From an uncultured delta proteobacterium (GTDB taxonomy: Bacteria > Desulfobacterota > RBG-13-43-22): a stretch of 64,000 nt of DNA. The notes below the pieces were generated by a model, which saw only the letters and a list, made by a program, of their open reading frames with translations, did no database searches and was not told where the DNA came from. Numbering within the stretch: the first letter of the stretch is position 1; the number at the start of each line of letters is the position of its first letter. The stretch covers positions 160,001 to 224,000 of the forward strand of contig CAWJJC010000010.1 in the NCBI GenBank assembly GCA_963843145.1, given 5' to 3'. This document shows, in pieces, positions 1 through 64,000 of the stretch. Both the position numbers and the translations under genes were made by a program.

Positions 1-207
1 ACCTGGCTGCACCACTTCCTGGCCCAACTGGCCACCAACCTGGTCGGCAACTTGCTGGTCGCCATCGGCCTGCGGGTCCTGCTGCACCTGCCCTTCGGAG
101 TCATCCTGGTGGCGGCCGGGATCACCACCTTGGCCGGGGTAGTCGGCGGAACGATCCTGACCAAAAAGATTTATGAGAACATCCATCACGCCGGGCTGGC
201 CGATTAA
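1..207 (+). CDS. 3' end of a membrane protein, probably the ECF transporter substrate-specific (S) component (partial)
   Basis: Frame 1 is open from base 1 to TAA at 205-207 (..LATNLVGNLLVAIGLRVLLHLPFGVILVAAGITTLAGVVGGTILTKKIY..), hydrophobic, and lies directly upstream of UbiD/EcfA/EcfT. Confidence 0.55.
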   Translation, partial: TWLHHFLAQLATNLVGNLLVAIGLRVLLHLPFGVILVAAGITTLAGVVGGTILTKKIYENIHHAGLAD

Positions 208-221
208 AGGACATTGACGCT

Positions 222-1595
222 ATGTCGCAGGATCTCAGGGTCTTTTTGAAAGATTTCGAACGGCTTTTCCCCCAGCAGGTGGTACGGATCAACCGGGAAT
301 TGAGCCCGGTGTTTGAGCCCACTGCCGTTATTATGGAACTGGAGCGATCCCGACGATACCCGCTGGTCTACTTTGAAAATATCCGGGGTTCGGCCTTTCC
401 GGTGGTGGCCAATGTCCTGGCTACCCGGCAGCGCCTGGCCCTGGCCCTGGACGTCCGGCCGGAAATCGCGGCGGAGGTGTTTGCGCGACGGATCAAGTCC
501 GCCATCCCCCCCTTGCGGGCCCCCGAAGCCCCCTTTCAAAAAAATCGCCAGAACGGCGAAGCGGTCAACCTGACCGGCTTCCCGATCCTGACCCATTTCC
601 CGGTTGACGCCGGTCCGTACGTGACCGCCGGCCTGGTCCTGGCCAGGGACCCCGAGTCCGGCTCCGATACCTGCGGCTACCACCGGATGCAGCTCAAAGG
701 CCCGAACAAACTCGGCGTGAGTCTCCACTCCCGGCAGCGGCTGTGGGAATATCTGCGTCGGGCGGAACAGGCCGGCCGCAACCTGGAGGCTGCGGTGGTC
801 ATCGGCGTGCATCCGGCCGTATCCCTGGGGTCCATGGCCTTGGTACCCTATGACCAGGGTAAATTCGCCCGCATCGGCAGTTTGTTGAAAGCCCCCCTTC
901 AGGTTACCCCCTGTCAAGACATCGACCTGGATGTCCCAACCTTCGCCGAAGTGGTGATCGAAGGTGAAATCCTGGCCGGCTGTCACGAACCCGAAGGACC
1001 TTTTGCCGAGTTTACCAACTACGCTTCTTCTCGCAGCACGGAAAATGTATTCAGGGTAAAATCCATTCACTATCGGGACCAGGCCCTTTACCAGAGTATC
1101 ACCCCGGCCCGGTCCGCCGACCATGTGACCATCGTCGCGCTCCATCGGGAGGGGGAGTTATGGCGCGCCTTGCACCAGGCCCTGCCCAATGTCCGGCAGA
1201 TCCACGTACCCCTTTCGGCCTGCGGCTTGTTCCACTGTTACCTGGCCTTGGAAAAAACCGCCGAAGGCCAGCCCATGCAGGCTATTCTGGCCTCCCTGGC
1301 CGTGGATCACAACATCAAGCTGGTCATCGTGGTGGATGCCGATATCGATGTCTTCGACGAAGCCCAGGTTTTATGGGCCGTGGCTACCCGGGTTCAAGCG
1401 GACCGGGACGTGATGATCATCCCCCAGCATCAGGGCATGGGCTGCACCCTGGATCCCTCCAGCGATGAACTGAGCCGCAGCGCCAAAATGGGCATCGACG
1501 CCACCAAGCCCCTTTCAGGATTTGCCCGAAGGATCGATCCGGACCCGGCCGCCCAGGACAAGGCCCGCCGGATTCTCCGGGAATTGCGGATCTGA
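222..1595 (+). CDS. UbiD-family (prFMN-dependent) decarboxylase
   Basis: DAGPYVTAG, GYHRMQ, EGPFAEFTNY, VVDADID, WAVATR, KMGIDAT motifs. Confidence 0.93.
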   Translation: MSQDLRVFLKDFERLFPQQVVRINRELSPVFEPTAVIMELERSRRYPLVYFENIRGSAFPVVANVLATRQRLALALDVRPEIAAEVFARRIKSAIPPLRAPEAPFQKNRQNGEAVNLTGFPILTHFPVDAGPYVTAGLVLARDPESGSDTCGYHRMQLKGPNKLGVSLHSRQRLWEYLRRAEQAGRNLEAAVVIGVHPAVSLGSMALVPYDQGKFARIGSLLKAPLQVTPCQDIDLDVPTFAEVVIEGEILAGCHEPEGPFAEFTNYASSRSTENVFRVKSIHYRDQALYQSITPARSADHVTIVALHREGELWRALHQALPNVRQIHVPLSACGLFHCYLALEKTAEGQPMQAILASLAVDHNIKLVIVVDADIDVFDEAQVLWAVATRVQADRDVMIIPQHQGMGCTLDPSSDELSRSAKMGIDATKPLSGFARRIDPDPAAQDKARRILRELRI

Positions 1596-1609
1596 CCCTG
1601 TCCCAGACC

Positions 1610-3112
1610 ATGACTGCCACGGAACCGGCCCTGTTGCGGGCCCATATCCGGACTTTGAGTTTCGAGCCGAATTCCTCGCCTGTCTTACGGGACATCCTGT
1701 TGAAAATCGCTCCGGGAGAATTCATCCTGCTCCTGGGCCGAACCGGCGCCGGGAAATCGGTCCTGACCCGGTGCCTTTCAGGAGTAATACCCCGCTTCCA
1801 GAAAGGCTATCTGGACGGGGCCGTTTACTTGGCAGGACAGGAGACTATCTCGAAGCGGCTGCCGGAATTATCCGCCCTGGTCAGCCTGATCACGGACGAT
1901 CCTCAAAATCAACTCTTCTGCCCGACGCTGGCGGATGATCTGGCCTTCGGACCGTGCAACCTCGGGCTGTCGGCTGACAACGTCCGGCACCGGATGGCCC
2001 GGGCGCTGAAGGAGGTGGGGCTGGAAGGCTTTGGACAGCGTCGGCCCGAAACCCTTTCCGGGGGTGAGGCCCAAAAAGCCACGCTGGCCTCCTTCCTGAC
2101 GCTAGGTGCTCCGCTCCTGATTCTCGACCGAGCCGCCGGGCAGATGGACGCCGAAAGCCGAAAAACCGTTTATGAACACCTGGCCGAGTGCTGCCGTAAC
2201 CGGAGCCAAAGCATTCTGGTTATCGATGAGCAGTTCCAGCCCCTGCTTCCCCTCGCCAGCCGCCTGATCTTCCTGGAAAACGGATCGGTGGGCTACGACG
2301 GCCCCCCAGGCCGGGCGCCTGCCGGGCTCCTGGAAAGCCTGCAGTCGCCAGCCTTCGAACCGCGACTGCCCAATCCGGTCACTCTACCCGCCGCCGAGGC
2401 CCCCCCCCTTCTCGAGGTAAAAGACCTTTCCTCCGCCTATCCCCACGGAACATTCGCCCTGCGTCAAATCTCCCTGGCCGTTCATCGAGGGGAATTCGTG
2501 GCTATCCTGGGCCGCAACGGGGCCGGGAAGACCTCTTTGATCCGGCATTTCAACGGGCTGTCGGTCCCGGATCGGGGAGAAGTCCGGGTCGAGGGGTTGA
2601 ATACTCGGGACCATTCCCCAACGGTTTTCGCCGATCGGATCGGGTTCCTTTTTCAAAACCCCGATTCCCAGCTTTTTGCCAGAACGGTCCGCGAAGAGGT
2701 GGGGTTCGCCCTGCGAGTTAGGGGAGTAAGCCGAAAGAAAATCGAGGCCCGGGTGAAGGCGGTTTTGGCTGAACTGGGCCTTTTGCCAGTGGCCGGGACC
2801 CATCCTTACCGGCTCAACCGCGGCACCCGACAGATCGTGGCCTTGGCCGCCTGCCTGGTCAATCGCCCCCCGTTATTGGTGCTGGATGAGCCCGTCTCCC
2901 ACCTGAGTTTCCCCCGCAATTGGGAAATCCTGGAACTTATCGGCCGTTTGAACCGGCAGGGCCTGACCGTTATCCTGGTCACCCATGATTTCCAGGCCGT
3001 CCGGCATTTCAGTACCCGGAACATTTTTCTGGAAAATGGGCGTGTGGTCAAAGACCTTAATTGCCCCGGCGTCTTCGAAACGCGTCCTGCTGCAACCCAC
3101 AGGCCCGTGTGA
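1610..3112 (+). CDS. ECF transporter ATPase with two fused ABC domains (EcfA/A')
   Basis: Two Walker A motifs (GRTGAGKS, GRNGAGKT), Q-loop QNPDSQLF, LSGGE signature. Confidence 0.9.
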   Translation: MTATEPALLRAHIRTLSFEPNSSPVLRDILLKIAPGEFILLLGRTGAGKSVLTRCLSGVIPRFQKGYLDGAVYLAGQETISKRLPELSALVSLITDDPQNQLFCPTLADDLAFGPCNLGLSADNVRHRMARALKEVGLEGFGQRRPETLSGGEAQKATLASFLTLGAPLLILDRAAGQMDAESRKTVYEHLAECCRNRSQSILVIDEQFQPLLPLASRLIFLENGSVGYDGPPGRAPAGLLESLQSPAFEPRLPNPVTLPAAEAPPLLEVKDLSSAYPHGTFALRQISLAVHRGEFVAILGRNGAGKTSLIRHFNGLSVPDRGEVRVEGLNTRDHSPTVFADRIGFLFQNPDSQLFARTVREEVGFALRVRGVSRKKIEARVKAVLAELGLLPVAGTHPYRLNRGTRQIVALAACLVNRPPLLVLDEPVSHLSFPRNWEILELIGRLNRQGLTVILVTHDFQAVRHFSTRNIFLENGRVVKDLNCPGVFETRPAATHRPV

Positions 3113-3120
3113 CCGGCGGC

Positions 3121-3873
3121 ATGAACCCGATCCCCGGAGAAGACGATTCCAGGTCCGGTCCGGTATTCGACCCTCGGGTGAAAATTGCCTGGCTGGGGGC
3201 CGGCGTCACGCTGGCGGTCTGGCACCAGCAAATCGGGCTCCTCGGCCTGCAGTTGATCCTGACCCTGGGGTTAAATCGCTGGATCGGTCTGCCTTCAAGC
3301 AAATTGGGGCCCCTGTTTAAAGTGACGGGGGCCATGGGACTGCAGTTGATTCTCCTCCAGGGATTTTTGCAGCCGGAGGGGTCAAAGCTATTCACGCTGG
3401 CCGGATATAGCTTTTATACGGGAGGCGCGCTGCTGGGCCTTAGAGGGATACTGGTGGTCTCCAGCCTGGCCCTCCTTTTTTTCCAATTCCTTTTCTGGAC
3501 CTCGCCCCGGGAAATCACCCTGTTGTTGATCAAGCTACGAATCCCCTATCGATATGCCTTCGCGGCCGGAATGGCGGTCCGCTTTTTACCCCTGCTACAG
3601 CAGGACCTGCAATCGATTGTCCAGAGTCAAATGTCCCGGGGCCTGCCGCTGGATGGTTTCTTCAAGAGAATAAAAGGTCTGCCTCCTATTATGCTGCCGT
3701 TGATCCTGAAGACCTTGCGACGGGCCGAAACCATTGCCCGTTCGATGGAACTCAAGGGATTCGGCCTTCAGCCCAGGGTCACCCGACTGGAGAATTTAGA
3801 AATGGGCTGGAAGGACCTGGGGGCGCTCGCGGCCATCGCCTTCTACGGCGCCCTGCTGGCCTGGGGTTTCTGA
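3121..3873 (+). CDS. ECF transporter transmembrane component EcfT/CbiQ
   Basis: DPRVKI start, TM segments, RFLPLL..QMSRG..MELKGF coupling-helix motifs; ATG at 3121 preferred. Confidence 0.88.
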   Translation: MNPIPGEDDSRSGPVFDPRVKIAWLGAGVTLAVWHQQIGLLGLQLILTLGLNRWIGLPSSKLGPLFKVTGAMGLQLILLQGFLQPEGSKLFTLAGYSFYTGGALLGLRGILVVSSLALLFFQFLFWTSPREITLLLIKLRIPYRYAFAAGMAVRFLPLLQQDLQSIVQSQMSRGLPLDGFFKRIKGLPPIMLPLILKTLRRAETIARSMELKGFGLQPRVTRLENLEMGWKDLGALAAIAFYGALLAWGF

Positions 3874-4101
3874 ATAGACCTCTTCCCACTGAATGCCGAT
3901 CCGGACCTCAAGGCAAGGCTCTCTAGGGCCTATGAATTGGCAAGCTTCCCTGAGGCAACCGGCGCGTAAAATTGAAACCCAGGGTTAAATAATGCTTGCC
4001 AGCCGGGTCTAATTTCTGTAATTAAATAAATCTGAATAAATGGTTCCCGCCGGAATTCCCGAGAAAAATAAAATCTAATAAAACAGGAGGAACTCCCGAT
4101 T

Positions 4102-4392
4102 ATGGCCGACTGGACTTTTCTGACCAATCATGCCGTGGTGTTAATCTTGTTGTCTCAAAATGCGGGCATCACCGCCCGGGATTTAGCCTCGCAAATCGGA
4201 ATTACGGAACGATCGGTTAGAAAAATCAACGCTGATCTGGAAAACGAAGGGTATCTTGAAAAAACAAAAATGGGCCGGCGGGTTAACTATAAGATCAACC
4301 AAAAGCTCCCTTTCCGTCATCCGACGCAACGTGATCATGCCATTGAGAAGCTGTTAGTCGCAATGGGCGTGAAAACCGATGGACGGAAATAA
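4102..4392 (+). CDS. Small winged-helix (AsnC/MarR-like) transcriptional regulator
   Basis: WTFLTNHA..LASQIGITERSV..DLENEGY pattern; AGGAGG RBS. Confidence 0.8.
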   Translation: MADWTFLTNHAVVLILLSQNAGITARDLASQIGITERSVRKINADLENEGYLEKTKMGRRVNYKINQKLPFRHPTQRDHAIEKLLVAMGVKTDGRK

Positions 4393-5014
4393 GAATTCTG
4401 ATAGAGGAAAGTTTATAACTGAAGCTTCTCAAGGGGTACGCCTGCCGGCCATTAAAAAAGATTGGGTCGACCATTATATTTAAATTCATCCAAGTTCCTA
4501 TCTATCCACTCCTCATTTGGTCTTTATCCTTTTGCAGATTCCCTGTCTCTCTGGCAGGGAATCTTTAATTATCAATTTGCTTTGCCTTGTTTTCCAGCCC
4601 CTTAAAGAAAAGTTAATTTGACCACTGTTAGATTTGTCCTGGATCACTGTTTCTTCTCCACGATTTTCGAGGTTCCCGGCGACTAACCCCGAGGTTAACG
4701 TAATGCCAAACGGGAGCAGATGCCTCCGGCAACTATACCCTAGTAGTGAGTGGTTTGCCCTACCCCTACCTGACGGCCACTGCCACCGATGCCCGGGGGA
4801 CTTCGAGGTTTTCGACGGTCTTCACCTCTACCGCCTTCCTGTTCCATTTGCCGATGGTGATGCGGAAGGAAAGGTCCCTCCTTAACGCTTATACGCCGGA
4901 CGGACATCCGCGATGCCTATATAAAGGGTCTCAAAATAGTAACAACATCGCAGCGCGTCATTCCCTCAGCGCTTCTGAGCGGGGATGACGAAAAATTGCA
5001 TGTAAATATTTCCT

Positions 5015-5299
5015 TTAAGTTCCCGGCACCGGCTCAAAGGGCCGTTTCATTTTGGGCTGCTCGAAGAGTTTCAGAAATTTTCCGAAGGTCAGGGCATTCC
5101 CTTTCTCGTAAGTAAACCCGGCCAGGATGATCAGGGGATTGCGGATTTTAGCCAGCATTTCCTTCCAGGCCCCGGAATCCGCTTTGACCTTCAGGTCCAG
5201 ATTCATCCGGTCCAGGTCCCCGGGGGGCCGGGGCCTGATTTCCGCCACGCCATAGCGCACCCGTATGGTGAAGGCTTCCCCGGTGTCGGGGAAAACCAT
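5015..5299 (-). pseudogene. C-terminal SCP2-like fragment of an alkyl-sulfatase-type protein
   Basis: FPDTGEAFTIRVRYGVAEI resembles the alkyl sulfatase C-terminal domain; no N-terminal catalytic part upstream. Confidence 0.5.
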
Positions 5300-5453
5300 G
5301 CCGGCTGTCGGGAATTGCGGCTCAGCCGGGAAGTGGTCGAGCTCCGTCCCAACTCAATTGAAATGGGTGAAGCGGAACTCACCTTTCACTACTCGGATCA
5401 CGACTATTGGGGGGGGACGTGGAAATCGTCCGGGTAGGGGTGAACGGCGAGGT

Positions 5454-5490
5454 TCAGACCGACTCGGCCTCCGAGACCGAGTCGGTCTGA
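5454..5490. terminator. 14-bp perfect hairpin just downstream of the DinB gene
   Basis: TCAGACCGACTCGG-N9-CCGAGTCGGTCTGA; no U-tract, so its terminator role is uncertain. Confidence 0.35.
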
Positions 5491-5515
5491 TCGCTGGCGA
5501 ACTCGGGGAAAATCG

Positions 5516-6007
5516 CTAATATTCTTTTATCGGTTTAAGGCCGAGGATCCGCCGCAGGGTGACGATTTCCGCCGTGTGGTAAGCGTTGTGGTCGGCCGCC
5601 AGAAGTACCTCCCGGAATACCGTGTAATCTTTAGCATGGGGGATCGGGCTGAAGAACTTGGTTTTCGGATCGAGAACCAGTTCCTCCAGGGCCTCCAGGT
5701 CCGCCCGAAAGCCGCCGATCGTTTTTTTCCAGCGGCCGGGGGTGGCCATCTCGTCCGCCGCCGGCCAGTAGCCTGCCGGGAAGTCGGGCGAAACGTGGTT
5801 CGGATTCCGGACAAATTCCAGGATATCCCACTGGGCGATCCGCAGGTGCTCCAGCAGGTGCCACACCGTGTAGGTGGCGTTCGGCAGCCGGCGATTGATC
5901 TCTTCCATCGGGAAACCGGAAACAGCCCGGGTAAAAGGCATATGGGCGTTCTCGCCTTTCAGCATTGCCAGCAACTGGTCACGCAGGATTTGATCCGCTT
6001 TCATCAT
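5516..6007 (-). CDS. DinB-family protein
   Basis: AH, WHLLEHLRIAQWDIL..YWP, DHNAYH metal-binding His pattern. Confidence 0.85.
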   Translation of the reverse strand: MMKADQILRDQLLAMLKGENAHMPFTRAVSGFPMEEINRRLPNATYTVWHLLEHLRIAQWDILEFVRNPNHVSPDFPAGYWPAADEMATPGRWKKTIGGFRADLEALEELVLDPKTKFFSPIPHAKDYTVFREVLLAADHNAYHTAEIVTLRRILGLKPIKEY

Positions 6008-6054
6008 TCGATCCTCCTTATTGCTTATTTTCCTTCATCCTTTTTGAGATTTTC

Positions 6055-6774
6055 TTATATAGAATTGAATTCCATTCTGGGCTGGTTTTCCGAAAGGATT
6101 TCCCGGCGGGACTCCCCGCCGCAGAAGCGCCCCACCAGTTCGATGATCTGGCTGCAGGTTTCTTCCACTTCCTCCGGGGTAACCGGCGGGAGACCGTCCA
6201 CATTGAATTCGATGGCGTGGGTATCCAACTGGGTCAACGTGTGATTGGCCTGGCGCCAGGTCCAGCGGCGGGTCAAAACCGTATCCCCCTCAGCAAAAAT
6301 GATTTCACCGGGCAGCGGATGTTCCGATTTATCCGAACCAAAGGGGATAAATTCTTCCTGCCCCGTTGCCGACCGTAAGGCGATATCGCCGGTCAGCACA
6401 TCGATGGCATGCCCTCCGGCCGGAACGAGATGCCGCAATGAAATCAGGTTGCCGATATCGACCAGGGCGTTGATGGCCAGCAGGGGATCACCCCGCAGCA
6501 CGCGGCGAACCAGGGCCTCAATGGAGGAGCGGAACTCGCTGGGCTTGGCGCCAAAGGAGCGATAGGCTTCCCGCCACGACCGGATGCGCGGGTGCTCGGC
6601 CAATTGCTCGATTTTCAGGCGGGCGCGAACGGACTCTTCCGCTTCGCGCAGCAGCCCACCCAGGTCATCCGGAGACGGACGATTGGAAACCTGACGGGCC
6701 ACCACCACACCGCGCACATATCCCGGGAACTGCTGAAAGATTTCACTTGAAATGGAATAGCTCAGCGCCTTCAT
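6055..6774 (-). CDS. B3/B4 domain protein (PheRS-beta editing-domain-like)
   Basis: WREAY..KPSEFRSSIEAL..INALVDIGN..RRWTWRQ motifs; ATG 6774 follows GGGGGAAG. Confidence 0.85.
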   Translation of the reverse strand: MKALSYSISSEIFQQFPGYVRGVVVARQVSNRPSPDDLGGLLREAEESVRARLKIEQLAEHPRIRSWREAYRSFGAKPSEFRSSIEALVRRVLRGDPLLAINALVDIGNLISLRHLVPAGGHAIDVLTGDIALRSATGQEEFIPFGSDKSEHPLPGEIIFAEGDTVLTRRWTWRQANHTLTQLDTHAIEFNVDGLPPVTPEEVEETCSQIIELVGRFCGGESRREILSENQPRMEFNSI

Positions 6775-6922
6775 GCTTCCCCCTTGATCACGGATGAACG
6801 CCCCTCCGAGGATGATAGTAATCAAATTTAGGGACTATTTCTACAATATAATGAATTGCTTTAATGATTGTCTAAACCGGACAAATTCGTTAATATAGAA
6901 TAATTCAACCGGAGATTTGAAC

Positions 6923-7798
6923 ATGAAAAATTATTGGCGGCCGGCGTTGCTGGTGGTTACGCTGATCCTGGCTTCGGGTTGTGCCCATGACCCGGGAAGC
7001 ACGAGCGCCGGGGTTCCCTTATCAAAATTTCAGGAGATCCTGCAGAAGAACGAACTGGTGGTGGGGATGACCGGCAAGCAGCCTCCGCTCAATTCCAAAG
7101 ACCAAAAGGGCCAGCTCATCGGCCTGGAACCCGATCTGGCGCGGAGAATAGCGGACGCCATGGGGGTCAAAATTAAGTTCGAGCTGCTGGACTTTTTCGA
7201 GCTGTTGCCGGCCCTGGAATCCGGACGACTGGACCTGATCCTTTCCGGCTTGACCATGACGCCCCAGCGCAATCTGAAAATGGCCTTTGTCGGCCCCTAC
7301 TTCGTTACCGGCAAATCTTTTCTGACCAAGGCCGATCACATCGTCAAATGTCAGGAACTCTGCGATATCGACAGCCCGCAAACCACCCTGACCTTCCTCA
7401 AAGGTTCCACCAGCCAGTCTTTTACCGAAAAAATGATCCCCCAGGCCCGGACGATCCCGGCCAAGGATTACGACGAGGCCATCCGCCTGGTTCTGGAAGA
7501 CAAGGCGGACGCCATGATCGCCGATTTTTTGACCTGTGTTCTGGCCGTGCTCCGCCATCCCCATCAGGGGTTGTTGACTTCGTTGAAAACTTTTTCCTTC
7601 GAACCGTTGGGAATAGCCCTTCCGGGCACGGACCCGCTGCTGATCAACTGGATGGAAAATTTTCTGAAAACCCTTCAGGGAACGGGTGAGCTGAAAAAGC
7701 TCTCCGAATACTGGCTGAAAAACGAACGCTGGGTTGAGGGAAAAGACGATCCCCCGTTTGAATTTGAAACGTCAAGGCAGAAATCCACCGGCCTTTAA
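6923..7798 (+). CDS. Amino-acid ABC transporter substrate-binding lipoprotein (SBP family 3), orphan
   Basis: Lipobox LASGC; G..PPL, GLEPDLA, SGLTMTPQR motifs. Confidence 0.88.
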   Translation: MKNYWRPALLVVTLILASGCAHDPGSTSAGVPLSKFQEILQKNELVVGMTGKQPPLNSKDQKGQLIGLEPDLARRIADAMGVKIKFELLDFFELLPALESGRLDLILSGLTMTPQRNLKMAFVGPYFVTGKSFLTKADHIVKCQELCDIDSPQTTLTFLKGSTSQSFTEKMIPQARTIPAKDYDEAIRLVLEDKADAMIADFLTCVLAVLRHPHQGLLTSLKTFSFEPLGIALPGTDPLLINWMENFLKTLQGTGELKKLSEYWLKNERWVEGKDDPPFEFETSRQKSTGL

Positions 7799-7948
7799 TC
7801 GCCAAAGGCTAAGTCTGCCTTTTTAATTTCTCCTTTTCGCCTTATACCCGACCTCGGCGACCTGAGGTCAGGCCGCCGACCAGGATACAACCTCCTCTGG
7901 CCGGAAACCTGGAACTCCCGGTTGACTGCCATGCCAAGTGAGCGTCCG

Positions 7949-9127
7949 ATGGAAAAAAACATTTCATTGAATAAAGTTCGGGAAATCATGCTGGAGTTTT
8001 CCAGCCTGACCGGGCTCTCGGGATCCGGGAAGCCCCCCAAGCGATACTTGTGGACAGACGCCTTTGCCGTCTGCAACTATCTGGAACTTTACCGCCAAAC
8101 CCGGGAAGAGGAATTCCGGGACCTGACCCTGCGGTTGGTTGCCCAGGTTCATCAAAACCTCGGCCGGCACCGGCCGGATGACTCCCGGACCGGTTGGATC
8201 AGCGGCCTGGGGGAAGTAGAAGGTTCGAGACACCCCACCCTCGGGGGATTGCGGATAGGCAAGCCATTACCCGAGCGCCGCATCGGCGAGGCCTACGACG
8301 CGGAACTGGAATGGGACCGGGATGGACAATACTTCCATTATTTGACCAAATGGATGCAGGCCCTCAATCAGGTCAGCCGGGCCACCGGGGACTGGCAGTA
8401 TAACCGCTGGGCCCTGGAGCTGGCTCGAACGGCCCAGGCCCGCTTTGTCACCCTTTCCCCGTCCGGGGTACGGGACCGGATGTATTGGAAAATGAGCATC
8501 GATCTTTCCTTTCCCCAGGTCCCTTCCATGGGACAGCACGATCCACTGGACGGCTTCATTACCTACGCGCAACTCCGGGTAACCGGGGAAAAAGATCCCG
8601 AAAAAAATCCGGACTGGGACCTCACGGCGGAGTTGGCCGAGATGGCCCGGATGTGCCGACACCAGAAGTGGGAAACGGAAGATCCCCTGGGAATCGGCGG
8701 CCTGATGAGCGACGCTTATCGGGCCGCCCAATTGTCCGCCTCGGGAAGAGACCTCCCTGCCGATCTGCCGATTACCTTGCTGGATGCCTCCCTCTCCGGC
8801 TTAGCCTCTTTGGCCCGGAAAAATTCCTGGGATTACCCCGCCGACTATCGGTTGGCTTTCCGGGAGCTGGGATTATCCATCGGGTTTCGGGCTCTCGAGA
8901 AACTGGAGGAATTCATAAAAAACCAACAGGGATCGTTGAAAACGGATACTGCTCTTCACAGCCGGATCGAACGGCTCGCCGCCTACAGGTCTCTCCAGGA
9001 ACAGATCGAGTCTTTCTGGCTTGATCGCCGAAACCGCGCCGTCCCAAGCTGGACGGAGCATCGGGAAATCAACATGGTCATGCTGGCCACCAGCCTGGCC
9101 CCTGACGGATACTTCACGCTTTCCTGA
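7949..9127 (+). CDS. Conserved hypothetical protein, possibly six-hairpin-glycosidase-like
   Basis: RYLWTDAFAV, GGLRIGK, DGQYFHYLTKWM, RLAFRELGL, HREINMVM motifs; start uncertain (7922-7988). Confidence 0.65.
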   Translation: MEKNISLNKVREIMLEFSSLTGLSGSGKPPKRYLWTDAFAVCNYLELYRQTREEEFRDLTLRLVAQVHQNLGRHRPDDSRTGWISGLGEVEGSRHPTLGGLRIGKPLPERRIGEAYDAELEWDRDGQYFHYLTKWMQALNQVSRATGDWQYNRWALELARTAQARFVTLSPSGVRDRMYWKMSIDLSFPQVPSMGQHDPLDGFITYAQLRVTGEKDPEKNPDWDLTAELAEMARMCRHQKWETEDPLGIGGLMSDAYRAAQLSASGRDLPADLPITLLDASLSGLASLARKNSWDYPADYRLAFRELGLSIGFRALEKLEEFIKNQQGSLKTDTALHSRIERLAAYRSLQEQIESFWLDRRNRAVPSWTEHREINMVMLATSLAPDGYFTLS

Positions 9128-9200
9128 CCGGCGATCCCTCCCGATTTTTGCATCCAGGCCCAGGCCCCAATGATCGGGCGAACCTCTCTATTTTGGGGTC

Positions 9201-9228
9201 TTGACAGACAATCCGAAAGGGGTATGAT
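9201..9228 (+). promoter_or_regulatory. Sigma70-like promoter
   Basis: TTGACA-16 nt-TATGAT upstream of the activase gene. Confidence 0.55.
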
Positions 9229-9317
9229 GATCTTTAAAAGGCAGCAAGTCTTCCCGACCGGTTGATCTGCTGCTGATAAACCGGGAATAAAACGTGTCGC
9301 TTCTCTGGAGACCAGGA

Positions 9318-12300
9318 ATGGCCCCTTTCGGTCAGGTGCTCGGTATAGACATCGGTTCCGTTTCCCTGGCCATCGCCTGCCTGGCTCCCGACACCACCAT
9401 CCTGGAAACCTTCTACGCCTTCCATCAGGGGAAGATAGCGGAAACCCTGAATTCCCTGCTCTCCGGGTATCCGCTCGAACCCGTCGGCCATCTGGCCTGC
9501 ACCTCCTCCACCCCCGAAACTATCGGCCCCGCGGTCCGCTACGATACCCAGTTGGCGGTCATCAGCGGCGCCTCCCTGGTCCGGGAAAAAATCGGAAGCA
9601 TCCTCCTGGTGGGGGGCGAAAAATTCAGCCTGCTGCAGTTCGACCCCCAGGGCCGGTACCGGCGGTCCAAAACCAACACCTCCTGCGCCGCGGGAACCGG
9701 CAGTTTTCTTGACCAACAGGCCTTTCGTTTGAACCTGCAGGGGGTCGAGGCGCTGGCCGAATTGGCCGATTCCAATCAAGGGGAAATCCCCAAGATCGCC
9801 TCGCGTTGCGCGGTATTCGCCAAAACCGACCTGAGCCATGCCCAACAGGAGGGGTATTCCCTGGCCGAGATCTGCGACGGCCTCTGCTTCGGGCTGGCCC
9901 GCAATATCGTGGATACCCTCTTTACCGGCGACGGCGTGACGGCGCCGGTGATTATGAGCGGGGGGGTGTCATTGAACCGGGCCGTGGTCCGGCATCTTTC
10001 CAGGCTGATCGGAATGCCGATCGAGGCGGACGCCTATTCCCCGCTCCACGGGGCCATCGGCGCCGCCGCCTGCCTGCTCCGGGAAAACAATTTTGAAAAC
10101 CCGCTGTCGATTCGCCGGCCGGCCGAGCTGTTCCGGCCCTCGGCGGAAAAACGGACCTATTTCTATCCGCCGCTTTTGACGACCTCTTCCGAGGTCCCCG
10201 ATTTTCACCCCCCGGAGAGTTACCTTTACCGCTCCGCCCGTTCCGATTTCCAGCCCGGGGTGGAGGTGGAACGGTTCGAACCCCTTTCAGCGGGGGAAAA
10301 CAACACGGTATTTCTCGGCCTGGATATTGGCTCCACCAGCACCAAAGCCGTTCTGACCGGCCCGGGCCGGAAGGTGGTCGCCGGATTTTACACCCGCACG
10401 GCCGGACGGCCCTTGCAGGCCGTCCAGGTCCTTCTGGAGGCCATGGATGACCTGGCCCGGAAGCAGGGGACGACCTTCCAGGTCCTGGGAGCCGGAACGA
10501 CCGGATCGGGACGGACCTTCATCGGCCGGATTATCGGGGCCGACCTGATCATCGACGAAATCACGGCCCATGCCCGAGCCGCGGTGGAGTTAAACCCGGC
10601 CGTCGACACGATCATCGAGATCGGCGGACAGGACTCGAAGTTCACTACCCTGAACCAGGGGTTGGTCACTTTCTCGACGATGAATGCCGTCTGTGCCGCC
10701 GGGACGGGCAGCTTTATCGAGGAGCAGGCCTCCCGGCTCGGCTGTCCGCTGACCGAATACTCCCGGCGGGCCGAGGGGATTCGGGCCCCGCTGGCCAGCG
10801 ACCGCTGCACCGTGTTCATGGAACGGGACCTGAATCATTATCTCAGCAAAGGCTATGGGGTCGACGAGATCCTGGCCGCGGTGCTCCACGCCGTGCGGGA
10901 CAACTACCTGTCCAAGGTGGCCGTGGGCTCCCGCATCGGAACCTGCCTTACTTTCCAGGGGGCGACCGGACGGAACCGGGCCCTGGTGGCGGCCTTTGAG
11001 CAGAAGCTGGGCCAACCGATCTTCGTCTCCCCTTACTGCCACCTGACCGGGGCCCTGGGGACGGCCTATATCCTGGAGGAGGGCGGCCTGAATCGCTCGG
11101 CCTTCCGGGGGATCGAACTCTATAAACAATCGGTCCCGATCGAGACCGAAGTCTGCGAATACTGCACCAACCACTGCAAGATCAAACTCGCCCGCCTGGA
11201 CGGCGAAACGGTGGCCTACGGTTTTCTCTGCGGCCGGGATTATGATACCCGGGAATTCGTCAATAAGAACCGCTCCGGCTTCGATCTCCTCCAGGAACGG
11301 GCCCGGGCCTTCCGGTTTAAACCGGGAACCCACGATACCGGGCCGACCATCGGGCTTCCGGCGGCCCTGCATCTCTTCGAAGACCTGCCTTTCTGGAAAA
11401 AGTTCTTCGACCTGCTGGAGCTGAAGACCCGGTCGAGCGAGGACTGCCGGGATGCCGTCGCCAGGGGAAAGTCTCTGGCCGGCGCCGAATTTTGCGCGCC
11501 CATCGCCGCCCTTCATGGCCATGTTTCCTATCTGGCCCAGCGCTGCGATTCTATTTTTTTGCCGATTTACCTGGAAGCCCGGGACAAGCCGCCGGGACGG
11601 ATACGAAAATACTGCTATTACACCCAGTACGCGCCGGCCCTTGTCTCTCGGATGGAAGAGACCGTTCGCCGGAAGTGCCTGGTACCGCTTCTGGACACCA
11701 ACGCCGGGATTAGTACCGGACTCCGGCGGCTGCACCAGGTCTTGAAACAGGTCAAACCGGGGCTCTCCTTCCTCAAAGTCCACTCGGCCTTTCAACAGGC
11801 CCGGGCCTTTCAGGCGCCGGTCGGAAGCGGCTGATCGAGCTTTTCGAACGCCGCGTCTCTGAGAGCGGCGAAATCAAAGTCGTCTTATTGGGCCGCCCCT
11901 ATACCCTCTTCTCCCGGGTCATGAACAAGGGGATCCCCGATATCTTCGGGTCCCTGGGAATCCAGACCTTCTCCCAGGATATGCTGGCCGGGACCGCGGA
12001 TAGGGCTCAGGAGATCGGCGGGCTGCTGCGGGCCTTTCACTGGAATTACGCGGCCGCCATCCTGGAGGCCGCCGAAGCAGTCGCTTCCCGGGAAGGGATC
12101 TACCCCGTGCTGGTCACTTCCTTTAAATGCTCTCCGGATTCCTTCGTGACCGACTACTTCAAGCAGATCCTGGAAGGGGCCGGGAAACCCTACCTGATCC
12201 TGCAACTGGACGAGCACGATTCCAGCGTGGGTTACGAAACCCGGATCGAAGCGGCCGTACGAGCCTTCGGCAACCACTTCCGGAGGAAAGCCCGGATCGT

Positions 12301-13568
12301 CGGGCATCGGGTTCGGGAAGTAAATCCCCGTACCGAAAACGAGATCGGCGGCAAAACGCTGCTGCTGCCGAACTGGGATCCGATCTGCTGCCGGCTGATC
12401 GCGGCCAATCTGGTTCGGCACGGGGTGGATGCCCGGGTGTTGGAGGAGAACCGGGTCCTGATTCAGAAGAGCCTGCGCCACAATACCGGACAATGCCTGC
12501 CGCTCAATGCCATCGCCCAGGAGTTCATGGAGTATATCGAAACCCACCGACTGGAACCCGAAAAAACCCTGCTCTGGATGGCCGGTTCCGAGATCGCCTG
12601 CAATGTGCGGCTCTTTCCCTATTACATCCGGAGCATCCTGGATGCCCGCGGAGGAGGGCTGGAGAAAGCCGGCGTCTATGTGGGGAATATTACTTTTACC
12701 GAATTGTCGTCCCGTATCGGGGTGGATACTTACTTTGCTTTTTTGTTCGGGGGCTTTATTCGAAAAATAGCCTGTAGGCTTCGCCCCTATGAGCTGACCC
12801 GGGGTGAAACCGACCGGGCGGTTTCCCGGGCCGTTCAGATCGCCGCCGATTCTTTCCTGGGGAAACAGGACCGGGAGGCGGCCGCCCGGGAAATTTCGCG
12901 GTTGTTTCAGGAAATCCGGGTGGACCGCAGCCAGTCCGCGTCCCTTGGTGGCCGTCTTCGGGGATCTTTATACCCGCGACAACGACGTCATGAACCAGGA
13001 CCTGATCCCGGCCATCGAGCAGGCCGGCGGGGAGGCGGTCACCACGCCCTACAGCGACTACCTCAAGATGATCGCCGAGCCCTATTTCCGGCGCTGGCTG
13101 ACGGAAAAGCACTACTGGATGGTACTGGTCAACAAGGCCCTGCTCGGACTGGTCAGCATCCTGGATCGAAAATATTACCGGATCTTTCAACCGCTATTGG
13201 GCGACCCCTATCCCGTCTACCCGCGCGGAGCCCTGGAAATCCTCTCGCGATTCAATTTGCAGGCCCAGCACGCCGGGGAGTCCATGGAGAACCTGGTCAA
13301 GGTCTTTTCCCTGCTGCGGCTTCACCCGGGGATTTCCCTTTTCGTCCAGGCCAGCCCGGCCTTCTGCTGCCCTTCGCTGGTGACCGAGGCCATGGGACGG
13401 GACATCGAGCGCCAGACCGGCATCCCGGTGGTTTCCATCACCTATGACGGGACGGGCAGCCCCAAGAACGACGTGATTATCCCCTATATCCAATACACCC
13501 TCCAGTCGGCCTCCAGCTCCCCATATTCGGCTTCAGGGGCCAGAAGCTCCAGGGGACGGGTGACCTGA
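9318..13568 (+). CDS. Large CoA-substrate-specific enzyme activase (two BcrAD/BadFG ASKHA ATPase domains plus DUF2229/dehydratase-like regions), split by two frameshifts (~11815, ~12935)
   Basis: GIDIGS, CAAGTGSF (x2), EIGGQDSK, SRCAVF/DRCTVF motifs; the reading continues in ORFs 11888-13447 and 12804-13568. Confidence 0.85.
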
Positions 13569-13598
13569 AATGGCTTTCCAAATACCGGCTGAAACACG

Positions 13599-13925
13599 AG
13601 GTTGTTCGCCCTTTTGGGTGGGTGGCCACAATATACGTGGCAGCCTAGTCTGAAATCGAAGCTCCGAAGCCGCCGGGTCTCGGCGAAAGGGTTTTCCATC
13701 TCGCTTTTTCGGTTCTAACCCGGCCCCCATCTAGTCAAATCTTCGAGGAGGCAGGGCCGGCCTGATAGGCATCAAAGGCCTCTGAATTTGGGCCTGCTTT
13801 AAATAAAATTAGTAGTTTAGGCCCGGATTCGAAGTCCGGAGTACCTTTGGAAAACCCTTTCGCCGAGACCCGGCGGCCATACCAGATCTGGGGGGTACCC
13901 ACCCAAAAGGGCGAAGCATCAAAGA
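13599..13925. mobile_element. ~320-bp MITE-like element, family A copy 1
   Basis: Terminal IRs TTCGCCCTTTTGGGTGGGT / ACCCACCCAAAAGGGCGAA; internal IR GGGTCTCGGCGAAAGGGTTTTCCA / TGGAAAACCCTTTCGCCGAGACCC; inverted copy at 40107-40430. Confidence 0.75.
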
Positions 13926-14066
13926 AAATGGGGCGTCAAAGAAAAATTCGAGCCCCCTTTGAATTTGAAACGTCAGAGAAGTTATCCACCGGTCCCTTAT
14001 CCCCGGAGGAACCAGCCCCCAAGTCAGTAGTTGAAACAAAATCAGTCATGCGGGAGAGGAAGTATT

Positions 14067-14930
14067 ATGGGAATAGAGACTGTCGCCATTGTCGGCCTGG
14101 GAACCATGGGAAGCCAAATCGCCGTTGTTTGTGCCCAAGGGGGGTTTAAAACGATGGTCTTGGATATCTCTGAAGAGCGGTTGGTCAGAGGAAAAGCGGC
14201 CATCGGCTCCTTTCTGGATAACGAGGTTAGGAAAAAAAAGAGGGATCAGGAAGCACGGAATCAGGCTTTGGGGGCCATCCAAACCACCACCAAGCCGGAG
14301 GAGGCTTTTGAAGACGCCGATCTGGTGATCGAAGCGGTTTATGAAGACATTCAAACAAAACGGGCAATCTTCCAGGAGGCCGACCGGAGGTGCCCGCCGC
14401 GGACAATCCTGGCCAGCAATACCTCGACCCTCTCCATCTCAGAGCTGGCCGCCGGGACTCACCGGCCGGACCGCTGCCTGGGGACCCATTTCCTGATTCC
14501 CGCCGCCCTGACCCCTCTGGTGGAGGTAGTCCGGGGCCTCGACACCTCGGACCAAACGCATGAGGCGGCAATCGGCTTTCTGAAACAGTGCGGAAAGGAA
14601 ACAGTAACGGTAGCCGATTCTCCGGGATTTGTGATCAACCGGATCTACCTTCCCCTGGTTAATGAGGCTTTTTTTGCCCTGGAAACCTCATTGGCCGCTG
14701 CCGGCGACATCGACCGCTGCTGCCAAAAGGGCTTGGGATTTCCCCTGGGTCCGCTGGCGGCTGCCGATGCCTTCGGCCTCGACATCCTGCTCGACTGTAT
14801 GCACAGCCTGCACCGGGAACTGGGCGATAAATACCGGCCCGCCCCCCTGCTGGTCAAACTGGTTAAGGCCGGCCGGTTGGGGCGAAAAACCGGGCAAGGG
14901 GTTTATGACTATAGCCCGAGCAAAAAGTAA
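14067..14930 (+). CDS. 3-hydroxyacyl-CoA (3-hydroxybutyryl-CoA) dehydrogenase family
   Basis: GLGTMG Rossmann motif, [30 protein letters not shown]. Confidence 0.93.
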
Positions 14931-14976
14931 GGTTCCGCCTCCGAAGAGACCGGGTTTGATCTCCTCCTAAAGGCCA

Positions 14977-16536
14977 TCAGAGATACCGAACCCGGAGGAT
15001 GGTTTTTAGGACCTTTCCGGTGGGGTTGCGGGGAATCTCGCCGAAGAAAACCTTTCGCGGGCGTTTGTACTTTGCCAGTGCCTCACAAAAGGCCAGGACC
15101 TCTTCTTCGCTCAACCCGCCTCCCGGGATGACCTCTATGACCACCGCCACGATCTCGCCCAGCCGTTCATCGGGGTAACCGATGACCGCCGTATCCTTGA
15201 CCTGCGGATGGGTGTGGATATGGTTTTCGACTTCCACGGGAAAGACGTTTTCGCCTCCGCAGATGATGATATCTTTTTTACGGTCCACCAGGTAAACGAA
15301 GCCGTCTCCGTCCTCTCGAGCCATGTCCCCGGTGTACAACCAGCCCTCCCGTAGCGTCTGGGCCGTGGCCTCGGGATTGCGGTAATATTCCTTCATCACC
15401 CCGCCACCCCGAATCGTCAGCTCCCCCACCGCCCCGGGATCGACTTTTTTTCCGTATTCATCGACGATGCGCATTTCCCAGTTAAACCCCGGACGACCGA
15501 TGGCCCCCACTTTATGAACGTTTTCGATGCCCAGTTGAAAACAGTTCGGGCCGGTGGCCTCGCTTAACCCGTAGGTGGTATTGTACTGGATGGCCGGAAA
15601 ATACTTCCGCCAGCGGCTCACCAGAGAAGGCGGGATGGGCATGGCGCCCATGTGCATCAAACGCCAGGCGGATAGGTCGTAGTCCTCCAAATTCAGTTTT
15701 TCGCTGTCCAGTTCCAACAGGATATCCTGAGCCCAGGGCACCAGCAGCCAGAGGATCGTGCCTTTCTCTTGACTCATGGCCTCCAGAATCCAGCGGGGGC
15801 TGACTCCCTTGAGGATCACGGCCCGGCTGCCTACGATGAGGCTGCCCAGCCAGTGCATCATGGCCCCGGTATGGTAGAGCGGGGGGATAAGGACAAAGTT
15901 GTCTTCTTTGTTCTGGCCATGATGAACCTTTTCCGTTATAGCGGCGCAGGACAGGTTCTGATGGGTCAGCAGGATCGGTTTCGGGCGGCCGGTCGTGCCG
16001 GAGGTAAAGTAGAGCCCGCCGGGGTCTTCCGGACCGATAGCCACCGGGCAGGGTCCCGGCGAGCCATTTTGCAGGGCCTCCGCGAAGGAAACCGCGTAGG
16101 CCGGGGTGACCTCACCCAGAGCGATGAAGGTCTCCGCGCTTTTTATGGACTGCCAAAGGGGATCGATCCGGTCGCTGAATTCCTCCCCGAAGAGGACGGC
16201 CTTGGGTTCCGCCACAGCGGCACAATAGCGGATCTCTTCCACGGAAAACCGAAAATTAAGCGGGACCACCCAGGCTCCCGTTCGCAGGATGCCGAAATAG
16301 GCGATCAACCAGTCGATAGAATTGTATACCAGGTGGATGACTCGATCGCCCTTCCCGATGCCTCTCTGTCTCAGAAAATCGGCCAATCGGTTGGCCTGCC
16401 GGTCGAACTCCTGCCAGGTGATCACAATCCGCTGGTTTTGGGCGGGGTTCCGCTCCACCAGGGCGATTTCTTGCGGGAACATCCGGCCGTTCCGGGCCAG
16501 CATTTCAGCGATGTGAATAAAAAATGGATTCATCAA
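14977..16536 (-). CDS. Acyl-CoA synthetase (AMP-forming)
   Basis: FTSGTTGRPK, YGLSEA, YTGDMA, DRKKD, GGENVFP. Confidence 0.93.
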   Translation of the reverse strand: MMNPFFIHIAEMLARNGRMFPQEIALVERNPAQNQRIVITWQEFDRQANRLADFLRQRGIGKGDRVIHLVYNSIDWLIAYFGILRTGAWVVPLNFRFSVEEIRYCAAVAEPKAVLFGEEFSDRIDPLWQSIKSAETFIALGEVTPAYAVSFAEALQNGSPGPCPVAIGPEDPGGLYFTSGTTGRPKPILLTHQNLSCAAITEKVHHGQNKEDNFVLIPPLYHTGAMMHWLGSLIVGSRAVILKGVSPRWILEAMSQEKGTILWLLVPWAQDILLELDSEKLNLEDYDLSAWRLMHMGAMPIPPSLVSRWRKYFPAIQYNTTYGLSEATGPNCFQLGIENVHKVGAIGRPGFNWEMRIVDEYGKKVDPGAVGELTIRGGGVMKEYYRNPEATAQTLREGWLYTGDMAREDGDGFVYLVDRKKDIIICGGENVFPVEVENHIHTHPQVKDTAVIGYPDERLGEIVAVVIEVIPGGGLSEEEVLAFCEALAKYKRPRKVFFGEIPRNPTGKVLKTILRVRYL

Positions 16537-16681
16537 TATTCCCTCGAGATTTTTGTCGCTCCGCCCTTTTATTGCAGGAATGACAATATGAAGGCCAGGG
16601 GATAGTCGGTTCTATTATGTAGACATGAATAGGTAGGCACCCACCCTATCTGGCATGAAAACGGTTCATTGATCCGCTGAT

Positions 16682-17197
16682 CTACCGTCGGGGATCCGCG
16701 GCCAGCCTTTCCCGCAGCAGCGATTTTTCCGCCATCATGCCCTTCAGCCGGTCCGACGGTCCAAAATAGATACAATGCCCTTCACAGACGTTATCCGCGC
16801 AGGCGGGGATCAGCCCTCGATCCAGCCGCTGGACGCACAGGTTGCATTTATAGGCTTTCCCTTCCCGTTCAGCAAAGGCGATGGCCTGGTAGGGGCAGGC
16901 CTCCAGGCAGAGGGTGCATCCGGTGCAGGCCGCCGTTTCCAGAATGACCAGCCCGTCTTCTCGCCGGGTGATGGCCTCCACCGGACAGGCCTCCACGCAG
17001 GGCGGGTCATCGCAATGGCGGCAGAGATTAACTCGGTAGCTGAAGTCCAGCTTGCCCTCAACCCGCCGAGGGCCCTCTTCAATCACTGAAATCAGGCGAA
17101 CGCCGTCGGGTGCCTGGTTTTCCTGCTTGCAGGCCACTTCGCAGGTCCGGCAGCCCCAGCAGGCTCTATTATCGACGGCCAATCGGTAGTCGGTCAT
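16682..17197 (-). CDS. 4Fe-4S dicluster subunit (DmsB/NrfC-like) of the molybdoenzyme
   Basis: CWGCRTCEVAC, CRHCDDPPCVEACP, CTGCTLCLEACP, KCNLC. Confidence 0.92.
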   Translation of the reverse strand: MTDYRLAVDNRACWGCRTCEVACKQENQAPDGVRLISVIEEGPRRVEGKLDFSYRVNLCRHCDDPPCVEACPVEAITRREDGLVILETAACTGCTLCLEACPYQAIAFAEREGKAYKCNLCVQRLDRGLIPACADNVCEGHCIYFGPSDRLKGMMAEKSLLRERLAADPRR

Positions 17198-17231
17198 GAT
17201 ACTTCGCCTCCTCTTTCAGAAAAACCGCGAC

Positions 17232-19385
17232 CTACGGAAGCGGTTTTTCTTCCGGGTAGATTTTACAAAGCAGGGTCCGGATGCTGGTGGCCCCCATGGC
17301 CGGGTCCATGGATTCATAGGCATTGTCGGTCAGGATGTTGATATTGGATTCCTCCCAACCGTGACCGGGGTCTTTCTTTTCCGGAAACCACCAGCCGTGC
17401 TGGGCGGCCACGATCCGGGGGTCCATGCCGGCAAAGAGTTTGGCCCGCTGCCGGACCTTCCCCCGTGGGGATTCGATAACCACCCAATCCCCTTCCAGTA
17501 TCCCCTCCCGGGCGGCGGCCTCCGGGTGGATCTCCACGACCGGGTCCCGATGAAGGTCCCGGAGCCAGGGGACCTGTCGGTTTTCGGTATGGAAGAACCC
17601 CGGCTGCCTGGCCCCGGTAATCAGGATGTACGGGTAGTCCCGGTAGCGTTCCGGCGTGCTGACCGGGCTCTCGGGTGGTTCCCGAAACTGGGGCAGGGGA
17701 TCACAGCCCATCCGTTCCAGGGAGGTGCAATAGAGCTCAAACTTACCCGTGGGTGTGGAGAAGCCGCCCTGCTCATACTTCCGGTAACGCACTTCCCCGC
17801 GGATACAATCCATTTTTTTGAATTCCTGCCAAGTGACGCCCAGCGGCTTGAGGATGTAGTCCAGGCCGCCCTCGAAGGTGTCCCACCAATACTCGCCCTG
17901 GCCGATGCGACGGGCCAGGTCGTTAAGCATCTCGTGGTCGGAGCGGCACTCGCCGATCTGGACCACCTTGCGCCGGGGGAGCAGCCGGCCGTGGCGCTTC
18001 CAGAAATCGCCGATATAATCCATCTCCAGCCAGGTGGCGGCGGGCAGCACGACATCGGCCAGTTCGGCCGTGGGGGTCATAAAGAAATCAGCCACGGCCA
18101 TGAACTCCACCCGCTCCAGGGCCCGGTAGACTTCGCGGGCATTGGCCCGGGTGATGAGGGGATTGGAGCTGATGAAAAAAAGCATCTTCACCGGATAAGG
18201 CTTCTCTTCCAGAATGGCGTCCCAAACCGCCTTGGGTTGAATAATGGCGAACCGGCCGGCCAGGCGAAAGCGCTCCCCGCCCAGACGCTTAGCCGCCTGT
18301 TCCGGGGGGAGCAGGCCGTGGGCCCCGAATTTCCCCACGTTGTGGACGGGCGGGGTCCGGTAGAGCACCTGCCCTCCGGGCACGTCGATGTTCCCGGTAA
18401 TCCCCATGAGGCACAAGAGGACCCGGTCGTTATCGGCGCAGGTGTTCTGCTGCTCGATGGCCACCCCCCACTGAATGGCCGCCGGCTTGGTCCGGGCAAA
18501 GAGGCGGGCGGCCTCCCGGATCTTTTCCGGGGGAACCCAGGTAATCCGCTCCACTTTATCCAGCGGATATTCATTGACCCGCTGGACGAACTCTTCCCAG
18601 CCGTGGGTGTAGCGCTCCACAAACTCCCGGTCGTACAGCTCTTCGTGGATAATGACCCAGGCCATACCCAGAGCCAGGGCCGTATCCGTCCCCGGGCGGA
18701 GTGGCAGCCAGACGTCGGCCCGGGCGGCGGCCCGGGTCAGGCGGGGATCGACCACGATCAGCTTGGCGCCGGCCTCGAGGGCCACGGAAAAGGGCTCCCC
18801 CTTGTAGCAGTCCGGATTGCTGATGACCACGTTATTGCCCCACATCATCAGACATTGGGGACGGTTTTCATAATCCACGATGGGGTTGGTGCCGCAGGTA
18901 AGGATGCTGGTGGCGATCCGGGGCCCGTAGCAGAAGTGACCGGCCGTCAGCACATTGGGGGATCCCAGCAGGTTGGCGATCCGGTAGATGGCCGCCTCGT
19001 TTTCCCGTCCGGTCCCATACCCGAAGACGACCGATTCGGCTCCGAACCGTTCCTTATAGTCCAGGATCCGGGCGGCGATCGTATCCAGGGCTTCATCCCA
19101 GGAGATGCGCTCCCAGCGTCCGCTGCCCTTGGGACCCACCCGTTTTACCGGGTAGGTCAGCCGATCGGGATGGTAGACCAGTTGCGTCGAGGCCAGTCCT
19201 TTGCTGCAGAGCGTGCCGTGGTTGATCGGGCAGTCCGGGTCCCCGGCTATTTTGGCGATGCGTCCGTCTTTAACATAGACCAGGACCCCGCAGCCGCCGT
19301 GACAATTCCGGCAATGGCTCTTGACGACCCGGTCATAGCCGTAGACCTCCATTTCCCGGGCCACGTTGGAAAAGCGGTATTCCAT
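17232..19385 (-). CDS. Mo/W-bisPGD oxidoreductase catalytic subunit (acetylene-hydratase-like group, cytoplasmic)
   Basis: CRNCHGGC..C FeS0 motif, RLTYP, WDEALD, RPGTD, ADVVLPA, HGWW; no Tat signal. Confidence 0.9.
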   Translation of the reverse strand: MEYRFSNVAREMEVYGYDRVVKSHCRNCHGGCGVLVYVKDGRIAKIAGDPDCPINHGTLCSKGLASTQLVYHPDRLTYPVKRVGPKGSGRWERISWDEALDTIAARILDYKERFGAESVVFGYGTGRENEAAIYRIANLLGSPNVLTAGHFCYGPRIATSILTCGTNPIVDYENRPQCLMMWGNNVVISNPDCYKGEPFSVALEAGAKLIVVDPRLTRAAARADVWLPLRPGTDTALALGMAWVIIHEELYDREFVERYTHGWEEFVQRVNEYPLDKVERITWVPPEKIREAARLFARTKPAAIQWGVAIEQQNTCADNDRVLLCLMGITGNIDVPGGQVLYRTPPVHNVGKFGAHGLLPPEQAAKRLGGERFRLAGRFAIIQPKAVWDAILEEKPYPVKMLFFISSNPLITRANAREVYRALERVEFMAVADFFMTPTAELADVVLPAATWLEMDYIGDFWKRHGRLLPRRKVVQIGECRSDHEMLNDLARRIGQGEYWWDTFEGGLDYILKPLGVTWQEFKKMDCIRGEVRYRKYEQGGFSTPTGKFELYCTSLERMGCDPLPQFREPPESPVSTPERYRDYPYILITGARQPGFFHTENRQVPWLRDLHRDPVVEIHPEAAAREGILEGDWVVIESPRGKVRQRAKLFAGMDPRIVAAQHGWWFPEKKDPGHGWEESNINILTDNAYESMDPAMGATSIRTLLCKIYPEEKPLP

Positions 19386-19410
19386 GCACTTGCCTTTCTT
19401 CGAAAAAAGT

Positions 19411-19525
19411 CGTCACCCCGGCGAAAGCCCTTCGGCTTACTCAGGGCCATGAGCATTGTCGAATGGCCGGGGTCCAGGGCAGGAAAGCTCCGATGTTCTG
19501 GATGCCGGATCGAGTCCGGCATGAC
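19411..19525. repeat. REP/RPE-like palindromic element (GTCA..TGAC ends)
   Basis: CGTCACCCCGGC..GCCGGGGTCC..GATGCCGGATCGAGTCCGGCATGAC double hairpin. Confidence 0.55.
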
Positions 19526-19627
19526 TCTTAAAAATAAAAGGGCCCAGGCAACAGCTTAACTAATTGATTTTAAAAATTAATGATCAATTGTTAATTATTA
19601 ATCGTTAACCCTTTCCCTACCTCTCCC

Positions 19628-20425
19628 CTAAGCCTCCGCAACCTCCGCCCCCAGCAGACGGCTAATCTGTCGGGCACTTTCCGCCACCTTCCGGCCGTAG
19701 AGCTTCATCCGTTTTTTGGGTATCAGGCCGGTTACAAACAAAACCCCCAGCAATCGCTCCCCCGAACCAAAGACGGGTGCGGCCAGGGCCTGGATCCGAG
19801 GGTGCATTTCCCCCGGGTCCTCGGCATAACCCTCCCGGCGGCAACGGTCCAGTTCCCGATCGAGGCGAGGGCGGTCCAGGCGCGAGGGATCGCCGTGAAA
19901 AAATAGTTTTTCCTGACTCAGGAGGCGCTGCCGGTCGGGTTCCGGGAGAAAGGCCGCGATCGCCTTGCCATGAGAACCGTGGCTGAGGGGGTAGCGTTGC
20001 CCCAGGCGGATGGTCAGGCCGAGTCGGCCGTCTCCCTCGTTCTTGGCAATAACAAAAACATTCCGATCGGCAATCAGTCCGAAAAAGGCCGGACTGCCTG
20101 TTTCCCGGGCCAGCCTGGCCAGAAGGGGATCGGCCACCTCCTTGAAATTCAGGTTGTCCAGCACCGCGCGCCCCAGGGCAATCAGACCCGGTCCGAGTCC
20201 GTAACGCCTCCCCTCCTCGTCCCGCTGAATAAAACCGAAAGTCTGAAGGGTGTTCAGGATGGCAAAGCCTTTACTTTTGTGGATGTCCACCTTCCGGCAA
20301 AGGTCGGTCAGGTTCATTCGGGACGGGGCCTGGCCGGCCAAAGCCAGCAGCAAACGGGCCGCCTGCTCAACGGCCGGAACCACTCGGCTGTATTCGGCTT
20401 TCGGAAGGGAATCAAGTTTTTTCAC
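19628..20425 (-). CDS. IclR-family transcriptional regulator
   Basis: VPAVEQAARLL HTH, GSHGKA, REGYAED, LAAPVF. Confidence 0.92.
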   Translation of the reverse strand: MKKLDSLPKAEYSRVVPAVEQAARLLLALAGQAPSRMNLTDLCRKVDIHKSKGFAILNTLQTFGFIQRDEEGRRYGLGPGLIALGRAVLDNLNFKEVADPLLARLARETGSPAFFGLIADRNVFVIAKNEGDGRLGLTIRLGQRYPLSHGSHGKAIAAFLPEPDRQRLLSQEKLFFHGDPSRLDRPRLDRELDRCRREGYAEDPGEMHPRIQALAAPVFGSGERLLGVLFVTGLIPKKRMKLYGRKVAESARQISRLLGAEVAEA

Positions 20426-20666
20426 GGGAGGCTTTGTCGGATCGATAGGGAATTCTGCATACAGAACAAATTATTTTATGCAGAACAGACTACCTCTTCG
20501 GCCCCCTCCTGTCAACAAATTATCATCCGCTATTTTCGAACAGGGATCGCTTTTTTTCGCCCTGTTCTTAAAGGTGAAAAATACATTCTTAGACCCTGTC
20601 CCTCAGGCCTAGCGGGGAGGTGTGTTCATGAAGGAGAAACCAACCCCTTCCGCTCCGTCTTTTTCC

Positions 20667-20695
20667 TTGACCCTGTCGGCCCCTTTTCCTATACT
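20667..20695 (+). promoter_or_regulatory. Sigma70-like promoter
   Basis: TTGACC-17 nt-TATACT upstream of the kinase. Confidence 0.5.
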
Positions 20696-20764
20696 CTTTC
20701 AGCCAAAAAGAAAACTTATCCGCTACCTGGCAATTCAGCCGCTTGGCCCAAAGGGAGGATGAAG

Positions 20765-21856
20765 ATGTCCGGCCTGGTTTTACCCCAAAAGCTGGTCAGT
20801 CAATTAATCGAGGCCGTTAAAACCGGGATCCTCCTGGCCGATAATGAGGGAACCATTCGTTTTGCCAATGAGTACCTGGGCGCGCTTCTGGAATACCCCA
20901 GGGATAGTCTGATCGGGAAGCCCCTGCACCATCTTTTTTTCCAGGAAGATGTCCCCGTTTTTCTGGCCAATATCATGAACCTGACCCTGAGGGACAAGGG
21001 CTTTGAGGGCGAGGTCCTTCTGCGCAAGGGGGGCGGGAGCACCCTTTTTGTCAAGCTTTCCACGGCTCGCTATCAGGAAGATTCACCCGAACGGGACATC
21101 CTTATTTTTACGCTCCAGGACGTCTCTCGATTTAAACAAATGGAAAAAAATCTTTTCTATTCGGAACGATTTGCGGGTCTGGGAAAAATGACCGATCAGA
21201 TCGCCCACCAAATCAGAAATCCGGTGGCTTCCATAGGCGGGTTTGCCCTTCGCCTGGCCAAGGAAAAAGTTCCCTATGAAATGTATACCCGCTATACGGA
21301 TATCATTTATACCGAGGCAATCCGTTTGGAACAGATCATCGACCGCCTGGTGGAATTCGCGCAAGTTTCTTCTCCGCGTTTCCGACCCATAAAGCTGGTT
21401 GAAATTTTCCAGGAGGTGCTCAAGACCCTGGCCCCGATTCAGGCAGCCAACCGGTCTCGGATCAGAATTCCCTCTTTGGAATTTTTACCGGAAACCACCC
21501 TTTACGGAGACCCCGGCCTGCTGGCCCAAGCGGTTCATTATTTGCTCCTGAATTCCCTGGAGGCCTCTTCCGATCCGGATGAAATTGAAGTATCGGGAAC
21601 GGTCCGGGACGATCAGGTGATCATCGAAGTCAAAGACCGGGGAGAAGGGGTCCTGCCCGAACACCTGCCTTTTGTTTTCGACCCATTTTTTTCCACCAAG
21701 TTCAATTACCTGGGTCTGGGCTTAACCACGGCCAAACGGATCGTCACCGAACATCACGGGCAGGTCGAAATTCTCAGTATCCCCAAAAAAGGCACGGAAG
21801 TGAGTCTGGTCTTTCCGAAAGATCGCCGTCGGCCCATAAGGACCCGGCTCATCTGA
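20765..21856 (+). CDS. Cytoplasmic PAS-domain sensor histidine kinase (orphan)
   Basis: PAS domain; H-box IAHQIRNP; N-box LLNS; DRGEG, FDPFFSTK, GLGL; RBS GGGAGG. The ORF-track start at 19970 is spurious. Confidence 0.9.
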   Translation: MSGLVLPQKLVSQLIEAVKTGILLADNEGTIRFANEYLGALLEYPRDSLIGKPLHHLFFQEDVPVFLANIMNLTLRDKGFEGEVLLRKGGGSTLFVKLSTARYQEDSPERDILIFTLQDVSRFKQMEKNLFYSERFAGLGKMTDQIAHQIRNPVASIGGFALRLAKEKVPYEMYTRYTDIIYTEAIRLEQIIDRLVEFAQVSSPRFRPIKLVEIFQEVLKTLAPIQAANRSRIRIPSLEFLPETTLYGDPGLLAQAVHYLLLNSLEASSDPDEIEVSGTVRDDQVIIEVKDRGEGVLPEHLPFVFDPFFSTKFNYLGLGLTTAKRIVTEHHGQVEILSIPKKGTEVSLVFPKDRRRPIRTRLI

Positions 21857-22055
21857 GGGACTTCGGGGCCCCGGCTGGCCCGCGAGAGATCAGATCCTGA
21901 ACCGGGCAATGAATCTATTATCGAGTTGTGCGCCAAGTGCTTCCGGACCGAAGTCTTTAGACCCCTGGCCTCATTGAGGACCGGCGGATAGTGGCGGAAA
22001 CCACTGCCAAGTTTCTTGAGAAACCAGGCTTTATTTACAGGAATGGACTTATACC

Positions 22056-22365
22056 TTACCGCATGACCCACTTTTGACCCGCCTCAATGGCAAACTGGCA
22101 TTCAAGGATCGGAGGCATTTCAGCCCTAAGCTTCCGAAAGTCCACTTCGGGATAGTCTCTGATCTTGACTCCGCCGGTCAAATTGAACCGGATAACCCGG
22201 TCTTCATCAAACCGCCAAAACTGACGCCTGATGGCCTCCAGGCATTCCTCCGAAGGGAGACCACCGGTCTGAATTTCGACCATCTCCCTATCATAAACCG
22301 GCAAGGGCACAAACCGGGTTTCAATCCGGTTATTGAGGACCTCGGCTTCGACAAACCCCTTGACG
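22056..22365 (-). pseudogene. C-terminal fragment of an SbcD/Mre11-like metallophosphoesterase
   Basis: KGFVEAEV..TRFVPLP pattern typical of the end of the nuclease domain; catalytic N-terminus absent. Confidence 0.45.
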
Positions 22366-22455
22366 AATATCTGGATTATTATAAAATAAAATAATTCGTG
22401 CACCAGGGGGTGCTTACTTGGCCCTCATCAGCGAAGACGAGGAGGAAGAACAGAA

Positions 22456-22986
22456 ATGCTGCCCTTTAAAAAAATCTTGTGCCCGACCGATTTCAGCGAT
22501 CCCTCTTACGAATCATTGAAAGCGGCAGCCGAACTGGCTGGTCATTTTTCGTCCGACCTGTATCTGGTGCACGTCATCCCGCCGATCCCCCTCTCTAATT
22601 TTATGAGTCCGGAAACGACGCCGGCCTTTGACTTTTCTCTCTACCAGGAAGAACTGAAAAAGGGCTCTGAAAAAAACCTGCAGGAGGTAATCGAGCGAAG
22701 GTTACCCAAAGGCCTTTCGGTCCATCCCCTGGTCGTGCTCGGCCATCCCGTCGAGGAAATCCTTCGACTCGCCCAGGATCAAAAAATGGATCTTATCGTG
22801 ATTGCCACGCACGGCCGTACCGGATTGCCGCATTTCCTCTTCGGTTCGGTGGCCGAAAAAGTCGTCCGGCTTGCGCCCCTCCCGGTGCTGATCGTGTCAG
22901 CGCCCCATGGAAAACCGGAGGAACTGAACCTTTCCAGAAGAGAATTTCTGGGTCTTTCGACTCCGGACGAAATTGGAAAAGTTTAA
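22456..22986 (+). CDS. Universal stress protein
   Basis: KILCPTDFS..LVHV..DLIVIATHGRTG..FGSVAEKVVR. Confidence 0.93.
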   Translation: MLPFKKILCPTDFSDPSYESLKAAAELAGHFSSDLYLVHVIPPIPLSNFMSPETTPAFDFSLYQEELKKGSEKNLQEVIERRLPKGLSVHPLVVLGHPVEEILRLAQDQKMDLIVIATHGRTGLPHFLFGSVAEKVVRLAPLPVLIVSAPHGKPEELNLSRREFLGLSTPDEIGKV

Positions 22987-23159
22987 GAGCCGGATCAGAA
23001 GTGGAATGATCTTGAGACCAATTGAAATTTTGACATCGCCCCCTGGAGGGTCAACCATACATTCCCATCCGGAAAATCCCAGGGTCGGCTGAACCCAATA
23101 AGGTTTTTATTGTAGTCGGATAAAGCAGTTAGCTCTCCTTTACCTCAAATTCATTTTGT

Positions 23160-23175
23160 GGGCATCGATCTTGCT
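23160..23175 (+). promoter_or_regulatory. Possible sigma54 (-24/-12) promoter
   Basis: GGGCATCGATCTTGCT matches GGCA-N6-TTGC spacing. Confidence 0.4.
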
Positions 23176-23281
23176 TTATTTTCTGGTAAAAAGACGCTAT
23201 ATGTGGTATTAAATTATTTAATTACCCCTATATGTATGCAGTTACTATGAACCAGCGGCCCGGAGGGAACGCGCAATAATC

Positions 23282-23473
23282 ATGTTTATCGTAATCTGTT
23301 CCTGGTGCAATCGGGAGATCAGCCGGTTACCCGGAAAGGATGCGGTCTCCCATGGGATCTGCCGCTCCTGTTATGAGAAGACCATGGAGGAGGTCAGGTC
23401 CTTTGTACCTCGGAAGATCGAATTAATTAAAAGACCCGCTTCGGTGAACAATACCCTGGTGGAACAGCTCTGA
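23282..23473 (+). CDS. Small Cys/His zinc-finger-like protein
   Basis: CSWC..SHGICRSC; GGAGG RBS. Confidence 0.65.
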   Translation: MFIVICSWCNREISRLPGKDAVSHGICRSCYEKTMEEVRSFVPRKIELIKRPASVNNTLVEQL

Positions 23474-23582
23474 CCCCCGATCGGCAGCACCTGAAATTCC
23501 TCCTGTCCGGAGAGAGATCATCTCCCCCGGCAGTCGCCCCCCCTTGCTGCCCTGGAGCCCGTTCGTTCCGGGCGCGGGCAAC

Positions 23583-23690
23583 TTACCTCAGTATTCGCTG
23601 CAGGGCCGCCAATAGCCGGTCCACGTTTTCCTTTCGGGCCGTGTGTCCCATGAGCAGAATTTCTTCGATGCCTTCCAGTAAGTTTTCCAT
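23583..23690 (-). CDS. 35-aa small protein (MENLLEGIEEILLMGHTARKENVDRLLAALQRILR)
   Basis: GGAGGAAAAGT-ATG start, TAA stop; absent from the ORF track. Confidence 0.5.
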   Translation of the reverse strand: MENLLEGIEEILLMGHTARKENVDRLLAALQRILR

Positions 23691-23877
23691 ACTTTTCCTC
23701 CGGTTGATGGCAGATGAAACTTCCCCATTCATATTAAATAACTCAGGAATTAAGAAAAAGGAAGTTGGATCTTAATAGTGTCCGGCAGGGGTTACAACTA
23801 CCTTTGATCGACAATTCCCAAAACCAAGGGAAGGATTTGGGCGGGCAAATATGATCCAGCGGTAGTCATCTTCGGTT

Positions 23878-25179
23878 TTATTGGGTGAGCGCCGGTAAAA
23901 TGAGAGCCAGTTTGGGGAAGAGCATTAAGAGGATGGCATTGATGATGATGGCGATCAGAAAGGGGAAGATCCCCTTAAAGATGGTCTCCAGGGGGAGCTC
24001 CGGAGCGATTCCTTTAATCACATAGACGTTGACCCCCACCGGGGGGGTAATGACCCCCATTTCACTGATCAGGACCACCATGACCCCGAACCAGATCGGG
24101 TCGAAGCCGAAACGGAGGACGACCGGATAGATGACCGGGACGGTCAGGACCACGAGGGCCATGGAGTCCATAAAACAGCCACCCACCAGATACATGAAAA
24201 GGATAATCCCCATAATCACGAACGGCGGCACGGGGAGCCCCGAGACCCAATCGGCCAGAATAAAGGGGATGGTGGTAACCGCCATGAAATGGCCGAAGAG
24301 CACGGCACAGGCGATAATGCACAGAACCATGCAGGAGGTCCGCAGTCCGCTCTGGGTCGCTTCCAGAAATACCCGCCAGTTAAACTCCCGGCGCACCAGG
24401 CCGATCACCAGGGCGCCGGCCGCCCCGATTCCTCCGGCCTGGGTGGGGGTAAACCAGCCCCAAAACAGTCCCCCGATCACCAGGCCGAATAAGAGAACGG
24501 ATTCCCCGGCGTTTAAGGTCGCTTTTATCTTCACCCGCCAGGGTACCGAGTCCCCCCGGGGGGCCATCTCCGGATGGCGCCAGCAGATGAAGGCCACGGT
24601 CAGGACGAACAGGAAGGTCAGGATCAGGCCGGGGATGATCCCGGCCACAAAGAGCTTGCCGATGGATTGCTCGGTGATGATGCCATAGACCAGAAAGATG
24701 GTGCTGGGAGGGATCAGGATCCCCAAGGCCCCGGCGCTGGCGACACAGCCGGCGGCCAGCGTATCGGCATAGCCATAGCGTTTCATCTCGGGCAGGGCGA
24801 TCTTGCCGATGGTGGCGGCGGTGGCGGCGGTGGAACCGCAGATGGCGGCAAACCCCCCGCAGGCCAGGACCGTGGCGATGGTCAAGCCCCCCCGCAGGCT
24901 GCCCATCAGGGCATAAGCGGCATCATAGAGTCTTTTCCCGATCCCGGCCGCGAAGGAGAAAGAACCCATGAGGATAAACATGGGGATGGCGCTCAGCGGG
25001 AAGGAAGAGAATTGTTCAAAAATATCCCGGGCCAGCAGCTTGCAAGCCGCCGGAAAGGAAACCAGGACGGAAAAGCCCGCCAAACCGACAAAGGCCATGG
25101 CAAAGGCGACGGGTAAACGGATTAAAAAGAGAAAGACCAGAAAGACGATGCCCAGGAGTCCAAGGCTAACGGGATCCAT
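23878..25179 (-). CDS. dctM: TRAP transporter large permease
   Basis: AIPMFILMG, GILIPPS, FTPTQAG, DPIWFG, ITPPVG. Confidence 0.93.
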   Translation of the reverse strand: MDPVSLGLLGIVFLVFLFLIRLPVAFAMAFVGLAGFSVLVSFPAACKLLARDIFEQFSSFPLSAIPMFILMGSFSFAAGIGKRLYDAAYALMGSLRGGLTIATVLACGGFAAICGSTAATAATIGKIALPEMKRYGYADTLAAGCVASAGALGILIPPSTIFLVYGIITEQSIGKLFVAGIIPGLILTFLFVLTVAFICWRHPEMAPRGDSVPWRVKIKATLNAGESVLLFGLVIGGLFWGWFTPTQAGGIGAAGALVIGLVRREFNWRVFLEATQSGLRTSCMVLCIIACAVLFGHFMAVTTIPFILADWVSGLPVPPFVIMGIILFMYLVGGCFMDSMALVVLTVPVIYPVVLRFGFDPIWFGVMVVLISEMGVITPPVGVNVYVIKGIAPELPLETIFKGIFPFLIAIIINAILLMLFPKLALILPALTQ

Positions 25180-25681
25180 GCTTCACCACCTGGGACAAGG
25201 ACTGGACCACTTCCAAAAGAAAAACCAGACAGACGGGCACGGCCGAGAGCGCGATCAAAAAGGCAAAGGGGTAAAAGGGGACCCGGGAGGTGGACCCGAT
25301 TTCCCCGGCTTTCAGCAGGGACTGACCGTAGAGCAGGCTCTGCCAGGCCAGCAGGGCAAAAACCGCCAGCCCCAGCAGGGAGCTGAAAGCGCTGATCAGT
25401 CCCCGGGGTCGGGGAGATAACCGGTCTAACAGGAAGTCCACCCGGATATGCTGGCCTTTCAAAAGGACGTAGGCGATCGGCGGGGCGATGGCCACTACCT
25501 GAAAAAAGCCAATCACTTCGACGGCCCCGGGCATCGGCCAAAGAAGCAGTTTCGCCCCGACCACATCGACCAGATTGACCACAAACATGGCCAGAAAGCC
25601 AAACAACCCCACCCATTCCAAGGAGCGGCTCAGCGTGGTAATGAGCCGCTCCAGGGTACCTTGACGGTTGAGCACTTCCAT
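25166..25681 (-). CDS. dctQ: TRAP transporter small permease
   Basis: Four TM segments, HIRVD motif. Confidence 0.9.
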   Translation of the reverse strand: MEVLNRQGTLERLITTLSRSLEWVGLFGFLAMFVVNLVDVVGAKLLLWPMPGAVEVIGFFQVVAIAPPIAYVLLKGQHIRVDFLLDRLSPRPRGLISAFSSLLGLAVFALLAWQSLLYGQSLLKAGEIGSTSRVPFYPFAFLIALSAVPVCLVFLLEVVQSLSQVVKHGSR

Positions 25682-25695
25682 GGGGTTCCGTGGCC

Positions 25696-26763
25696 CTATT
25701 TCACCCGCACGGCGGCCGGACCGGTGGCGGACTTGACCCCCGCTTCGATTTGCTTTTTGGTCCAGAAATCGATCCGTTGTCCGATGAAGTCCAGCCAGCT
25801 CCGGACTTCCGGCTCCGGGTAGCCGACGCCGACCATGGATTTGACGTACTTATCCAGGACCGGATGCACGGCTTGCTTCCAGCGCGTGACCTGGTCCGGG
25901 GACAACTCCGAAATCTTCAGCCCTTTTTCCAGACCGTATTTTTTGCCATCGGTATCGGCGTTGTTCCACATGACCGCGAATTTTTCTTCGAAGGGATATT
26001 CATTGAAAATCTTTTGGATGTCGGGCGGAAGCTTGGCCCAGACCTCCTTGTTCATGATCAGGTAAAAGGTATACACCTGGCCGATAGGCCAACATTCCGT
26101 GGCGTATTTGGCCACCTCGGCCAACCGAAAGGCTCTCAGGGTTTCCATGGGGATCAGCAGCCCGTCGATCACATGTTTGCTGACCGCTTCATAGGCCTCC
26201 GGCATGGGGATGGCCCGGGCCGTCCCGCCCAGGGCCGTGACCGATTCGGCGATATACCCCAGTCCCCGCAGCGTCATGCCCTTCAGGTCTTCCAATTTCA
26301 TTACCGGCTTGGTGGCCGACAGGACCACGTTCGGCGGGCTGGTATGCATGGAGAGCATATGAATCTTGTCCCATTCCTTGGGTTTGAATTTCCGGAAATA
26401 ATCGTTGGCGACATGATTGGCCACCCAGGCATCGGGAAAGCCGATGGGCAGGTCCAGGGCTTCGGTCTCCTTGAAACGACCGAAGGTATAGGCGACGTTG
26501 GAAAGTCCGATATCCCCGATCCCTTCCACGACCCCGTCGTACATCTTAGGGGCGCTGAGCAGGGTGCCTCCGGGGAAATAGCGGAACTTCACCCGGCCGC
26601 CCGTTCGGGCCTCCAGGTCTTTGATCATTTCTTCGCAAATCTTGGATTGATTCGAGGGGGCCGGAAAGTAATTGCAGAATTTCAACTCGATGGCCGCCGA
26701 GGCGAGGGAAGGTACCACCAAACCCAAAACCAGTAGACAGGAAACAAATAGCTTCTTGCTCAT
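25696..26763 (-). CDS. dctP: TRAP transporter substrate-binding protein
   Basis: Signal peptide, RTGGRVK..PGGTL, LEDLKG.TLR; ATG 26763 with AGGAGG. Confidence 0.9.
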   Translation of the reverse strand: MSKKLFVSCLLVLGLVVPSLASAAIELKFCNYFPAPSNQSKICEEMIKDLEARTGGRVKFRYFPGGTLLSAPKMYDGVVEGIGDIGLSNVAYTFGRFKETEALDLPIGFPDAWVANHVANDYFRKFKPKEWDKIHMLSMHTSPPNVVLSATKPVMKLEDLKGMTLRGLGYIAESVTALGGTARAIPMPEAYEAVSKHVIDGLLIPMETLRAFRLAEVAKYATECWPIGQVYTFYLIMNKEVWAKLPPDIQKIFNEYPFEEKFAVMWNNADTDGKKYGLEKGLKISELSPDQVTRWKQAVHPVLDKYVKSMVGVGYPEPEVRSWLDFIGQRIDFWTKKQIEAGVKSATGPAAVRVK

Positions 26764-26882
26764 GACTGTAAACCTCCTGGGAATAAATGAATGGAACGGG
26801 AGTTGCCTGACTTTTCCAATAAAGGGAATGAACACCCGATTGGTTGGCGATTGAAACCGATTCACCTCCTTTCCACTAGGAA

Positions 26883-26940
26883 TAGATTCTTACATCCATT
26901 GTTCCGAGAATTGGTCTCTAACAATGGATGTAAGAATCTA
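26883..26940. repeat. 21-bp perfect inverted repeat
   Basis: TAGATTCTTACATCCATTGTT-N16-AACAATGGATGTAAGAATCTA. Confidence 0.85.
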
Positions 26941-27027
26941 AATTAAAAAACGTTATCTTTAAATCTGTTAAGTGGTTTTTATTACAGCCAAAAAGATTTT
27001 AAATATTTTTGGCTAGTATTAGTAACA

Positions 27028-27213
27028 TTAAACCACTTCTTTAAGGTCGCTGAAATTGATTTCCAGCATTTTTGCGCTGGCCAGAATTCGCTGAGCATTG
27101 CAATCCACGGCCTGGATCCCCTCTGATAAATCTTTTAGTTGTAAGGCGGCCTTTTTGATGATCTGGATTTGACTATCAATTTGTTCAAGGGCCTCGAGTT
27201 CCTGTTGATTCAT
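27028..27213 (-). CDS. Small helical hypothetical protein
   Basis: ..GIQAVDCNAQRILASAKMLEINFSD; GGAG RBS. Confidence 0.6.
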   Translation of the reverse strand: MNQQELEALEQIDSQIQIIKKAALQLKDLSEGIQAVDCNAQRILASAKMLEINFSDLKEVV

Positions 27214-27260
27214 GATAGGGTCTCCACTTTTTCCCAAATAAATCCTCATTCCTATTATTC

Positions 27261-28601
27261 TTACTTTCGCAAGTCCTTAAATCTCTTGGCCTTGCCTTCC
27301 GGACGGGGTAACGTCTGAAAAGGATGAATTTCAATGTGATAATTCAGGTTGGTCTGGAGTCTCAATTGATTTTTTAAACGAGCCAAGCTCTCTTCCGGAA
27401 CTCTTTCCTGATCGCGCAGGGTCTCCACCTTTAAGGTTATATCGTCCGTATCCCCTTTCTTGGTGACGACCACTTCGTATTCGTCTCCCAACTCGGGAAA
27501 ACTGCGGACCACTTCTTCTATGGCCGAGGGCGACAGCAGGACCCCCTTAACCTTGGTGATATCATCCGCCCGCCCGGAAACCCCGCCTTTAAATAGCCGG
27601 AAGCTCCTCCCGCAGGGGCAGGGAGTATCGGCCCATTCGACCAGGTCCTTGGAATCAAAACGGATGCAGGGTTGGGCCATACGATCCAGGGCCGTGATGA
27701 CCATCTTCCCCTTTTGGCCCGGTTCGGTTATGGGTTTCCCGGTGATCAGGTCCTCCACTTCCACCAGGAAAAGGGCTTCGTTAATATGAATCCCCGATTG
27801 CTCCTGGCATTCGTATCCCCAGGCCCCGATCTCAGTGGCTCCCACGTGATCATAGACCTTGGCCCCCCAGGCCTCTTCCATCCTTTTCCGCGTGTGGGGG
27901 ATACTGGCCCCGGGTTCACCGGCGCAGACGATCTTTCTGATGGTCAAGTCTTTGGCCGGGTTGATATTCATACGGTTTTTGGCCGCATCGGCCATGGTCA
28001 GCACATAACTGGGAGTGGCCAGCATGGCGGTAGCCTGGAGTTCCTGGATCTTGAGGATCCGGGCGGCCGTGTCCAAAACCCCTCCGGGCACCACCTCACA
28101 TCCTATTTTTTCCGCCGCGTAATGGGCGGCCCAGAAGGCCACAAAGACATTATAGCCAAAGGGCAGGAAGACCCGATCGGTCTTGCGAAAACCCTGGGCA
28201 TAGAGGATATAGGCCCAGGACTCGGCCCACCACTCCCAATCCTGCCAGGTATCCGGCTGATAAACCGGTTGGCCGGTGGTGCCGCTGGTCTGCCGAAATT
28301 CGACCACCTCTTCCAAAGGGACGCAAAGGGCCTCCCCGTAAGGAAAAGGATTTTTGCGCTGGATGGAGCGCATCATGGCCTTTTCCACTTTGGGGACTTT
28401 TTGAATATCTTCATACGTCCGGATGTCCCCGGGCTCCAGCCCGACTTCCTGATACAGACGCCGATGGAACTTTGACCGCTCGTAGGCCCATTCAACGATC
28501 TTTTTGAATTTCCGAAGCTGAAGGGCGCGCAATGGCTCTTGCGGAAGTCGCTCCATCAGGGGGTTCCAATATTTATTCGCGTCTGCAGCCAAGGGTCTCA
28601 T
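27261..28601 (-). CDS. Phenylacetate-CoA ligase (PaaK/FtsA-like) family protein
   Basis: QTSGTTGQP, AGEPG, GATEIG, GRADD..VKGV, EGKAKRF. Confidence 0.9.
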   Translation of the reverse strand: MRPLAADANKYWNPLMERLPQEPLRALQLRKFKKIVEWAYERSKFHRRLYQEVGLEPGDIRTYEDIQKVPKVEKAMMRSIQRKNPFPYGEALCVPLEEVVEFRQTSGTTGQPVYQPDTWQDWEWWAESWAYILYAQGFRKTDRVFLPFGYNVFVAFWAAHYAAEKIGCEVVPGGVLDTAARILKIQELQATAMLATPSYVLTMADAAKNRMNINPAKDLTIRKIVCAGEPGASIPHTRKRMEEAWGAKVYDHVGATEIGAWGYECQEQSGIHINEALFLVEVEDLITGKPITEPGQKGKMVITALDRMAQPCIRFDSKDLVEWADTPCPCGRSFRLFKGGVSGRADDITKVKGVLLSPSAIEEVVRSFPELGDEYEVVVTKKGDTDDITLKVETLRDQERVPEESLARLKNQLRLQTNLNYHIEIHPFQTLPRPEGKAKRFKDLRK

Positions 28602-28632
28602 CGTAACCTCGATCGGATCCGTTCAATCTTCT

Positions 28633-28651
28633 TGTTTCATCTAATGAAACA
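28633..28651. promoter_or_regulatory. Candidate IclR operator
   Basis: Palindrome TGTTTCATCTAATGAAACA ~30 nt upstream of the ligase start; related TTCACCTAGTGAA at 29558-29570 just upstream of iclR. Confidence 0.55.
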
Positions 28652-28754
28652 TCTGGTTCATTGGATGATCCTAGCGAACTTCTCCCAAACCTGTCAAGCA
28701 CTAAATAGGGACCCCCTGGAATAAAATTTATTTTGGGCCGGGTCGCACCTTTCT

Positions 28755-29552
28755 TTAGAGGGCGGACTTTCTTTCAGGATAGCCTATGGCCCTGGAAATA
28801 TTCAGGCCCGTTTTCGAGGCCTCTGTAAGAATCTTCTTCATTCCCCTGGGATCAACGGCAGAAGAGATGAAACAGACGGCTAAGCTGGCGACAACCTTTC
28901 CCCGGAAATCGCGAATCGGGACGGCCAACCCGGTAATGCCTTCAAAGGTCCTTTCCTCATCGACGGCATAGCCCTCCTCCCGCACCTGGGCAAGCCATTT
29001 TTTGTACTCTTCCTTTTTGGTAAACGATTTTTTGGTGTTTGCCTTTAGCGGGTTTTTCTCCAGCAGAATATCGACTTCGAGGTCGGGCAAATGGGCCATC
29101 AGCATGGGGCCCAACATTCCCCAATAGGGGGGACGGCGGGTGCCGATCTTCGAGGTAAAGGTGATCGGATTTTGCGCATCCTCTCTCTTGTCGATGTAAA
29201 TCAATTCCCCCTGCTCCAAGATGGCCAGGAATAATGTTTTCCCCAGCTTCTGATGCAATTGGTCCAAATAGGGAGAGGCTATTTTTCTCAGGGAGAAAGA
29301 ATGAAAAACAATACTCCCCAACTCGAACAAGCGGAAGCCCAGAGAATACTCCTTGGTGGTAGGGTCCTGATTGAGAAAGCCGTATTTACCCAGCGTCGAA
29401 CACAGTCTTAAAACCGTGGCCCGGGAGAGATCCAGAATCTCCGAGAGTTGACTCAAGGTGAGCAGTTTCCTCTCGCCGGTAAAGGCGTTCAGGATTTGCA
29501 GGGCCCTTTCCAGGGACCTGTTGTAGAAAGTTTCTTTTTTATTCAGTGACAT
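28755..29552 (-). CDS. IclR-family transcriptional regulator
   Basis: NRSLERALQIL HTH, EEGYAVD, LAVPIRD. Confidence 0.93.
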   Translation of the reverse strand: MSLNKKETFYNRSLERALQILNAFTGERKLLTLSQLSEILDLSRATVLRLCSTLGKYGFLNQDPTTKEYSLGFRLFELGSIVFHSFSLRKIASPYLDQLHQKLGKTLFLAILEQGELIYIDKREDAQNPITFTSKIGTRRPPYWGMLGPMLMAHLPDLEVDILLEKNPLKANTKKSFTKKEEYKKWLAQVREEGYAVDEERTFEGITGLAVPIRDFRGKVVASLAVCFISSAVDPRGMKKILTEASKTGLNISRAIGYPERKSAL

Positions 29553-29642
29553 AGATATTCACCTAGTGAAATTTTTCTTACGCTAATAACATCCAGCCTG
29601 ATTGTCAACTGCTATTTACCCTGGCTAATCGGACGCGCCGCC

Positions 29643-29956
29643 TTATTGGAGCCCGAAAAATGCCGGAAGAAAGGTGGACAGGGCCGGAAAAAAAGGATCA
29701 CCAGCAGGGCCGCCGCCATAATAGCTACAAAAGGAAGCACCGATTTGGAAATATCCTCCAGGGAAAGGCCGGCGATATTGGCGATCACATAGAGATTCAC
29801 CGCCACCGGGAGGGGGGTGATCTGACCGATCGCCAGATTGAAGGAATAGCGGATAAAATAACGGGTCAGGACATTGACAAAGGCCAGGAGGCACATAAGA
29901 AGGAGAAGAAAAACGCCGGCCGCCTCCTCCCCCTGTTCGGAGATCTTCTTGCGCAT
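29643..29956 (-). pseudogene. Deletion-fused dctQ(N-term)/dctM(C-term) remnant
   Basis: EEAAGVFLLLLMCLLAFVNVLTRYF (DctQ start) joined directly to NLAIGQITP..VNLYV..VLPF (DctM end). Confidence 0.75.
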
Positions 29957-29970
29957 AGCGGGAAACCGTT

Positions 29971-31002
29971 TTATTTCCTTTTCCCCGCCTGCTGCACCTC
30001 CTTTTCAGCCATTTTGACCAGATCCGAACCTATTTCCTTCTCCCACTTATCATAGACCGGCCTGGTTTTGGTCACAAAGGCCTGACTCTGAACGGGCGAA
30101 AGGACCGTCACCTCCATGCCGTTTTTTCTCAACTGATCCAGGGCCGGCCTGGTCCCCTCCAGCCCTTCACGGGCACCTTTCTTCTGCCAGGCCGCTACCT
30201 CCTCGGCCGCTTTTTTGATGGCCTCTTTGTCCTTCAGCGGGAGACCGTCCCAGACCTTTTTGCTCATTCCCAAGATCAGGGGATCGATGGCGTAGCCCCA
30301 AACCGTCATGTATTTTTGGACCTGCCAGAGCTTGTTGGGGATAATGACCGAAACGACCGGATTTTCCTGGCCGTCAACCGTTCCCTGCTGGAAGGCCGAA
30401 AGGGCTTCACCCCAGTTCATAGAGACGGGGTTGGCGCCCAGGGCTTTAAAGGTATCGATAAAGATGGGTGAGCCCACCACCCTGATTTTAAGACCCTCGA
30501 GGTCCGCGGGTTTCTTCACGGTTCGTTTGCTGTTGGTCAGATCCCGGTAACCGTTTTCTCCCCAACCGAGAACCATCACCCCTTTGTCTTCAATAATCCT
30601 GGAAAGGCGTTTTCCGGTTTCGCCGTTTTCCACGGCGTCCAGGGCCTTGTAGCTGGGAAAGAAAAAAGGCAGGGAAAAGAGATTGAGCTCCTTGATGGTC
30701 GTGGACCAGTTGATGGTCGACCCGAGGGCAAAGTCGATGACCCCCTGCTTCATCAGAAGAAATTCATTGGTCTGCTTCCCGGCGAAGAGTTGCCCGCTGT
30801 AATAGGGTTTAATGTTGATCCGGCCGTCCGTGGCCTTTTTCACCGCTTCGGCGAATCGGGCCGCAGCCTCCCCCCAGGGTCCGGTAGTGCCCACCACAAT
30901 ACTCATTTTATATTCCGGCTTATAGGTCGCGCCCAGCCCCAAAGAGACCACTCCGAAGAGCAGGATAACGAGTACCGACCACCCAAGAAATTGTTTTCCC
31001 AT
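29971..31002 (-). CDS. dctP: TRAP transporter substrate-binding protein
   Basis: Signal peptide, WGENGYR, GLKIRV, VDGQENP. Confidence 0.92.
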   Translation of the reverse strand: MGKQFLGWSVLVILLFGVVSLGLGATYKPEYKMSIVVGTTGPWGEAAARFAEAVKKATDGRINIKPYYSGQLFAGKQTNEFLLMKQGVIDFALGSTINWSTTIKELNLFSLPFFFPSYKALDAVENGETGKRLSRIIEDKGVMVLGWGENGYRDLTNSKRTVKKPADLEGLKIRVVGSPIFIDTFKALGANPVSMNWGEALSAFQQGTVDGQENPVVSVIIPNKLWQVQKYMTVWGYAIDPLILGMSKKVWDGLPLKDKEAIKKAAEEVAAWQKKGAREGLEGTRPALDQLRKNGMEVTVLSPVQSQAFVTKTRPVYDKWEKEIGSDLVKMAEKEVQQAGKRK

Positions 31003-31101
31003 AATGATTCCTCCCGATTTATTTGGTGTTTTGGACAACGGCCCGAAAAAACCTGCCGGTTATCATACTTTTTTTGGGTATCTTCGTCAAAAGATAATGA
31101 G

Positions 31102-31162
31102 TTCTCTGCGATCTCTGTGTGCTCTGTGAGAGATCGTCTTTGGTCTTTGGTTGTGGATGGCC
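31102..31162 (-). repeat. Partial inverted copy of repeat family B
   Basis: TTCTCTGCGATCTCTGTGTGCTCTGTGAGAGATCGTCT is the reverse complement of the sequence at ~38286-38323. Confidence 0.7.
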
Positions 31163-31247
31163 GGCCCTTGTCTTTAACGGCCGCTTCTGCTATCCTGATT
31201 TTCAAAGCGCTGTCTAAGAATAAGCGTGGAAAGGAGAAAATTTCCCC

Positions 31248-31523
31248 ATGAAGCATAATTCCTATTTTGAAGGAAAGGTCCAAAGCCTGGGCATCACTAC
31301 GCCGGAAGGCTACGCCACCGTCGGGGTCATCGAGCCCGGACAATATACCTTTTCCACCGATTCCGAAGAGCATTTATCTATAATCGCCGGTTCCATGAAG
31401 GTGAAACTGCCGGGCGGCTCCTGGCGGCTGGTCAATCGGAACGACTCCTTCGTGGTCCCGCCCCAGGCCTCTTTCGAGATCGACGCCCCGGCCGACGTGG
31501 CTTATATCTGTTATTACAAATAG
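31248..31523 (+). CDS. ppnP: Pyrimidine/purine nucleoside phosphorylase (DUF1255 cupin)
   Basis: NSYFEGKVQS, ATVGVIEPG.YTFST..E, Y.CYY. Confidence 0.85.
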   Translation: MKHNSYFEGKVQSLGITTPEGYATVGVIEPGQYTFSTDSEEHLSIIAGSMKVKLPGGSWRLVNRNDSFVVPPQASFEIDAPADVAYICYYK

Positions 31524-31637
31524 GTTGTTCGCCCTTCTTTTTAGGGGAGGGTGGGTACCCTAATTCGTAGAATCGAGCAATCCGGATCTTGAGGGGCACC
31601 GGGTCTCGGCTGCCAGGCACCCTAAAGGAAGATTAAG

Positions 31638-33518
31638 ATGTATCATCAAGATGATTTCAGATCCAAGCTAATTGATATCAACAGGCTGATCAAGCGCATC
31701 AAGCCCGGTAGTCGGATATTCCTGAGCAGCGGGGTTGCCTGGCCGGCCTTTACCGTCAAGGGCATCTTGGATAATGCCGCAATCCGCTCTTATGACTTGG
31801 AATTCATTCAATTGTTTTCCATTAGCGATCTGATTTCCCTGACTGAAATCAAAAGTAATTTTCGGCATATCTCCTTCCGCGCGGGTGAAGCCATTCCCGA
31901 GATTATCTGTCACAATGAGAAAATCGACTTTATACCGGCCAACCTCATGGAGATCCCCTACCTGTTCGAGACAGGGACCATTAATGCGGACATGGCCATC
32001 ATCACGGCCTCTCCTCCGGATAACCGGGGATATATGAGCCTGGGCCTGGCTATCGATGTGGCCAGAATCCTCATCCGAAAAGCCGCAACCGTTGTGATGG
32101 AAATCAATCCCAATATGCCCGTGACCTATGGGGATACCTCGATTCATGTCGACCAGGTGGATTATATCATCGAAAGCAGTGAACCCCTGCCGGAGAGAAG
32201 GGGCAAGTCTGTTGACCCTGTTATCGACCGGATCGGTTGGAATATCTCCAACCTCATTCAAGATAATTCCACGGTCATCCTCCATGTGGGTTCCATCTTC
32301 GACGCCGTGGCCCACTATCTAACGACCAAAAAAAATCTAGGTATCTTGACCAACGTGATCTCCGACTGGGTGATCGAGCTGATCGAATCGGGGGCCATCT
32401 CCCTGGAACGGGAAAAGGCCTCGGGTGGGCAGGTTTCTACCAGCTACTGTTACGGCACCAGGGCCCTGTATGACTATGTTCACCAGAATCAGCTTTTTGG
32501 CTTCTACCCCATTGCCAGGCTGGCAGACCCCTATAGGCTTCGAAAGATAGCCAACCTGATCAGTATTATGAACGTGGAAAAGATCGACATCACGGCGGGG
32601 AAAGTAGTCTTCCATTCCGGCGACGACCTGCTTTCCGGCTATGAAAGCAAGTTCAATTTCGCTCTGGGTACGGCCTATTCCAGAAACGGCAAGGTCATCT
32701 TTGCCCTGAGATCTACGGACCGGAACGGCCACAGCAATATCGTCGTTCTACACGAAAACATCGACGGCCGGGTCCGTTCAGCCTTTAGTATTATCCGCTA
32801 TGTCATCACGGAGTACGGTGTGGCCAACCTGTTCGGTAAGTCCATCCGGGAGCGCGCCTTGGCCATGATCGAGATCGCTCATCCCGATCACCGGGAGGAA
32901 CTTTTCCAGAAGGCTAAAGCGGCCGGTTTTCTGTATGGGGACCAGATCTATGAACCCGGATATTCGGTCAACTATCCCCTGGACATTGAAACGATGAAGA
33001 CCTTCAAAGAGGGTCTGGAGGTGAAGATTCGTCCCATTAAACCATCCGATGAGGACATGATGCGCCGGCACTTTTATACCTTTTCCGATGAGTCGAAATA
33101 CTTGCGTTATTTTACGAATATCCGAACGATGCCCCATGCGGACATGCAGAAGTACGTGAATATTGATTACAAAAAGATCATGTCCATTGTCGCCGTTTTA
33201 CAGAAAGGCAATTCCGAAAGAATCATCGCCGAAGGGCGATACGCAGAATATCCTCAGGAGAATACCCACGAACTGGCTTTTCTCGTCGATGAAGTTTTTC
33301 AGGGAAAGGGCATCGGCTCCTTTCTGGTGAATTATCTCATTAAGATCGCCAAGGAAAGAGGGTTGCCGAAGCTGAGCGCCAGCGTCCTGCTCAGGAACAC
33401 CAAAATGCTGGCCGTCTTCAAACGGGCCGATGTGACCCCCCGGATGAAATATGATGGGGAGGTGTGCGAACTGGAATTTATCCTGAATGAGTCGTCCAGC
33501 GCCCAATCTGCCAGTTGA
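31638..33518 (+). CDS. Acetyl-CoA hydrolase/transferase fused to a C-terminal GNAT domain
   Basis: SPPD..GYMSLG, TEYGVANL, RERALAMIEIAHP; IRPIKPSD..FQGKGIG. Confidence 0.88.
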   Translation: MYHQDDFRSKLIDINRLIKRIKPGSRIFLSSGVAWPAFTVKGILDNAAIRSYDLEFIQLFSISDLISLTEIKSNFRHISFRAGEAIPEIICHNEKIDFIPANLMEIPYLFETGTINADMAIITASPPDNRGYMSLGLAIDVARILIRKAATVVMEINPNMPVTYGDTSIHVDQVDYIIESSEPLPERRGKSVDPVIDRIGWNISNLIQDNSTVILHVGSIFDAVAHYLTTKKNLGILTNVISDWVIELIESGAISLEREKASGGQVSTSYCYGTRALYDYVHQNQLFGFYPIARLADPYRLRKIANLISIMNVEKIDITAGKVVFHSGDDLLSGYESKFNFALGTAYSRNGKVIFALRSTDRNGHSNIVVLHENIDGRVRSAFSIIRYVITEYGVANLFGKSIRERALAMIEIAHPDHREELFQKAKAAGFLYGDQIYEPGYSVNYPLDIETMKTFKEGLEVKIRPIKPSDEDMMRRHFYTFSDESKYLRYFTNIRTMPHADMQKYVNIDYKKIMSIVAVLQKGNSERIIAEGRYAEYPQENTHELAFLVDEVFQGKGIGSFLVNYLIKIAKERGLPKLSASVLLRNTKMLAVFKRADVTPRMKYDGEVCELEFILNESSSAQSAS

Positions 33519-33766
33519 TGGTGGAGATGGTGACCCATTGCATCAAGGAGGCGGACCCAACAGAGAGAGATGGGGTCTCTACTTTTTATATTCGGCTACT
33601 CTCCCCCTCCTTTGAGCTTACCCGCGTTTGGGAAACTCTCCGGAGATGCCTGACCTCCACCTCCCGAAATATGCAATTTAGAACCACCTTACCGGGTCAG
33701 AGTTGGAAAAGGCGACATTTCCGTGGACATCGCCCGGGCCAGGGATTTGCGTTTGAAGGATCAAAG

Positions 33767-33921
33767 GTGAAAAAATACGTCATCGATACCAATGCCCTGA
33801 TTTCTTTTGTGACCGATCGGAACCTGGAACAACAGGTATCGTGAAATCGGTCCTGGAAAGTGGTTCACGGCTGAGAGGGGTGGTACTCTGCCACGCCCGC
33901 GTTCTTACCGAATTTGTAAAT
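33767..33921 (+). pseudogene. PIN-domain (VapC-like) toxin remnant
   Basis: GTG-KKYVIDTNALISF, early stop, then VLTEFV in a shifted frame. Confidence 0.6.
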
Positions 33922-34264
33922 AAAAAAAGCCGGGTTGCCCGCCTATTCGTAAAGAGTTCCTCCCGCCTTTGAACCTATTAATCCCCGGTCTTTTTCTGCC
34001 AGTTGTTTCTCTTTCTTCTCAGGTTTCCTCCTCGCCTCCGAATTTTTGCCTACCTTCTTCTTCCAACTCCGAATTAATGCCCCCATCTGCTCACCATCCC
34101 TGGCTTTGGTCCAGACATTTCGGCCAGGCATATTTTGCCAAGTGAAAACCGGGAGGGCTAGTATTTGTTTCCCAATAGTCTGGGGGCTCTACGTGGGATC
34201 CAAAATCCCGTCTGGGAACTCTCGTTAAATCAGTCGCTTGGCCTCAAACCTGGAGGGGTTACAC

Positions 34265-34280
34265 TGGCATGTGGTTTGCA
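34265..34280 (+). promoter_or_regulatory. Sigma54 (-24/-12) promoter
   Basis: TGGCATGTGGTTTGCA against consensus TGGCACGNNNNTTGCW. Confidence 0.65.
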
Positions 34281-34293
34281 ATTCTTAGCGTTC

Positions 34294-34859
34294 ATCAAAC
34301 GTACGTCCGTTTTCCGACAATCAATTCCAGAAAATGGAGCAAATGCTAACCAGGAGGTGTGTATGTCGATTTCCGGCATTTCCGCAAGTACCGATCCTTA
34401 CGAAGCCTACCAGGCCAATGGGCAAAATAACTTAACGCAATTCCGACAGGATTTTCAGGACCTCGCCAGCGCCTTGCAGTCCGGCGATCTGTCGGGAGCC
34501 CAAAAGGTCTTTACCACTCTACAGCAACTGCTGCCTAACCCCTCGGCCGGCAATCAGACCTCAACCGGGCAGCAAGGAAACGGCCAAAACCCATTCGCCG
34601 CTGATTTCAGTGCGCTTGATCAAGCCCTCAAGTCAGGCAATCTTAAGAATGCCCAGGATGCTTTTGCCAAACTGCAACAGGATATGCAGTCTGTTAAAGG
34701 ACATCATCATCACCACCACCATAAGGCGTCTGGAAGCACTCAAAGTGTTGCCCCCACAACCGCCGGGGTCAACGATGGCACCAGTAGCAGCGGTATCAAC
34801 CTTACCGTTTGAACCCTAGTCCCGCTGGGGTCGAAAACGACTACGGACGTACGTTTGAT
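34294..34859. repeat. 17-bp perfect inverted repeats bracketing the His-tract gene
   Basis: ATCAAACGTACGTCCGT (34294-34310) / ACGGACGTACGTTTGAT (34843-34859). Confidence 0.85.
34363..34812 (+). CDS. Gln/Ser-rich hypothetical protein with duplicated LxxALxSGxLxxAQxxF helix, His7 tract and INLTV end
   Basis: AGGAGG RBS; the internal duplication is visible in the translation. Confidence 0.75.
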   Translation: MSISGISASTDPYEAYQANGQNNLTQFRQDFQDLASALQSGDLSGAQKVFTTLQQLLPNPSAGNQTSTGQQGNGQNPFAADFSALDQALKSGNLKNAQDAFAKLQQDMQSVKGHHHHHHHKASGSTQSVAPTTAGVNDGTSSSGINLTV

Positions 34860-35040
34860 AATGGATGATTTCTTTCGGATTCGAGAAGGCATTTAATCCA
34901 AAAACAGGCAGACTATCGACGGGCCAGGGGTGCGTGTTTGAGGGGTTGTAGGTATACGTTGAGATAACTGGAAAATATCCGGCCAGCATTAACTTGAGAT
35001 GAAGGGCCGGTCGGTGCGATTACCACAAGGAACGGGCTGC

Positions 35041-35085
35041 AAAAGCGGGAGAAACCTCCTTAGGCCCTCCCGCCTTTTATTTTTA
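35041..35085. terminator. Probable bidirectional intrinsic terminator
   Basis: AAAAGCGGGAG..CTCCCGCCTTTTATTTTT between convergent genes. Confidence 0.45.
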
Positions 35086-35107
35086 TACCCTTATTAAGTT
35101 ACGATAT

Positions 35108-35227
35108 TTAAGCCCGCCCCGCTGGCGGTGCTTTGCGATTGCCCACTGCTTCCATATCGGTAGCTTGAACGGCTTCGACCAGCCCGCTCAACTTCATCTT
35201 CACTTCGGATAGGGACAGGGTTTTCAT
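35108..35227 (-). pseudogene. Phd/YefM antitoxin N-terminal remnant
   Basis: MKTLSLSEVKMKLSGLVEAVQATD, then diverges; no toxin partner. Confidence 0.65.
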
Positions 35228-35255
35228 TAAAATGACCTCTTTTATGGTTGACCTG

Positions 35256-35864
35256 CTATTGTTTTTTAAAAATCGCTTCCAGTACGTGGTCGCCGGTAAC
35301 TTCCTTGAAGGTGTAGGTGTTAACGGCGCCCTGCGAAACCTTGTCCACCAAAACCTCGGCAACCCGGTAGCCGGGCAGGGGGATAATCTGGAACCTCCGC
35401 TTTTCCCCGTAACCTGCTTTTACATTACCGTAAGGATGGATGACCCCGTTCATCGGGGGGCGGACTTGAATCGTATACGTTCTCAGGGAGAAGGTGGCGG
35501 TGACGGTCCGTTCGGTTGACAGGATGACCGTACAGGTGCGGGAGAATCCTGTGCAGTTTCCGCTCCAGCCCTCGAATACGGAATTCGGGGCGGGAAGCGC
35601 TAACAGGGTCACCATCGTCCCTCTCTTAAAGAAGGGCCCGGCGGGACTGGTTGTCACCTTCCCCCGTCCGTTCCCGGTTCGGAGGATCGTCAGGGCACCC
35701 ACCGGTATAGCCGGTGGCTGATCCGTGTCGGACGGAAGGTCCGGCCGGGTATCCTGTGCCGCTCTGGGGGTTCCCTGACCGAAAACCAGTTCACCAAAAC
35801 AGAACAGGAAGACTGTCAGGCCGAGTACGGGGATCGCCCACTTCAGCCCGTTGCGCCGTTTCAT
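35256..35864 (-). CDS. Secreted protein with two InlB B-repeat-like domains
   Basis: Signal peptide; G.VT.LA.PAPNSVFEGWSG.C..VTATF; PLPGYRVAEVLVD..YTF..H. Confidence 0.75.
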   Translation of the reverse strand: MKRRNGLKWAIPVLGLTVFLFCFGELVFGQGTPRAAQDTRPDLPSDTDQPPAIPVGALTILRTGNGRGKVTTSPAGPFFKRGTMVTLLALPAPNSVFEGWSGNCTGFSRTCTVILSTERTVTATFSLRTYTIQVRPPMNGVIHPYGNVKAGYGEKRRFQIIPLPGYRVAEVLVDKVSQGAVNTYTFKEVTGDHVLEAIFKKQ

Positions 35865-35877
35865 ACCCTTGCTCCTT

Positions 35878-36882
35878 TTATTTGCGAATGGTTATCGGTT
35901 TTCGGTTCTCCAGCCGCTCCAGGGCGGTTTTGACGCTGGTCCGCATCCGCTCGATCGACTGTCCCAAACGGGCGACCTCTCCTTCCCCCTCTACGTCGAC
36001 GGCCGCTTCCAGGTCCCCCATGCTGATCCGGTCGGCCGCTTCCGTCAGGCGGCGGATCGGCCGGACCAGGGAAGACGAAAAGGCGTAGATAACCGCCAGC
36101 AGTACGGCCAGGTCGATCAGGACAATGGCCAAGAAAAGCAGAAACCGGTTTCTGTACCTCTCCGAATAGGAGGCTTGCATTCGGTCCACCTTGGCCTGGA
36201 TGGCGGCTGCCGGTTTACCGAATTCGTCTATATAAGTCGTGGCGGCCACGATCAGGTCCGTGCCCTCCACCGGGGCGCTGAACATGTACTTGGGCCGCAC
36301 CTTGCCATCGATGTCCGTCCATCGGTAATAGCCGCCCGAGGCCCCTTTCAGTCCGGCATCCATGACCTTGACGAATTCCGGCAGTTTATCGCCCAGCCGA
36401 TGCAGGTCGGTCCCCACGATCTTTGGGTTAACGTGAAAATAGTTGATCCCTTTATTGTTGTGAACCGCCGTATAGCCGGTTTCCCCGACCCGCTGGATGG
36501 CGATCTCCTGGAGCCGCGGCTGGTTGGCCAGGGCCGCCTCCGACAGGCCCGGATGTGCTTCCAGGTAGATTTCAATCTGCCGGGCCACTCCCTCGGCTTT
36601 TTCCTGAATGATCTTCTCTCCCAGTTTGTTGAGGGAAGCGACGGATTCTTTGACGCTGGCGGCGCCCAGCTCCTTCAGGCTGTCGGACCCGAGGGCCCGG
36701 ATACTGACCAACGGGCCCACATTGACGAAAAGCAGGCCGGCGATGACCAGGAAGGCGATCAGAATGGGAACGAAGATCCCCAGCAGCAACGTTTTCTTTA
36801 AGCCCAGCCGGTTCCTTCGCTGCCTGAAGGGTCCCGATTTCAGGTCTGGAAAGCCTTCCTCGCGCTTCGATATTTCCGTCAT
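35878..36882 (-). CDS. Membrane protein TM-Cache-TM-HAMP with no output domain
   Basis: RVGETGY..H.NP Cache motif; RPIRRLTEAADRISMGDL..EVARL HAMP at the C-terminus. Confidence 0.8.
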   Translation of the reverse strand: MTEISKREEGFPDLKSGPFRQRRNRLGLKKTLLLGIFVPILIAFLVIAGLLFVNVGPLVSIRALGSDSLKELGAASVKESVASLNKLGEKIIQEKAEGVARQIEIYLEAHPGLSEAALANQPRLQEIAIQRVGETGYTAVHNNKGINYFHVNPKIVGTDLHRLGDKLPEFVKVMDAGLKGASGGYYRWTDIDGKVRPKYMFSAPVEGTDLIVAATTYIDEFGKPAAAIQAKVDRMQASYSERYRNRFLLFLAIVLIDLAVLLAVIYAFSSSLVRPIRRLTEAADRISMGDLEAAVDVEGEGEVARLGQSIERMRTSVKTALERLENRKPITIRK

Positions 36883-36907
36883 GATCGATCCTCCTGATTT
36901 CGAGTGC

Positions 36908-37717
36908 TTACGTGGTTTCGAAGGAAGAAAGCCAGGCGACATACATGGCCTTGCCGAACTTTTCTCGTTTCGGTTCCTCCGTGATCTGGTCACAGACCGT
37001 CGAGATGAAACTTTTCACCCGGTCCTTCGGGAAAGCCTCCCGGGATTCCTCAAAGGCATCCAGGGTATCATTCAGGATAATCCGGGCGATCGGCCCCACC
37101 ACCTTCTTGAGTTCCGTCTCCGCGGCATCGAAAAAGGCCTCGTCAACCGTGGTCCGCAGCCCCGCTTCGGGAATATCGGCGGCCTCCGTTTTTTCGACCA
37201 GCCCTCTTTCAACCAGAACATTGAGAACGCCCGAAATATCAAAAAGGGTCCGCCCGAGCCGGCCGGCCATTTCGGAGACATTCCGCCTCCCGTTGCACAG
37301 GGCGAGTACGCCCCATTGTCCGGCCGGGATCATCCGGTCTTCTCCGTTGCTATCCACCACCAGGGAGAAGACGGCTTCGGCGGAGGGCACCGCTTGCCTG
37401 ATCCTCTTCCACTCCTCCTCCCGTTGGGACCAATTCGCCATGACCTGTTCCGTGGGCAGACGCACCGTGCGTTCATCCGAGGACGTCTGCCAATTGAAGG
37501 TGACCCGGCCGTTGGACAGGTCCATAATGGGCAGGAGCGCCTCTTCTCCGTTCAGGGTGCCGGTCCTGGCGTGGACGATCTGGCCCCCCTCAATATATAA
37601 CTCCGCGCCCTCTTTACCCTTGACCGCCATCAGCCCGGATTTCTTCCCGTCCACCAGGGATTTTACCAGGTCGAATAATCTGGTCTCTGAAAGATCTCCG
37701 ATCAAATCCTTGAACAC
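36908..37717 (-). CDS. DUF4388 (PATAN) domain protein
   Basis: GDLSETRLFDLV..KKSGL..LYIEGGQIVHA..GEEAL..GRVTF; wHTH-like middle region. Confidence 0.8.
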   Translation of the reverse strand: MFKDLIGDLSETRLFDLVKSLVDGKKSGLMAVKGKEGAELYIEGGQIVHARTGTLNGEEALLPIMDLSNGRVTFNWQTSSDERTVRLPTEQVMANWSQREEEWKRIRQAVPSAEAVFSLVVDSNGEDRMIPAGQWGVLALCNGRRNVSEMAGRLGRTLFDISGVLNVLVERGLVEKTEAADIPEAGLRTTVDEAFFDAAETELKKVVGPIARIILNDTLDAFEESREAFPKDRVKSFISTVCDQITEEPKREKFGKAMYVAWLSSFETT

Positions 37718-37894
37718 CGGCCGCCTCCTTTGCCGCTGCGAACCCGGGCCTGGTCGGCAGGAACGCCGACCCGGCGAAAGACTCCGTATTCGTTTTTATA
37801 ATCGTATCAACTTAGGTAGGAATTTCAGAATAGGGTACCCGCTTATCACGGGGATTGTATAGGTATATAGAAAGGTTCTGTAGGAAGTCAAGGG

Positions 37895-38195
37895 GAAAAG
37901 ACCAGATGGAAGAGAGAAGAGGGAAGATGGAAGAAATTGGGGGAAGCCGGAGGGGGGAGATAAGTCGTCAGGCGCAAGAGGGGCTCGTGGGTCTGAAAGT
38001 AAGGAGTGAGGAGCGAGGGCGCGAGGGGCGGCGAAAAAAACCAGATGGGAGCGGGAAGATGGGAGATGGAAGAGATGGGGAAAGAGGAGGAACCGACTGG
38101 AACGTAAGTCGTCAAGCGTGAAAGCGGCTCATAGGTTTTAGCGAGTGGCTCTGAAAACCGTAAGGAGTAAGGCGCGAGGGGGCAAGGGGGGAAAA
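37895..38195. repeat. Purine-rich low-complexity tract of short direct repeats
   Basis: Repeated GATGGAAGA/GGGAAGATGG and GTAAGGAGT..GGCGCGAGGGG units. Confidence 0.5.
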
Positions 38196-38220
38196 ATCAC
38201 TAATGGATCAAGGCGGAATT

Positions 38221-38527
38221 ATTAATGGTCTCAAAATAATATTGATAGGATTCCGTAACGCCGCCCAGTCACAACCAGAGACAAGAGACGATCTCTCACA
38301 GAGCACACAGAGATCGCAGAGAATGGTTAATTTCTGATTGCCGCTGAGAGGCCGGCAATCAGAAAAAATCTCACGCTCCGCGAATAAGACCCCGCCGGAG
38401 GCGTGAGCTGTTTTGAAAAATCGGCGTCTCCGCGATTTTTCAAAAAATAGATTCGTCTTTCTCTGTGCCCTCGGCGAACTCGAGCGAAGCGGGCGAGAGA
38501 TAAAAAGAACACTTGGTGTAAATACAA
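38221..38527. repeat. ~305-bp multi-hairpin repeat, family B copy 1
   Basis: Close direct copy at 55570-55875; hairpins TCTGATTGCCG..CGGCAATCAGA and TTGAAAAATCG..CGATTTTTCAA. Confidence 0.85.
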
Positions 38528-38606
38528 TTATGAAACTGTTAATAGGTCGAAAGGGGGACCAGACCGGCAACCGGCGCAAACCCGCCGATTGGAATCCTGA
38601 GGGGGA

Positions 38607-39737
38607 TTACTTTTCGGCAGGCCGTTCTTGGTTTTTCGCTTTTTTCTCCTCCAGGTTCCTTTGATGCAGGTCTCGGAAAGTTGCGGCGGGCTTAACCCCG
38701 ATCCGGTCCTCTCTCCCCTTCAAGACCACGGCCTCAGTGGGGCAGACCGTGGCGCAGACACCACAGCCGATGCACCACTCCTGATCGATGACCGGTACGT
38801 CGTCTTCCATTTGCACGGCCTGGACCGGACAAATCGTGGCACACGCTCCACAACCCGAACATTTGTGGGGATCGGTTTCTCTCATGAAGTACGTCGCCAT
38901 GATAGCATCCCGTGGAATTTTTCTCCTCCGGATGTTGCCCACATTCCAGCAGGCACAGCCACAGCAGTTGCAGTTGTGTTTGATTTCGCCCTCCGCGTTG
39001 TCCACGAAGTGAACCAATCCGGCCTCTTCGGTGACCCGGATCAGGTCGAGGGCCTCTTCCCTGGTAAGCTCACGGGCCAGGCCTCTATCGATGACGAAGT
39101 CGGCCAATTCATCAAATTTCAAGCAGACTTCGGTGGGGTGCTCACAGCCTCTGCCGAGCAGTCGGTACGAGACGCGGCAGGGACAGTGCGCTACGGCGAT
39201 ACGCCTGGCCTGGGCAATGACCTGCTCCATCAGTTGAACCGGGAAGACCGCCTGTAAATCAGGCTGGATCGCTTTTCCTACCGGGATGTAGCGGTACTGC
39301 TTGGTATGGCTGCCATAGGCCTGCGCGGTAACCTCCCGGTTAAAGTACTTGGCCACCAAGAGGGCCATCTTGCGGGCGTGCGGCGTGTCTTCGCCCTTCC
39401 AGAAAAAAGTCTGCGGGAACCCGAATCCCACCTGCAACAGGGCGTACCCCTTTTCACCGGTCGAGGTTGGGCCCGCATAGAGGAGCCCTTTTTCGACGAG
39501 ACGGTCTAAAGCCGCTTCCAATTCCTCCGGGGACATCGCCGCCCGGGTCCCTATCTCGGAGACAGGGACCGTAGAAAAAGGGATCACACCCGTAGGCAGC
39601 GCCAAAGCGATTTCCGCCTCGGAGGGGTTGAGATTTTCTCTTAAGATTTCCAGCAGGGTTTCCCGGGTGGGGTAACCCATGCCGACCTGGCGCAAGTGAT
39701 CGGCTAACCTTTGATAAACATCCTGTTCTTCCATCAC
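38607..39737 (-). CDS. 4Fe-4S ferredoxin-domain protein with N-terminal wHTH-like region
   Basis: CPCR, CNCCGCAC, CSGCGACATICP, CIGCGVCATVCP. Confidence 0.85.
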   Translation of the reverse strand: MMEEQDVYQRLADHLRQVGMGYPTRETLLEILRENLNPSEAEIALALPTGVIPFSTVPVSEIGTRAAMSPEELEAALDRLVEKGLLYAGPTSTGEKGYALLQVGFGFPQTFFWKGEDTPHARKMALLVAKYFNREVTAQAYGSHTKQYRYIPVGKAIQPDLQAVFPVQLMEQVIAQARRIAVAHCPCRVSYRLLGRGCEHPTEVCLKFDELADFVIDRGLARELTREEALDLIRVTEEAGLVHFVDNAEGEIKHNCNCCGCACWNVGNIRRRKIPRDAIMATYFMRETDPHKCSGCGACATICPVQAVQMEDDVPVIDQEWCIGCGVCATVCPTEAVVLKGREDRIGVKPAATFRDLHQRNLEEKKAKNQERPAEK

Positions 39738-40036
39738 GTTTTCTCCTTGGAGATGATTTCCTCTTTCTTGGAGCGAGGCAGCGCTTTTATTCGTGCTTCT
39801 CGAATGAGGGCTTCGGAATGCGTCAGACTTTCCTGTTGATACAACAGTTTGACGGGCAGGCGGGTTCGGGTGTAGGTTGCCCCCCTACCCTCACTATGTT
39901 GCTTGACCCGGGCCCGGACATCTTTGGCGATCCCCGTATAGAGAGACCCATCCCCGCAGCGGAGAATATAAACGGTCCACTCCTTTCCCCCCTTGGTCTT
40001 CATCCCCTGGATCATTCTTAAGTATTTGGTCTCCAT
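39734..40036 (-). CDS. Small GIY-YIG nuclease (UPF0213/YhbQ-like)
   Basis: VYILRCGDGSLYTG..R..QH..G.GA.YTR..P..L..EA..RE..IK. Confidence 0.9.
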   Translation of the reverse strand: METKYLRMIQGMKTKGGKEWTVYILRCGDGSLYTGIAKDVRARVKQHSEGRGATYTRTRLPVKLLYQQESLTHSEALIREARIKALPRSKKEEIISKEKT

Positions 40037-40106
40037 CTCAGAATTGGTTCATCCCTCGGGCCTCCTGGCTAATGGTCCGGATCCACAGGAGCTCCGTTTT
40101 TATCTA

Positions 40107-40430
40107 TTGACGCTTCGCCCTTTTGGGTGGGTACCCCCCCAGATCTGGTATGGCCGATGGGTCTCGGCGAAAGGGCTTTCCAAAGGTACTCCGGACTTCG
40201 AACCCGGGCCTAAATTACCAATTTTATTTGAAGCAGGCCCAAACTCAAAGGCTTTTGATGCTTCTTCGGCCGGCCCTGCCTCCGTGTAGATTTAGAAACA
40301 TGGGGGCCGGGTTAGAACCTATAAAGCAAGGTGGAAAACCCTTTCGCCGAGACCCATCGGCCACGAAGGCCTGATTTCAATCTAATCTACCAAATATTGT
40401 GGCCACCCACCCAAAAGGGCGAACAACCTA
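40107..40430. mobile_element. MITE-like element, family A copy 2 (inverted relative to 13599-13925)
   Basis: Same terminal and internal IRs with a colinear reverse-complement interior. Confidence 0.75.
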
Positions 40431-40678
40431 TTTATTCAGGCATACCAATAATTAGGGCCGTCTGTCAAACAAAGAAAACCGGAACCGTAGGCCTTATCAG
40501 TAAAAAATTCGAACACGATTATTGTCCTTAACATTTTAACCCTCAATAACTTATAATCGGGTTGGCTTTTTGTCGAAACCACAAATTGATCTATTAACGG
40601 GACGTTTCAGGCAGGGTGGGTCCCTGGAGGCCTTCTCCCGGATGAGGAAGAGGATTCTAACTAAGCGGAGGTTCCCTG

Positions 40679-41233
40679 ATGTTTTTAATCACTATTCTGG
40701 TACTGATCGTTGTCCTGGGTTTCCTGGTGATCGGCCCCTACAACGCCCTGGTCCGGGGAAGGAACGAGGTCAAAAACGCCTGGAGTTCGATCGACGTCCA
40801 GCTCAAGCGGCGCTATGATCTGATTCCCAATTTAATAGAAACGGTTAAGGGATATGCGGGCCACGAAAAAAAGACCCTGGAGGCGGTGGTCCAGGCCCGG
40901 CAGCAGGCCGTTAACTTTAGCGGGGGAGTGGAGGAACGGGCCCAGGTCGAAAATGTCCTGACCTCGGCCCTGCGTTCGCTCCTGGCCGTAGCCGAGGCCT
41001 ACCCGGACCTCAAGGCCAATCAAAACTTTCTGGCCCTGCAGGAGGAACTTTCCAACACCGAGAACAAAATCGGCTTCTCGCGACAGTACTATAACGATGC
41101 CGCCATGCGCTACAGGAACCGGGTGGAGATGTTCCCCAGCAATATCGTTGCCAATATTTTTGGTTTTCAGGCCGAGCCATTTTTTCAAGTGGAAGCCACC
41201 GCGGAACGCGTGGCTCCTCAAGTGAAATTTTAG
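40679..41233 (+). CDS. lemA: LemA family protein
   Basis: N-terminal TM, YNALV..AWS.IDVQLKRRYDLIPNL..EAYPDLKANQNF..ENKI..SRQYYN..FP.NI. Confidence 0.96.
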   Translation: MFLITILVLIVVLGFLVIGPYNALVRGRNEVKNAWSSIDVQLKRRYDLIPNLIETVKGYAGHEKKTLEAVVQARQQAVNFSGGVEERAQVENVLTSALRSLLAVAEAYPDLKANQNFLALQEELSNTENKIGFSRQYYNDAAMRYRNRVEMFPSNIVANIFGFQAEPFFQVEATAERVAPQVKF

Positions 41234-41250
41234 CCAGGAAAGGGATCCTC

Positions 41251-41520
41251 ATGGTTGAGACACTTCAGAATATCGGTTGGGCGGTGATTTTTTCAATAAT
41301 GGGCGGCCTGATCGGGATGGCGCTGGTCATCGCCTCATCGCTGATCCTGCCGTCGCTCATCGATCGCCTGACCCCCAACATTGACGAACAGAAGGAAATT
41401 GCCCGCGGCAATACCGCGGTGGGGGAATACTACGGGCGAGTCGTAGGCTCCGCCATCCTGGGGGTGAGCATCGTAGTTGCCGCCGCGGTATTGGGCGGGA
41501 TCCTCGCCGCCTTGCATTAA
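41251..41520 (+). CDS. Small two-TM membrane protein (DUF350-like)
   Basis: DRLTPNIDEQKEIARGNTAVG between two hydrophobic helices. Confidence 0.7.
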   Translation: MVETLQNIGWAVIFSIMGGLIGMALVIASSLILPSLIDRLTPNIDEQKEIARGNTAVGEYYGRVVGSAILGVSIVVAAAVLGGILAALH

Positions 41521-41550
41521 TCCTTTTTTTTGCCTCGACGAAAGGTGCCT

Positions 41551-44500
41551 ATGAAACGGCTTGTCGGACTGACGGCGTTGTTTCTCCATTTGCTCAGTCC
41601 CACCCTGTCCTGGGCCCGAGGCGGGGGCGGCTGCCTGGAAGAGGGCACCCCGATTCGGACCCCAAAGGGGTCGGTGGCCATTGAAAAGCTGGTGGTGGGC
41701 GACCCGGTCTGGAGTCTATCCGCCGGCCAACTGCGGGAGGCCAAAGTCCGGGCGGTTATCCGGGTGCTCCCCCAAGAGATCCTGGAGATATCCGCCAGGG
41801 AGACCCGGTTACGGGTCACCCCCGAACATCCGCTGCTGGTGGCCCCCGGAACGTATCGCCAGGCAGGTTCCCTTTTCCCGGGGGATACGGTTTTCCTTTT
41901 CAGGGCTGGAGCGCTGAAGGCCGAGACGGTCCGGTCCATTGAACACCGGATAGCGAAACGCCCGGCGTATAATCTCTTGGTCAGCCCGGGCGGGACCTTT
42001 CTTTCCGGGGACCTGGTCCTGCACAATAAGGGCTGCTTCCTGCCCGATAGCCCGATCCTGCGGACGGACGGGACGGAGGTGATGATCAGTGCCGTGAAAC
42101 CGGGCGATGCCCTTTGGGCCTTCACGCCGGGCGGACACCTGGTACCCACCCGCACCCGGTCCGTGATTCGCCTCGAAGCGGATGAGTATGTCCTGATGAA
42201 GACCGATCGGGTCACGCTGCGGGTAACCCCGGAGCATCCTTTCTACGTCGGCCGGGGAACCTTCAAGACAGTCGAAGCCCTCAAACCGGGGGATACCGTC
42301 CTGGCTTTTGACGGGAAATGGCTGGCCAAACAGCATATTGTTTCCCTGGAGAGGGTCCGGGAACGGGTTTCGGTCTATAATCTCCAAACCGATCGGCCTC
42401 ATACCTTTTTCGTCAGCGGGGTGGCTGTCCACAATAAGGGCGGAGGATGTTTCCCGGCCGGAACCGGGATTGCCACTCCCCAGGGAGAGCGGTTCATCGA
42501 AGAATTGGCTGCCGGAGACGAAGTCCTTGTCCGTAGACCCGGAAGGGCGGACGGTTCGGAGCCGGGTGAAAACCATCCTGGTGAATAAAAGCCCCCTGCT
42601 GAAAATTAAGACCGCCAGGGGTTTCCTGCTGGCCACCGAGGACCACCCGATACGCGTGGGGAAAGATAGGTTTCGGCCGGCGGGGGATCTCCGCCCGGGA
42701 GAGCAAATCACCCGCTGGAATGAGGGCCGCCTGGCCGCCGACACGGTTCGGAGGATAGACTCCGGGCTTAAGGAAGGACTCGTCTTTAATCTCGAAGTTA
42801 CCGGTCCCCATACCTTCATTGCCGGCGGCGTCGTCGTTCACAATAAGGGGGGTGGTTGCCTTCCGGCGGGAACTCCCATCCAAACCCCTAAGGGTCAAAC
42901 CGCGATTGAAGAGCTGGCCCCAGGAAGCCCGGTACTGTCCGTTGATCCCGAAGGCCGGGTTATCCCTACCCACGTTGAGAAGATTTATAAGACCCGGGCA
43001 CTGCTTATCGAAGTCGTCACGGATGCCGGGTCCTTGCGAACCACTTCCGACCACCCGGTGGGCAGTCCCGGCGGGGCGTTCGTTCCCGCCGGGCGGCTGC
43101 GGCCGGGCCGGGAAGTGCTCTTCTGGAAGGACGGGGTTCTCCGAACGACCCGCGTCAAGCGGATCGTTTGGGAAGAGCACCCGCAACCGGTCTACAACCT
43201 CAGCGTAGGCTGGCCGAACACGTTTCTGGCCTCGGGGTTTCTGGCCCACAACAAGGGAGGGGGAGGATCCAGAAGCTCAAGTTCCGGTTCTTCCCACGGG
43301 AGGAGCGGCGGCAGCACGCTCCACCTGGGAGGATCTGATCCTTTCTTTCTTTTTTATCGTCTTCATTTTTATTCTTGTTCGTGATCGTCTTTGTCGCGAT
43401 CGCTTCCAAAGCTTTCCAAGAAAAAGAGCGAAAATCTCGACTTCGTTTACAGCCGCAATCAGATCGATCCCAAGGCACAAAAGACCGAGAAACTGTTGGC
43501 CTTCCTCAGCCGTCAGGATTCCTCCGTCTCCCCGGAAACGCTGCGCGATCAGGCGAAGGCCACGTTCCTCAAACTGCAGGAATGCTGGGGTAAACGGGAA
43601 TACGGGCCCATGGGGGCGCTGCTGGTACCGGACCTCTATACCCAGCACACGGCCCAGCTCCAGGGCTTGGCCCGGAACCACGAGATCAATCGGATCGACG
43701 ATCTGACAGTGGAGCGGATCGATCTGGTGAATGTCCGCTATACCGAAAAGGGGAATCAACGGGAGTTCACCGCTCTGATTACCGCTTCGGCCCGGGATTA
43801 TTATCTGGACGACCGCTCGGGAAAATTCCTCCGGGGCGATCGGACCCCGGCGCGTTTTCAGGAGTTCTGGACCTTCCAGTTGATGAACGGACGTTGGCTG
43901 CTGCGGGAGATCGAGCAGGCGGGGGAAGCGGATATCCTCAAGGATGACAACTTCGCCGAGATGCTGACCGAAGAAACGCTGAAGGGGATTTACGGAGAAG
44001 CATCCGTCCCCACAGGGGAAGCGGGGCCCTGGCTGGAGAAAGAGGTGGAACAGAAGGCCGGTCGCACCGACCGCTTGTTGAATTTTCTATCCCAGACCGA
44101 CAAGCTCTGGAATCGAAACCAGATGCTCGAACGGGCTCGTCAGGTTTTCCTGGATGTCTACCTGGCCCGGGAAACAGGCGATCCGGCCCGGGTCGCGGCC
44201 GACGACCTCTTTCCGAAGGTGGCCGAGGATTTGAAGACCCAGGTGGCTTACTGGAAGAATGAGGGCGTCGTCGTCGAATACCGGAATCTTTGTGTGCGCA
44301 AGGTGGAGCTGCTCCTGGTTCGTAATTCGGGGACAACACCCGGGATGAATATACGGTGCGGGTCAGCGCGCATGCCCAGCGGATGATCCGCAAAGGTGAC
44401 CAGTCCTTGAGCGCCCAGGACTACGTCACGCCCTTTGAAGAGTACTGGACTTTCGGCCGCCTGGAGGGACAGTGGAAACTGAAGGAAGTATTGCCTCCGG

Positions 44501-44595
44501 GCCAGGGGAAAAAGGCTGTTGGCCTGGAAAACGTGGACGAAGACAGCAACCCCGGGCAGCTCCAATGGTATTACCGGCAGCCCCGCGTCCGTTAG
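41551..44595 (+). CDS. Signal peptide - 4x tandem Hint (BIL/intein-like) - Gly/Ser linker - TM - 2x Tim44-like protein; frameshifts at ~42527, ~43320-43415 (several) and ~44330
   Basis: Hint1 41632-42027, Hint2 42034-42435, Hint3 42448-42844, Hint4 42857-43252, each C..TxxHP..(Y/F)NL..HN; Tim44-type ends FQEFWTF..WLL.EI and FEEYWTF..WKL.EV. Confidence 0.85.
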
Positions 44596-44707
44596 GGTGG
44601 TAGGCACATGGAATAAATGGCGTTTCGCCCTTTCGAACGGGTACCTCCTCCAAAAGGGCGAAGTGATTAGTTATAAACGGTCTCCAAAGAGTACCCACAT
44701 CGTATCG

Positions 44708-44792
44708 CGTCATTCCCGCAGCGCTTTTGAGCGGGAATCCAGGTTTTTCTCATGAAACACTGGATCCCCGATAAAGACATTCGGGGCTGACG
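44708..44792. repeat. REP/RPE-like double-hairpin element, family C
   Basis: CGTCATTCCCGC..GCGGGAATCC..GGATCCCCG..CGGGGCTGACG; inverted copies at 58614-58698 and 62226-62310, short form at 4956-4990. Confidence 0.8.
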
Positions 44793-44860
44793 AGAAATCA
44801 GAAGTAAAAACAATAAAGAGCCTGTTAATAAGTCCGGAATAGCCTTCTTTCAATGTTGAC

Positions 44861-44988
44861 AGGTTTGCAAAAAGTCCCGAACTGTCATCCTGAACAAAGT
44901 GAAGGATCTCGGATCTAGATGAAAAAACAAGATTCTTCGCATTCGCTTAGAATGACAAACTCTCTCTGACAGACTTTTTGCAAAACCA
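44861..44988. repeat. Nested palindromic element
   Basis: Outer IR GGTTTGCAAAAAGTC / GACTTTTTGCAAAACC around an inner TGTCATCCTGA..AGAATGACA element. Confidence 0.6.
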
Positions 44989-47900
44989 TTAATGCTCGAT
45001 CAAAGGCAAGTACAAATGCAACTTGCCATCAAAAGGGATATACTGAGGGGTCAGCACATCGAGGACGACTCCGCCCAGCAGTTGCGCGCCCGCGTAGCCC
45101 TCCACGGCAATCCGAGGTTTCCGGCCCTGGGAGATCGGAGATCCCGCCGCTATCTGCACGGTCACGGGGACCTGTTCACCCGGTACCAGGGTCGCCTGGG
45201 CGGGCGAGACCGTCACCATCCAGTCCGCGGGGAGGTCGATTCTACGATAACGCACATCGATAACGGCCGTCGCACTCCCCGGGTTGCTCACCGGGAAGGT
45301 TTCCGTGGTCTGATAGACCTGCACCATGGTGTTTCCACTCGCGGCCGCACCGATCGACGCCAACGCGGCGCCGGCCGAACCGGCGGTCACGGTCGGGACG
45401 AAGACCACGGGATGCAGGAACAGTTCGCTGACCTGCCGGAAGCTCGCCGAAAGATCCTGCAGCTTGGTGCGCGGGCTCTCGCCCAGGAGGGTGGGATCGG
45501 CCGCGATCAACTGCTGACGGCGGTTTTCAATCTGCGCGTCGCTGAACCCGGCGGCGTGGTAGTCATTGATATCGTCGGCGCTGAAGCCCGTCGTTTTCAA
45601 CTGGTCCTGGTAGGCGAGGACGGCGTCGAGCGGGATCGGGTTGTCGGGTACGGCCTCGCTGACCAGCAGGTTGGTGAAGGCGTCCACCTTGTCGGCGGCG
45701 GCCGCCAGGGAGGAAGCCAGGCGCAGTTTAAAGTACAGAAAGGCGTTCGCCTGGATGGAGGCCCACTGGAGGGAGTTGGCCTCCGACGCCCCGCCGTTGC
45801 GGTCGATTGAAACGGCGGCCCCGCCGCCGTCATAGACGAGATCCGCCAGGGCATTGGCCAGATCATTAAACGCCGCGGCCTCGGCCGGGGTTACCCCGGT
45901 CGTCGGGGTCGCGGTGATGATGGCCAGCCGGGCCGGGATTGTCACGGCCCGGTAATCCTGGCTGGGCGGGTCGCCGGTAAGAGAATTGGAAATATCCTGC
46001 GCCAGCGACAGCAGCATGTCGATCATGTGTCGGGCCAACCTGAGCGGGATTTTGAAGGGGGTCGTGTCAAAGGCTTTGTCGATAAAGGAGTTCATCTTCT
46101 CAAGGGAGTTCTTCGTCTTCTGCAGGCCCGATTTTTGCGGCGGGCTGACCAGTCCCGGTTGATAGATCTTGAGATTGCGCTGCCTCCGCCCCGAGGATCC
46201 CGCTAACAGCCGCGCGTTCAAGGCTCCCGAGCCGACTGAAGTGATACTGTACTGCACTTCGAAGCAATAGTGACCGGAAACCACCGGCGTCCACGGCAGG
46301 CTGAAGGTGCGCGTGCTGCCGGCCGGGATGACTTCGCCCGTAAAGGTCCCCAGGGGACCGAAGACCAGGCCGACCCCGGATTGGACAAAACCGAAGGTCA
46401 GGTCCACGGTGACGGGCTGGGGCAGCGGATTGGTCAGCGACGCACTGACCGTGGCCGGGACGCCCTGGATGGCCGGCAGCGGGGTCACGTCGATATCGTT
46501 GCCCAAATAGGGAGCCGGGGAATTGGGGAACAGTTCAGTCAGGTTGAGCGGGGTGGTGAAGGTGATTTTCGATTGGGGTGACATGGCGTATTCGCAGGCG
46601 CTGGCGGCATCCAACGTGGCCGTCACCAGGGCATCCCCGGTTCCGGCCGAGAGAAGGTAAGCCAGCGTTTTTCCGGTAATATCGGTTATGCCGCCATCGG
46701 TCACGGTCCCCAGATTCGATTTAAGCTTGACGGTGCGTCCGGGAAGGGGCGCGCCGTTGCCGTCGGTCAGGGTGAGGTCAAAATAGACCTTGGTCAGGTT
46801 ATCCGCCGGGGCAAACCAGCGCCGCGGCGTGAGGGTGATGACTGGAGCGTTGCTGAGGGGAAAGTCCACGTTGGCCACGGTGCTGGTGAGGAAGGGGACG
46901 AACAGCACCCCGGCCGTGACGTTATCGCCCGCGCCCGTCCCGCAGGCCGGCGCCAGGTCGGAATGGGGCCCGGTGGGGTCGCCCCACCAGTTGTTGGTGG
47001 CCAGGACGGCGGAGTTGGTGGTCGCGTTGCGCACACCGTACAGGGCGTTACCGGTAATCTGGCTTTCCAGGACCGATCCGCCGGCGTTGCTGTCGAAGCG
47101 CACCCCGTCCTTGGAGCTGTTGCGGATGATGCTGTGCCGGGCCACCAGCATCCCGTTCGAGAGATAGATATTGGCCCCCAGGCGTCGCTCCCCCCGTACT
47201 CGACCGTGGTGTACTCCAGTTGGGCCGTCGCCGGCTGCGTTCCGCCGAAAACCACCAGCCCGCGCCAGGAACCGGGACTTTGGGTCTGACCGGTCAACAG
47301 CACCGGCTCGGTGGCCGTCCCCATTACCTGGAGGCCCCCGCCGATCGCCAGAAACCCTGTGGCGGTGAACTTCAAGGTGCTGCCCGCTTCGATGGTCAAG
47401 GTATTGCCCAAGAGGTTGGCCACCCCCGAGTCTATCAGATAGGGAATGCCCGGATTGGCCCAGTGCCGTTGGCCGGTTACGGTGGTCACCGTGGACACCA
47501 GCACGGCATTGCTCCCATTACCGCCGGCAGTTAGGCTGCTCAGCTTAAGGTCCCCTGAGGGTGCGTTGAACTGGAGCGCATTTTGACCGTTGCCGGTAAA
47601 GCTGGAGGAGCGGATTTCGAAGCCGCTTCGGTAAGTGCCATAGACGCCGTTTCCGGCGCTGCTGTTGATCGCCGAGTGTAAAATGGTGAGCACGGCCCGG
47701 TCCGCGTAGACGGCCGCCCCGAAGGAACCGCTGATTCCGCCATACTCGATGGTCGCATACTCGAAGGTTGCGGAAGCGTTGGGCGCCCCATCCACGTTGA
47801 TCCCTCCCCATGAACCGGGGGATGCGGTCACGCCGGTAAAAGTAATCGGGTTGGCGGGTGACCCGATCGCCACCAGGTTGCCCTGAACATAGAGTGTGCC

Positions 47901-48152
47901 TGGAGCGGTGAATTGTACGGTCACACCCGGATCGATGGTTAGCGTGACCCCACCGGGGATCGTGGCCCCGCCCGCGCAGACATCGTAGGGACTACCGGCT
48001 GGAGTCCAGGTGGTGGTGACGAGCGATCCGCAGATGGCAGTCGGTGCTGCCTGGGCGGTTTGAATCATTTGGAGATGTTCGATCAAGAAGCATCCGATCA
48101 GGACCAGGATACCCAAGAAACAAGCCTTTAATCCAGTCATAAAATGAACCAC
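44989..48152 (-). CDS. Large secreted protein (right-handed beta-helix, Big_1/Ig-like, helical and Ig domains) ending in LYLPLI; frameshift at ~47170
   Basis: Signal peptide; TWTPAGSPY, TLTIDPG, PGSWGGI/PGSWRGL, NNWWGD..GP; ORFs 46794-48152 and 44989-47151 join. Confidence 0.75.
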
Positions 48153-48794
48153 CTCAACTTCGCCTGAAATAAAGAGTGCGATCCTCTTATGTAGGTTGAG
48201 CTATTCACCAGGGGAATTCTCCCGGGCAGCATTATTAGCCCGGAGGTCTCCATTCCTATCCTCTACGCTTGTCCGGTATAATTTTATGCATTGAATAAAA
48301 AAGGATAAATAGGGTAAATACTGCATTTTTAAGATGGAAACACAGTATTTTATGAAACAGGTTAGCCCCTAGTAATCCGGGAGGTAGCCTCCGGATAAAC
48401 TGGAACAGAGCCGACAGATGCGCTTTCGAGGAATATATGCGCGGACTGGCGCGGCCGGATGCTGCCGGGGCCCTCTTTTAGGTCATGGGCCGGAAGATTG
48501 AGGCTGGTTAGGATATTTAGAAGGAAATTAGGCCGGGGAGAACTTCCTCGCGGATAATGGAAAGCCAAAGGCAAAGGGCCGAAAGAGACCGCAAGTCGTT
48601 TAGCGCCGGAAAGATTATCCGTCCCCTACACCAGCCGGGACCATTCATCCGGTCGGCCTGACGAAATGGAATGTATTTCTTCTAAATTCCATGCAGAGGG
48701 GTCCCGGCCTCAACCTGCCCCGGCGCCTCATCACGGATCAGCTTCTCACTTTTCTCCTCCGCGGCCCGGCCCACACGCATTGGTCCTTTCGTTA

Positions 48795-49502
48795 CTATCG
48801 ATTGGCTACACCCAACCATTTTTCCAGTAGGCCGGGGTCGTCGGACAACGCGGCGCTGGAGCCAAAATGAACGATCCGTCCCCGCTCCAGTATTATCGCT
48901 TTATCGGTCAGTGGGAGTATTTGGCGGGCATGCTGCTCGACCAGGACTACCGCCATGCCGCCGGCTTGCATCATGGTTTGGACCGCGGCCAGCACCTCCT
49001 GGACGACAATGGGCGCCAGCCCTTCCAGCGGTTCGTCGAGCAACAGGAGCAGAGGATTAAGGACCAAGGCCCGGCCGATGGCTAACATTTGCTGTTCGCC
49101 CCCTGAAAGTTGATTGCCGAAATTGCGCCGTGCCGCCTGCAGACGCGGGAATAGTTTGAACACGTCTCCCGGCGTCCAGGGACCCGGACGGGCCACCGCC
49201 GTCAGGTTTTCCTCGACGGTCAGCGAAGGAAAGATATCCCGTTCCTGGGGAACCCAGCCTAAGCCGGCCGCGGCCCGCTTGTGGCTCGGGACAAAAGTAA
49301 TTTCCCGACCGCCAAACCAGATCTGTCCGCCATGGACCTGGGTGGCGCCCATGAGGGTCGCCACCAGGGTGGTCTTGCCCATGCCGTTGCGGCCGAGAAC
49401 GGCCACCGCCTCGCCCTCGGCCAGGGTCAACGACAGGGCCGAAAGCACCACGGACTGACCATACCCGGCGGAAAGGTCCTGGAGGCGTAACAGGTCACCC
49501 AT
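48795..49502 (-). CDS. livF: LIV-type ABC ATPase
   Basis: GRNGMGKT, LSGGEQQMLAIGRAL, LDEP. Confidence 0.9.
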   Translation of the reverse strand: MGDLLRLQDLSAGYGQSVVLSALSLTLAEGEAVAVLGRNGMGKTTLVATLMGATQVHGGQIWFGGREITFVPSHKRAAAGLGWVPQERDIFPSLTVEENLTAVARPGPWTPGDVFKLFPRLQAARRNFGNQLSGGEQQMLAIGRALVLNPLLLLLDEPLEGLAPIVVQEVLAAVQTMMQAGGMAVVLVEQHARQILPLTDKAIILERGRIVHFGSSAALSDDPGLLEKWLGVANR

Positions 49503-50247
49503 AGGCCGCCTCCCCTAAATAGACCTTGCGCACCCGGGCGTCGGAGGCAATCACCTCGGGCGGGCCCTCGACGAGGACCGCCCCGGCGACCAGCACGGTA
49601 ATCCGGCGGGCAAAGCGGAAGACCAGATCCATGTCGTGCTCGATCAGCAACACCGCGACGGTGCTGGGCAGTTCGGCCAGGGTGCTATAAAGTTCAACCC
49701 CCTCCCCTTCGGGGATGCCGGCAGCCGGCTCGTCGAGCAGAAGCACGCGCGGGTGAAGGGCCAGGGCCAGGGCAATCTCGATCATTCGCTGCCGTCCGTA
49801 AGGCAAAGTCTTAGTGGGCCGGTGGGCACAATCGAGCAGGTGCAGACGATCCAAAAGCTCGGCGGCTTCGTCGATCGTTTCCGTATCCCCGGCCAGGCGA
49901 GACCACCAGCGGGCCGTGGTGCCACGCCGTTGGGCCACGGCTAAGGCGACACTTTCCAGGGGTGTCAGGCCCGGAAAAAGTTGATTGACCTGGAAAGTGC
50001 GTACGAGCCCGTGGGAGACCCGCTGATGTTGGGCTACTTCAGTGATGTCGACGCCGTTTAGGATCACCTTTCCGGCGTCCGGCCGGAGAACGCCGGTCAA
50101 TAGGTTGACCAGAGTGGTCTTGCCGGCACCGTTGGGACCGATCAGCGCCTGGCGAGCGCCCTGTTCGACTGTCAGGGAAATGTCATGGGCGACCATCAAA
50201 CCGCCGAATTGCTTTCTGAGACCCTTGGTTTCCAAAGCCGACTGCAT
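49495..50247 (-). CDS. livG: LIV-type ABC ATPase
   Basis: KQFGGL, GPNGAGKT, RTFQ, LPYG, DEPAAG, IEHDM, VYLG; ATG at 50247. Confidence 0.9.
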   Translation of the reverse strand: MQSALETKGLRKQFGGLMVAHDISLTVEQGARQALIGPNGAGKTTLVNLLTGVLRPDAGKVILNGVDITEVAQHQRVSHGLVRTFQVNQLFPGLTPLESVALAVAQRRGTTARWWSRLAGDTETIDEAAELLDRLHLLDCAHRPTKTLPYGRQRMIEIALALALHPRVLLLDEPAAGIPEGEGVELYSTLAELPSTVAVLLIEHDMDLVFRFARRITVLVAGAVLVEGPPEVIASDARVRKVYLGEAAYG

Positions 50248-50249
50248 CT

Positions 50250-51305
50250 TCAATCTCCCGGGTGCCCGGCTTCGCCCGGCCCAGGCCGATGCAGAAAGGA
50301 CAGGCCCCTTGAGGCCAGTCCCATGAGTCCACCCCGGGCCAGGAAGACGAGGGCGATGAAGGCAATTCCGATCCAAAACTGCCAGTATTCGGGGCTGATG
50401 TCGGAGAGCCAATACTGGGCGACGATCAGCGCCAGGCTTCCCACCAGGCCGCCGTAAAGCGTACCGGCTCCCCCGAGCACAACGACCAACAGTACCTCGG
50501 CCGATTTCCCGAAGGAGAGCACGTCGAGGGAGACGAATTGCGTGGTCTGTGTCAGGAGGGCCCCGGCGATGCCGGCCAGGGCGGCCCCCAGGGTATACAC
50601 GACCACCAGACGCCGGACCACGGGGGTGCCCAGGGCATGCATGCGTCGTTCATTTTCCTTGATGCCGCGCAAGGCCAGGCCGAAAGGAGAATGGACGAAG
50701 CGCCGGACCAGAAGAAACGAAAGGAAGAGAACGATCAGGCTGTAGAGGTACGCCGTGCGACCGTACAGACCGAAACCCCAGATCCCCAAGATGGGCCGGA
50801 CCGTTACCCCCTGAAGTCCATCGGCGCCGCCGGTGAGCCCATGCAGCTTATTGGCCAACTCCAGCAACATGAGGCAGATACCGAGGGTCACCATAAGCCG
50901 GGTGAGATCCGAGCCGCGCAGGACCAGGAAGCTGGTGGCAAAACCGACAAGGGCGGCCGCCAGACCCCCGATCACCAGCCCGCTGAGGGGTTCGCCCCAG
51001 CCCTGCTGGGCCAAGATCCCGGCCGCGTAGCCTCCCAGTCCGAAAAAGGCCGCGTGTCCCAGCGAAATGATGCCGGCATAACCGAGAATAAGGTCGAGGG
51101 AGAGGGCAAAGAGGCCCATAATGGCCACACGACTCAGCAGGACCAGTTGCCGCGGAAAGAGGAAGTAAGCGGCTATCGTCAGAACCCAGAAGACGATCTC
51201 CAGGGGTCGCCAGGAAGCCGCGGCCTGAAGAGGCGCGGCTGCGGTCCGATACCGAATTCGGCGGCTCTGCGCCAGGGGCGACTCCCTGGGGTCTGAACCG
51301 GTCAA
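50250..51305 (-). CDS. livM: LIV-type ABC permease
   Basis: GYAGIISLGHAAFFG, TGGADGL, SPFG..L.GI.ENE, LGG.GT. Confidence 0.9.
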   Translation of the reverse strand: MTGSDPRESPLAQSRRIRYRTAAAPLQAAASWRPLEIVFWVLTIAAYFLFPRQLVLLSRVAIMGLFALSLDLILGYAGIISLGHAAFFGLGGYAAGILAQQGWGEPLSGLVIGGLAAALVGFATSFLVLRGSDLTRLMVTLGICLMLLELANKLHGLTGGADGLQGVTVRPILGIWGFGLYGRTAYLYSLIVLFLSFLLVRRFVHSPFGLALRGIKENERRMHALGTPVVRRLVVVYTLGAALAGIAGALLTQTTQFVSLDVLSFGKSAEVLLVVVLGGAGTLYGGLVGSLALIVAQYWLSDISPEYWQFWIGIAFIALVFLARGGLMGLASRGLSFLHRPGPGEAGHPGD

Positions 51306-52165
51306 GACGTGGCTCTTCTGCCGAAGAGGCCCTGGGGCCGCCAGATGAGCATAACGACCATGACGGCATAGATGATAAAGGCCCCGATTTCGGGGATGTA
51401 GTACTTACCGGCCACATCGAAGACGCCCAGGATGAGCGCCGCAGCCAACGGGCCGCCTACGGTACCGGTCCCGCCCACGGCGACGACGATCAAAAAATAG
51501 ACCAGGAACTTTACCGGAAAAGTCGGGTCCAGGTTGAGGATTTCGATCCCCAGGGCTCCGGCCAATCCGGCCAGTCCCGATCCTAAGCCGAAGGTGATAG
51601 CGAAGAGACGATTGACATTGATGCCCAGGCCCCGGGCGACACGTCCATTATCGACGGCGGCACGCAGCCGGCTGCCGAAGCGGGTCCGCATCAGGCCCAG
51701 GTGGAGGAACAGGGCGATGAGGCCGCAAAGCCCGATCAGGAAGAGGCGGTAGACTCCGACGTCGAAGCCGGAGAAGACGTGAAACTGCCCTTGCAGGAAT
51801 GAGGGAACTTGAATGATCTGATGTTGAGAGCCCATGAAATAGGCGGCGGCGGCCATGGAGGCAAAGACGATCCCAATGGTGAACAGCACCTGATCCAAGG
51901 GATGGGCATTGTACAGGCGAACGTAGAGGGTGCGCTCCAGGATCACCCCGGCCAAGGCCGAAACGATGAAGGCTACGGGCAGACAAAAGAGGAAAGGCAG
52001 GCCCCAGTGGTTCAACAGCACCACGGCCACATAACCGCCTAACATGGCGAACGAACCGTGGGCCAGATTGACGAAGTTCATGATGCCGAGGGTCACGCTT
52101 AACCCGAGGGCCAGCAGGAATAGCAAAGCCCCCGAGGAAACGCCATCAAAGAGGACGGTCAACAT
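51302..52165 (-). CDS. livH: LIV-type ABC permease
   Basis: GLSVTLG.M.FVNLAHG, TRFG..LRA, VVAVGG.G. Confidence 0.9.
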   Translation of the reverse strand: MLTVLFDGVSSGALLFLLALGLSVTLGIMNFVNLAHGSFAMLGGYVAVVLLNHWGLPFLFCLPVAFIVSALAGVILERTLYVRLYNAHPLDQVLFTIGIVFASMAAAAYFMGSQHQIIQVPSFLQGQFHVFSGFDVGVYRLFLIGLCGLIALFLHLGLMRTRFGSRLRAAVDNGRVARGLGINVNRLFAITFGLGSGLAGLAGALGIEILNLDPTFPVKFLVYFLIVVAVGGTGTVGGPLAAALILGVFDVAGKYYIPEIGAFIIYAVMVVMLIWRPQGLFGRRATS

Positions 52166-52195
52166 GGGATCGTCTGCTGTTTTGCCGATCGACGA

Positions 52196-53365
52196 TTACT
52201 TCCCGCTTGGGGGTACCGAGGCGATATGGTCGAACTCGACATTGAACAAATGACCGCCTACTCGCTTCACCTCGCGCATATAGACATCTTGGACGATATC
52301 GCGGGTCCGCGGATCGATGCTGACCGGGCCGCGGGGGCTGACCCAGCTTAAGCCCTTGGCCGCGGCGATGAATTTGTCGCCTTCGGCCGAGCCATTGGTC
52401 TTCTTCAGGACCCGGTAAATCAAATCCATGCCATCCCAGCCACCGACGGCCATGAAGTTCGGCCGCATACCGGGGTTGGCTTTCTCGAAGGCGGCCACGT
52501 AGGCCTTGTTCTCGGGTGAAGGATGGGCCGCGGAATAGTACTGCGAGGTAATCGTCCCGATAGCCGGATCCCCCATGGAGTCCAGGATGTCGTCATCCGT
52601 CATGTCGCCCGTGCCGATGAGCTTGATGCCGGCCTTGGACAGACCACGCTCGGCGAACTGCTTCATCACCGCGGCACCCTGGCCGGAGGGAACGAAGACA
52701 AACAGGGCCTGGGGTTTGGCATCTTTGGCCCGTTGGACAAAGGGCGCATAGTCGGGATTCTGAAGGGGAACCCGGGCGCTGCCGACCACTTTCCCTCCGT
52801 TTTGTTCGAACACCCGCTTAAAGCTGGTCTCCGCGTCAATGCCCGGCGCGTAGTCGCTTATCAGCGTGAACACCGTCTTAATACCGTGCTGGGAAGCCCA
52901 AACCGCCAGCGGAGTGGAATTTTGGGGCAGCGTACCCGAAGTGCGTAAGATATAGGGAGACTTCTCCGGGATAACCAGGGTCATGGCCGACATAACGATC
53001 ATGGGGGTCTTGGCGAGCGTGGCGATCGGGGCCGCCGCGAAGGCCAGCGGTGTCAGCCCAAATCCGGCCAGGATTTCGGCGTGATCATTGGTGACCAGTT
53101 CCTGGGCGAAACGTTTGGTGGTCTCCGGCACGCTGGTATCATCCCGCAGTAAGAGCTCGATCTTGCGGCCGGCCACCACATTGCCGTGCTCGGCCAGATA
53201 AAGCTTGACGGCCGCAACGACCTGCTTGCCGGTCGAGGCAAAAGGTCCGGTCATCGGGAGAATCAGACCGATCTTTAGGGGTTGTTGGGCCATGGCCCTT
53301 TCAGATAAAAAAACGGACGCGGACAGAAAAACCAAAAATAAAGTGAAGAACAATCTTATTCTCAT
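52196..53365 (-). CDS. LIV-type ABC substrate-binding protein (aromatic-acid-binding-like)
   Basis: Signal peptide, KIGLILPMTG, GFGLTP, SDYAPG, SPRGP..ID..TRD. Confidence 0.88.
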   Translation of the reverse strand: MRIRLFFTLFLVFLSASVFLSERAMAQQPLKIGLILPMTGPFASTGKQVVAAVKLYLAEHGNVVAGRKIELLLRDDTSVPETTKRFAQELVTNDHAEILAGFGLTPLAFAAAPIATLAKTPMIVMSAMTLVIPEKSPYILRTSGTLPQNSTPLAVWASQHGIKTVFTLISDYAPGIDAETSFKRVFEQNGGKVVGSARVPLQNPDYAPFVQRAKDAKPQALFVFVPSGQGAAVMKQFAERGLSKAGIKLIGTGDMTDDDILDSMGDPAIGTITSQYYSAAHPSPENKAYVAAFEKANPGMRPNFMAVGGWDGMDLIYRVLKKTNGSAEGDKFIAAAKGLSWVSPRGPVSIDPRTRDIVQDVYMREVKRVGGHLFNVEFDHIASVPPSGK

Positions 53366-53585
53366 GACTCTCCTCTCTTTTGGTCAGCAATCATGACCGT
53401 CATGGTGAAAGTTGATTTAACAGAAGGTCTAGGATAAAAGAAACTCCCTAATCACGAGTGAACCGTCTTCGCCTTATTGGTGAAATTGGCCGGGGAAACA
53501 GTTCGTTTAAGCCGGGAAAAGTATAGGAAAGGGGAAATAGAGAGTCAAGGGGAAAAAAACGGACGGTTATTCGTCCTTTTTTGAA

Positions 53586-53675
53586 GCCCGGAGTACCTCT
53601 GGAAAACCCCTTTGTCGAGACCCGACGGCCATACCAGATAGGCGGGGGTACCCGCCCAAAAGGGCGAAGCGTTAA
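53586..53675. repeat. Partial copy of family A (one end)
   Basis: CCGGAGTACC..GGAAAACCC..GAGACCCG..GGCCATACCAGAT..CCCAAAAGGGCGAAGC. Confidence 0.7.
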
Positions 53676-53842
53676 ATAGACAGCCGCAAAACAGAAAGGA
53701 TGCCCTTCAATAAAGTGGCTCTGACTGACCCGCCGCTAAATCGGGCTCGCCGCAATGGCGCCGGATTCGCGGCGAGAACCCACGAAGCCCAAGTCGATAA
53801 CGGCTTACCCGGCTAGGTTCAGGCCGGGTGCTCCCTCCCCAG

Positions 53843-55556
53843 TTATTTCACCGGGGAGGCATCCCACTCCCCTTCCCGTCGCAATTGTTCCACGATGGGC
53901 TGGGCCAGCTTCTGCAGGGCCAGCTTGTCCACTTTGGTGCTGCGGGTGATTGGGAATTCCCGGCCGGCGGGCCAGAGCTCCACATGCTGGGGCCGCTTGT
54001 AGGAGGCGATTTCCCGGCAGTGGGCCAGCACTTCCTCGGCGGTCAGCGCCGCCCCCGGGAGGAGGCGCACAAAGGCAAAGATCCCCTCGTCAAAAAGCCG
54101 ATGTTCCAGACCCACCACTTCGGCCACTTCCACCCCGGGCAGCCGGCCGATGTGGGCTTCGACCTCATCCGGAAAAACGTTATAACCTTTTTGTTTGATC
54201 ACGAACTTCCGCCTCCCGGCCAGAAAGAGGGCCCGGTAGGTTCCCAGGTTTTTGAAGGAGCCGAGGTCCCCGGTATAGAGGATCCCTTCTCTGGAAATGG
54301 TTTTGGCCGTTTCCTGAGGCTGGTTGTAGTAGCCGAGGAACACCAGGGGTGGATGGTAGCAGATCTCCCCGATCTCCCCTTCAGGGAGTTCCTCCCCGGC
54401 GCTGCCGTCCGGGTTCATGGGCCTGCGGACCGTAACGGCCGCCAGGTCGGGGAAGGCCCGCCCCACCTGGCCGACCATTTCCTCCGGCGGAATATCCTTC
54501 GGGGTAAAGGTGGCGAAGCCGGCATTTTCGGTCATGCCGATACCGGTGCCGAAATGGGGAGCCATGCCGGAGAGTTTTTTCAGGAAGGCCAGATCCACCG
54601 CCGAACCGGCATAGGCCACGAAGCGCAGGCTGCTCAGATCGAGACCGGGATAGTCGGGATGATTCCAGAGCATCCGGTACTGGGTGGGGATCTGCCCGAG
54701 GACATTGACCCGGTGCTTGGGAATGGCCTCCAGGGTCATCTTGACATCAAAGATGCGCAACAGGACGGTCGTGCCCCCCAGGGCCATGGTGGTCATGAAA
54801 CATTCGGTCAGACAGCCCACGTGGCTGGGAGGCAGGTTGATCAGGATACGCAGGTCGCTGCCCAGTCCCACGTCCAATCCCCGGGCCAGGATCTCGTTCT
54901 GGGTGATGATGTTCTCGTGGCAGAGCAGGGCCGGTTTGGGATCGCCGGTTGTCCCGGTGGTATAGATGATCAAGGCCGGGGTCCGGGGTTTGACCTGTCG
55001 ATAAGCCTTTTCCAGCCTCCGGGTGAAGAGGTCCTTGATTTTCAAAGCCAGGAGCTTCTTCTTGTCCATCATCCCGGTGATCGACCAGGCCCCGTCCAGG
55101 AGTTCCCCGGGCTTCGGGTCGGCCGTAAACTGCACCAGAAATTCGACGGAAGGGACAGTGCGCTTTTACCGCTTGGCCGACCTGGCGGAAATCTCGGACC
55201 GGGGTCTGTCCCAGGAAGAAAAAGACCTTGGGGTTGATTTTGTTCAGGTCCCGGACGACTTCTTCATCCTTGAGGCGCAGGTCCAGCGGGGAAACAATGG
55301 CTCCGATCTTAAAACAGGCGTACATCAGCATCAGGTGTTCCGGAATCAAAACCAGTTGGGTGGCCACGCGGTCTCCCTCCCGGACACCCATATCCAGCAG
55401 ACGCAGGGCGAAGAAGTCGATCAGGGAAAGAAACCGTTTATAGGATACGGTTTTGCCGTCCTCGTGCTGGATCATGGCCGGTTTATCCGGAAAGGTTTTC
55501 GCCCAGTGCTCGATATAGGAATTGACCAAGGGTAATCTAACAAAAGGGGTGGTCAT
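53843..55556 (-). CDS. Acyl-CoA synthetase (AMP-forming), frameshift at ~55150
   Basis: YTTGTTGDPK, GMTE, YTGDLG, GYNVFP; N-terminal part in ORF 54747-55556. Confidence 0.85.
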
Positions 55557-55569
55557 GTTTCCTCCTTAT

Positions 55570-55875
55570 ATTAACGGTCACGAAATAATATTGACAGGAT
55601 TCCTTAACGCCGCCAGTCACAACGTAAGACAAAAGACGATCTCTCGCAGAGCGCACAGGGATCGCAGAGAATATATAATTTTTGATTGCCGCTGAGAGGC
55701 CGGCAATCAAAAAAAATCTCCCGCTCCGCGAATGAGACCCCGCCGGAGGCGTGAGTTTTTTTGAAAAATCGGCGTCTCAGCGATTTTTCAAAGACTAAAA
55801 TCATCTTTCTCTGCGCCCTCTGAGAACTCGAGCGAAGCGGGCGAGAGATAAAAAGAACCCTCCCTGTAAATACAA
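55570..55875. repeat. Family B copy 2
   Basis: Colinear with 38221-38527. Confidence 0.85.
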
Positions 55876-55943
55876 GTCGAAAAACGACTTTCTGCGAGGC
55901 GGGACTCTCCCGCCACTTGAAGTAAATTCAAGTGGTCCCACCC

Positions 55944-56843
55944 TCACCCACTTTCGGTGAGTCCGTCATTTTTTATGAAGGCGTAGCCTTTGCTGATGGC
56001 CGGCTGCCCTTCCGCGTTCTGGACGATAAAATACAGATCGGTCCCTTCGGGCCGGGGGAGTTTTCCGACTAGACCAATCCGAATGGAGGTCCCGGGCAGA
56101 ACCATACCGCTGAACCGGCCGGAGAAGGCCCCGAGTCTCCGGGGATCCTTCCCGGCTTCCCGATTCAGGATCTCCCGGGCGGCCAGGGCCAATGTGGCGG
56201 TTCCCTGGAGGATGATCCCGGGCAGCCCGACCCGGCGGGCAAAGCTTCGCGAGGTATGGATGGGGAAGAAGATATTGGTACAGCCGTCGTAGAGGAAGGG
56301 CCGCAGGGTGTCGATGGGCAGGGTCGTTTCCCAGAGGGCTCGGTCCGCCTCCGGGACGGATGGGATCGCCGGGAGGGCCTCCTGCCCCTGCCCGTCCCCG
56401 GTGCAGGACACTCCCCGCATCAAGGCCCCGGTATGCTCGGTGAAAACCCGTTGGCCCTTCTGGTCCGAAGCCTCAAAGCAGATCACTACCCGGGTCCCGG
56501 CCCGATGGGGCAGGATGGCGGCGATCTTCCCCTGAACCGTCAAGTGATCTCCGGGCCGCGCGGGGCGATGGAAGACCAGGTGCTCGGTATGGTGGACCTG
56601 GGTGAAGAGGACCTCCGGTGGAAACCGCTCGCTGTCGATAAATTCCCAGATCCGCTCCAGGATGGGCCAGGTAACAGCCACGCTGAAAAGCGGTGGGGCG
56701 ACAATCCCCGGATCGCGCTCGTCGTCAAAATACCAGGGATTGTCATCCCCCACGGCGGCAGCGTAATTCATCGTCTCCCGCCAGGTCACTTCCCGGTCAT
56801 AGGGTTTCAGCATCGTTCCGACCAGGTCTGAACTCAGGTTCAT
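55944..56843 (-). CDS. Double hot-dog MaoC-like (R)-enoyl-CoA hydratase/dehydratase
   Basis: YAAAVGD.NP, PIH..FA..GLPGIILQG, RF.G.VLPG. Confidence 0.85.
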   Translation of the reverse strand: MNLSSDLVGTMLKPYDREVTWRETMNYAAAVGDDNPWYFDDERDPGIVAPPLFSVAVTWPILERIWEFIDSERFPPEVLFTQVHHTEHLVFHRPARPGDHLTVQGKIAAILPHRAGTRVVICFEASDQKGQRVFTEHTGALMRGVSCTGDGQGQEALPAIPSVPEADRALWETTLPIDTLRPFLYDGCTNIFFPIHTSRSFARRVGLPGIILQGTATLALAAREILNREAGKDPRRLGAFSGRFSGMVLPGTSIRIGLVGKLPRPEGTDLYFIVQNAEGQPAISKGYAFIKNDGLTESG

Positions 56844-56949
56844 GAAGGTCTCCCATTGGTACGAAAAACCACTTCGTGATTTAAAATTCGGTGTTCGATA
56901 TTCGAACTTCGTTTTTTCCTTTTCATATTAAACCGTTTTCCCTTGAGGC

Positions 56950-57738
56950 TCAGGATCGGCCTTCCTCGGCCAGGCAGGCGGCGCCAAGGGCGGCGGTGAG
57001 CCGAGGGGTCTCCGGAACCCGCACCTCCAAACCCAGGGCCTCGCTGACGACCCGGACCAGGCCGGTGTCTTCGGCCCCGCCGCCAGTGAGAACCACCTCC
57101 GGCTCCATTTTCACCCTTTTGGCCAGCAGGGCCACTTTGGCGGCCATGGCGCGATGCACGCCGGCCAGCAGGTCTTCCGGACGGGCGCCTTCAGCCAATC
57201 GCGAGACGGTCTCCGATTCGGCAAAGACGGCGCAGTTGGTGGAAAATTCCACCGGCCTTTCCGATTTCAGGGAAAGTGGGCCGATGGCTTCCCATTCGAT
57301 CTGCAGGATACGGGCTATGATCTTCAGGAAGCGGCCGGAGCCGGCGGCGCATTTTTCGCTGATCAGGAAATCGACCACCCGGCCCTCGTTGTTCAGCTTG
57401 GCGGCTTTGGTGAACTGCCCGCCGATATCGATCACGGTGCGGGCCGCTGGGAAGTGGAAACGGCAGCCCCTGGCCTGGCAGGATATGTCGGACACCGTCC
57501 GGGCCGAAAAGGGGGCGCTTTCCGCTCCGACACCGGTGACCACAATGCCGGCGAGTTGTTCCCGGTTCAGCCCGGCCCGGGCCAAGGCCGCCTCCAACAC
57601 GCCTCGGGCCGTTTCCCGGTAGCGCCCCCCGGAAGGACACATTTCGGAAGCCAGGATTTTTTGACCGCTGAGCAGCACCGCCTTGATAAAGGCCGAACCG
57701 ATATCCACTCCGGCAAAACAGGCGGGCGCTTTGCTCAT
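56950..57738 (-). CDS. ASKHA activase subunit (BzdP/BcrD-like)
   Basis: GVDIGS, DIGGQFTK, SEKCAAGSGRF, NCAVFAESE. Confidence 0.85.
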   Translation of the reverse strand: MSKAPACFAGVDIGSAFIKAVLLSGQKILASEMCPSGGRYRETARGVLEAALARAGLNREQLAGIVVTGVGAESAPFSARTVSDISCQARGCRFHFPAARTVIDIGGQFTKAAKLNNEGRVVDFLISEKCAAGSGRFLKIIARILQIEWEAIGPLSLKSERPVEFSTNCAVFAESETVSRLAEGARPEDLLAGVHRAMAAKVALLAKRVKMEPEVVLTGGGAEDTGLVRVVSEALGLEVRVPETPRLTAALGAACLAEEGRS

Positions 57739-58565
57739 TGGAAGAAGGTCACCCCTTCCAGTTTTCTGGCCCGGTTCGGGATCACCCCGCGGGCGGTGAA
57801 GTCCATTCCCAAGAGGGCCGCCCCCAACGCACCGGTGAGGAGGGGTTCATCGGGCACCAGCACCGGGAAACCGACCTGGTCTCCCACGGCCTGGATCAAC
57901 CCGCTGTTCATGGCCCCGCCGCCGGTGACTGCCACGTCCTTTTGGATCCCCAGAGCGCGGACCAGATTGACCACCCGCCCGGCAATGGCCGCGTGCAACC
58001 CGGCGATGATTTCCGGGATACCCGCCCCCTCGGCCAGCCGGGAAGTCACCTCGTGTTCGGCAAAGACGGTGCAGGTATTGGAAATAGGGACGGCTTCCTT
58101 GGCCATCAGCGAAAGGCCGCCCATTTCGGCCAGGGGGATCCCCAGGGTATCGGCGATCACCTCCAGGAAACGGCCGGTACCGGCGGCGCACTTATCGTTC
58201 ATGACAAAGTTGATGACCTTGCCGCCGGCGTCCAGCTTGATACCCTTGGAGTCCTGCCCGCCGATATCGATAACCGTCCGGACCGTGGGAAAGAGGGCCC
58301 GAATGCCCCGGGCGTGGCAGGTGATCTCCGTAATCTGCTTGTCGGCGAAGGGGACGTTGATCCGTCCGTACCCGGTGGCCACGATAAAGTCCAGGCCCTC
58401 CAGGGCCAGGCCCGTTTTGTCCAGGATCCCGGCCAGCACTTGCAGGGCTAAATGGCGGTGTTCGGCGCCGGTAGGGCCGATGATTGATCCCAGAACTTTT
58501 CCTTCCCCGTCGGTGATAACCGCCTTGGTCATGGTGGAGCCGATGTCAATGCCGGCATAGGGCAT
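57735..58565 (-). CDS. ASKHA activase subunit (BzdQ/BcrA/HgdC-like)
   Basis: GIDIGS, ATGYGR, TEITCHA, DIGGQDSK, MNDKCAAGTGRF. Confidence 0.9.
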   Translation of the reverse strand: MPYAGIDIGSTMTKAVITDGEGKVLGSIIGPTGAEHRHLALQVLAGILDKTGLALEGLDFIVATGYGRINVPFADKQITEITCHARGIRALFPTVRTVIDIGGQDSKGIKLDAGGKVINFVMNDKCAAGTGRFLEVIADTLGIPLAEMGGLSLMAKEAVPISNTCTVFAEHEVTSRLAEGAGIPEIIAGLHAAIAGRVVNLVRALGIQKDVAVTGGGAMNSGLIQAVGDQVGFPVLVPDEPLLTGALGAALLGMDFTARGVIPNRARKLEGVTFFQ

Positions 58566-58613
58566 AATTATCTTTTGTATACCGTCTCTTTATTGTATTT
58601 ACCGGTAATCTCT

Positions 58614-58698
58614 CGTCATCCCCGAATGCCTTTATCGGGGATCCATTGTTCCTTGAGAAAGGCCTGGATTCCCGCTCAGAAGCGCTGCGGAAATGACG
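58614..58698. repeat. Family C element inside the operon spacer
   Basis: Reverse-complement match to 44708-44792. Confidence 0.75.
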
Positions 58699-58853
58699 CG
58701 CATTAATTCCGAGTAGTTTTTGTTTTGGTCATTTGGATTTGGGACTTTCGTGCTTGTTTCGAATTTCGTGCTTCGGATTTCGGATTTAAAGATCGCGCCG
58801 GTTCAATACTATTATCGTACCTGGACCCTTTGCCCCTTTCTCCAACCTTCCAT

Positions 58854-60167
58854 TTACGCCCGCCCCGCCAGGGCCTCGATAAAGGCCCCGATCTGGGCCT
58901 TCCAGTGGGCCTCGGAGTAATCCCGGAGATCGACCATGTCGGAGACCAACTGCATCATGGGGATATCCGTGAATTGACCCAGGAGGTTTTTGATATGCAC
59001 CTGGCCGACCGTGGTCGCCCGGCAGGAACGGCAGGCGTGGAAGACCACCCCGTCGATCCGGTAATCGTTGATCATCCCCAGCAGCTTTTCCACGATGGGA
59101 TGGCCGCTGTGGGCCCGGGCCTGGTCGTGACGCTGCGTGAAGCGCAGAAAGGTCCGCCAGGCCAGGTATTCGACCGGGTCTTTGATCCGGGCCGGCACTT
59201 CCACGGGGTCGTAGCCCCGGTAAACGTTCTCAATTACGAATACGGCGCCGAAGCTTTCGAAGTAATTAAAGATCCAGAGGGTGTGCCAGGGGGGCAAGCC
59301 ACCGCCGTAGAGCAGGCGGTACTTTTCCTCGGGGATGACGCCGATCTTGTTTTCCGCCTTGGCCTTGACCTCATCGTAGAGCCCCTGGTAGAAATCCACC
59401 GCCACCTGGGTGCCGGAGAAATAATGGCCGGCCACCATGACGCTGAAGTGGTCCTGGGTCGGCATGGGGCTGGGGACGGCGACGCGCAGTCGGTCGATCT
59501 CGTACCAGAGCCGCCAGGACTCATCCCCCAGCCGGATGGTCTCCCAGAGCCTCTCTGGATCAAGCTTCTGGCCGGTCTGCTGCTCGAGAAACCCGATCAG
59601 ACCCTGAAACTGCTCTTTTTGATAGTGGATATAGTAGTCCCGCACCCGGTCCAGGTCCGCGTAAACCGGCGGCCCAACCACATCGATATTATAGGTAGGC
59701 ACGTCCAGGTAGCGCCCCGCCGCCTGAAACCATTTGAAGCGGGGGTCGCAGACGGCGCTGCTGCCCAGCATCAGGTCTGGGACGGGCATCCCGCCGTCCG
59801 GGGCGTTTTCCGGCAGGCCGCCCAGCTCTTTTCGCAGGCTGTCGAAGCCCAGGCCGATCCGGGCATAGCTGCAAAGCACCTGGGAGTAGCCGTCCGCTTC
59901 CGCCTGGAGGAGAAAGCGGTCCATGTCGCGCTTGGCGGCGCACAAGCCGGCATAGTTTTCCGTGGGCAGAGGCACGATATCCATGGCCCGCAGGATTTCG
60001 TCATACTGGGAAGCCACCATAAAATAGGCCACTTTCTGGCCCCGGGCCTTGGCTTCGTGGGCGTTCCGGTAGATGCTCTTCACCAGGGCCCGCACCTGCC
60101 GGGCCGTTTCCGTGCCTTTGATCGCCGTGGTTTTTTGCTTTCCCTTCTCTTCCCTAACCATAACCAT
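58854..60167 (-). CDS. 2-hydroxyacyl-CoA dehydratase / benzoyl-CoA reductase subunit (BzdO/BcrB-like)
   Basis: PTENY, LCSY, CDPRFKWFQ, EKYRL, DGVVFH..SC, DMVD.R. Confidence 0.85.
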   Translation of the reverse strand: MVMVREEKGKQKTTAIKGTETARQVRALVKSIYRNAHEAKARGQKVAYFMVASQYDEILRAMDIVPLPTENYAGLCAAKRDMDRFLLQAEADGYSQVLCSYARIGLGFDSLRKELGGLPENAPDGGMPVPDLMLGSSAVCDPRFKWFQAAGRYLDVPTYNIDVVGPPVYADLDRVRDYYIHYQKEQFQGLIGFLEQQTGQKLDPERLWETIRLGDESWRLWYEIDRLRVAVPSPMPTQDHFSVMVAGHYFSGTQVAVDFYQGLYDEVKAKAENKIGVIPEEKYRLLYGGGLPPWHTLWIFNYFESFGAVFVIENVYRGYDPVEVPARIKDPVEYLAWRTFLRFTQRHDQARAHSGHPIVEKLLGMINDYRIDGVVFHACRSCRATTVGQVHIKNLLGQFTDIPMMQLVSDMVDLRDYSEAHWKAQIGAFIEALAGRA

Positions 60168-60172
60168 TCCCT

Positions 60173-61312
60173 TTAAGTCAGCATTTCCAGAAAGGCCTGG
60201 ACCCGGGTACGGAGCTGGCCGCTGGCGGAGGTGGAGTAATCGTCCTCGATCATCAGCACCGGAAGCGGCATTCCCTCCAAGTATTCCCGCAAATCAGGCC
60301 CTTCCAGTTCACAGGTATCGCAGTAGCGAACGATCGTGCCGATGACCCCGTCGACCTTCCATTCCCTGACGAACCGGCCGATGTGCCCGAAGCGGTTTTC
60401 CAGATCCTCCTCCCGGGTCCCGGTCCGGGCCTCAAAGCTGCGGGGGCAGCGGGTTTGCAGGTATCGCCGGGCCAGGCCCTCCAGGGGATCGTCGGTTTCC
60501 GGCACGTCGTCCCAGAAGAAGCGGGTGCCGGTGCAGAGATCGTCCATCACCAGGGAGGCCCCGCTCTCCTCCACCAGTTGAATAAAGGCCGCGTCGTCTA
60601 TCTCGCTGCCCCAGATGAAGAGGCGGGGAAGTTTCGGGGTCTGGGGCCGAGGGCGCGCCTGAATCTCGGCGACGGCTTCCTGGACGAGTTTCAGGTGCTC
60701 CGCCGTCGGCAGGCCCAGGCCGGCCACCAGGATCCGGGTGACCTCGGTTCCTGAAACCAGCGGCGGGTCGGCCTTTCGCAGGTCATACAGCTCCCGAAGG
60801 ACGGCCCGCCGCCGGTTGGACAAGCGGACGACTTCCCGCAGCCGGTCCGGCTCCAGTTTCCGCCCCGACCACTGCTCCAGGCTGTGGATTAAGTACTCCA
60901 GCTCCCGGCGATAGAAAGTGTCGGAGTCTGGTCCCCGCATATGAGGCACGTTGAGGAGATGGTTGAAGGGAGACGGTTTATTGTGACGCCAGATATGGAA
61001 CAGGCGCTCCACCGTATCGCAGCTATGGGGGGCCACGAACCCGTCCAAGAAATCATATTCCCCTTTCAGGGCCAGGTTGAAACAGCTTCGGGCAAAGGGG
61101 CAGGCCATGGGCTCGATGTAGGCATCCGCCTGATCGATGGGCTCACCGGGGCGGCCCTGGATGCGAAAGGGAAGCATCTCGAAAGCGGTGATGATCTCCT
61201 CGGGCACGAAGCAGCAAAGATAGCCGATGACCTTTTGGCCCGCCTCGTGCCATTCCCGGGCGCGCCGGCTTCTATCCTGATAGTAGATCTCTATCTGTTC
61301 GAAAGCGTTCAT
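60173..61312 (-). CDS. 2-hydroxyacyl-CoA dehydratase / benzoyl-CoA reductase subunit (BzdN/BcrC-like)
   Basis: GYLCCFVPEEII, CPFARS, HSCD, DDLCTG.R, YCD, TRVQAFLEM. Confidence 0.87.
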   Translation of the reverse strand: MNAFEQIEIYYQDRSRRAREWHEAGQKVIGYLCCFVPEEIITAFEMLPFRIQGRPGEPIDQADAYIEPMACPFARSCFNLALKGEYDFLDGFVAPHSCDTVERLFHIWRHNKPSPFNHLLNVPHMRGPDSDTFYRRELEYLIHSLEQWSGRKLEPDRLREVVRLSNRRRAVLRELYDLRKADPPLVSGTEVTRILVAGLGLPTAEHLKLVQEAVAEIQARPRPQTPKLPRLFIWGSEIDDAAFIQLVEESGASLVMDDLCTGTRFFWDDVPETDDPLEGLARRYLQTRCPRSFEARTGTREEDLENRFGHIGRFVREWKVDGVIGTIVRYCDTCELEGPDLREYLEGMPLPVLMIEDDYSTSASGQLRTRVQAFLEMLT

Positions 61313-61728
61313 GGGATGTGTTCCTTAATACGAAAATAGAACCCGGCGCCACTCGGGCATTCATCAATAATTAATAATTAACAATTGATTATTAATTATT
61401 AATGTAAACCAGTTAGGCTTATATCGCCCCTTATTTTCATGTTTCGGGGTGCCCGCCCCGGGCAGGGGGGTTTAGTATGAAAATCCTTATCACCCTCTTC
61501 TATTTAAATCCATTACATTTTGTGTCTCCTGCAAAAATCCTAAGCCATCATTCCGGGGCAAATCGGCATCCAGGAACGCTAATCATTTCGGTTAACAATT
61601 TTCTACAAAAATGGTTACCGTTTTTAATCATCAAAAATCATTGATAAAATCTTCCTTGGGAGGGGTTATGGGCAGCCGGCCTTGGCAATCGGGTGTAAGA
61701 GACTCCCGCGGTCTTATGGGATGATTTA

Positions 61729-62127
61729 TTGGCGTTTTTGATTTTCAGCCTGATCATAGATCTGGCCCAGCCTCAAGAACTCCCGGCGGCTTCGGATTGG
61801 ACGATTGTGGACGCACCGAATGTTAAACGTCGTTTTCATACGGCCACGCTGCTGCCGGACAGGCGGGCGCTGGTAGTCGGGGGCTCCAATAATGGCTCTC
61901 TCGCCAGCACAGAAATTTTTAACAGTGGTCTTGGATACAATTTCTTGTGGCGACCGAAGGTAACCCAAATCCCCTCGACATTAAGGCTCGGCAACGCGCT
62001 GACCTTAAATGGTTCTGGATTCAGGGGCTACGGTTTCAGCGAAGGATCGGGCGGGGGTACGAATAACTCCGCCGGCAATTACCCTATCGTCCAGGTCCTT
62101 CGCCTGGACAATGAGCAGATCGCTTGA
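61729..62127 (+). pseudogene. Kelch-repeat secreted protein remnant
   Basis: A single RFHTATLLPD..LVVGG..LASTEIF blade plus a SEGSGG..NYP..RLDNEQ segment, then an early stop. Confidence 0.6.
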
Positions 62128-62225
62128 TTAAAGCCGGACGGAGTCGGTCCCCGATTTCCGCCTCGGCCGGCTGATCGAAGGCCGCCCGGTTGAGCGTCTG
62201 CTTTTTGAATTTACTGGCATCGTCT

Positions 62226-62310
62226 CATCATCCCCAAAGGCCTTAATCGGGGATCCAATGTTCCTTAAGAAAAGCCTGGATTCCCGCTTAGAAATGCTGC
62301 GGGAATGATG
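62226..62310. repeat. Family C element
   Basis: CATCATCCCC..GGGGATCC..GGATTCCCGC..GCGGGAATGATG. Confidence 0.75.
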
Positions 62311-62359
62311 ATTTATTATGTTGTTCCTATTTTGAGATCATTTATGATCCCTACGGTTT

Positions 62360-64000
62360 TTACCACCCGCCGCCGCCTCCACCGCCTCCTCCCCCCCGGA
62401 CGACCCACCGCCTCCGGAACCCGACGAAGCCGAAGAGCTGGCCACGGCGCTCGATAGAGATTCCCCCAAGGTGGAGGCCAAGGCCCCCGCGCTGAAGGCG
62501 CTCACTGAACGACTGGAATACCAGTCCGGGGATCGGCCTTCCGCCGCCGCGGAGGAGAGGATCTCCGAAAATTGTTCGGCCCAGCGTTGCTCCACCCCCA
62601 GGGCCAGGGCGTAAGGTAAAAATTTTTCGAAAAGTTCCGGGGTCTTTTCCGGGGAATTCAGGTAATTGAGCCGGTCTTTTTCGGCGGCCTCCAGAAAGAC
62701 CCGAAATCCCTCGATCTCGTCCAGCCGCATCCGTCCCAGGGAGGTTACGGCCTTCAAAAGCTGGTAGAAGACCAAAGTGATGCCCACCGAAACGACATAA
62801 AGAACGGCCAGGGGGACCGAAGTGGCTTGAAAGGCCAGGACATACAGTCCCAGGACTTCCCCTCCGACGAAGGGCAGGGCAAACAGCGTCAGGAAAACTG
62901 TTCCGATTAATTTTCCGATTTTTCCGGGACCTCTGACCACCTCCAGCCAGGATTTGGCCAACGTCACCATTAGGAGGGCCACCCCGATACTCCAGACAGT
63001 CAGCCAGATGGAAATAAAAGAGAACAGGGGAAGACTGCCCTGATCCAGGGCCTCACGAATTCCGGAGAGGACCACCACCCCCAGTGTCAGGAGCAACCCG
63101 ATGCCAAAGTACCAGCGATTATGAACGAAATAGCTCTTTTCATACCCGTATTCCAGGTTTCGCTTCAGGGCGGAAACGGCACTTTGGATAATGGTCCGAT
63201 TGGCCGGAATAAAAACCACTTCCTGCCGTTGATTGAAGAGGGCCCCGTAGACCTTCTCTTCGTCTGGGGACGCCGGGGCCTTCTTCTCTCCATCCCGCTT
63301 CCGGGCCGAATATTGGCCGAACGTTTCTTTGATCGTCAGGTACCCCTTGACCGCCAGGTTAATGAGCGCGGCCGTAAAGGCCGGATCGTCATACCTCTGG
63401 TTCCAGACATAGCGCAGGGCCGCCGGACTCATTCCACCGGGCGGGGCATAGCGGGTGACAATGATGCCCTTTTCCGGGTCTTTCCCCACCCGAACCCAGA
63501 CGATAAGATAATAAACCAGGATGGCCAGGATCCCGGCCAGACCGAAGACGAAACCCCGATTATCGGAGGTGATGGCCCAAACCCCGGTCGGCTCCGTTGC
63601 CGTCACATAGCCTTTGGGCCAGGAAACGGCAATGGTCAGGCCCTCATTCAAGGCCAGGGGCCTGGTGGTAAAAAAGCGCACGGTGCCGGCCGACGGATCA
63701 ACTTCTTTTTCAAAATCCAGGCCCCGGGCACCCTTCGGGCCGGTGTAACCGGCCGTGGATATGATTTCCCCCCCGCTCCCCTCCGGCAGATGCACCGTGG
63801 CCGAGACCTGATCGATGGGGAATTTCCAGTCGTTACCGGTAACGTTCCAGTAAAGCTCATCAAACTCCGGGAATAAGCCGAGCTGCCGATCGGTCTCATA
63901 AACAAAGGTATAGGTATATTCCCCGGGGGGCAGAAGTACCTCTTTTCGGCCGAAATAGACCCGCTTCCCTATGGAAATTCCCTCGAAATGAAACGACTCG
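62360..64000 (-). CDS. DUF2207-family membrane protein (5' end outside the window; frameshift in the terminal G-run at ~62395)
   Basis: ELYWNVTG, YTG..G, WPKG, LAVKGY, FEKFLPYA.ALGV..WA..F; GGGGGW-stop in the shifted frame ends at 62360. Confidence 0.88.

Follow-up and report, generated by a model that had tools for sequence, protein, structure and literature searches.

The chemistry of protein splicing is set by the residues at both junctions, and, to our knowledge, the accepted splicing classes all use Cys, Ser or Thr at position +1, or no side-chain nucleophile. The closest known relatives of the Hint domains described here are the A-type bacterial intein-like (BIL) domains and the BIL2 domain of Tetrahymena BUBL. 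According to PMC4031507, type A BILs proceed through a thioester, then Asn cyclisation and then amine attack, and ligation is possible through attack of the freed amine on the N-terminal thioester; this account agrees with the background given in an earlier sequence-only reading of the present DNA, namely that A-type BILs mostly cleave or ligate by aminolysis. Cleavage products dominate in type A BILs, as described in PMC4031507 and PMC7664689. BIL2, as described in PMC8616854, passes the acyl group held by its Cys1 to a Lys ε-amine, forming an isopeptide without ATP, and thereby provides a precedent, which that reading did not name, for the ubiquitin-like Lys chemistry that it had raised. In reviews, BILs are described as sitting within hypervariable parts of proteins that are not conserved. 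Here we describe a tandem Hint array whose Lys-Gly linkers, near-invariant in hundreds of related bacteria, point, at the level of sequence, to an unstudied form of protein self-processing. We found no publication on this family of Lys+1 Hint arrays in Tim44-like proteins.

A Hint array within a Tim44-like protein gene

The window, the whole 64,000-nucleotide stretch of DNA analysed here, carries on its plus strand a module that begins with a LemA family gene (40679-41233; Pfam LemA, E 1.4e-60) and continues with a gene for an 89-aa DUF350-like small membrane protein (41251-41520; Pfam DUF350, E 3e-6), followed by the Hint-bearing gene. In translation, the latter opens with a signal peptide, MKRLVGLTALFLHLLSPTLSWA, which ends in SWA (41551-41616) and is followed by the RGGGG N-flank (41617-41631), the N-extein of Hint1. 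Four Hint domains stand in tandem within 41617-43270, each with Cys1, T-x-x-H and a C-terminal His-Asn. Specifically, Hint1 (41632-42027; 132 aa, C...VLHN, TPEH) is connected by the micro-extein KG (42028-42033) to Hint2 (42034-42435; 134 aa, CFLPD...AVHN, TPEH), KGGG (42436-42447) leads to Hint3 (42448-42844; C...VVHN, TEDH), and another KGGG (42845-42856) leads to Hint4 (42857-43252; 132 aa, C...LAHN, TSDH), directly behind which lies KGGGGS (43253-43270). These assignments rest on translation, together with Pfam matches for Hint1, Hint2 and Hint4, NCBIfam matches for Hint1 and Hint4, AlphaFold2 modelling for Hint1 and Hint2, Foldseek and a PDB sequence match for Hint2, and tblastn frames and HN spacing for Hint3. 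KGGGGS opens a frame-broken Gly/Ser-rich tail with a single TM helix (43253-43420; three-frame translation and orthologue alignment), and two Tim44-like domains, predicted to be cytoplasmic, complete the protein (43421-44595; Pfam Tim44 and tblastn frames).

The flanks of the array, in order RGGGG/C, HN/KG/C, HN/KGGG/C twice and HN/KGGGGS (slashes mark junctions), match the micro-extein junctions claimed by the sequence-only reading. Also as claimed there, residue -1 is Gly in all four Hints (Gly-Gly in three of them), while residue +1 is Lys in 4/4 and Cys, Ser or Thr in 0/4. The junction DNA that it had found conserved fourfold, CACAAYAAGGG, occurs in four copies in the window, every one at the HN/KG codons, against an expectation of 0.05 per window, and none of 100 shuffles gave four.

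Pfam and NCBIfam searches matched Hint and the N- and C-terminal intein splicing motifs (intein_Nterm, intein_Cterm). An AlphaFold2 model of Hint1 plus Hint2 (pLDDT 91.2, pTM 0.87) has as its best Foldseek match BUBL BIL2 (6y75, E 7e-9, TMt 0.81), followed by 2lwy (TMt 0.84), mini-inteins and Hedgehog; there are 62 PDB matches at E ≤ 0.001, and those listed are BIL, intein or Hedgehog autoprocessing domains. By sequence, the best PDB match of Hint2 is 2lwy_A, a C. thermocellum BIL domain (E 1.6e-6). Additionally, the Pfam Hedgehog Hint profile PF01079 matches at E 8e-15, covering just the N-terminal part of the model, and pretoxin HINT PF07591 scores 59 bits versus a cut-off of 27.7. Across 248 units, the Thr and His of the block B motif T-x-x-H are conserved at 99% and 100%, respectively. 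In line with these matches, the four Hints have the HINT-superfamily fold and complete catalytic residues, and are predicted to be active.

The array is placed between the signal peptide and the Gly/Ser tail, which is followed by one TM helix and the two Tim44-like domains. A hydrophobic N-terminal segment is found in 113 of the 120 homologues listed and a TM-like segment after the array in 118 of the 120, with a median of one Lys/Arg before it versus four after it. Judged from the signal peptide, the TM helix and the positive-inside charges, the array is predicted to face the periplasm and the Tim44-like domains the cytoplasm. The Tim44-like profile PF04280 matches in two stretches (76.5 bits versus a cut-off of 29.6, E 3e-21), and NCBIfam Tim44_TimA_adap reaches 30.3 versus a cut-off of 80, so the host protein is not of the TimA type. 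In 37 of the 59 related loci with a full 3-kb flank, a LemA gene on the same strand precedes the Hint-bearing gene, and in 58 of them the DUF350-like gene is its immediate same-strand neighbour upstream. The latter is present at 78 of 80 loci, its product is 89 aa long in 71 of 79 sequences, and its loop motif TP..DE.KEI.RGN.AV is conserved. A term search of a LemA preprint (10.64898/2026.10.21.759321) found no mention of Tim44, DUF350 or the gene neighbourhood.

The deposited gene is not one open reading frame and is split into ORFs at 41530-42588, 42308-43384, 43391-44386 and 44356-44595. It carries at least four, probably five, single-base indels, of which one lies within Hint3 and none at a junction. 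Specifically, an extra T at ~42528 breaks the frame in Hint3, as seen in tblastn frames and in a DNA alignment to two intact orthologues, and is reflected in HN-to-HN spacings of 408, 409 and 408 nt. The same alignment places further single-base indels at ~43372 and ~43412, both surplus bases relative to the two orthologues, and at ~44325 in the Tim44-like region (a 1-nt deletion at ~44325-44327); an additional one is probable at ~43310-43325, judged by eye from the three-frame translation. The tail and TM-helix segment has a TGA at 43382-43384 and a T-rich stretch in which the frame breaks about three times. Programmed frameshifting is ruled out by about five scattered sites and by the intact orthologues.

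With at least four frame breaks, the window copy may yield no protein. The indels, at least four and probably five, and the in-frame TGA would suit a dead pseudogene whose junctions have no present function in the host organism, a reading that we consider unlikely. Frame breaks also hit other genes of the same window, namely a CoA-enzyme activase, with two frame changes (~11817 and ~12940) relative to an intact 1397-aa orthologue, and an AMP-binding gene, which is likewise split, so that errors in the assembly are a likelier cause than decay. Indels aside, the coding sequence agrees with intact homologues at 82-85% identity and has no other stops. Three of the indels sit in the T-rich stretch, and a 98%-alike environmental contig has an additional A behind 44327, the base that is missing here; the public low-depth contigs of related strains span 44327 alone among the indel sites, with no cover at 42528 or 43300-43420. 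Moreover, 5 of 80 named genome assemblies likewise show frame breaks in the Tim44/Hint gene.

Junction residues across the family

The junction residues, on whose conservation the sequence-only reading depended, are almost invariant among homologues. In 80 species-level genomes with at least eight phylum-level labels, parsed with HMM-defined unit boundaries, Lys+1 is found in 218/218, Gly-1 in 219/220, HN in 217/218 and Cys1 in 220/220. The N-flank reads xRGGGG in 78 of these 80 loci, Arg stands directly behind the signal peptide in 78 of 80, and 82 of the 140 internal linkers are KG. A regex parse of the 120 homologues listed gives Lys+1 in 455 of 456 units and K followed by one to six Gly in all 333 well-parsed internal linkers; this parse misplaced the first unit to the signal-peptide Cys in about 30 proteins and gave three false linkers, and the tallies were repeated with HMM-defined unit boundaries for the 80 genomes and for 150 representatives at 50% identity. 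In the 150 representatives, counted among the matches listed out of 11,351 Hint-bearing matches, HN is present in 229/229, Lys+1 in 222/229, Cys1 in 214/218 and Gly-1 in 206/218, and Arg occurs at +1 once in 229. Behind the array the sequence reads K-G-G-[G/S] throughout, in the 120 homologues listed as well as in the 80 loci. Arrays of the 120 homologues hold two to six units, none having fewer than two in the regex parse, and entire Hint pairs are triplicated in homologues P0001 and P0002.

The junction Lys codons are AAG in 16 cases and AAA in 7, and this synonymous variation indicates selection at the protein level and rules out repeat-driven DNA conservation behind the junction motif. Identity is 0.52-0.66 between units at the same position versus 0.29-0.40 across positions, in a comparison that left out 25 of 87 four-unit proteins with a mis-parsed first unit; the units are old positional orthologues. 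Homologues P0380 and P0375 have long non-glycine linkers and still keep Lys+1, and in non-Tim44 contexts residue -1 is other than Gly. Lys+1 is a mark of this Hint clade, even where linkers are non-glycine. A single mutation separates Lys from Arg codons, so the use of Lys at +1 and of Arg after the signal peptide suggests that an amine, rather than charge, is the selected feature at +1. Neither Lys+1 beside non-glycine linkers nor the frame-broken state of the gene features in the sequence-only reading.

The family comprises 219 clusters at 50% identity (E ≤ 1e-30), with 227 matching stretches in a one-genome-per-species collection, and the same architecture recurs across many phylum-level labels. 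Among the genomes matched, the anaerobes that carry the module are represented by metagenome-assembled genomes only.

Hint-less Tim44 paralogues begin A/R-A-GGG-RS..GSRS at nine of nine loci, which bears out the R-x-GGG start that the sequence-only reading gave for such proteins, and the Hints thus interrupt that motif. The sequence behind the array, K-GGG(G)-S-R-S, mimics the R-A-GGG-R-S of these paralogues, and a second Tim44 subfamily (P0284) reads RAGGG/C ... HN/KGGGYRGGGSS. A search with the double-Tim44 part gave 305 matches at E ≤ 1e-10, of which 120 were listed. Of 22 N-termini inspected among 120 near-length matches, 21 are Hint-bearing gene fragments or mis-called starts, opening inside a Hint or else in the tail or TM helix, and P0228 is the only apparently true Hint-less case.

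Candidate processing of the array

As the likeliest reading, we tentatively propose, with a probability of roughly 0.4, that the junctions are processing sites at which the Hints are excised autocatalytically, with amine-mediated rejoining of the micro-exteins. According to this proposal, four catalytically complete Hints of the A-type BIL kind interrupt the periplasmic N-terminal tail, R-GGGG / GSRS, of a double Tim44-like protein anchored in the membrane, and this protein would work with the DUF350-like small membrane protein and often also with LemA. After export and removal of the signal peptide, the Gly(-1)-Cys1 peptide bond of each Hint would be converted into a thioester and its Asn-Lys(+1) bond cut through a succinimide, whereupon the Lys amine, α or ε, would attack the upstream thioester and rejoin the micro-exteins. 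Free Hints would be released, leaving a mature protein whose short basic oligo-glycine tail, RGGGG-KG-KGGG-KGGG-KGGGGSRSSS.., would resemble the start of the Hint-less paralogues. In particular, conservation of the N-flank Arg in 78 of 80 loci makes sense only if this piece is kept or transferred. On the other hand, the Lys ε-amine is a poor nucleophile at neutral pH, which counts against rejoining, and, since cleavage dominates in type A BILs, four successive ligations would be inefficient unless Lys+1 made them efficient. As arrays hold two to six units, rejoined tails would differ in length from one homologue to the next, which argues against a precise tail function, and the kept catalytic residues and flanks are equally expected from a neutral self-removing insert.

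It is improbable, in our judgement, that the Lys(+1) ε-amine is itself the step-2 nucleophile before Asn cyclisation, attacking the Gly-Cys1 thioester so that the flanks are spliced by an isopeptide bond; in that case an ε-linked, α-amine-rich oligo-glycine tail would be assembled by the array on a periplasmic membrane protein, with no need of ATP. The same estimate covers the release of the micro-exteins as cyclo(Lys-Gly) or cyclic KGGG, in which the upstream Asn would free the KG amine while the downstream Cys1 held the KG carboxyl as a thioester, a geometry used in engineered split-intein peptide cyclisation.

Of the options raised by the sequence-only reading, the junction conservation leans towards sequential ligation or cleavage alone; its background, its junction conservation and its paralogue start hold, whereas delivery of a tag to an envelope amine found no specific support here. 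Under cleavage alone, the N-terminal thioester would be hydrolysed, the Asn-Lys bond cut and the array discarded together with the small peptides, and the mature start K-GGG(G)-S-R-S would imitate the R-A-GGG-R-S of the paralogues, with Lys+1 required to form the succinimide and/or to supply a basic residue at the new N-terminus. Published type A BILs mainly cleave, according to PMC4031507 and PMC7664689, K-G-G-[G/S] behind the array resembles the paralogue start (9/9), and a variable unit number is immaterial if everything upstream is discarded. Cleavage alone is nevertheless rather unlikely: it gives no reason for the Arg and exactly four Gly of a discarded RGGGG in 78 of 80 loci, and it leaves unexplained why +1 is no more variable inside the array than at its end and why all 120 homologues listed have at least two Hints. 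The Hints might instead be tolerated self-removing passengers of no benefit, which would explain the existence of the array and fit either cutting chemistry. A BIL would have entered an oligo-Gly tail that tolerates insertions and then gained copies via unequal crossing-over at the repeated HNKGGGC DNA, its residues and flanks being kept because a unit that fails to leave cripples the host protein. Two to six units per array, the triplicated Hint pairs of P0001 and P0002, repeated junction DNA and micro-exteins without cargo fit such an origin, which we still regard as quite unlikely, because loss of units by recombination should be easy, yet only one of the 22 inspected N-termini (P0228) looked Hint-less. 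The units are also old positional orthologues in an identical architecture over many phylum-level labels, and they have no homing endonuclease for spread.

Acyl transfer of the Gly thioesters to an envelope amine, similar to Hedgehog or BUBL conjugation, is very unlikely. The acceptor would be a protein Lys (e.g. of the DUF350-like partner), a peptidoglycan stem peptide or a lipid head group. The Hedgehog Hint begins G/CF, as do both Hint2 and Hint3, and the Pfam Hedgehog Hint profile matches at E 8e-15. BIL2, the top structural neighbour of our model, attaches its N-extein to Lys residues on other proteins and needs no ATP for this, as described in PMC8616854. The array is predicted to be periplasmic, and the small membrane protein gene adjoins in 58 of 59 loci. 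However, the cargo would be limited to RGGGG, KG, KGGG or upstream Hints, leaving the membrane protein itself unattached; behind none of the Hints is there a region of the sterol-recognition or acceptor-binding type, the next unit coming 2-4 residues on; and Lys+1 would be left unexplained.

A natural, widespread family with Lys+1, Gly-1 and exteins of 2-7 residues would offer a clean test of amine-based splicing and could supply compact modules that cleave or ligate themselves outside the cytoplasm. Hint autoprocessing is now linked to an uncharacterised envelope module of LemA, DUF350 and Tim44-like proteins. Isopeptide splicing by Lys(+1), if true, would constitute a new protein-splicing class and a bacterial counterpart of BUBL conjugation.

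Comparison with known Hint systems

The Hint-less Tim44-like paralogue (G000:C10:57529-57972) and its relatives share the signal peptide, the basic oligo-Gly start, the TM helix and the C-terminal Tim44-like domain (Pfam E 1.2e-39 for this paralogue), but have one Tim44 domain instead of two, lack Hints, are ~28% identical and sit among other neighbouring genes. Class 1 mini-inteins such as Ssp and Npu DnaB share the fold, Cys1, T-x-x-H and His-Asn; here, in contrast, the +1 nucleophile is missing, the 132-134 aa units hold no homing endonuclease, and several tandem copies lie in a low-complexity tail rather than at a conserved site of an essential enzyme. Pretoxin HINT domains sit before a C-terminal toxin domain, whereas a TM helix and two Tim44-like domains follow here, and the sole ordinary PT-HINT examined in a relative reads HN/N-C, not HN/K. 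In Hedgehog/Hog proteins, the Hint is followed by a sterol- or adduct-recognition region and there is no Asn cyclisation, whereas here the next unit begins 2-4 residues after His-Asn. B-type BILs lack the intein-like C-terminal His-Asn, which all four window Hints possess, so these are not B-type.

BUBL BIL2 (Tetrahymena thermophila BUBL1, PDB 6Y75 and 6TMM) likewise belongs to tandem BILs in one polyprotein, although sequence identity to the present family is ~20-22% and it is the Hint fold alone that is common. The BUBL exteins are whole ubiquitin-like domains with the acceptor Lys inside the next domain, whereas here the linkers are K(G)n and Lys itself is +1; the alternation with ubiquitin-like domains is absent, exteins being 2-4 residues long. 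BUBL is also eukaryotic and cytosolic, while the Hint-array family is bacterial and, as predicted, periplasmic. The A-type BIL of C. thermocellum (2LWY) shares the mini Hint of ~132-138 aa, Cys1, T-x-x-H and His-Asn, and likewise has no Cys, Ser or Thr at +1. It differs from the present family in that here two to six units are arranged head to tail with exteins of 2-7 residues, and that +1 is near-invariant Lys and -1 near-invariant Gly. As to the hypervariable placement described in the reviews, the host tail is of low complexity and the number of units varies, but over many phylum-level labels the Tim44-like host, with its periplasm-facing tail, is conserved and so is the point of insertion.

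The Hint-array gene and its reading frame

The coding stretch at 41551–44595 (+) encodes, according to its translation and its Pfam and NCBIfam matches, a signal peptide ending in SWA, an RGGGG segment, four Hint domains, KGGGGS with a Gly/Ser-rich stretch, one hydrophobic helix and two Tim44-like domains. In the translation, the four Hints comprise 132–134 residues each, are joined by the linkers KG, KGGG and KGGG, and each begins with Cys1 and ends with His-Asn; the block B T-x-x-H reads TPEH, TPEH, TEDH and TSDH from Hint1 to Hint4. The word CACAAYAAGGG occurs four times in the window, at the four His-Asn-Lys-Gly sites and nowhere else (expectation 0.05; four copies reached in 0 of 100 shuffles); the junctions described by the sequence-only reading are right to the base. 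Within this genome, Hints of this type occur at the window locus only.

The gene is split rather than a single ORF. Specifically, tblastn with P0003, its closest intact homologue (1013 aa), switches frame at ~42528 and ~44330, and DNA alignment with two intact orthologues reveals one surplus T each at ~42528 and ~43372, a surplus C at ~43412 and a base lacking after ~44325. The His-Asn to His-Asn distances are 408, 409 and 408 nt, and three-frame reading suggests a further frame shift at ~43310–43325. We think that these indels are mostly assembly errors, because other window genes are broken, some of the sites are T-rich, an environmental contig disagrees with the assembly and intact relatives exist. 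A T-rich stretch holds three of the indel sites; one environmental contig of 344 nt (6 mismatches), covering the site at 44327 only, has the missing base behind 44327 and restores ..RNYGDNT.. as in P0003; and the gene lies in one frame in seven relatives' genomes (G001, G007, G009, G011, G013, G015 and G017) and is broken in G002, G003 and G016. Breaks are also seen in 5 of 80 named genome records. Additionally, the CoA-enzyme activase gene (BcrAD_BadFG + DUF2229; 9318–13499, +) changes frame at ~11817 and ~12940 when compared with the intact orthologue of 1397 aa in G007, evidence of indels scattered across the assembly, and the AMP-binding enzyme gene (53846–55565, −), whose two overlapping ORFs match Pfam model positions 2–100 and 153–384, respectively, looks like another frame break. 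A true pseudogene is a less likely reading of the window copy.

Elsewhere in the window, a Big_1 Ig-like domain ORF (44992–47517, −) shares ~700 nt with another long minus-strand ORF (46797–48200, −), which may represent a further frame break in a large surface protein gene. Genes at 177–1592 and 55947–61324 encode a UbiD-like decarboxylase, two BcrAD_BadFG ATPases, two HGD-D dehydratase subunits and a MaoC dehydratase; this set indicates acyl-CoA or aromatic metabolism under anaerobic conditions, in keeping with a syntrophic deltaproteobacterium. AT skew peaks of 0.25–0.26 at 24001–26000 and 50001–52000 lie over minus-strand transporter genes (DctM/DctQ; two BPD_transp_2 permeases) and are likely caused by T-rich codons of hydrophobic residues.

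Junctions, linkers and unit number across the family

Of 8000 candidates scored in a word-indexed search, 780 longer proteins reached E ≤ 1e-3, the best 120 being mostly ~1010 aa (four Hints) or ~875 aa (three Hints); scanning 1.84 billion representatives in full with HMMER gave 11,351 matches at E ≤ 1e-3, 1,406 at ≤ 1e-10 and 219 at ≤ 1e-30. In the 120 close homologues, parsed with a regex that itself demanded His-Asn and Cys1, Lys stands at +1 in 455/456 units and Gly at −1 in 427/456, the remainder being mostly mis-parsed first units. HMM boundaries that did not demand Lys gave, for 150 representatives at 50% identity, His-Asn in 229/229, Lys at +1 in 222/229 (Arg once), Cys1 in 214/218 and Gly at −1 in 206/218. 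Among 80 loci from a one-genome-per-species collection, also delimited by HMM, His-Asn is present in 217/218, Cys1 in 220/220, Lys at +1 in 218/218 and Gly at −1 in 219/220; the junction residues are thus kept among homologues, the point on which the sequence-only reading was to be checked, and the rule is a property of the whole family. All of these loci come from metagenome bins, and their labels include Deltaproteobacteria/Thermodesulfobacteriota (Syntrophaceae, Smithella, Desulfobacteraceae), Verrucomicrobiota, Planctomycetota, Lentisphaerae, Nitrospirota, Anaerolineales, Auribacterota and Anaeromyxobacteraceae.

The 336 internal linkers of the 120 close homologues read KGGG (150), KG (129), KGG (30), KGGGGG (21), KGGGG (2) and KGGGGGG (1), with 3 mis-parses; in the 80 loci Lys comes first in 140/140, followed by 1–7 Gly in 139 and forming KGGF in one, and the N-flank is xRGGGG in 78/80. 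Because the His, Asn, Lys, Gly and Cys codons at the junctions vary synonymously across seven relatives (Lys AAG 16, AAA 7), it is the protein that is conserved, not a DNA repeat.

Units number two in 1, three in 28, four in 87, five in 2 and six in 2 of the 120 homologues. The six-unit P0001 and P0002 have the Hint1-KG-Hint2 pair triplicated, and the two-unit form in G044, a relative's genome, consists of this pair only. Among 62 well-parsed four-unit proteins, identity is 52–66% at the same unit position versus 29–40% between positions, indicating that the array predates the divergence of these proteins. An AlphaFold2 model of the window segment RGGGG-Hint1-KG-Hint2-KGGG-C (pLDDT 91.2, pTM 0.87) suggests that Hint1 and Hint2 pack against one another in a defined way.

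Two proteins with other hosts for the Hints, P0380 and P0375, contain Hint triplets whose linkers are long and Thr/Gly/Pro-rich or short and non-glycine; their +1 residue is still Lys (KDCYKR.., KEAPDS.., KPHI), and −1 is Ser, Asn, Thr, Leu or Ile. P0353 (1285 aa, from the HMMER scan) has about seven Hint units, each split by an inserted segment, with junctions HN|KGG, KGA, K, KC and RS and a proline-rich tail in place of a Tim44 domain, and is a different host of the same Hint clade.

Membrane topology, neighbouring genes and Tim44 relatives

Among the 120 homologues, 113 have a hydrophobic N-terminal segment and 118 a single TM-like segment after the array, the median K+R count rising from 1 ahead of the helix to 4 behind it. 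The signal segment, TM helix and K/R bias therefore place the Tim44 domains on the inner side of the membrane and the Hints, with the Gly tail, on the outer side. Directly upstream, an 89-aa DUF350-like gene is found in 58/59 full-flank loci, and LemA (Pfam) lies upstream in 37/59. The DUF350-like protein (window 41251–41520, +) is present at 78 of the 80 species-level loci (L043–L122), across many phylum-level labels, and its loop TP..DE.KEI.RGN.AV is near-invariant; LemA is added to the DUF350/Hint-Tim44 pair mainly in deltaproteobacterial loci.

A single-domain Tim44 paralogue without Hints is encoded elsewhere in the same genome, beyond the window (G000:C10:57529–57972, 331 aa); it starts ..VMA|RAGGGLSGGFRGSRS and is flanked by genes for a VTT/rhodanese protein and a sigma-54 activator, not by LemA and DUF350. 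The R-x-GGG start that the sequence-only reading gave for such proteins is borne out, since the paralogue and its relatives begin ..A|R-[A/I]-G-[G/R]-G-x-S..GSRGSRS in 9/9 loci; the Hint array thus interrupts this motif, being preceded by RGGGG and followed by K-GGG(G)-S-R-S. In a second Tim44 subfamily (P0284, P0281) the arrangement is RAGGG|C...HN|KGGGYRGGGSS.

Proposed processing and comparison with known systems

Every unit is catalytically complete by residues, the flanks are near-invariant, the array lies outside the membrane and the genes are linked. Each unit would form a thioester at Gly-Cys1 and would cut the Asn-Lys bond through succinimide formation, and the pieces may then be rejoined when an amine attacks the thioester: the alpha-amine, as in A-type BILs, or the epsilon-amine, giving an isopeptide as in BUBL BIL2. 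We give this rejoining, judged from sequence, a probability of about 0.4. It is favoured by two patterns together. Position +1 is occupied by Lys, with Arg virtually absent, whereas the post-signal-peptide position holds Arg, with Lys virtually absent; as a single mutation can turn one into the other, the pattern implicates the amine, not the charge. Additionally, RGGGG is conserved, Arg included, which would be hard to explain if the pentapeptide were simply discarded. This weighs against cleavage only, a somewhat less probable outcome, although cleavage predominates in type A BILs, which have His-Asn without a +1 nucleophile, according to PMC4031507 and PMC7664689. Among the three options of the sequence-only reading, conservation speaks for ligation or cleavage, ligation being somewhat the more probable, and acyl transfer to an outside amine appears improbable. 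Retention of Lys+1 in P0380 and P0375 alongside long non-glycine linkers argues that this residue is part of the Hint clade's own mechanism. The geometry would also permit two putative side routes: the upstream acyl group may be taken by the downstream Cys1 at +3 or +5, and a freed H-Lys-Gly-thioester may close to a diketopiperazine.

By sequence, the best solved relative of the window Hints is the C. thermocellum A-type BIL (2lwy, E 1.6e-6), followed by a RadA intein from an archaeon and by BIL2 from the BUBL locus of Tetrahymena; by structure, BIL2 (6y75) is the top match to the Hint1-Hint2 model (E 7e-9, TMt 0.81), ahead of 2lwy (TMt 0.84), DnaB mini-inteins and Hedgehog. The window Hints fit the published type A BIL definition, in which, according to the same two papers, ligation occurs by attack of a freed amine on the thioester; for BUBL BIL2, section 2.4 of PMC8616854 describes an isopeptide formed via the epsilon-amine. 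A class 1 intein is ruled out by the absence of a +1 nucleophile, a B-type BIL by the presence of His-Asn, a Hedgehog-type Hint because nothing follows the Hint as a region, and a pretoxin Hint, in terms of function, by the lack of a downstream toxin; an ordinary PT-HINT examined in one relative reads HN|N-C.

In the library searched, no paper combines Tim44 with a Hint domain, the titles and abstract openings of the two papers on the bacterial Tim44-like domain do not concern Hint domains, and the titles from a BIL search do not name a Hint-Tim44 family. A-type BILs are already known, as are tandem BIL arrays in the BUBL loci of ciliates; new here are the invariant Lys+1/Gly−1 rule, the exteins of 2–7 residues, the Tim44 host facing the periplasm and the linkage to DUF350.

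Follow-up and report, generated by a model that had tools for sequence, protein, structure and literature searches.

The gene at 41551..44595 on the forward strand of the window (the whole 64,000-nucleotide stretch of DNA that was analysed) is a member of a widespread, undescribed, and conserved bacterial family. The known forms of the Hint domain are inteins, hedgehog processing domains, BILs, and pre-toxin modules, and all of these act on a folded domain beside them. In this gene, four Hint domains stand back to back in front of a membrane helix and two Tim44-like domains. It appears probable that they form a periplasmic, A-type-BIL-like autoprocessing array on a membrane module linked to DUF350 and LemA genes, and both the processing and its purpose are read here from the conserved features described below. 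The original prediction knew of no described system with this architecture, and literature searches aimed at the Hint-Tim44 combination agree with it: in the articles covered, there was no description of bacterial proteins with Tim44 and Hint domains, of Tim44-like proteins with LemA, or of tandem Hint arrays. Searches on TimA/Tim44 found nothing functional for bacterial Tim44-like proteins.

The gene stands last in a three-gene cassette whose members all lie on the forward strand. The first gene (40679..41233) encodes a LemA family protein (Pfam PF04011, 1.4e-60) and the second (41251..41520) a small membrane protein of 89 aa from the DUF350 (YjfL) family (PF03994, 3e-06, 27.8 bits against a cut-off of 26). 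A sigma-70-like promoter candidate, which is a consensus match only, precedes the cassette at 40528..40557 on the same strand (TTAACA, an 18-nt spacer, and TATAAT; 11 of 12 positions fit). Three-frame translation recovered every predicted part of the Hint-Tim44 protein in its predicted place. The signal peptide, which ends in SWA, and the RGGGG N-extein occupy 41551..41631 and read MKRLVGLTALFLHLLSPTLSWA followed by RGGGG. The four Hints, one of each module type, are found at 41632..42027 (Hint 1, type 1), 42034..42435 (Hint 2, type 2), 42448..42844 (Hint 3, type 3), and 42857..43252 (Hint 4, type 4); the first two were assigned by translation, Pfam, and module typing and the last two by translation and orthologue comparison. 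Each is 132-134 aa long, and they are joined by KG or KGGG. All four start with Cys1, carry a block-B TxxH (TPEH, TPEH, TEDH, and TSDH in order) and a block F (YNL, YNL, FNL, and YNL), and end in HN, after which comes K. The Gly/Ser linker (48% S, 29% G), the membrane helix, and a KKK motif take up 43253..43420. Tim44-like domain 1 lies at 43505..43918 (Pfam, residues 39-176 of the in-frame piece) and Tim44-like domain 2 at 44038..44577 (the second Pfam Tim44 stretch and the fold model).

Profile and structure comparisons confirm both kinds of domain. Pfam called Hint_2 (1.2e-20), PT-HINT (7.7e-16), and Intein_splicing (4.3e-12 and 9.1e-11) on the two Hint pieces, and NCBIfam called intein N- and C-terminal regions on the window protein. 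Pfam Tim44 (PF04280) matched the translation of 43391-44386 in two stretches (3e-21, 76.5 bits against a gathering threshold of 29.6), and Tim44-like domain 1 scored separately reached 59.6 bits, also above the cut-off. With the NCBIfam TimA models (NF033778 / NF033779), the scores of 30.3 and 33.9 bits fell short of the cut-off (80), which places the protein outside TimA. A fold model of an intact orthologue (mean pLDDT 75.5, pTM 0.34) consists of four beta-rich Hints arranged as beads on a string, a helix at residues 591-619, and two Tim44-like domains, the second of which is made of helices and strands at 828-1007. In Foldseek searches, the modeled Hints aligned with structures of BIL domains and mini-inteins (target TM-scores 0.75-0.86; E 5e-09 and weaker) and thus have the Hint fold. 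The top match was Tetrahymena BIL2 (E 4.6e-09), and the yeast Tim44 C-domain was also matched by fold (2.6e-05). The best sequence match among solved structures was the C. thermocellum BIL domain 2lwy (E 5.8e-09), which has Asn at the block-F position as the Hints here do, whereas the RecA intein has Asp.

The best reading of the topology is that the Hint array would be periplasmic and the Tim44-like domains cytoplasmic, with the single membrane helix between them. This single-pass arrangement had been predicted, and it is consistent with the signal peptide, the helix in the model, and the distribution of charge, because K+R averages 6.6 past the membrane helix versus 2.3 ahead of it. A lipoprotein reading of the GGGG-C junction was rejected: there is no Leu, Val, or Ile at -3, the Cys lies six residues downstream of a site of the Ala-X-Ala type, and this Gly-Cys junction is found again within the protein. 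The same genome encodes a paralogue with a signal peptide, a Gly-rich tail, a helix, and one Tim44 domain.

The original prediction had flagged frameshifts in the window copy. Comparison with intact orthologues located five small indels that together leave the frame unchanged, namely an extra base near 42525-42529 in Hint 3, three shifts at ~43310-43415 in T- and A-rich runs of the linker and membrane helix, and a base missing at ~44327 in Tim44-like domain 2. The gene is intact in 7 of the 10 related genomes that have it. Three of these orthologues have 1012 aa and four Hints (L017:4608-7643:-, L018:1827-4862:-, and L019:3767-6802:+), and the four others have 877-879 aa and three Hints. In G002, a genome of the same genus, Hint 4 is absent as an entire module (L024 has 64 nt against window 42863-43342).

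Is the window copy decaying? Public contigs that are 90-99% identical carry frame-restoring forms at 42525, where one contig lacks a base, and at 44327/44328, where two contigs have an extra base; this check reached two of the five breaks, with 43065-43397 uncovered by contigs. In every public sequencing run, sampled words of the window were present at ≤0.20. The in-frame pieces contain no stops, and their dN/dS against the nearest relative, G002, is 0.075-0.239. The absence of stops, the low dN/dS, and the frame-restoring contigs indicate that the breaks are artefacts or very recent. Further, the window contains at least one more gene with this kind of split, which encodes an AMP-binding enzyme; indel errors are therefore present in the assembly. 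These observations, together with the location of three breaks in T- and A-rich runs, argue against the view that the window copy is a decaying pseudogene irrespective of the family elsewhere. That view is unlikely but has to be reckoned with, as there are five indels in the ~3-kb gene, the flanks compared with G002 have one in ~5.6 kb (a 1535-nt part has none, a 4047-nt part has one), and the orthologues in G002, G003, and G016 are likewise broken. The window copy may be inactive. The breaks of G002 and G016, and those of the window and G016, lie within ~10 codons of one another, which prompted the idea of programmed frameshifting. This idea was rejected because the breaks are independent single-base indels at different bases with no common slippery site. 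No Rfam family matched anywhere in the window at gathering thresholds, so no RNA element accounts for the frame changes.

Evidence for a family comes from a profile search in which 978 proteins (8000 scored) were found at E≤1e-3, and the best 120 of those 978 all have Hint and Tim44 Pfam domains. There were 230 cluster representatives at E≤1e-30, and 308 loci were confirmed in species genomes. The best 80 of the 308 loci all have at least one Hint, and their record names point to Desulfobacterota groups, Nitrospirota, Planctomycetota, Verrucomicrobiota, Lentisphaerae, Legionella, and others, with cultured Legionella species among the carriers. The survey of genomes for Hints followed by a membrane helix and Tim44 found 1 to 6 Hints per protein. 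The four Hint module types are 27-39% identical to one another, and their order is kept across records named for several phyla. The order 1234 was found in 66 of 127 proteins and 123 in 31 of 127; the latter also occurs in 28 of the best 80 loci, across phyla by record name. Successive duplications had been proposed from short motifs shared by Hints 1 and 2 and by Hints 3 and 4. Duplications did occur, but they are old, and the shared motifs do not mark recent copies because the module types are so divergent and their order is kept across phyla. Hint 2 is the most conserved module and the sole Hint in most single-Hint forms. Relatives devoid of Hints consist of a signal peptide, RGGGG, a Gly-rich tail, a helix, and two Tim44 domains. 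They are rare, having been seen at two loci (L106 and L109), and the one at L106:3698-5290 adjoins a DUF350 gene and a 2-Hint copy.

The gene neighborhood is conserved as well. In 69 of 72 related loci, the gene immediately upstream, in the same orientation, encodes a DUF350 protein, and the DUF350 alignment has a mean column identity of 70% (65 sequences). Of 69 related loci, 42 have LemA upstream on the same strand, and LemA is also found in relatives of the same family. The architecture, its conservation, and this linkage are direct observations, and the putative Tim44/DUF350/LemA "module" is defined by gene linkage alone. A complex prediction of DUF350 with the helix and Tim44 part (572-1012) scored 0.00 twice, with controls not run, and is neutral on binding. 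PADLOC gave no defence-family match for the LemA and DUF350 proteins.

The catalytic residues had been predicted to be kept under selection, and they are. Among 636 HMM-defined Hint units, Cys1 is present in 632, Gly-1 in 620, HN in 635, Lys+1 in 627, and Gly+2 in 619; block-B Thr and block-B His both reach 99.6% conservation (446 units). A +1 Cys, Ser, or Thr is absent. Twelve units lack one or more of Cys1, HN, and Lys+1; of these 12, at least 7 belong to Tim44-less or truncated proteins. The units are 125-142 aa long with about one Cys each, and none contains a homing endonuclease, as predicted. PADLOC gave only two weak matches to homing-endonuclease models, both on a Hint C-terminus (19.2 and 13.1 bits). 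The internal linkers range from KG to KGGGGGGG, with KG (124), KGG (27), KGGG (135), and longer Gly runs (33). At the head of the array, W21, R23, G24-G27, and C28 are invariant in 71 orthologues. Further evidence of constraint comes from dN/dS, which is 0.105-0.371 for the Hints, lowest in Hint 2 (0.115-0.203), and 0.071-0.130 for Tim44, indicating purifying selection (4 pairs; the G001/L050 pair was left out, the L050 gene having been mis-extracted).

How would such an array work? The proposal below covers the cleavage, its trigger, and the role of the linked module. The protein would be co-transcribed with the DUF350 small membrane protein, plus LemA at loci that have it, and exported via its Sec signal peptide. 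The head-to-tail Hints, four here and up to six in relatives, would then be displayed in the periplasm, with one helix as the membrane anchor and the two Tim44-like domains on the cytoplasmic side. After export, each Hint would turn its Gly(-1)-Cys1 peptide bond into a thioester, aided by block-B Thr and His, and would cut its own C-terminal Asn-Lys bond through succinimide formation. Because Lys follows Asn, there is no Cys, Ser, or Thr at +1, and each Hint is expected to cleave mostly at its N- and C-terminal ends, in the manner of other BIL domains, which have no +1 nucleophile and yield mainly cleaved products according to PMC7664689. The array would thus be shed unit by unit, leaving the membrane helix and the Tim44 pair behind a short tail of Lys, Gly, and Ser, a product resembling the rare natural Hint-less homologues. 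On this view, the membrane-associated module would carry a periplasmic pro-region or switch that removes itself, possibly in response to conditions.

This model has weak points. A pro-region that is discarded poorly explains purifying selection on whole Hints and on their order, or the rarity of Hint-less forms. A lone periplasmic Cys could be open to oxidation where the organism has disulfide-forming systems. Finally, the near-invariant Lys+1 and Gly-1 are unnecessary for plain cleavage, which hints at further chemistry.

One possibility is that the outcome is ligation rather than simple shedding, in which case an amine would resolve the Gly-thioester of each Hint. The amine could be the alpha-amine of Lys+1 (BIL-type splicing), its epsilon-amine (an isopeptide bond), or an outside lysine of the cell wall or a protein, and the Hints would either splice themselves out or pass the upstream pieces to a target. 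The conservation of Lys+1 and Gly-1 suits this reading, as does the best fold match, Tetrahymena BIL2, which forms an isopeptide bond between a Lys epsilon-amine and a C-terminus and acts as a dispensing platform (section 2.4 of PMC8616854). In the Hint-less homologues, moreover, RGGGG directly joins the Gly-rich tail, like a spliced product. However, across the wider class of tandem Hint arrays, K occupies position +1 in 149 units and R does so in 87, which favors a basic residue over an amine nucleophile. The variable linker length, the mainly cleaving activity reported for BIL domains in PMC7664689, and the lack of an evident target also argue against ligation, which is judged unlikely. A more elaborate version, a multi-shot thioester device in which the Hints charge the Gly-ended segments that precede them and Lys+1 or an outside amine makes a peptide or isopeptide bond, is rather improbable. 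If true, it would mean ATP-free splicing, concatenation, or covalent anchoring of periplasmic parts by a bacterial, exported counterpart of the ciliate BIL2, and an envelope event coupled to the cytoplasmic Tim44/DUF350/LemA membrane module.

Alternatively, the Hints may be catalytically silent structural repeats that stay attached as a periplasmic stalk or binding module. Whole-domain purifying selection, the conserved module order, and the beads-on-a-string model (with its pTM of 0.34) suit a structural or binding role. Against this stands the near-invariance of the catalytic set, including Cys1, block-B His, and terminal Asn, which have no obvious structural need, and degenerate units are nearly absent; silent repeats are therefore hard to credit. 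It is most improbable that the gene is a polymorphic toxin whose PT-HINT releases toxic C-terminal cargo, or a selfish mobile intein, even though Pfam PT-HINT and Intein_splicing both match and some database entries are titled 'polymorphic toxin-type HINT domain-containing protein', because the membrane helix is followed by a conserved Tim44 pair and not by a variable toxin, the short units have no homing endonuclease, +1 Cys, Ser, and Thr are absent, defence-family matches stay at about 19 bits or less, and the module order is kept across phyla.

The autoprocessing array remains the preferred reading, and it raises the puzzle of what a self-processing domain is good for in the absence of cargo. 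Up to six adjacent units, with only Lys-Gly between them, keep all of the catalytic residues on a conserved membrane protein. The original prediction that the Hints are stacked with hardly any extein between them stands for the window protein, but the stacking is not unique to it. Back-to-back Hint arrays are also present in other uncharacterised proteins, since one search found 109 Tim44-less proteins with 2-9 Hints and a median gap of 2 aa. Tandem Hint arrays thus represent a broader class, as yet without a name, among uncultured bacteria and archaea. Their study may yield new protein chemistry, such as timed shedding or amine ligation in the periplasm, and a first way into the function of the Tim44-like and DUF350 proteins of bacteria.

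Among known systems, A-type BILs (2lwy) are alike in fold, Cys1, block-B TxxH, C-terminal His-Asn, and a +1 position without Cys, Ser, or Thr, and both are found in exported proteins; autocleavage at the junctions is predicted here. Unlike A-type BILs, the Hints here are stacked as 1-6 units with K-Gly linkers of 2-8 residues and a near-invariant Lys+1. According to PMC7765530, BILs are located in hypervariable regions of non-conserved proteins, whereas here both host protein and module order are kept from phylum to phylum (dN/dS 0.07-0.37). The BUBL loci of ciliates (Tetrahymena BIL2, PDB 6y75/6tmm) also have repeated BIL domains in one polypeptide, and section 2.4 of PMC8616854 reports lysine chemistry and an upstream segment ending in Gly for them. 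However, BUBL proteins are eukaryotic and cytosolic and have ubiquitin-like domains between BILs, whereas the array here is bacterial, exported, and membrane-anchored, with no cargo between units. PT-HINT of polymorphic toxins (PF07591) is alike in its Pfam match and in its presumed autoproteolytic release, but no toxin tail is present here: the last Hint leads through a Gly/Ser linker and the membrane helix to the conserved Tim44 pair. Canonical class 1 inteins differ in that the +1 residue here is Lys and the array sits in the Gly-rich exported tail seen in Hint-less homologues, not at a conserved host site. The Hog domain of Hedgehog, in which a signaling domain precedes the Hint and a sterol-recognition region comes behind it, is also distinct, as the units here, of 125-142 aa, abut via K-Gly linkers and 1at0 ranks only 31 by fold. 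Tim44/TimA-type proteins (PF04280, NF033779) share a PF04280 score above the cut-off and the yeast Tim44 C-terminal fold; tandem Tim44-like domains, a periplasmic Hint array, and DUF350 linkage set the present family apart. Lastly, RsgI and FecR may offer a working analogy: they combine a self-cleaving periplasmic part, a one-helix membrane protein, and a cytoplasmic effector part, but their fold and chemistry are unrelated, and they are anti-sigma factors with a known sigma partner, whereas no sigma factor is linked to the Hint-Tim44 loci.

A single gene on the forward strand of the window (41551-44595), delineated from an ORF listing and three-frame translation, encodes a Hint(4)-helix-Tim44(2) protein. 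The protein begins with a signal peptide that runs up to SWA and is followed by RGGGG. The four Hint units lie at 41632-42027 (TPEH), 42034-42435 (TPEH), 42448-42844 (TEDH), and 42857-43252 (TSDH), in exact agreement with the original prediction. The catalytic motifs it described were also recovered: every unit starts with Cys, contains TxxH and (Y/F)NL, and ends in His-Asn, which is directly followed by Lys-Gly. A Ser/Gly linker, a hydrophobic helix, KKK, and two Tim44-like domains come after unit 4. Further evidence for these assignments comes from profile searches. Pfam models Hint_2, PT-HINT, Hint, and Intein_splicing match both Hint pieces, NCBIfam models match intein N- and C-terminal regions in them, and Pfam Tim44 matches two stretches on 43391-44386 (3e-21). 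The mean number of Lys and Arg residues is 2.3 before the helix versus 6.6 after it, placing the Tim44 part in the cytoplasm. An AlphaFold model of a 1012-aa orthologue (mean pLDDT 75.5, pTM 0.34) consists of four beta-rich domains, a disordered segment (568-589), a helix (591-619), and two helix-plus-sheet domains after this membrane helix.

The family to which this protein belongs is real and large. A strong orthologue is present in 11 of 41 related genomes, the window's own included, and all 11 fall in one bacterial family. Of the ten orthologues in the other genomes, seven have an unbroken frame: three carry four Hints in 1012 aa, and four carry three Hints in 877-879 aa. When 5.8 billion proteins were searched and 8000 scored, at least 978 passed E≤1e-3; the top 120 all contain Hint plus Tim44 domains. 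An exhaustive scan that used no profile yielded 230 cluster representatives at E≤1e-30; in species genomes, 308 loci were confirmed. The best 80 of these carry record names of Syntrophales, Desulfarculales, Desulfobacterales, Geobacteraceae, Nitrospirota, Planctomycetota, Verrucomicrobiota, Lentisphaerae, Kiritimatiellaeota, Auribacterota, Terriglobia, Anaerolineales, and Legionella massiliensis; more cultured Legionella species are also carriers. Databases list the family under automatic names only, which among the top matches include 'Hint domain-containing', 'TIM44-like domain-containing', and 'polymorphic toxin-type HINT', and a literature search, with subscription papers and supplements outside its reach, found no published description of a Hint-array/Tim44 family.

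Hint number varies across the family. The 128 complete-looking proteins have 0 (1 protein), 1 (3), 2 (6), 3 (45), 4 (70), 5 (1), or 6 (2) Hints, and the best 80 of 308 loci have 1 (2 loci), 2 (12), 3 (47), 4 (17), or 5 (2). The four module types, numbered by their order in the array, share 27-39% pairwise identity, and their order is kept: 1234 in 66, 123 in 31, and 124 in 10 of 127 proteins. Among the best 80 loci, 123 occurs in 28 from many phyla, and 1234 in seven, all titled delta proteobacterium, Deltaproteobacteria, or Smithella. In the orthologue of the same-genus genome G002, precisely module 4 is missing. Conservation is highest in type 2, which is also the sole Hint in most single-Hint forms. 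In 636 full units from 232 proteins, delimited by HMM instead of motif matching, Cys1 is present in 632, the preceding Gly-1 in 620, His-Asn in 635, Lys+1 in 627, and Gly+2 in 619; Thr and His of block B each reach 99.6% conservation over 446 units. Internal linkers consist of K plus 1-7 Gly, and Cys content is about one per Hint. The protein is under purifying selection, with dN/dS of 0.105-0.371 in Hints and 0.071-0.130 in Tim44 domains across four pairs, some with saturated dS; one further pair was left out as mis-extracted.

Is the window copy a true pseudogene? Aligned to intact orthologues, it runs through several frames instead of a single open one: it gains a base near 42525-42529, changes frame three times between about 43310 and 43415, and loses a base at about 44327. 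Taken together, these changes are in frame. Flanks contain 0 indels in 1535 nt and 1 in 4047 nt relative to G002, so that the breaks cluster in this gene, a point in favour of decay. However, its in-frame pieces have zero stops and a dN/dS of 0.075-0.239 versus G002. Public contigs (90-99% identical) that spanned the two outer sites, but not the linker region, show a frame-restoring sequence at 42525 in one contig and at 44327/44328 in two, and the three middle breaks are located in T- and A-rich runs. An AMP-binding enzyme gene (53846-55565, reverse strand) is likewise split into two overlapping frames, with Pfam positions 2-100 on 54750-55565 and 153-384 on 53846-55165; this frameshift, unrelated to the Hint finding, indicates that the assembly has indels elsewhere too. 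These observations disfavour real decay. A true pseudogene is thus unlikely, and the breaks are probably an artefact or a very recent change. Orthologues in G002 (locus L024) and the related genomes G016 (L025) and G003 (L026) are broken by single-base indels at sites other than the window's; two pairs of breaks are no more than about 10 codons apart, at different bases. Two overlapping reverse-strand frames at 44989-48200 code for a large beta-helix/Big_1 protein and are probably one frameshifted gene; G002 lacks the entire stretch 44593-48784.

The gene is linked to DUF350 and LemA genes. In the window these form an adjoining pair upstream (both Pfam matches; LemA 1.4e-60), with DUF350 as the neighbour. 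Of 72 loci with sufficient flanking sequence, 69 have DUF350 as their immediate same-strand upstream neighbour, and LemA is upstream on the same strand in 42 of 69 loci, likewise in the window's bacterial family; genes beyond this pair are variable. Excerpts of two sources place DUF350/YjfL in PspA and polyamine envelope-stress operons (PMC11237479) and describe membrane remodelling by LemA proteins (2026 preprint, 10.64898/2026.10.21.759321). The ~640 bases 5' of LemA (40037-40678) contain only short overlapping ORFs (66-98 aa), have no Rfam match, and include a promoter-like site identified by sequence match (40528-40557).

Hint-less relatives also exist. A 331-aa paralogue elsewhere in the window's own genome (L002:955-1950, contig C10, beyond the window) starts with a signal peptide and RAGGG, continues through a tail of ~100 aa rich in Gly/Ser into a membrane helix and RKK, and carries one Tim44 domain; it lacks Hints and has no DUF350 neighbour. 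Hint-less two-Tim44 homologues are rare (L106:3698-5290 and locus L109), and the Hint array is nearly always retained despite their existence. These relatives show the array to be located inside the exported, Gly-rich tail of a protein type that is older. At L106:3698-7989 (record name Candidatus Brocadiia), a two-Tim44 gene lacking Hints immediately precedes a DUF350 gene and a copy of the same protein that has two Hints, a natural pair of one protein with and without the array.

The original prediction regarded the stacking of Hints as unusual, but stacked Hints also occur in Tim44-less proteins. One search with a Tim44-less relative returned 725 proteins at E≤1e-10; of 116 that were new to the analysis, 7 have Tim44 and 109 do not. 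These 109 carry 2-9 Hints each, with 172 of 186 gaps ≤10 aa. In the Tim44-less set (P0228, P0248, P0240, P0264, and the 109 among P0271-P0386), units are a median of 2 aa apart, with K or R at +1. Some members have archaeal names (Thermoplasmatales, Nanoarchaeota, or Micrarchaeia), and two finish in tails rich in Pro and Cys. It appears that a wider, unnamed poly-Hint class stands behind the Hint/Tim44 family, so stacking itself is not exclusive to the family.

How might the Hints work? The best-supported reading is that the protein is exported, anchored in the membrane, and carries a string of A-type-BIL-like (bacterial intein-like) domains that may process themselves. The Hints would excise themselves by cleavage at Gly|Cys and Asn|Lys, and the remaining protein would be a short tail plus the helix and the paired Tim44 domains. 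The data show the architecture, the topology signals, the conservation of catalytic residues, the selection, and the gene linkage; cleavage itself, like any trigger for it and the role of the Tim44/DUF350/LemA module, is putative. The main alternative, that the Hints perform ligation chemistry, draws on the invariant Lys+1 and Gly-1 and on selection on whole modules. It is weakened by the related Tim44-less arrays, where the +1 residue is Lys (149) or Arg (87), and appears unlikely.

Passages of PMC7664689 describe BIL domains without a +1 nucleophile, whose products are mainly N- and C-cleaved; section 2.4 of PMC8616854 describes an isopeptide bond made by BIL2 to lysine. The best solved sequence relative of the Hints is the C. 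thermocellum BIL domain 2lwy (E 5.8e-09). Both 2lwy and window-type Hints have Asn at the block-F site, where the RecA intein has Asp. Fold comparison ranks Tetrahymena BIL2, mini-inteins, and 2lwy highest; Hedgehog is at rank 31 and the yeast Tim44 C-domain at rank 45.
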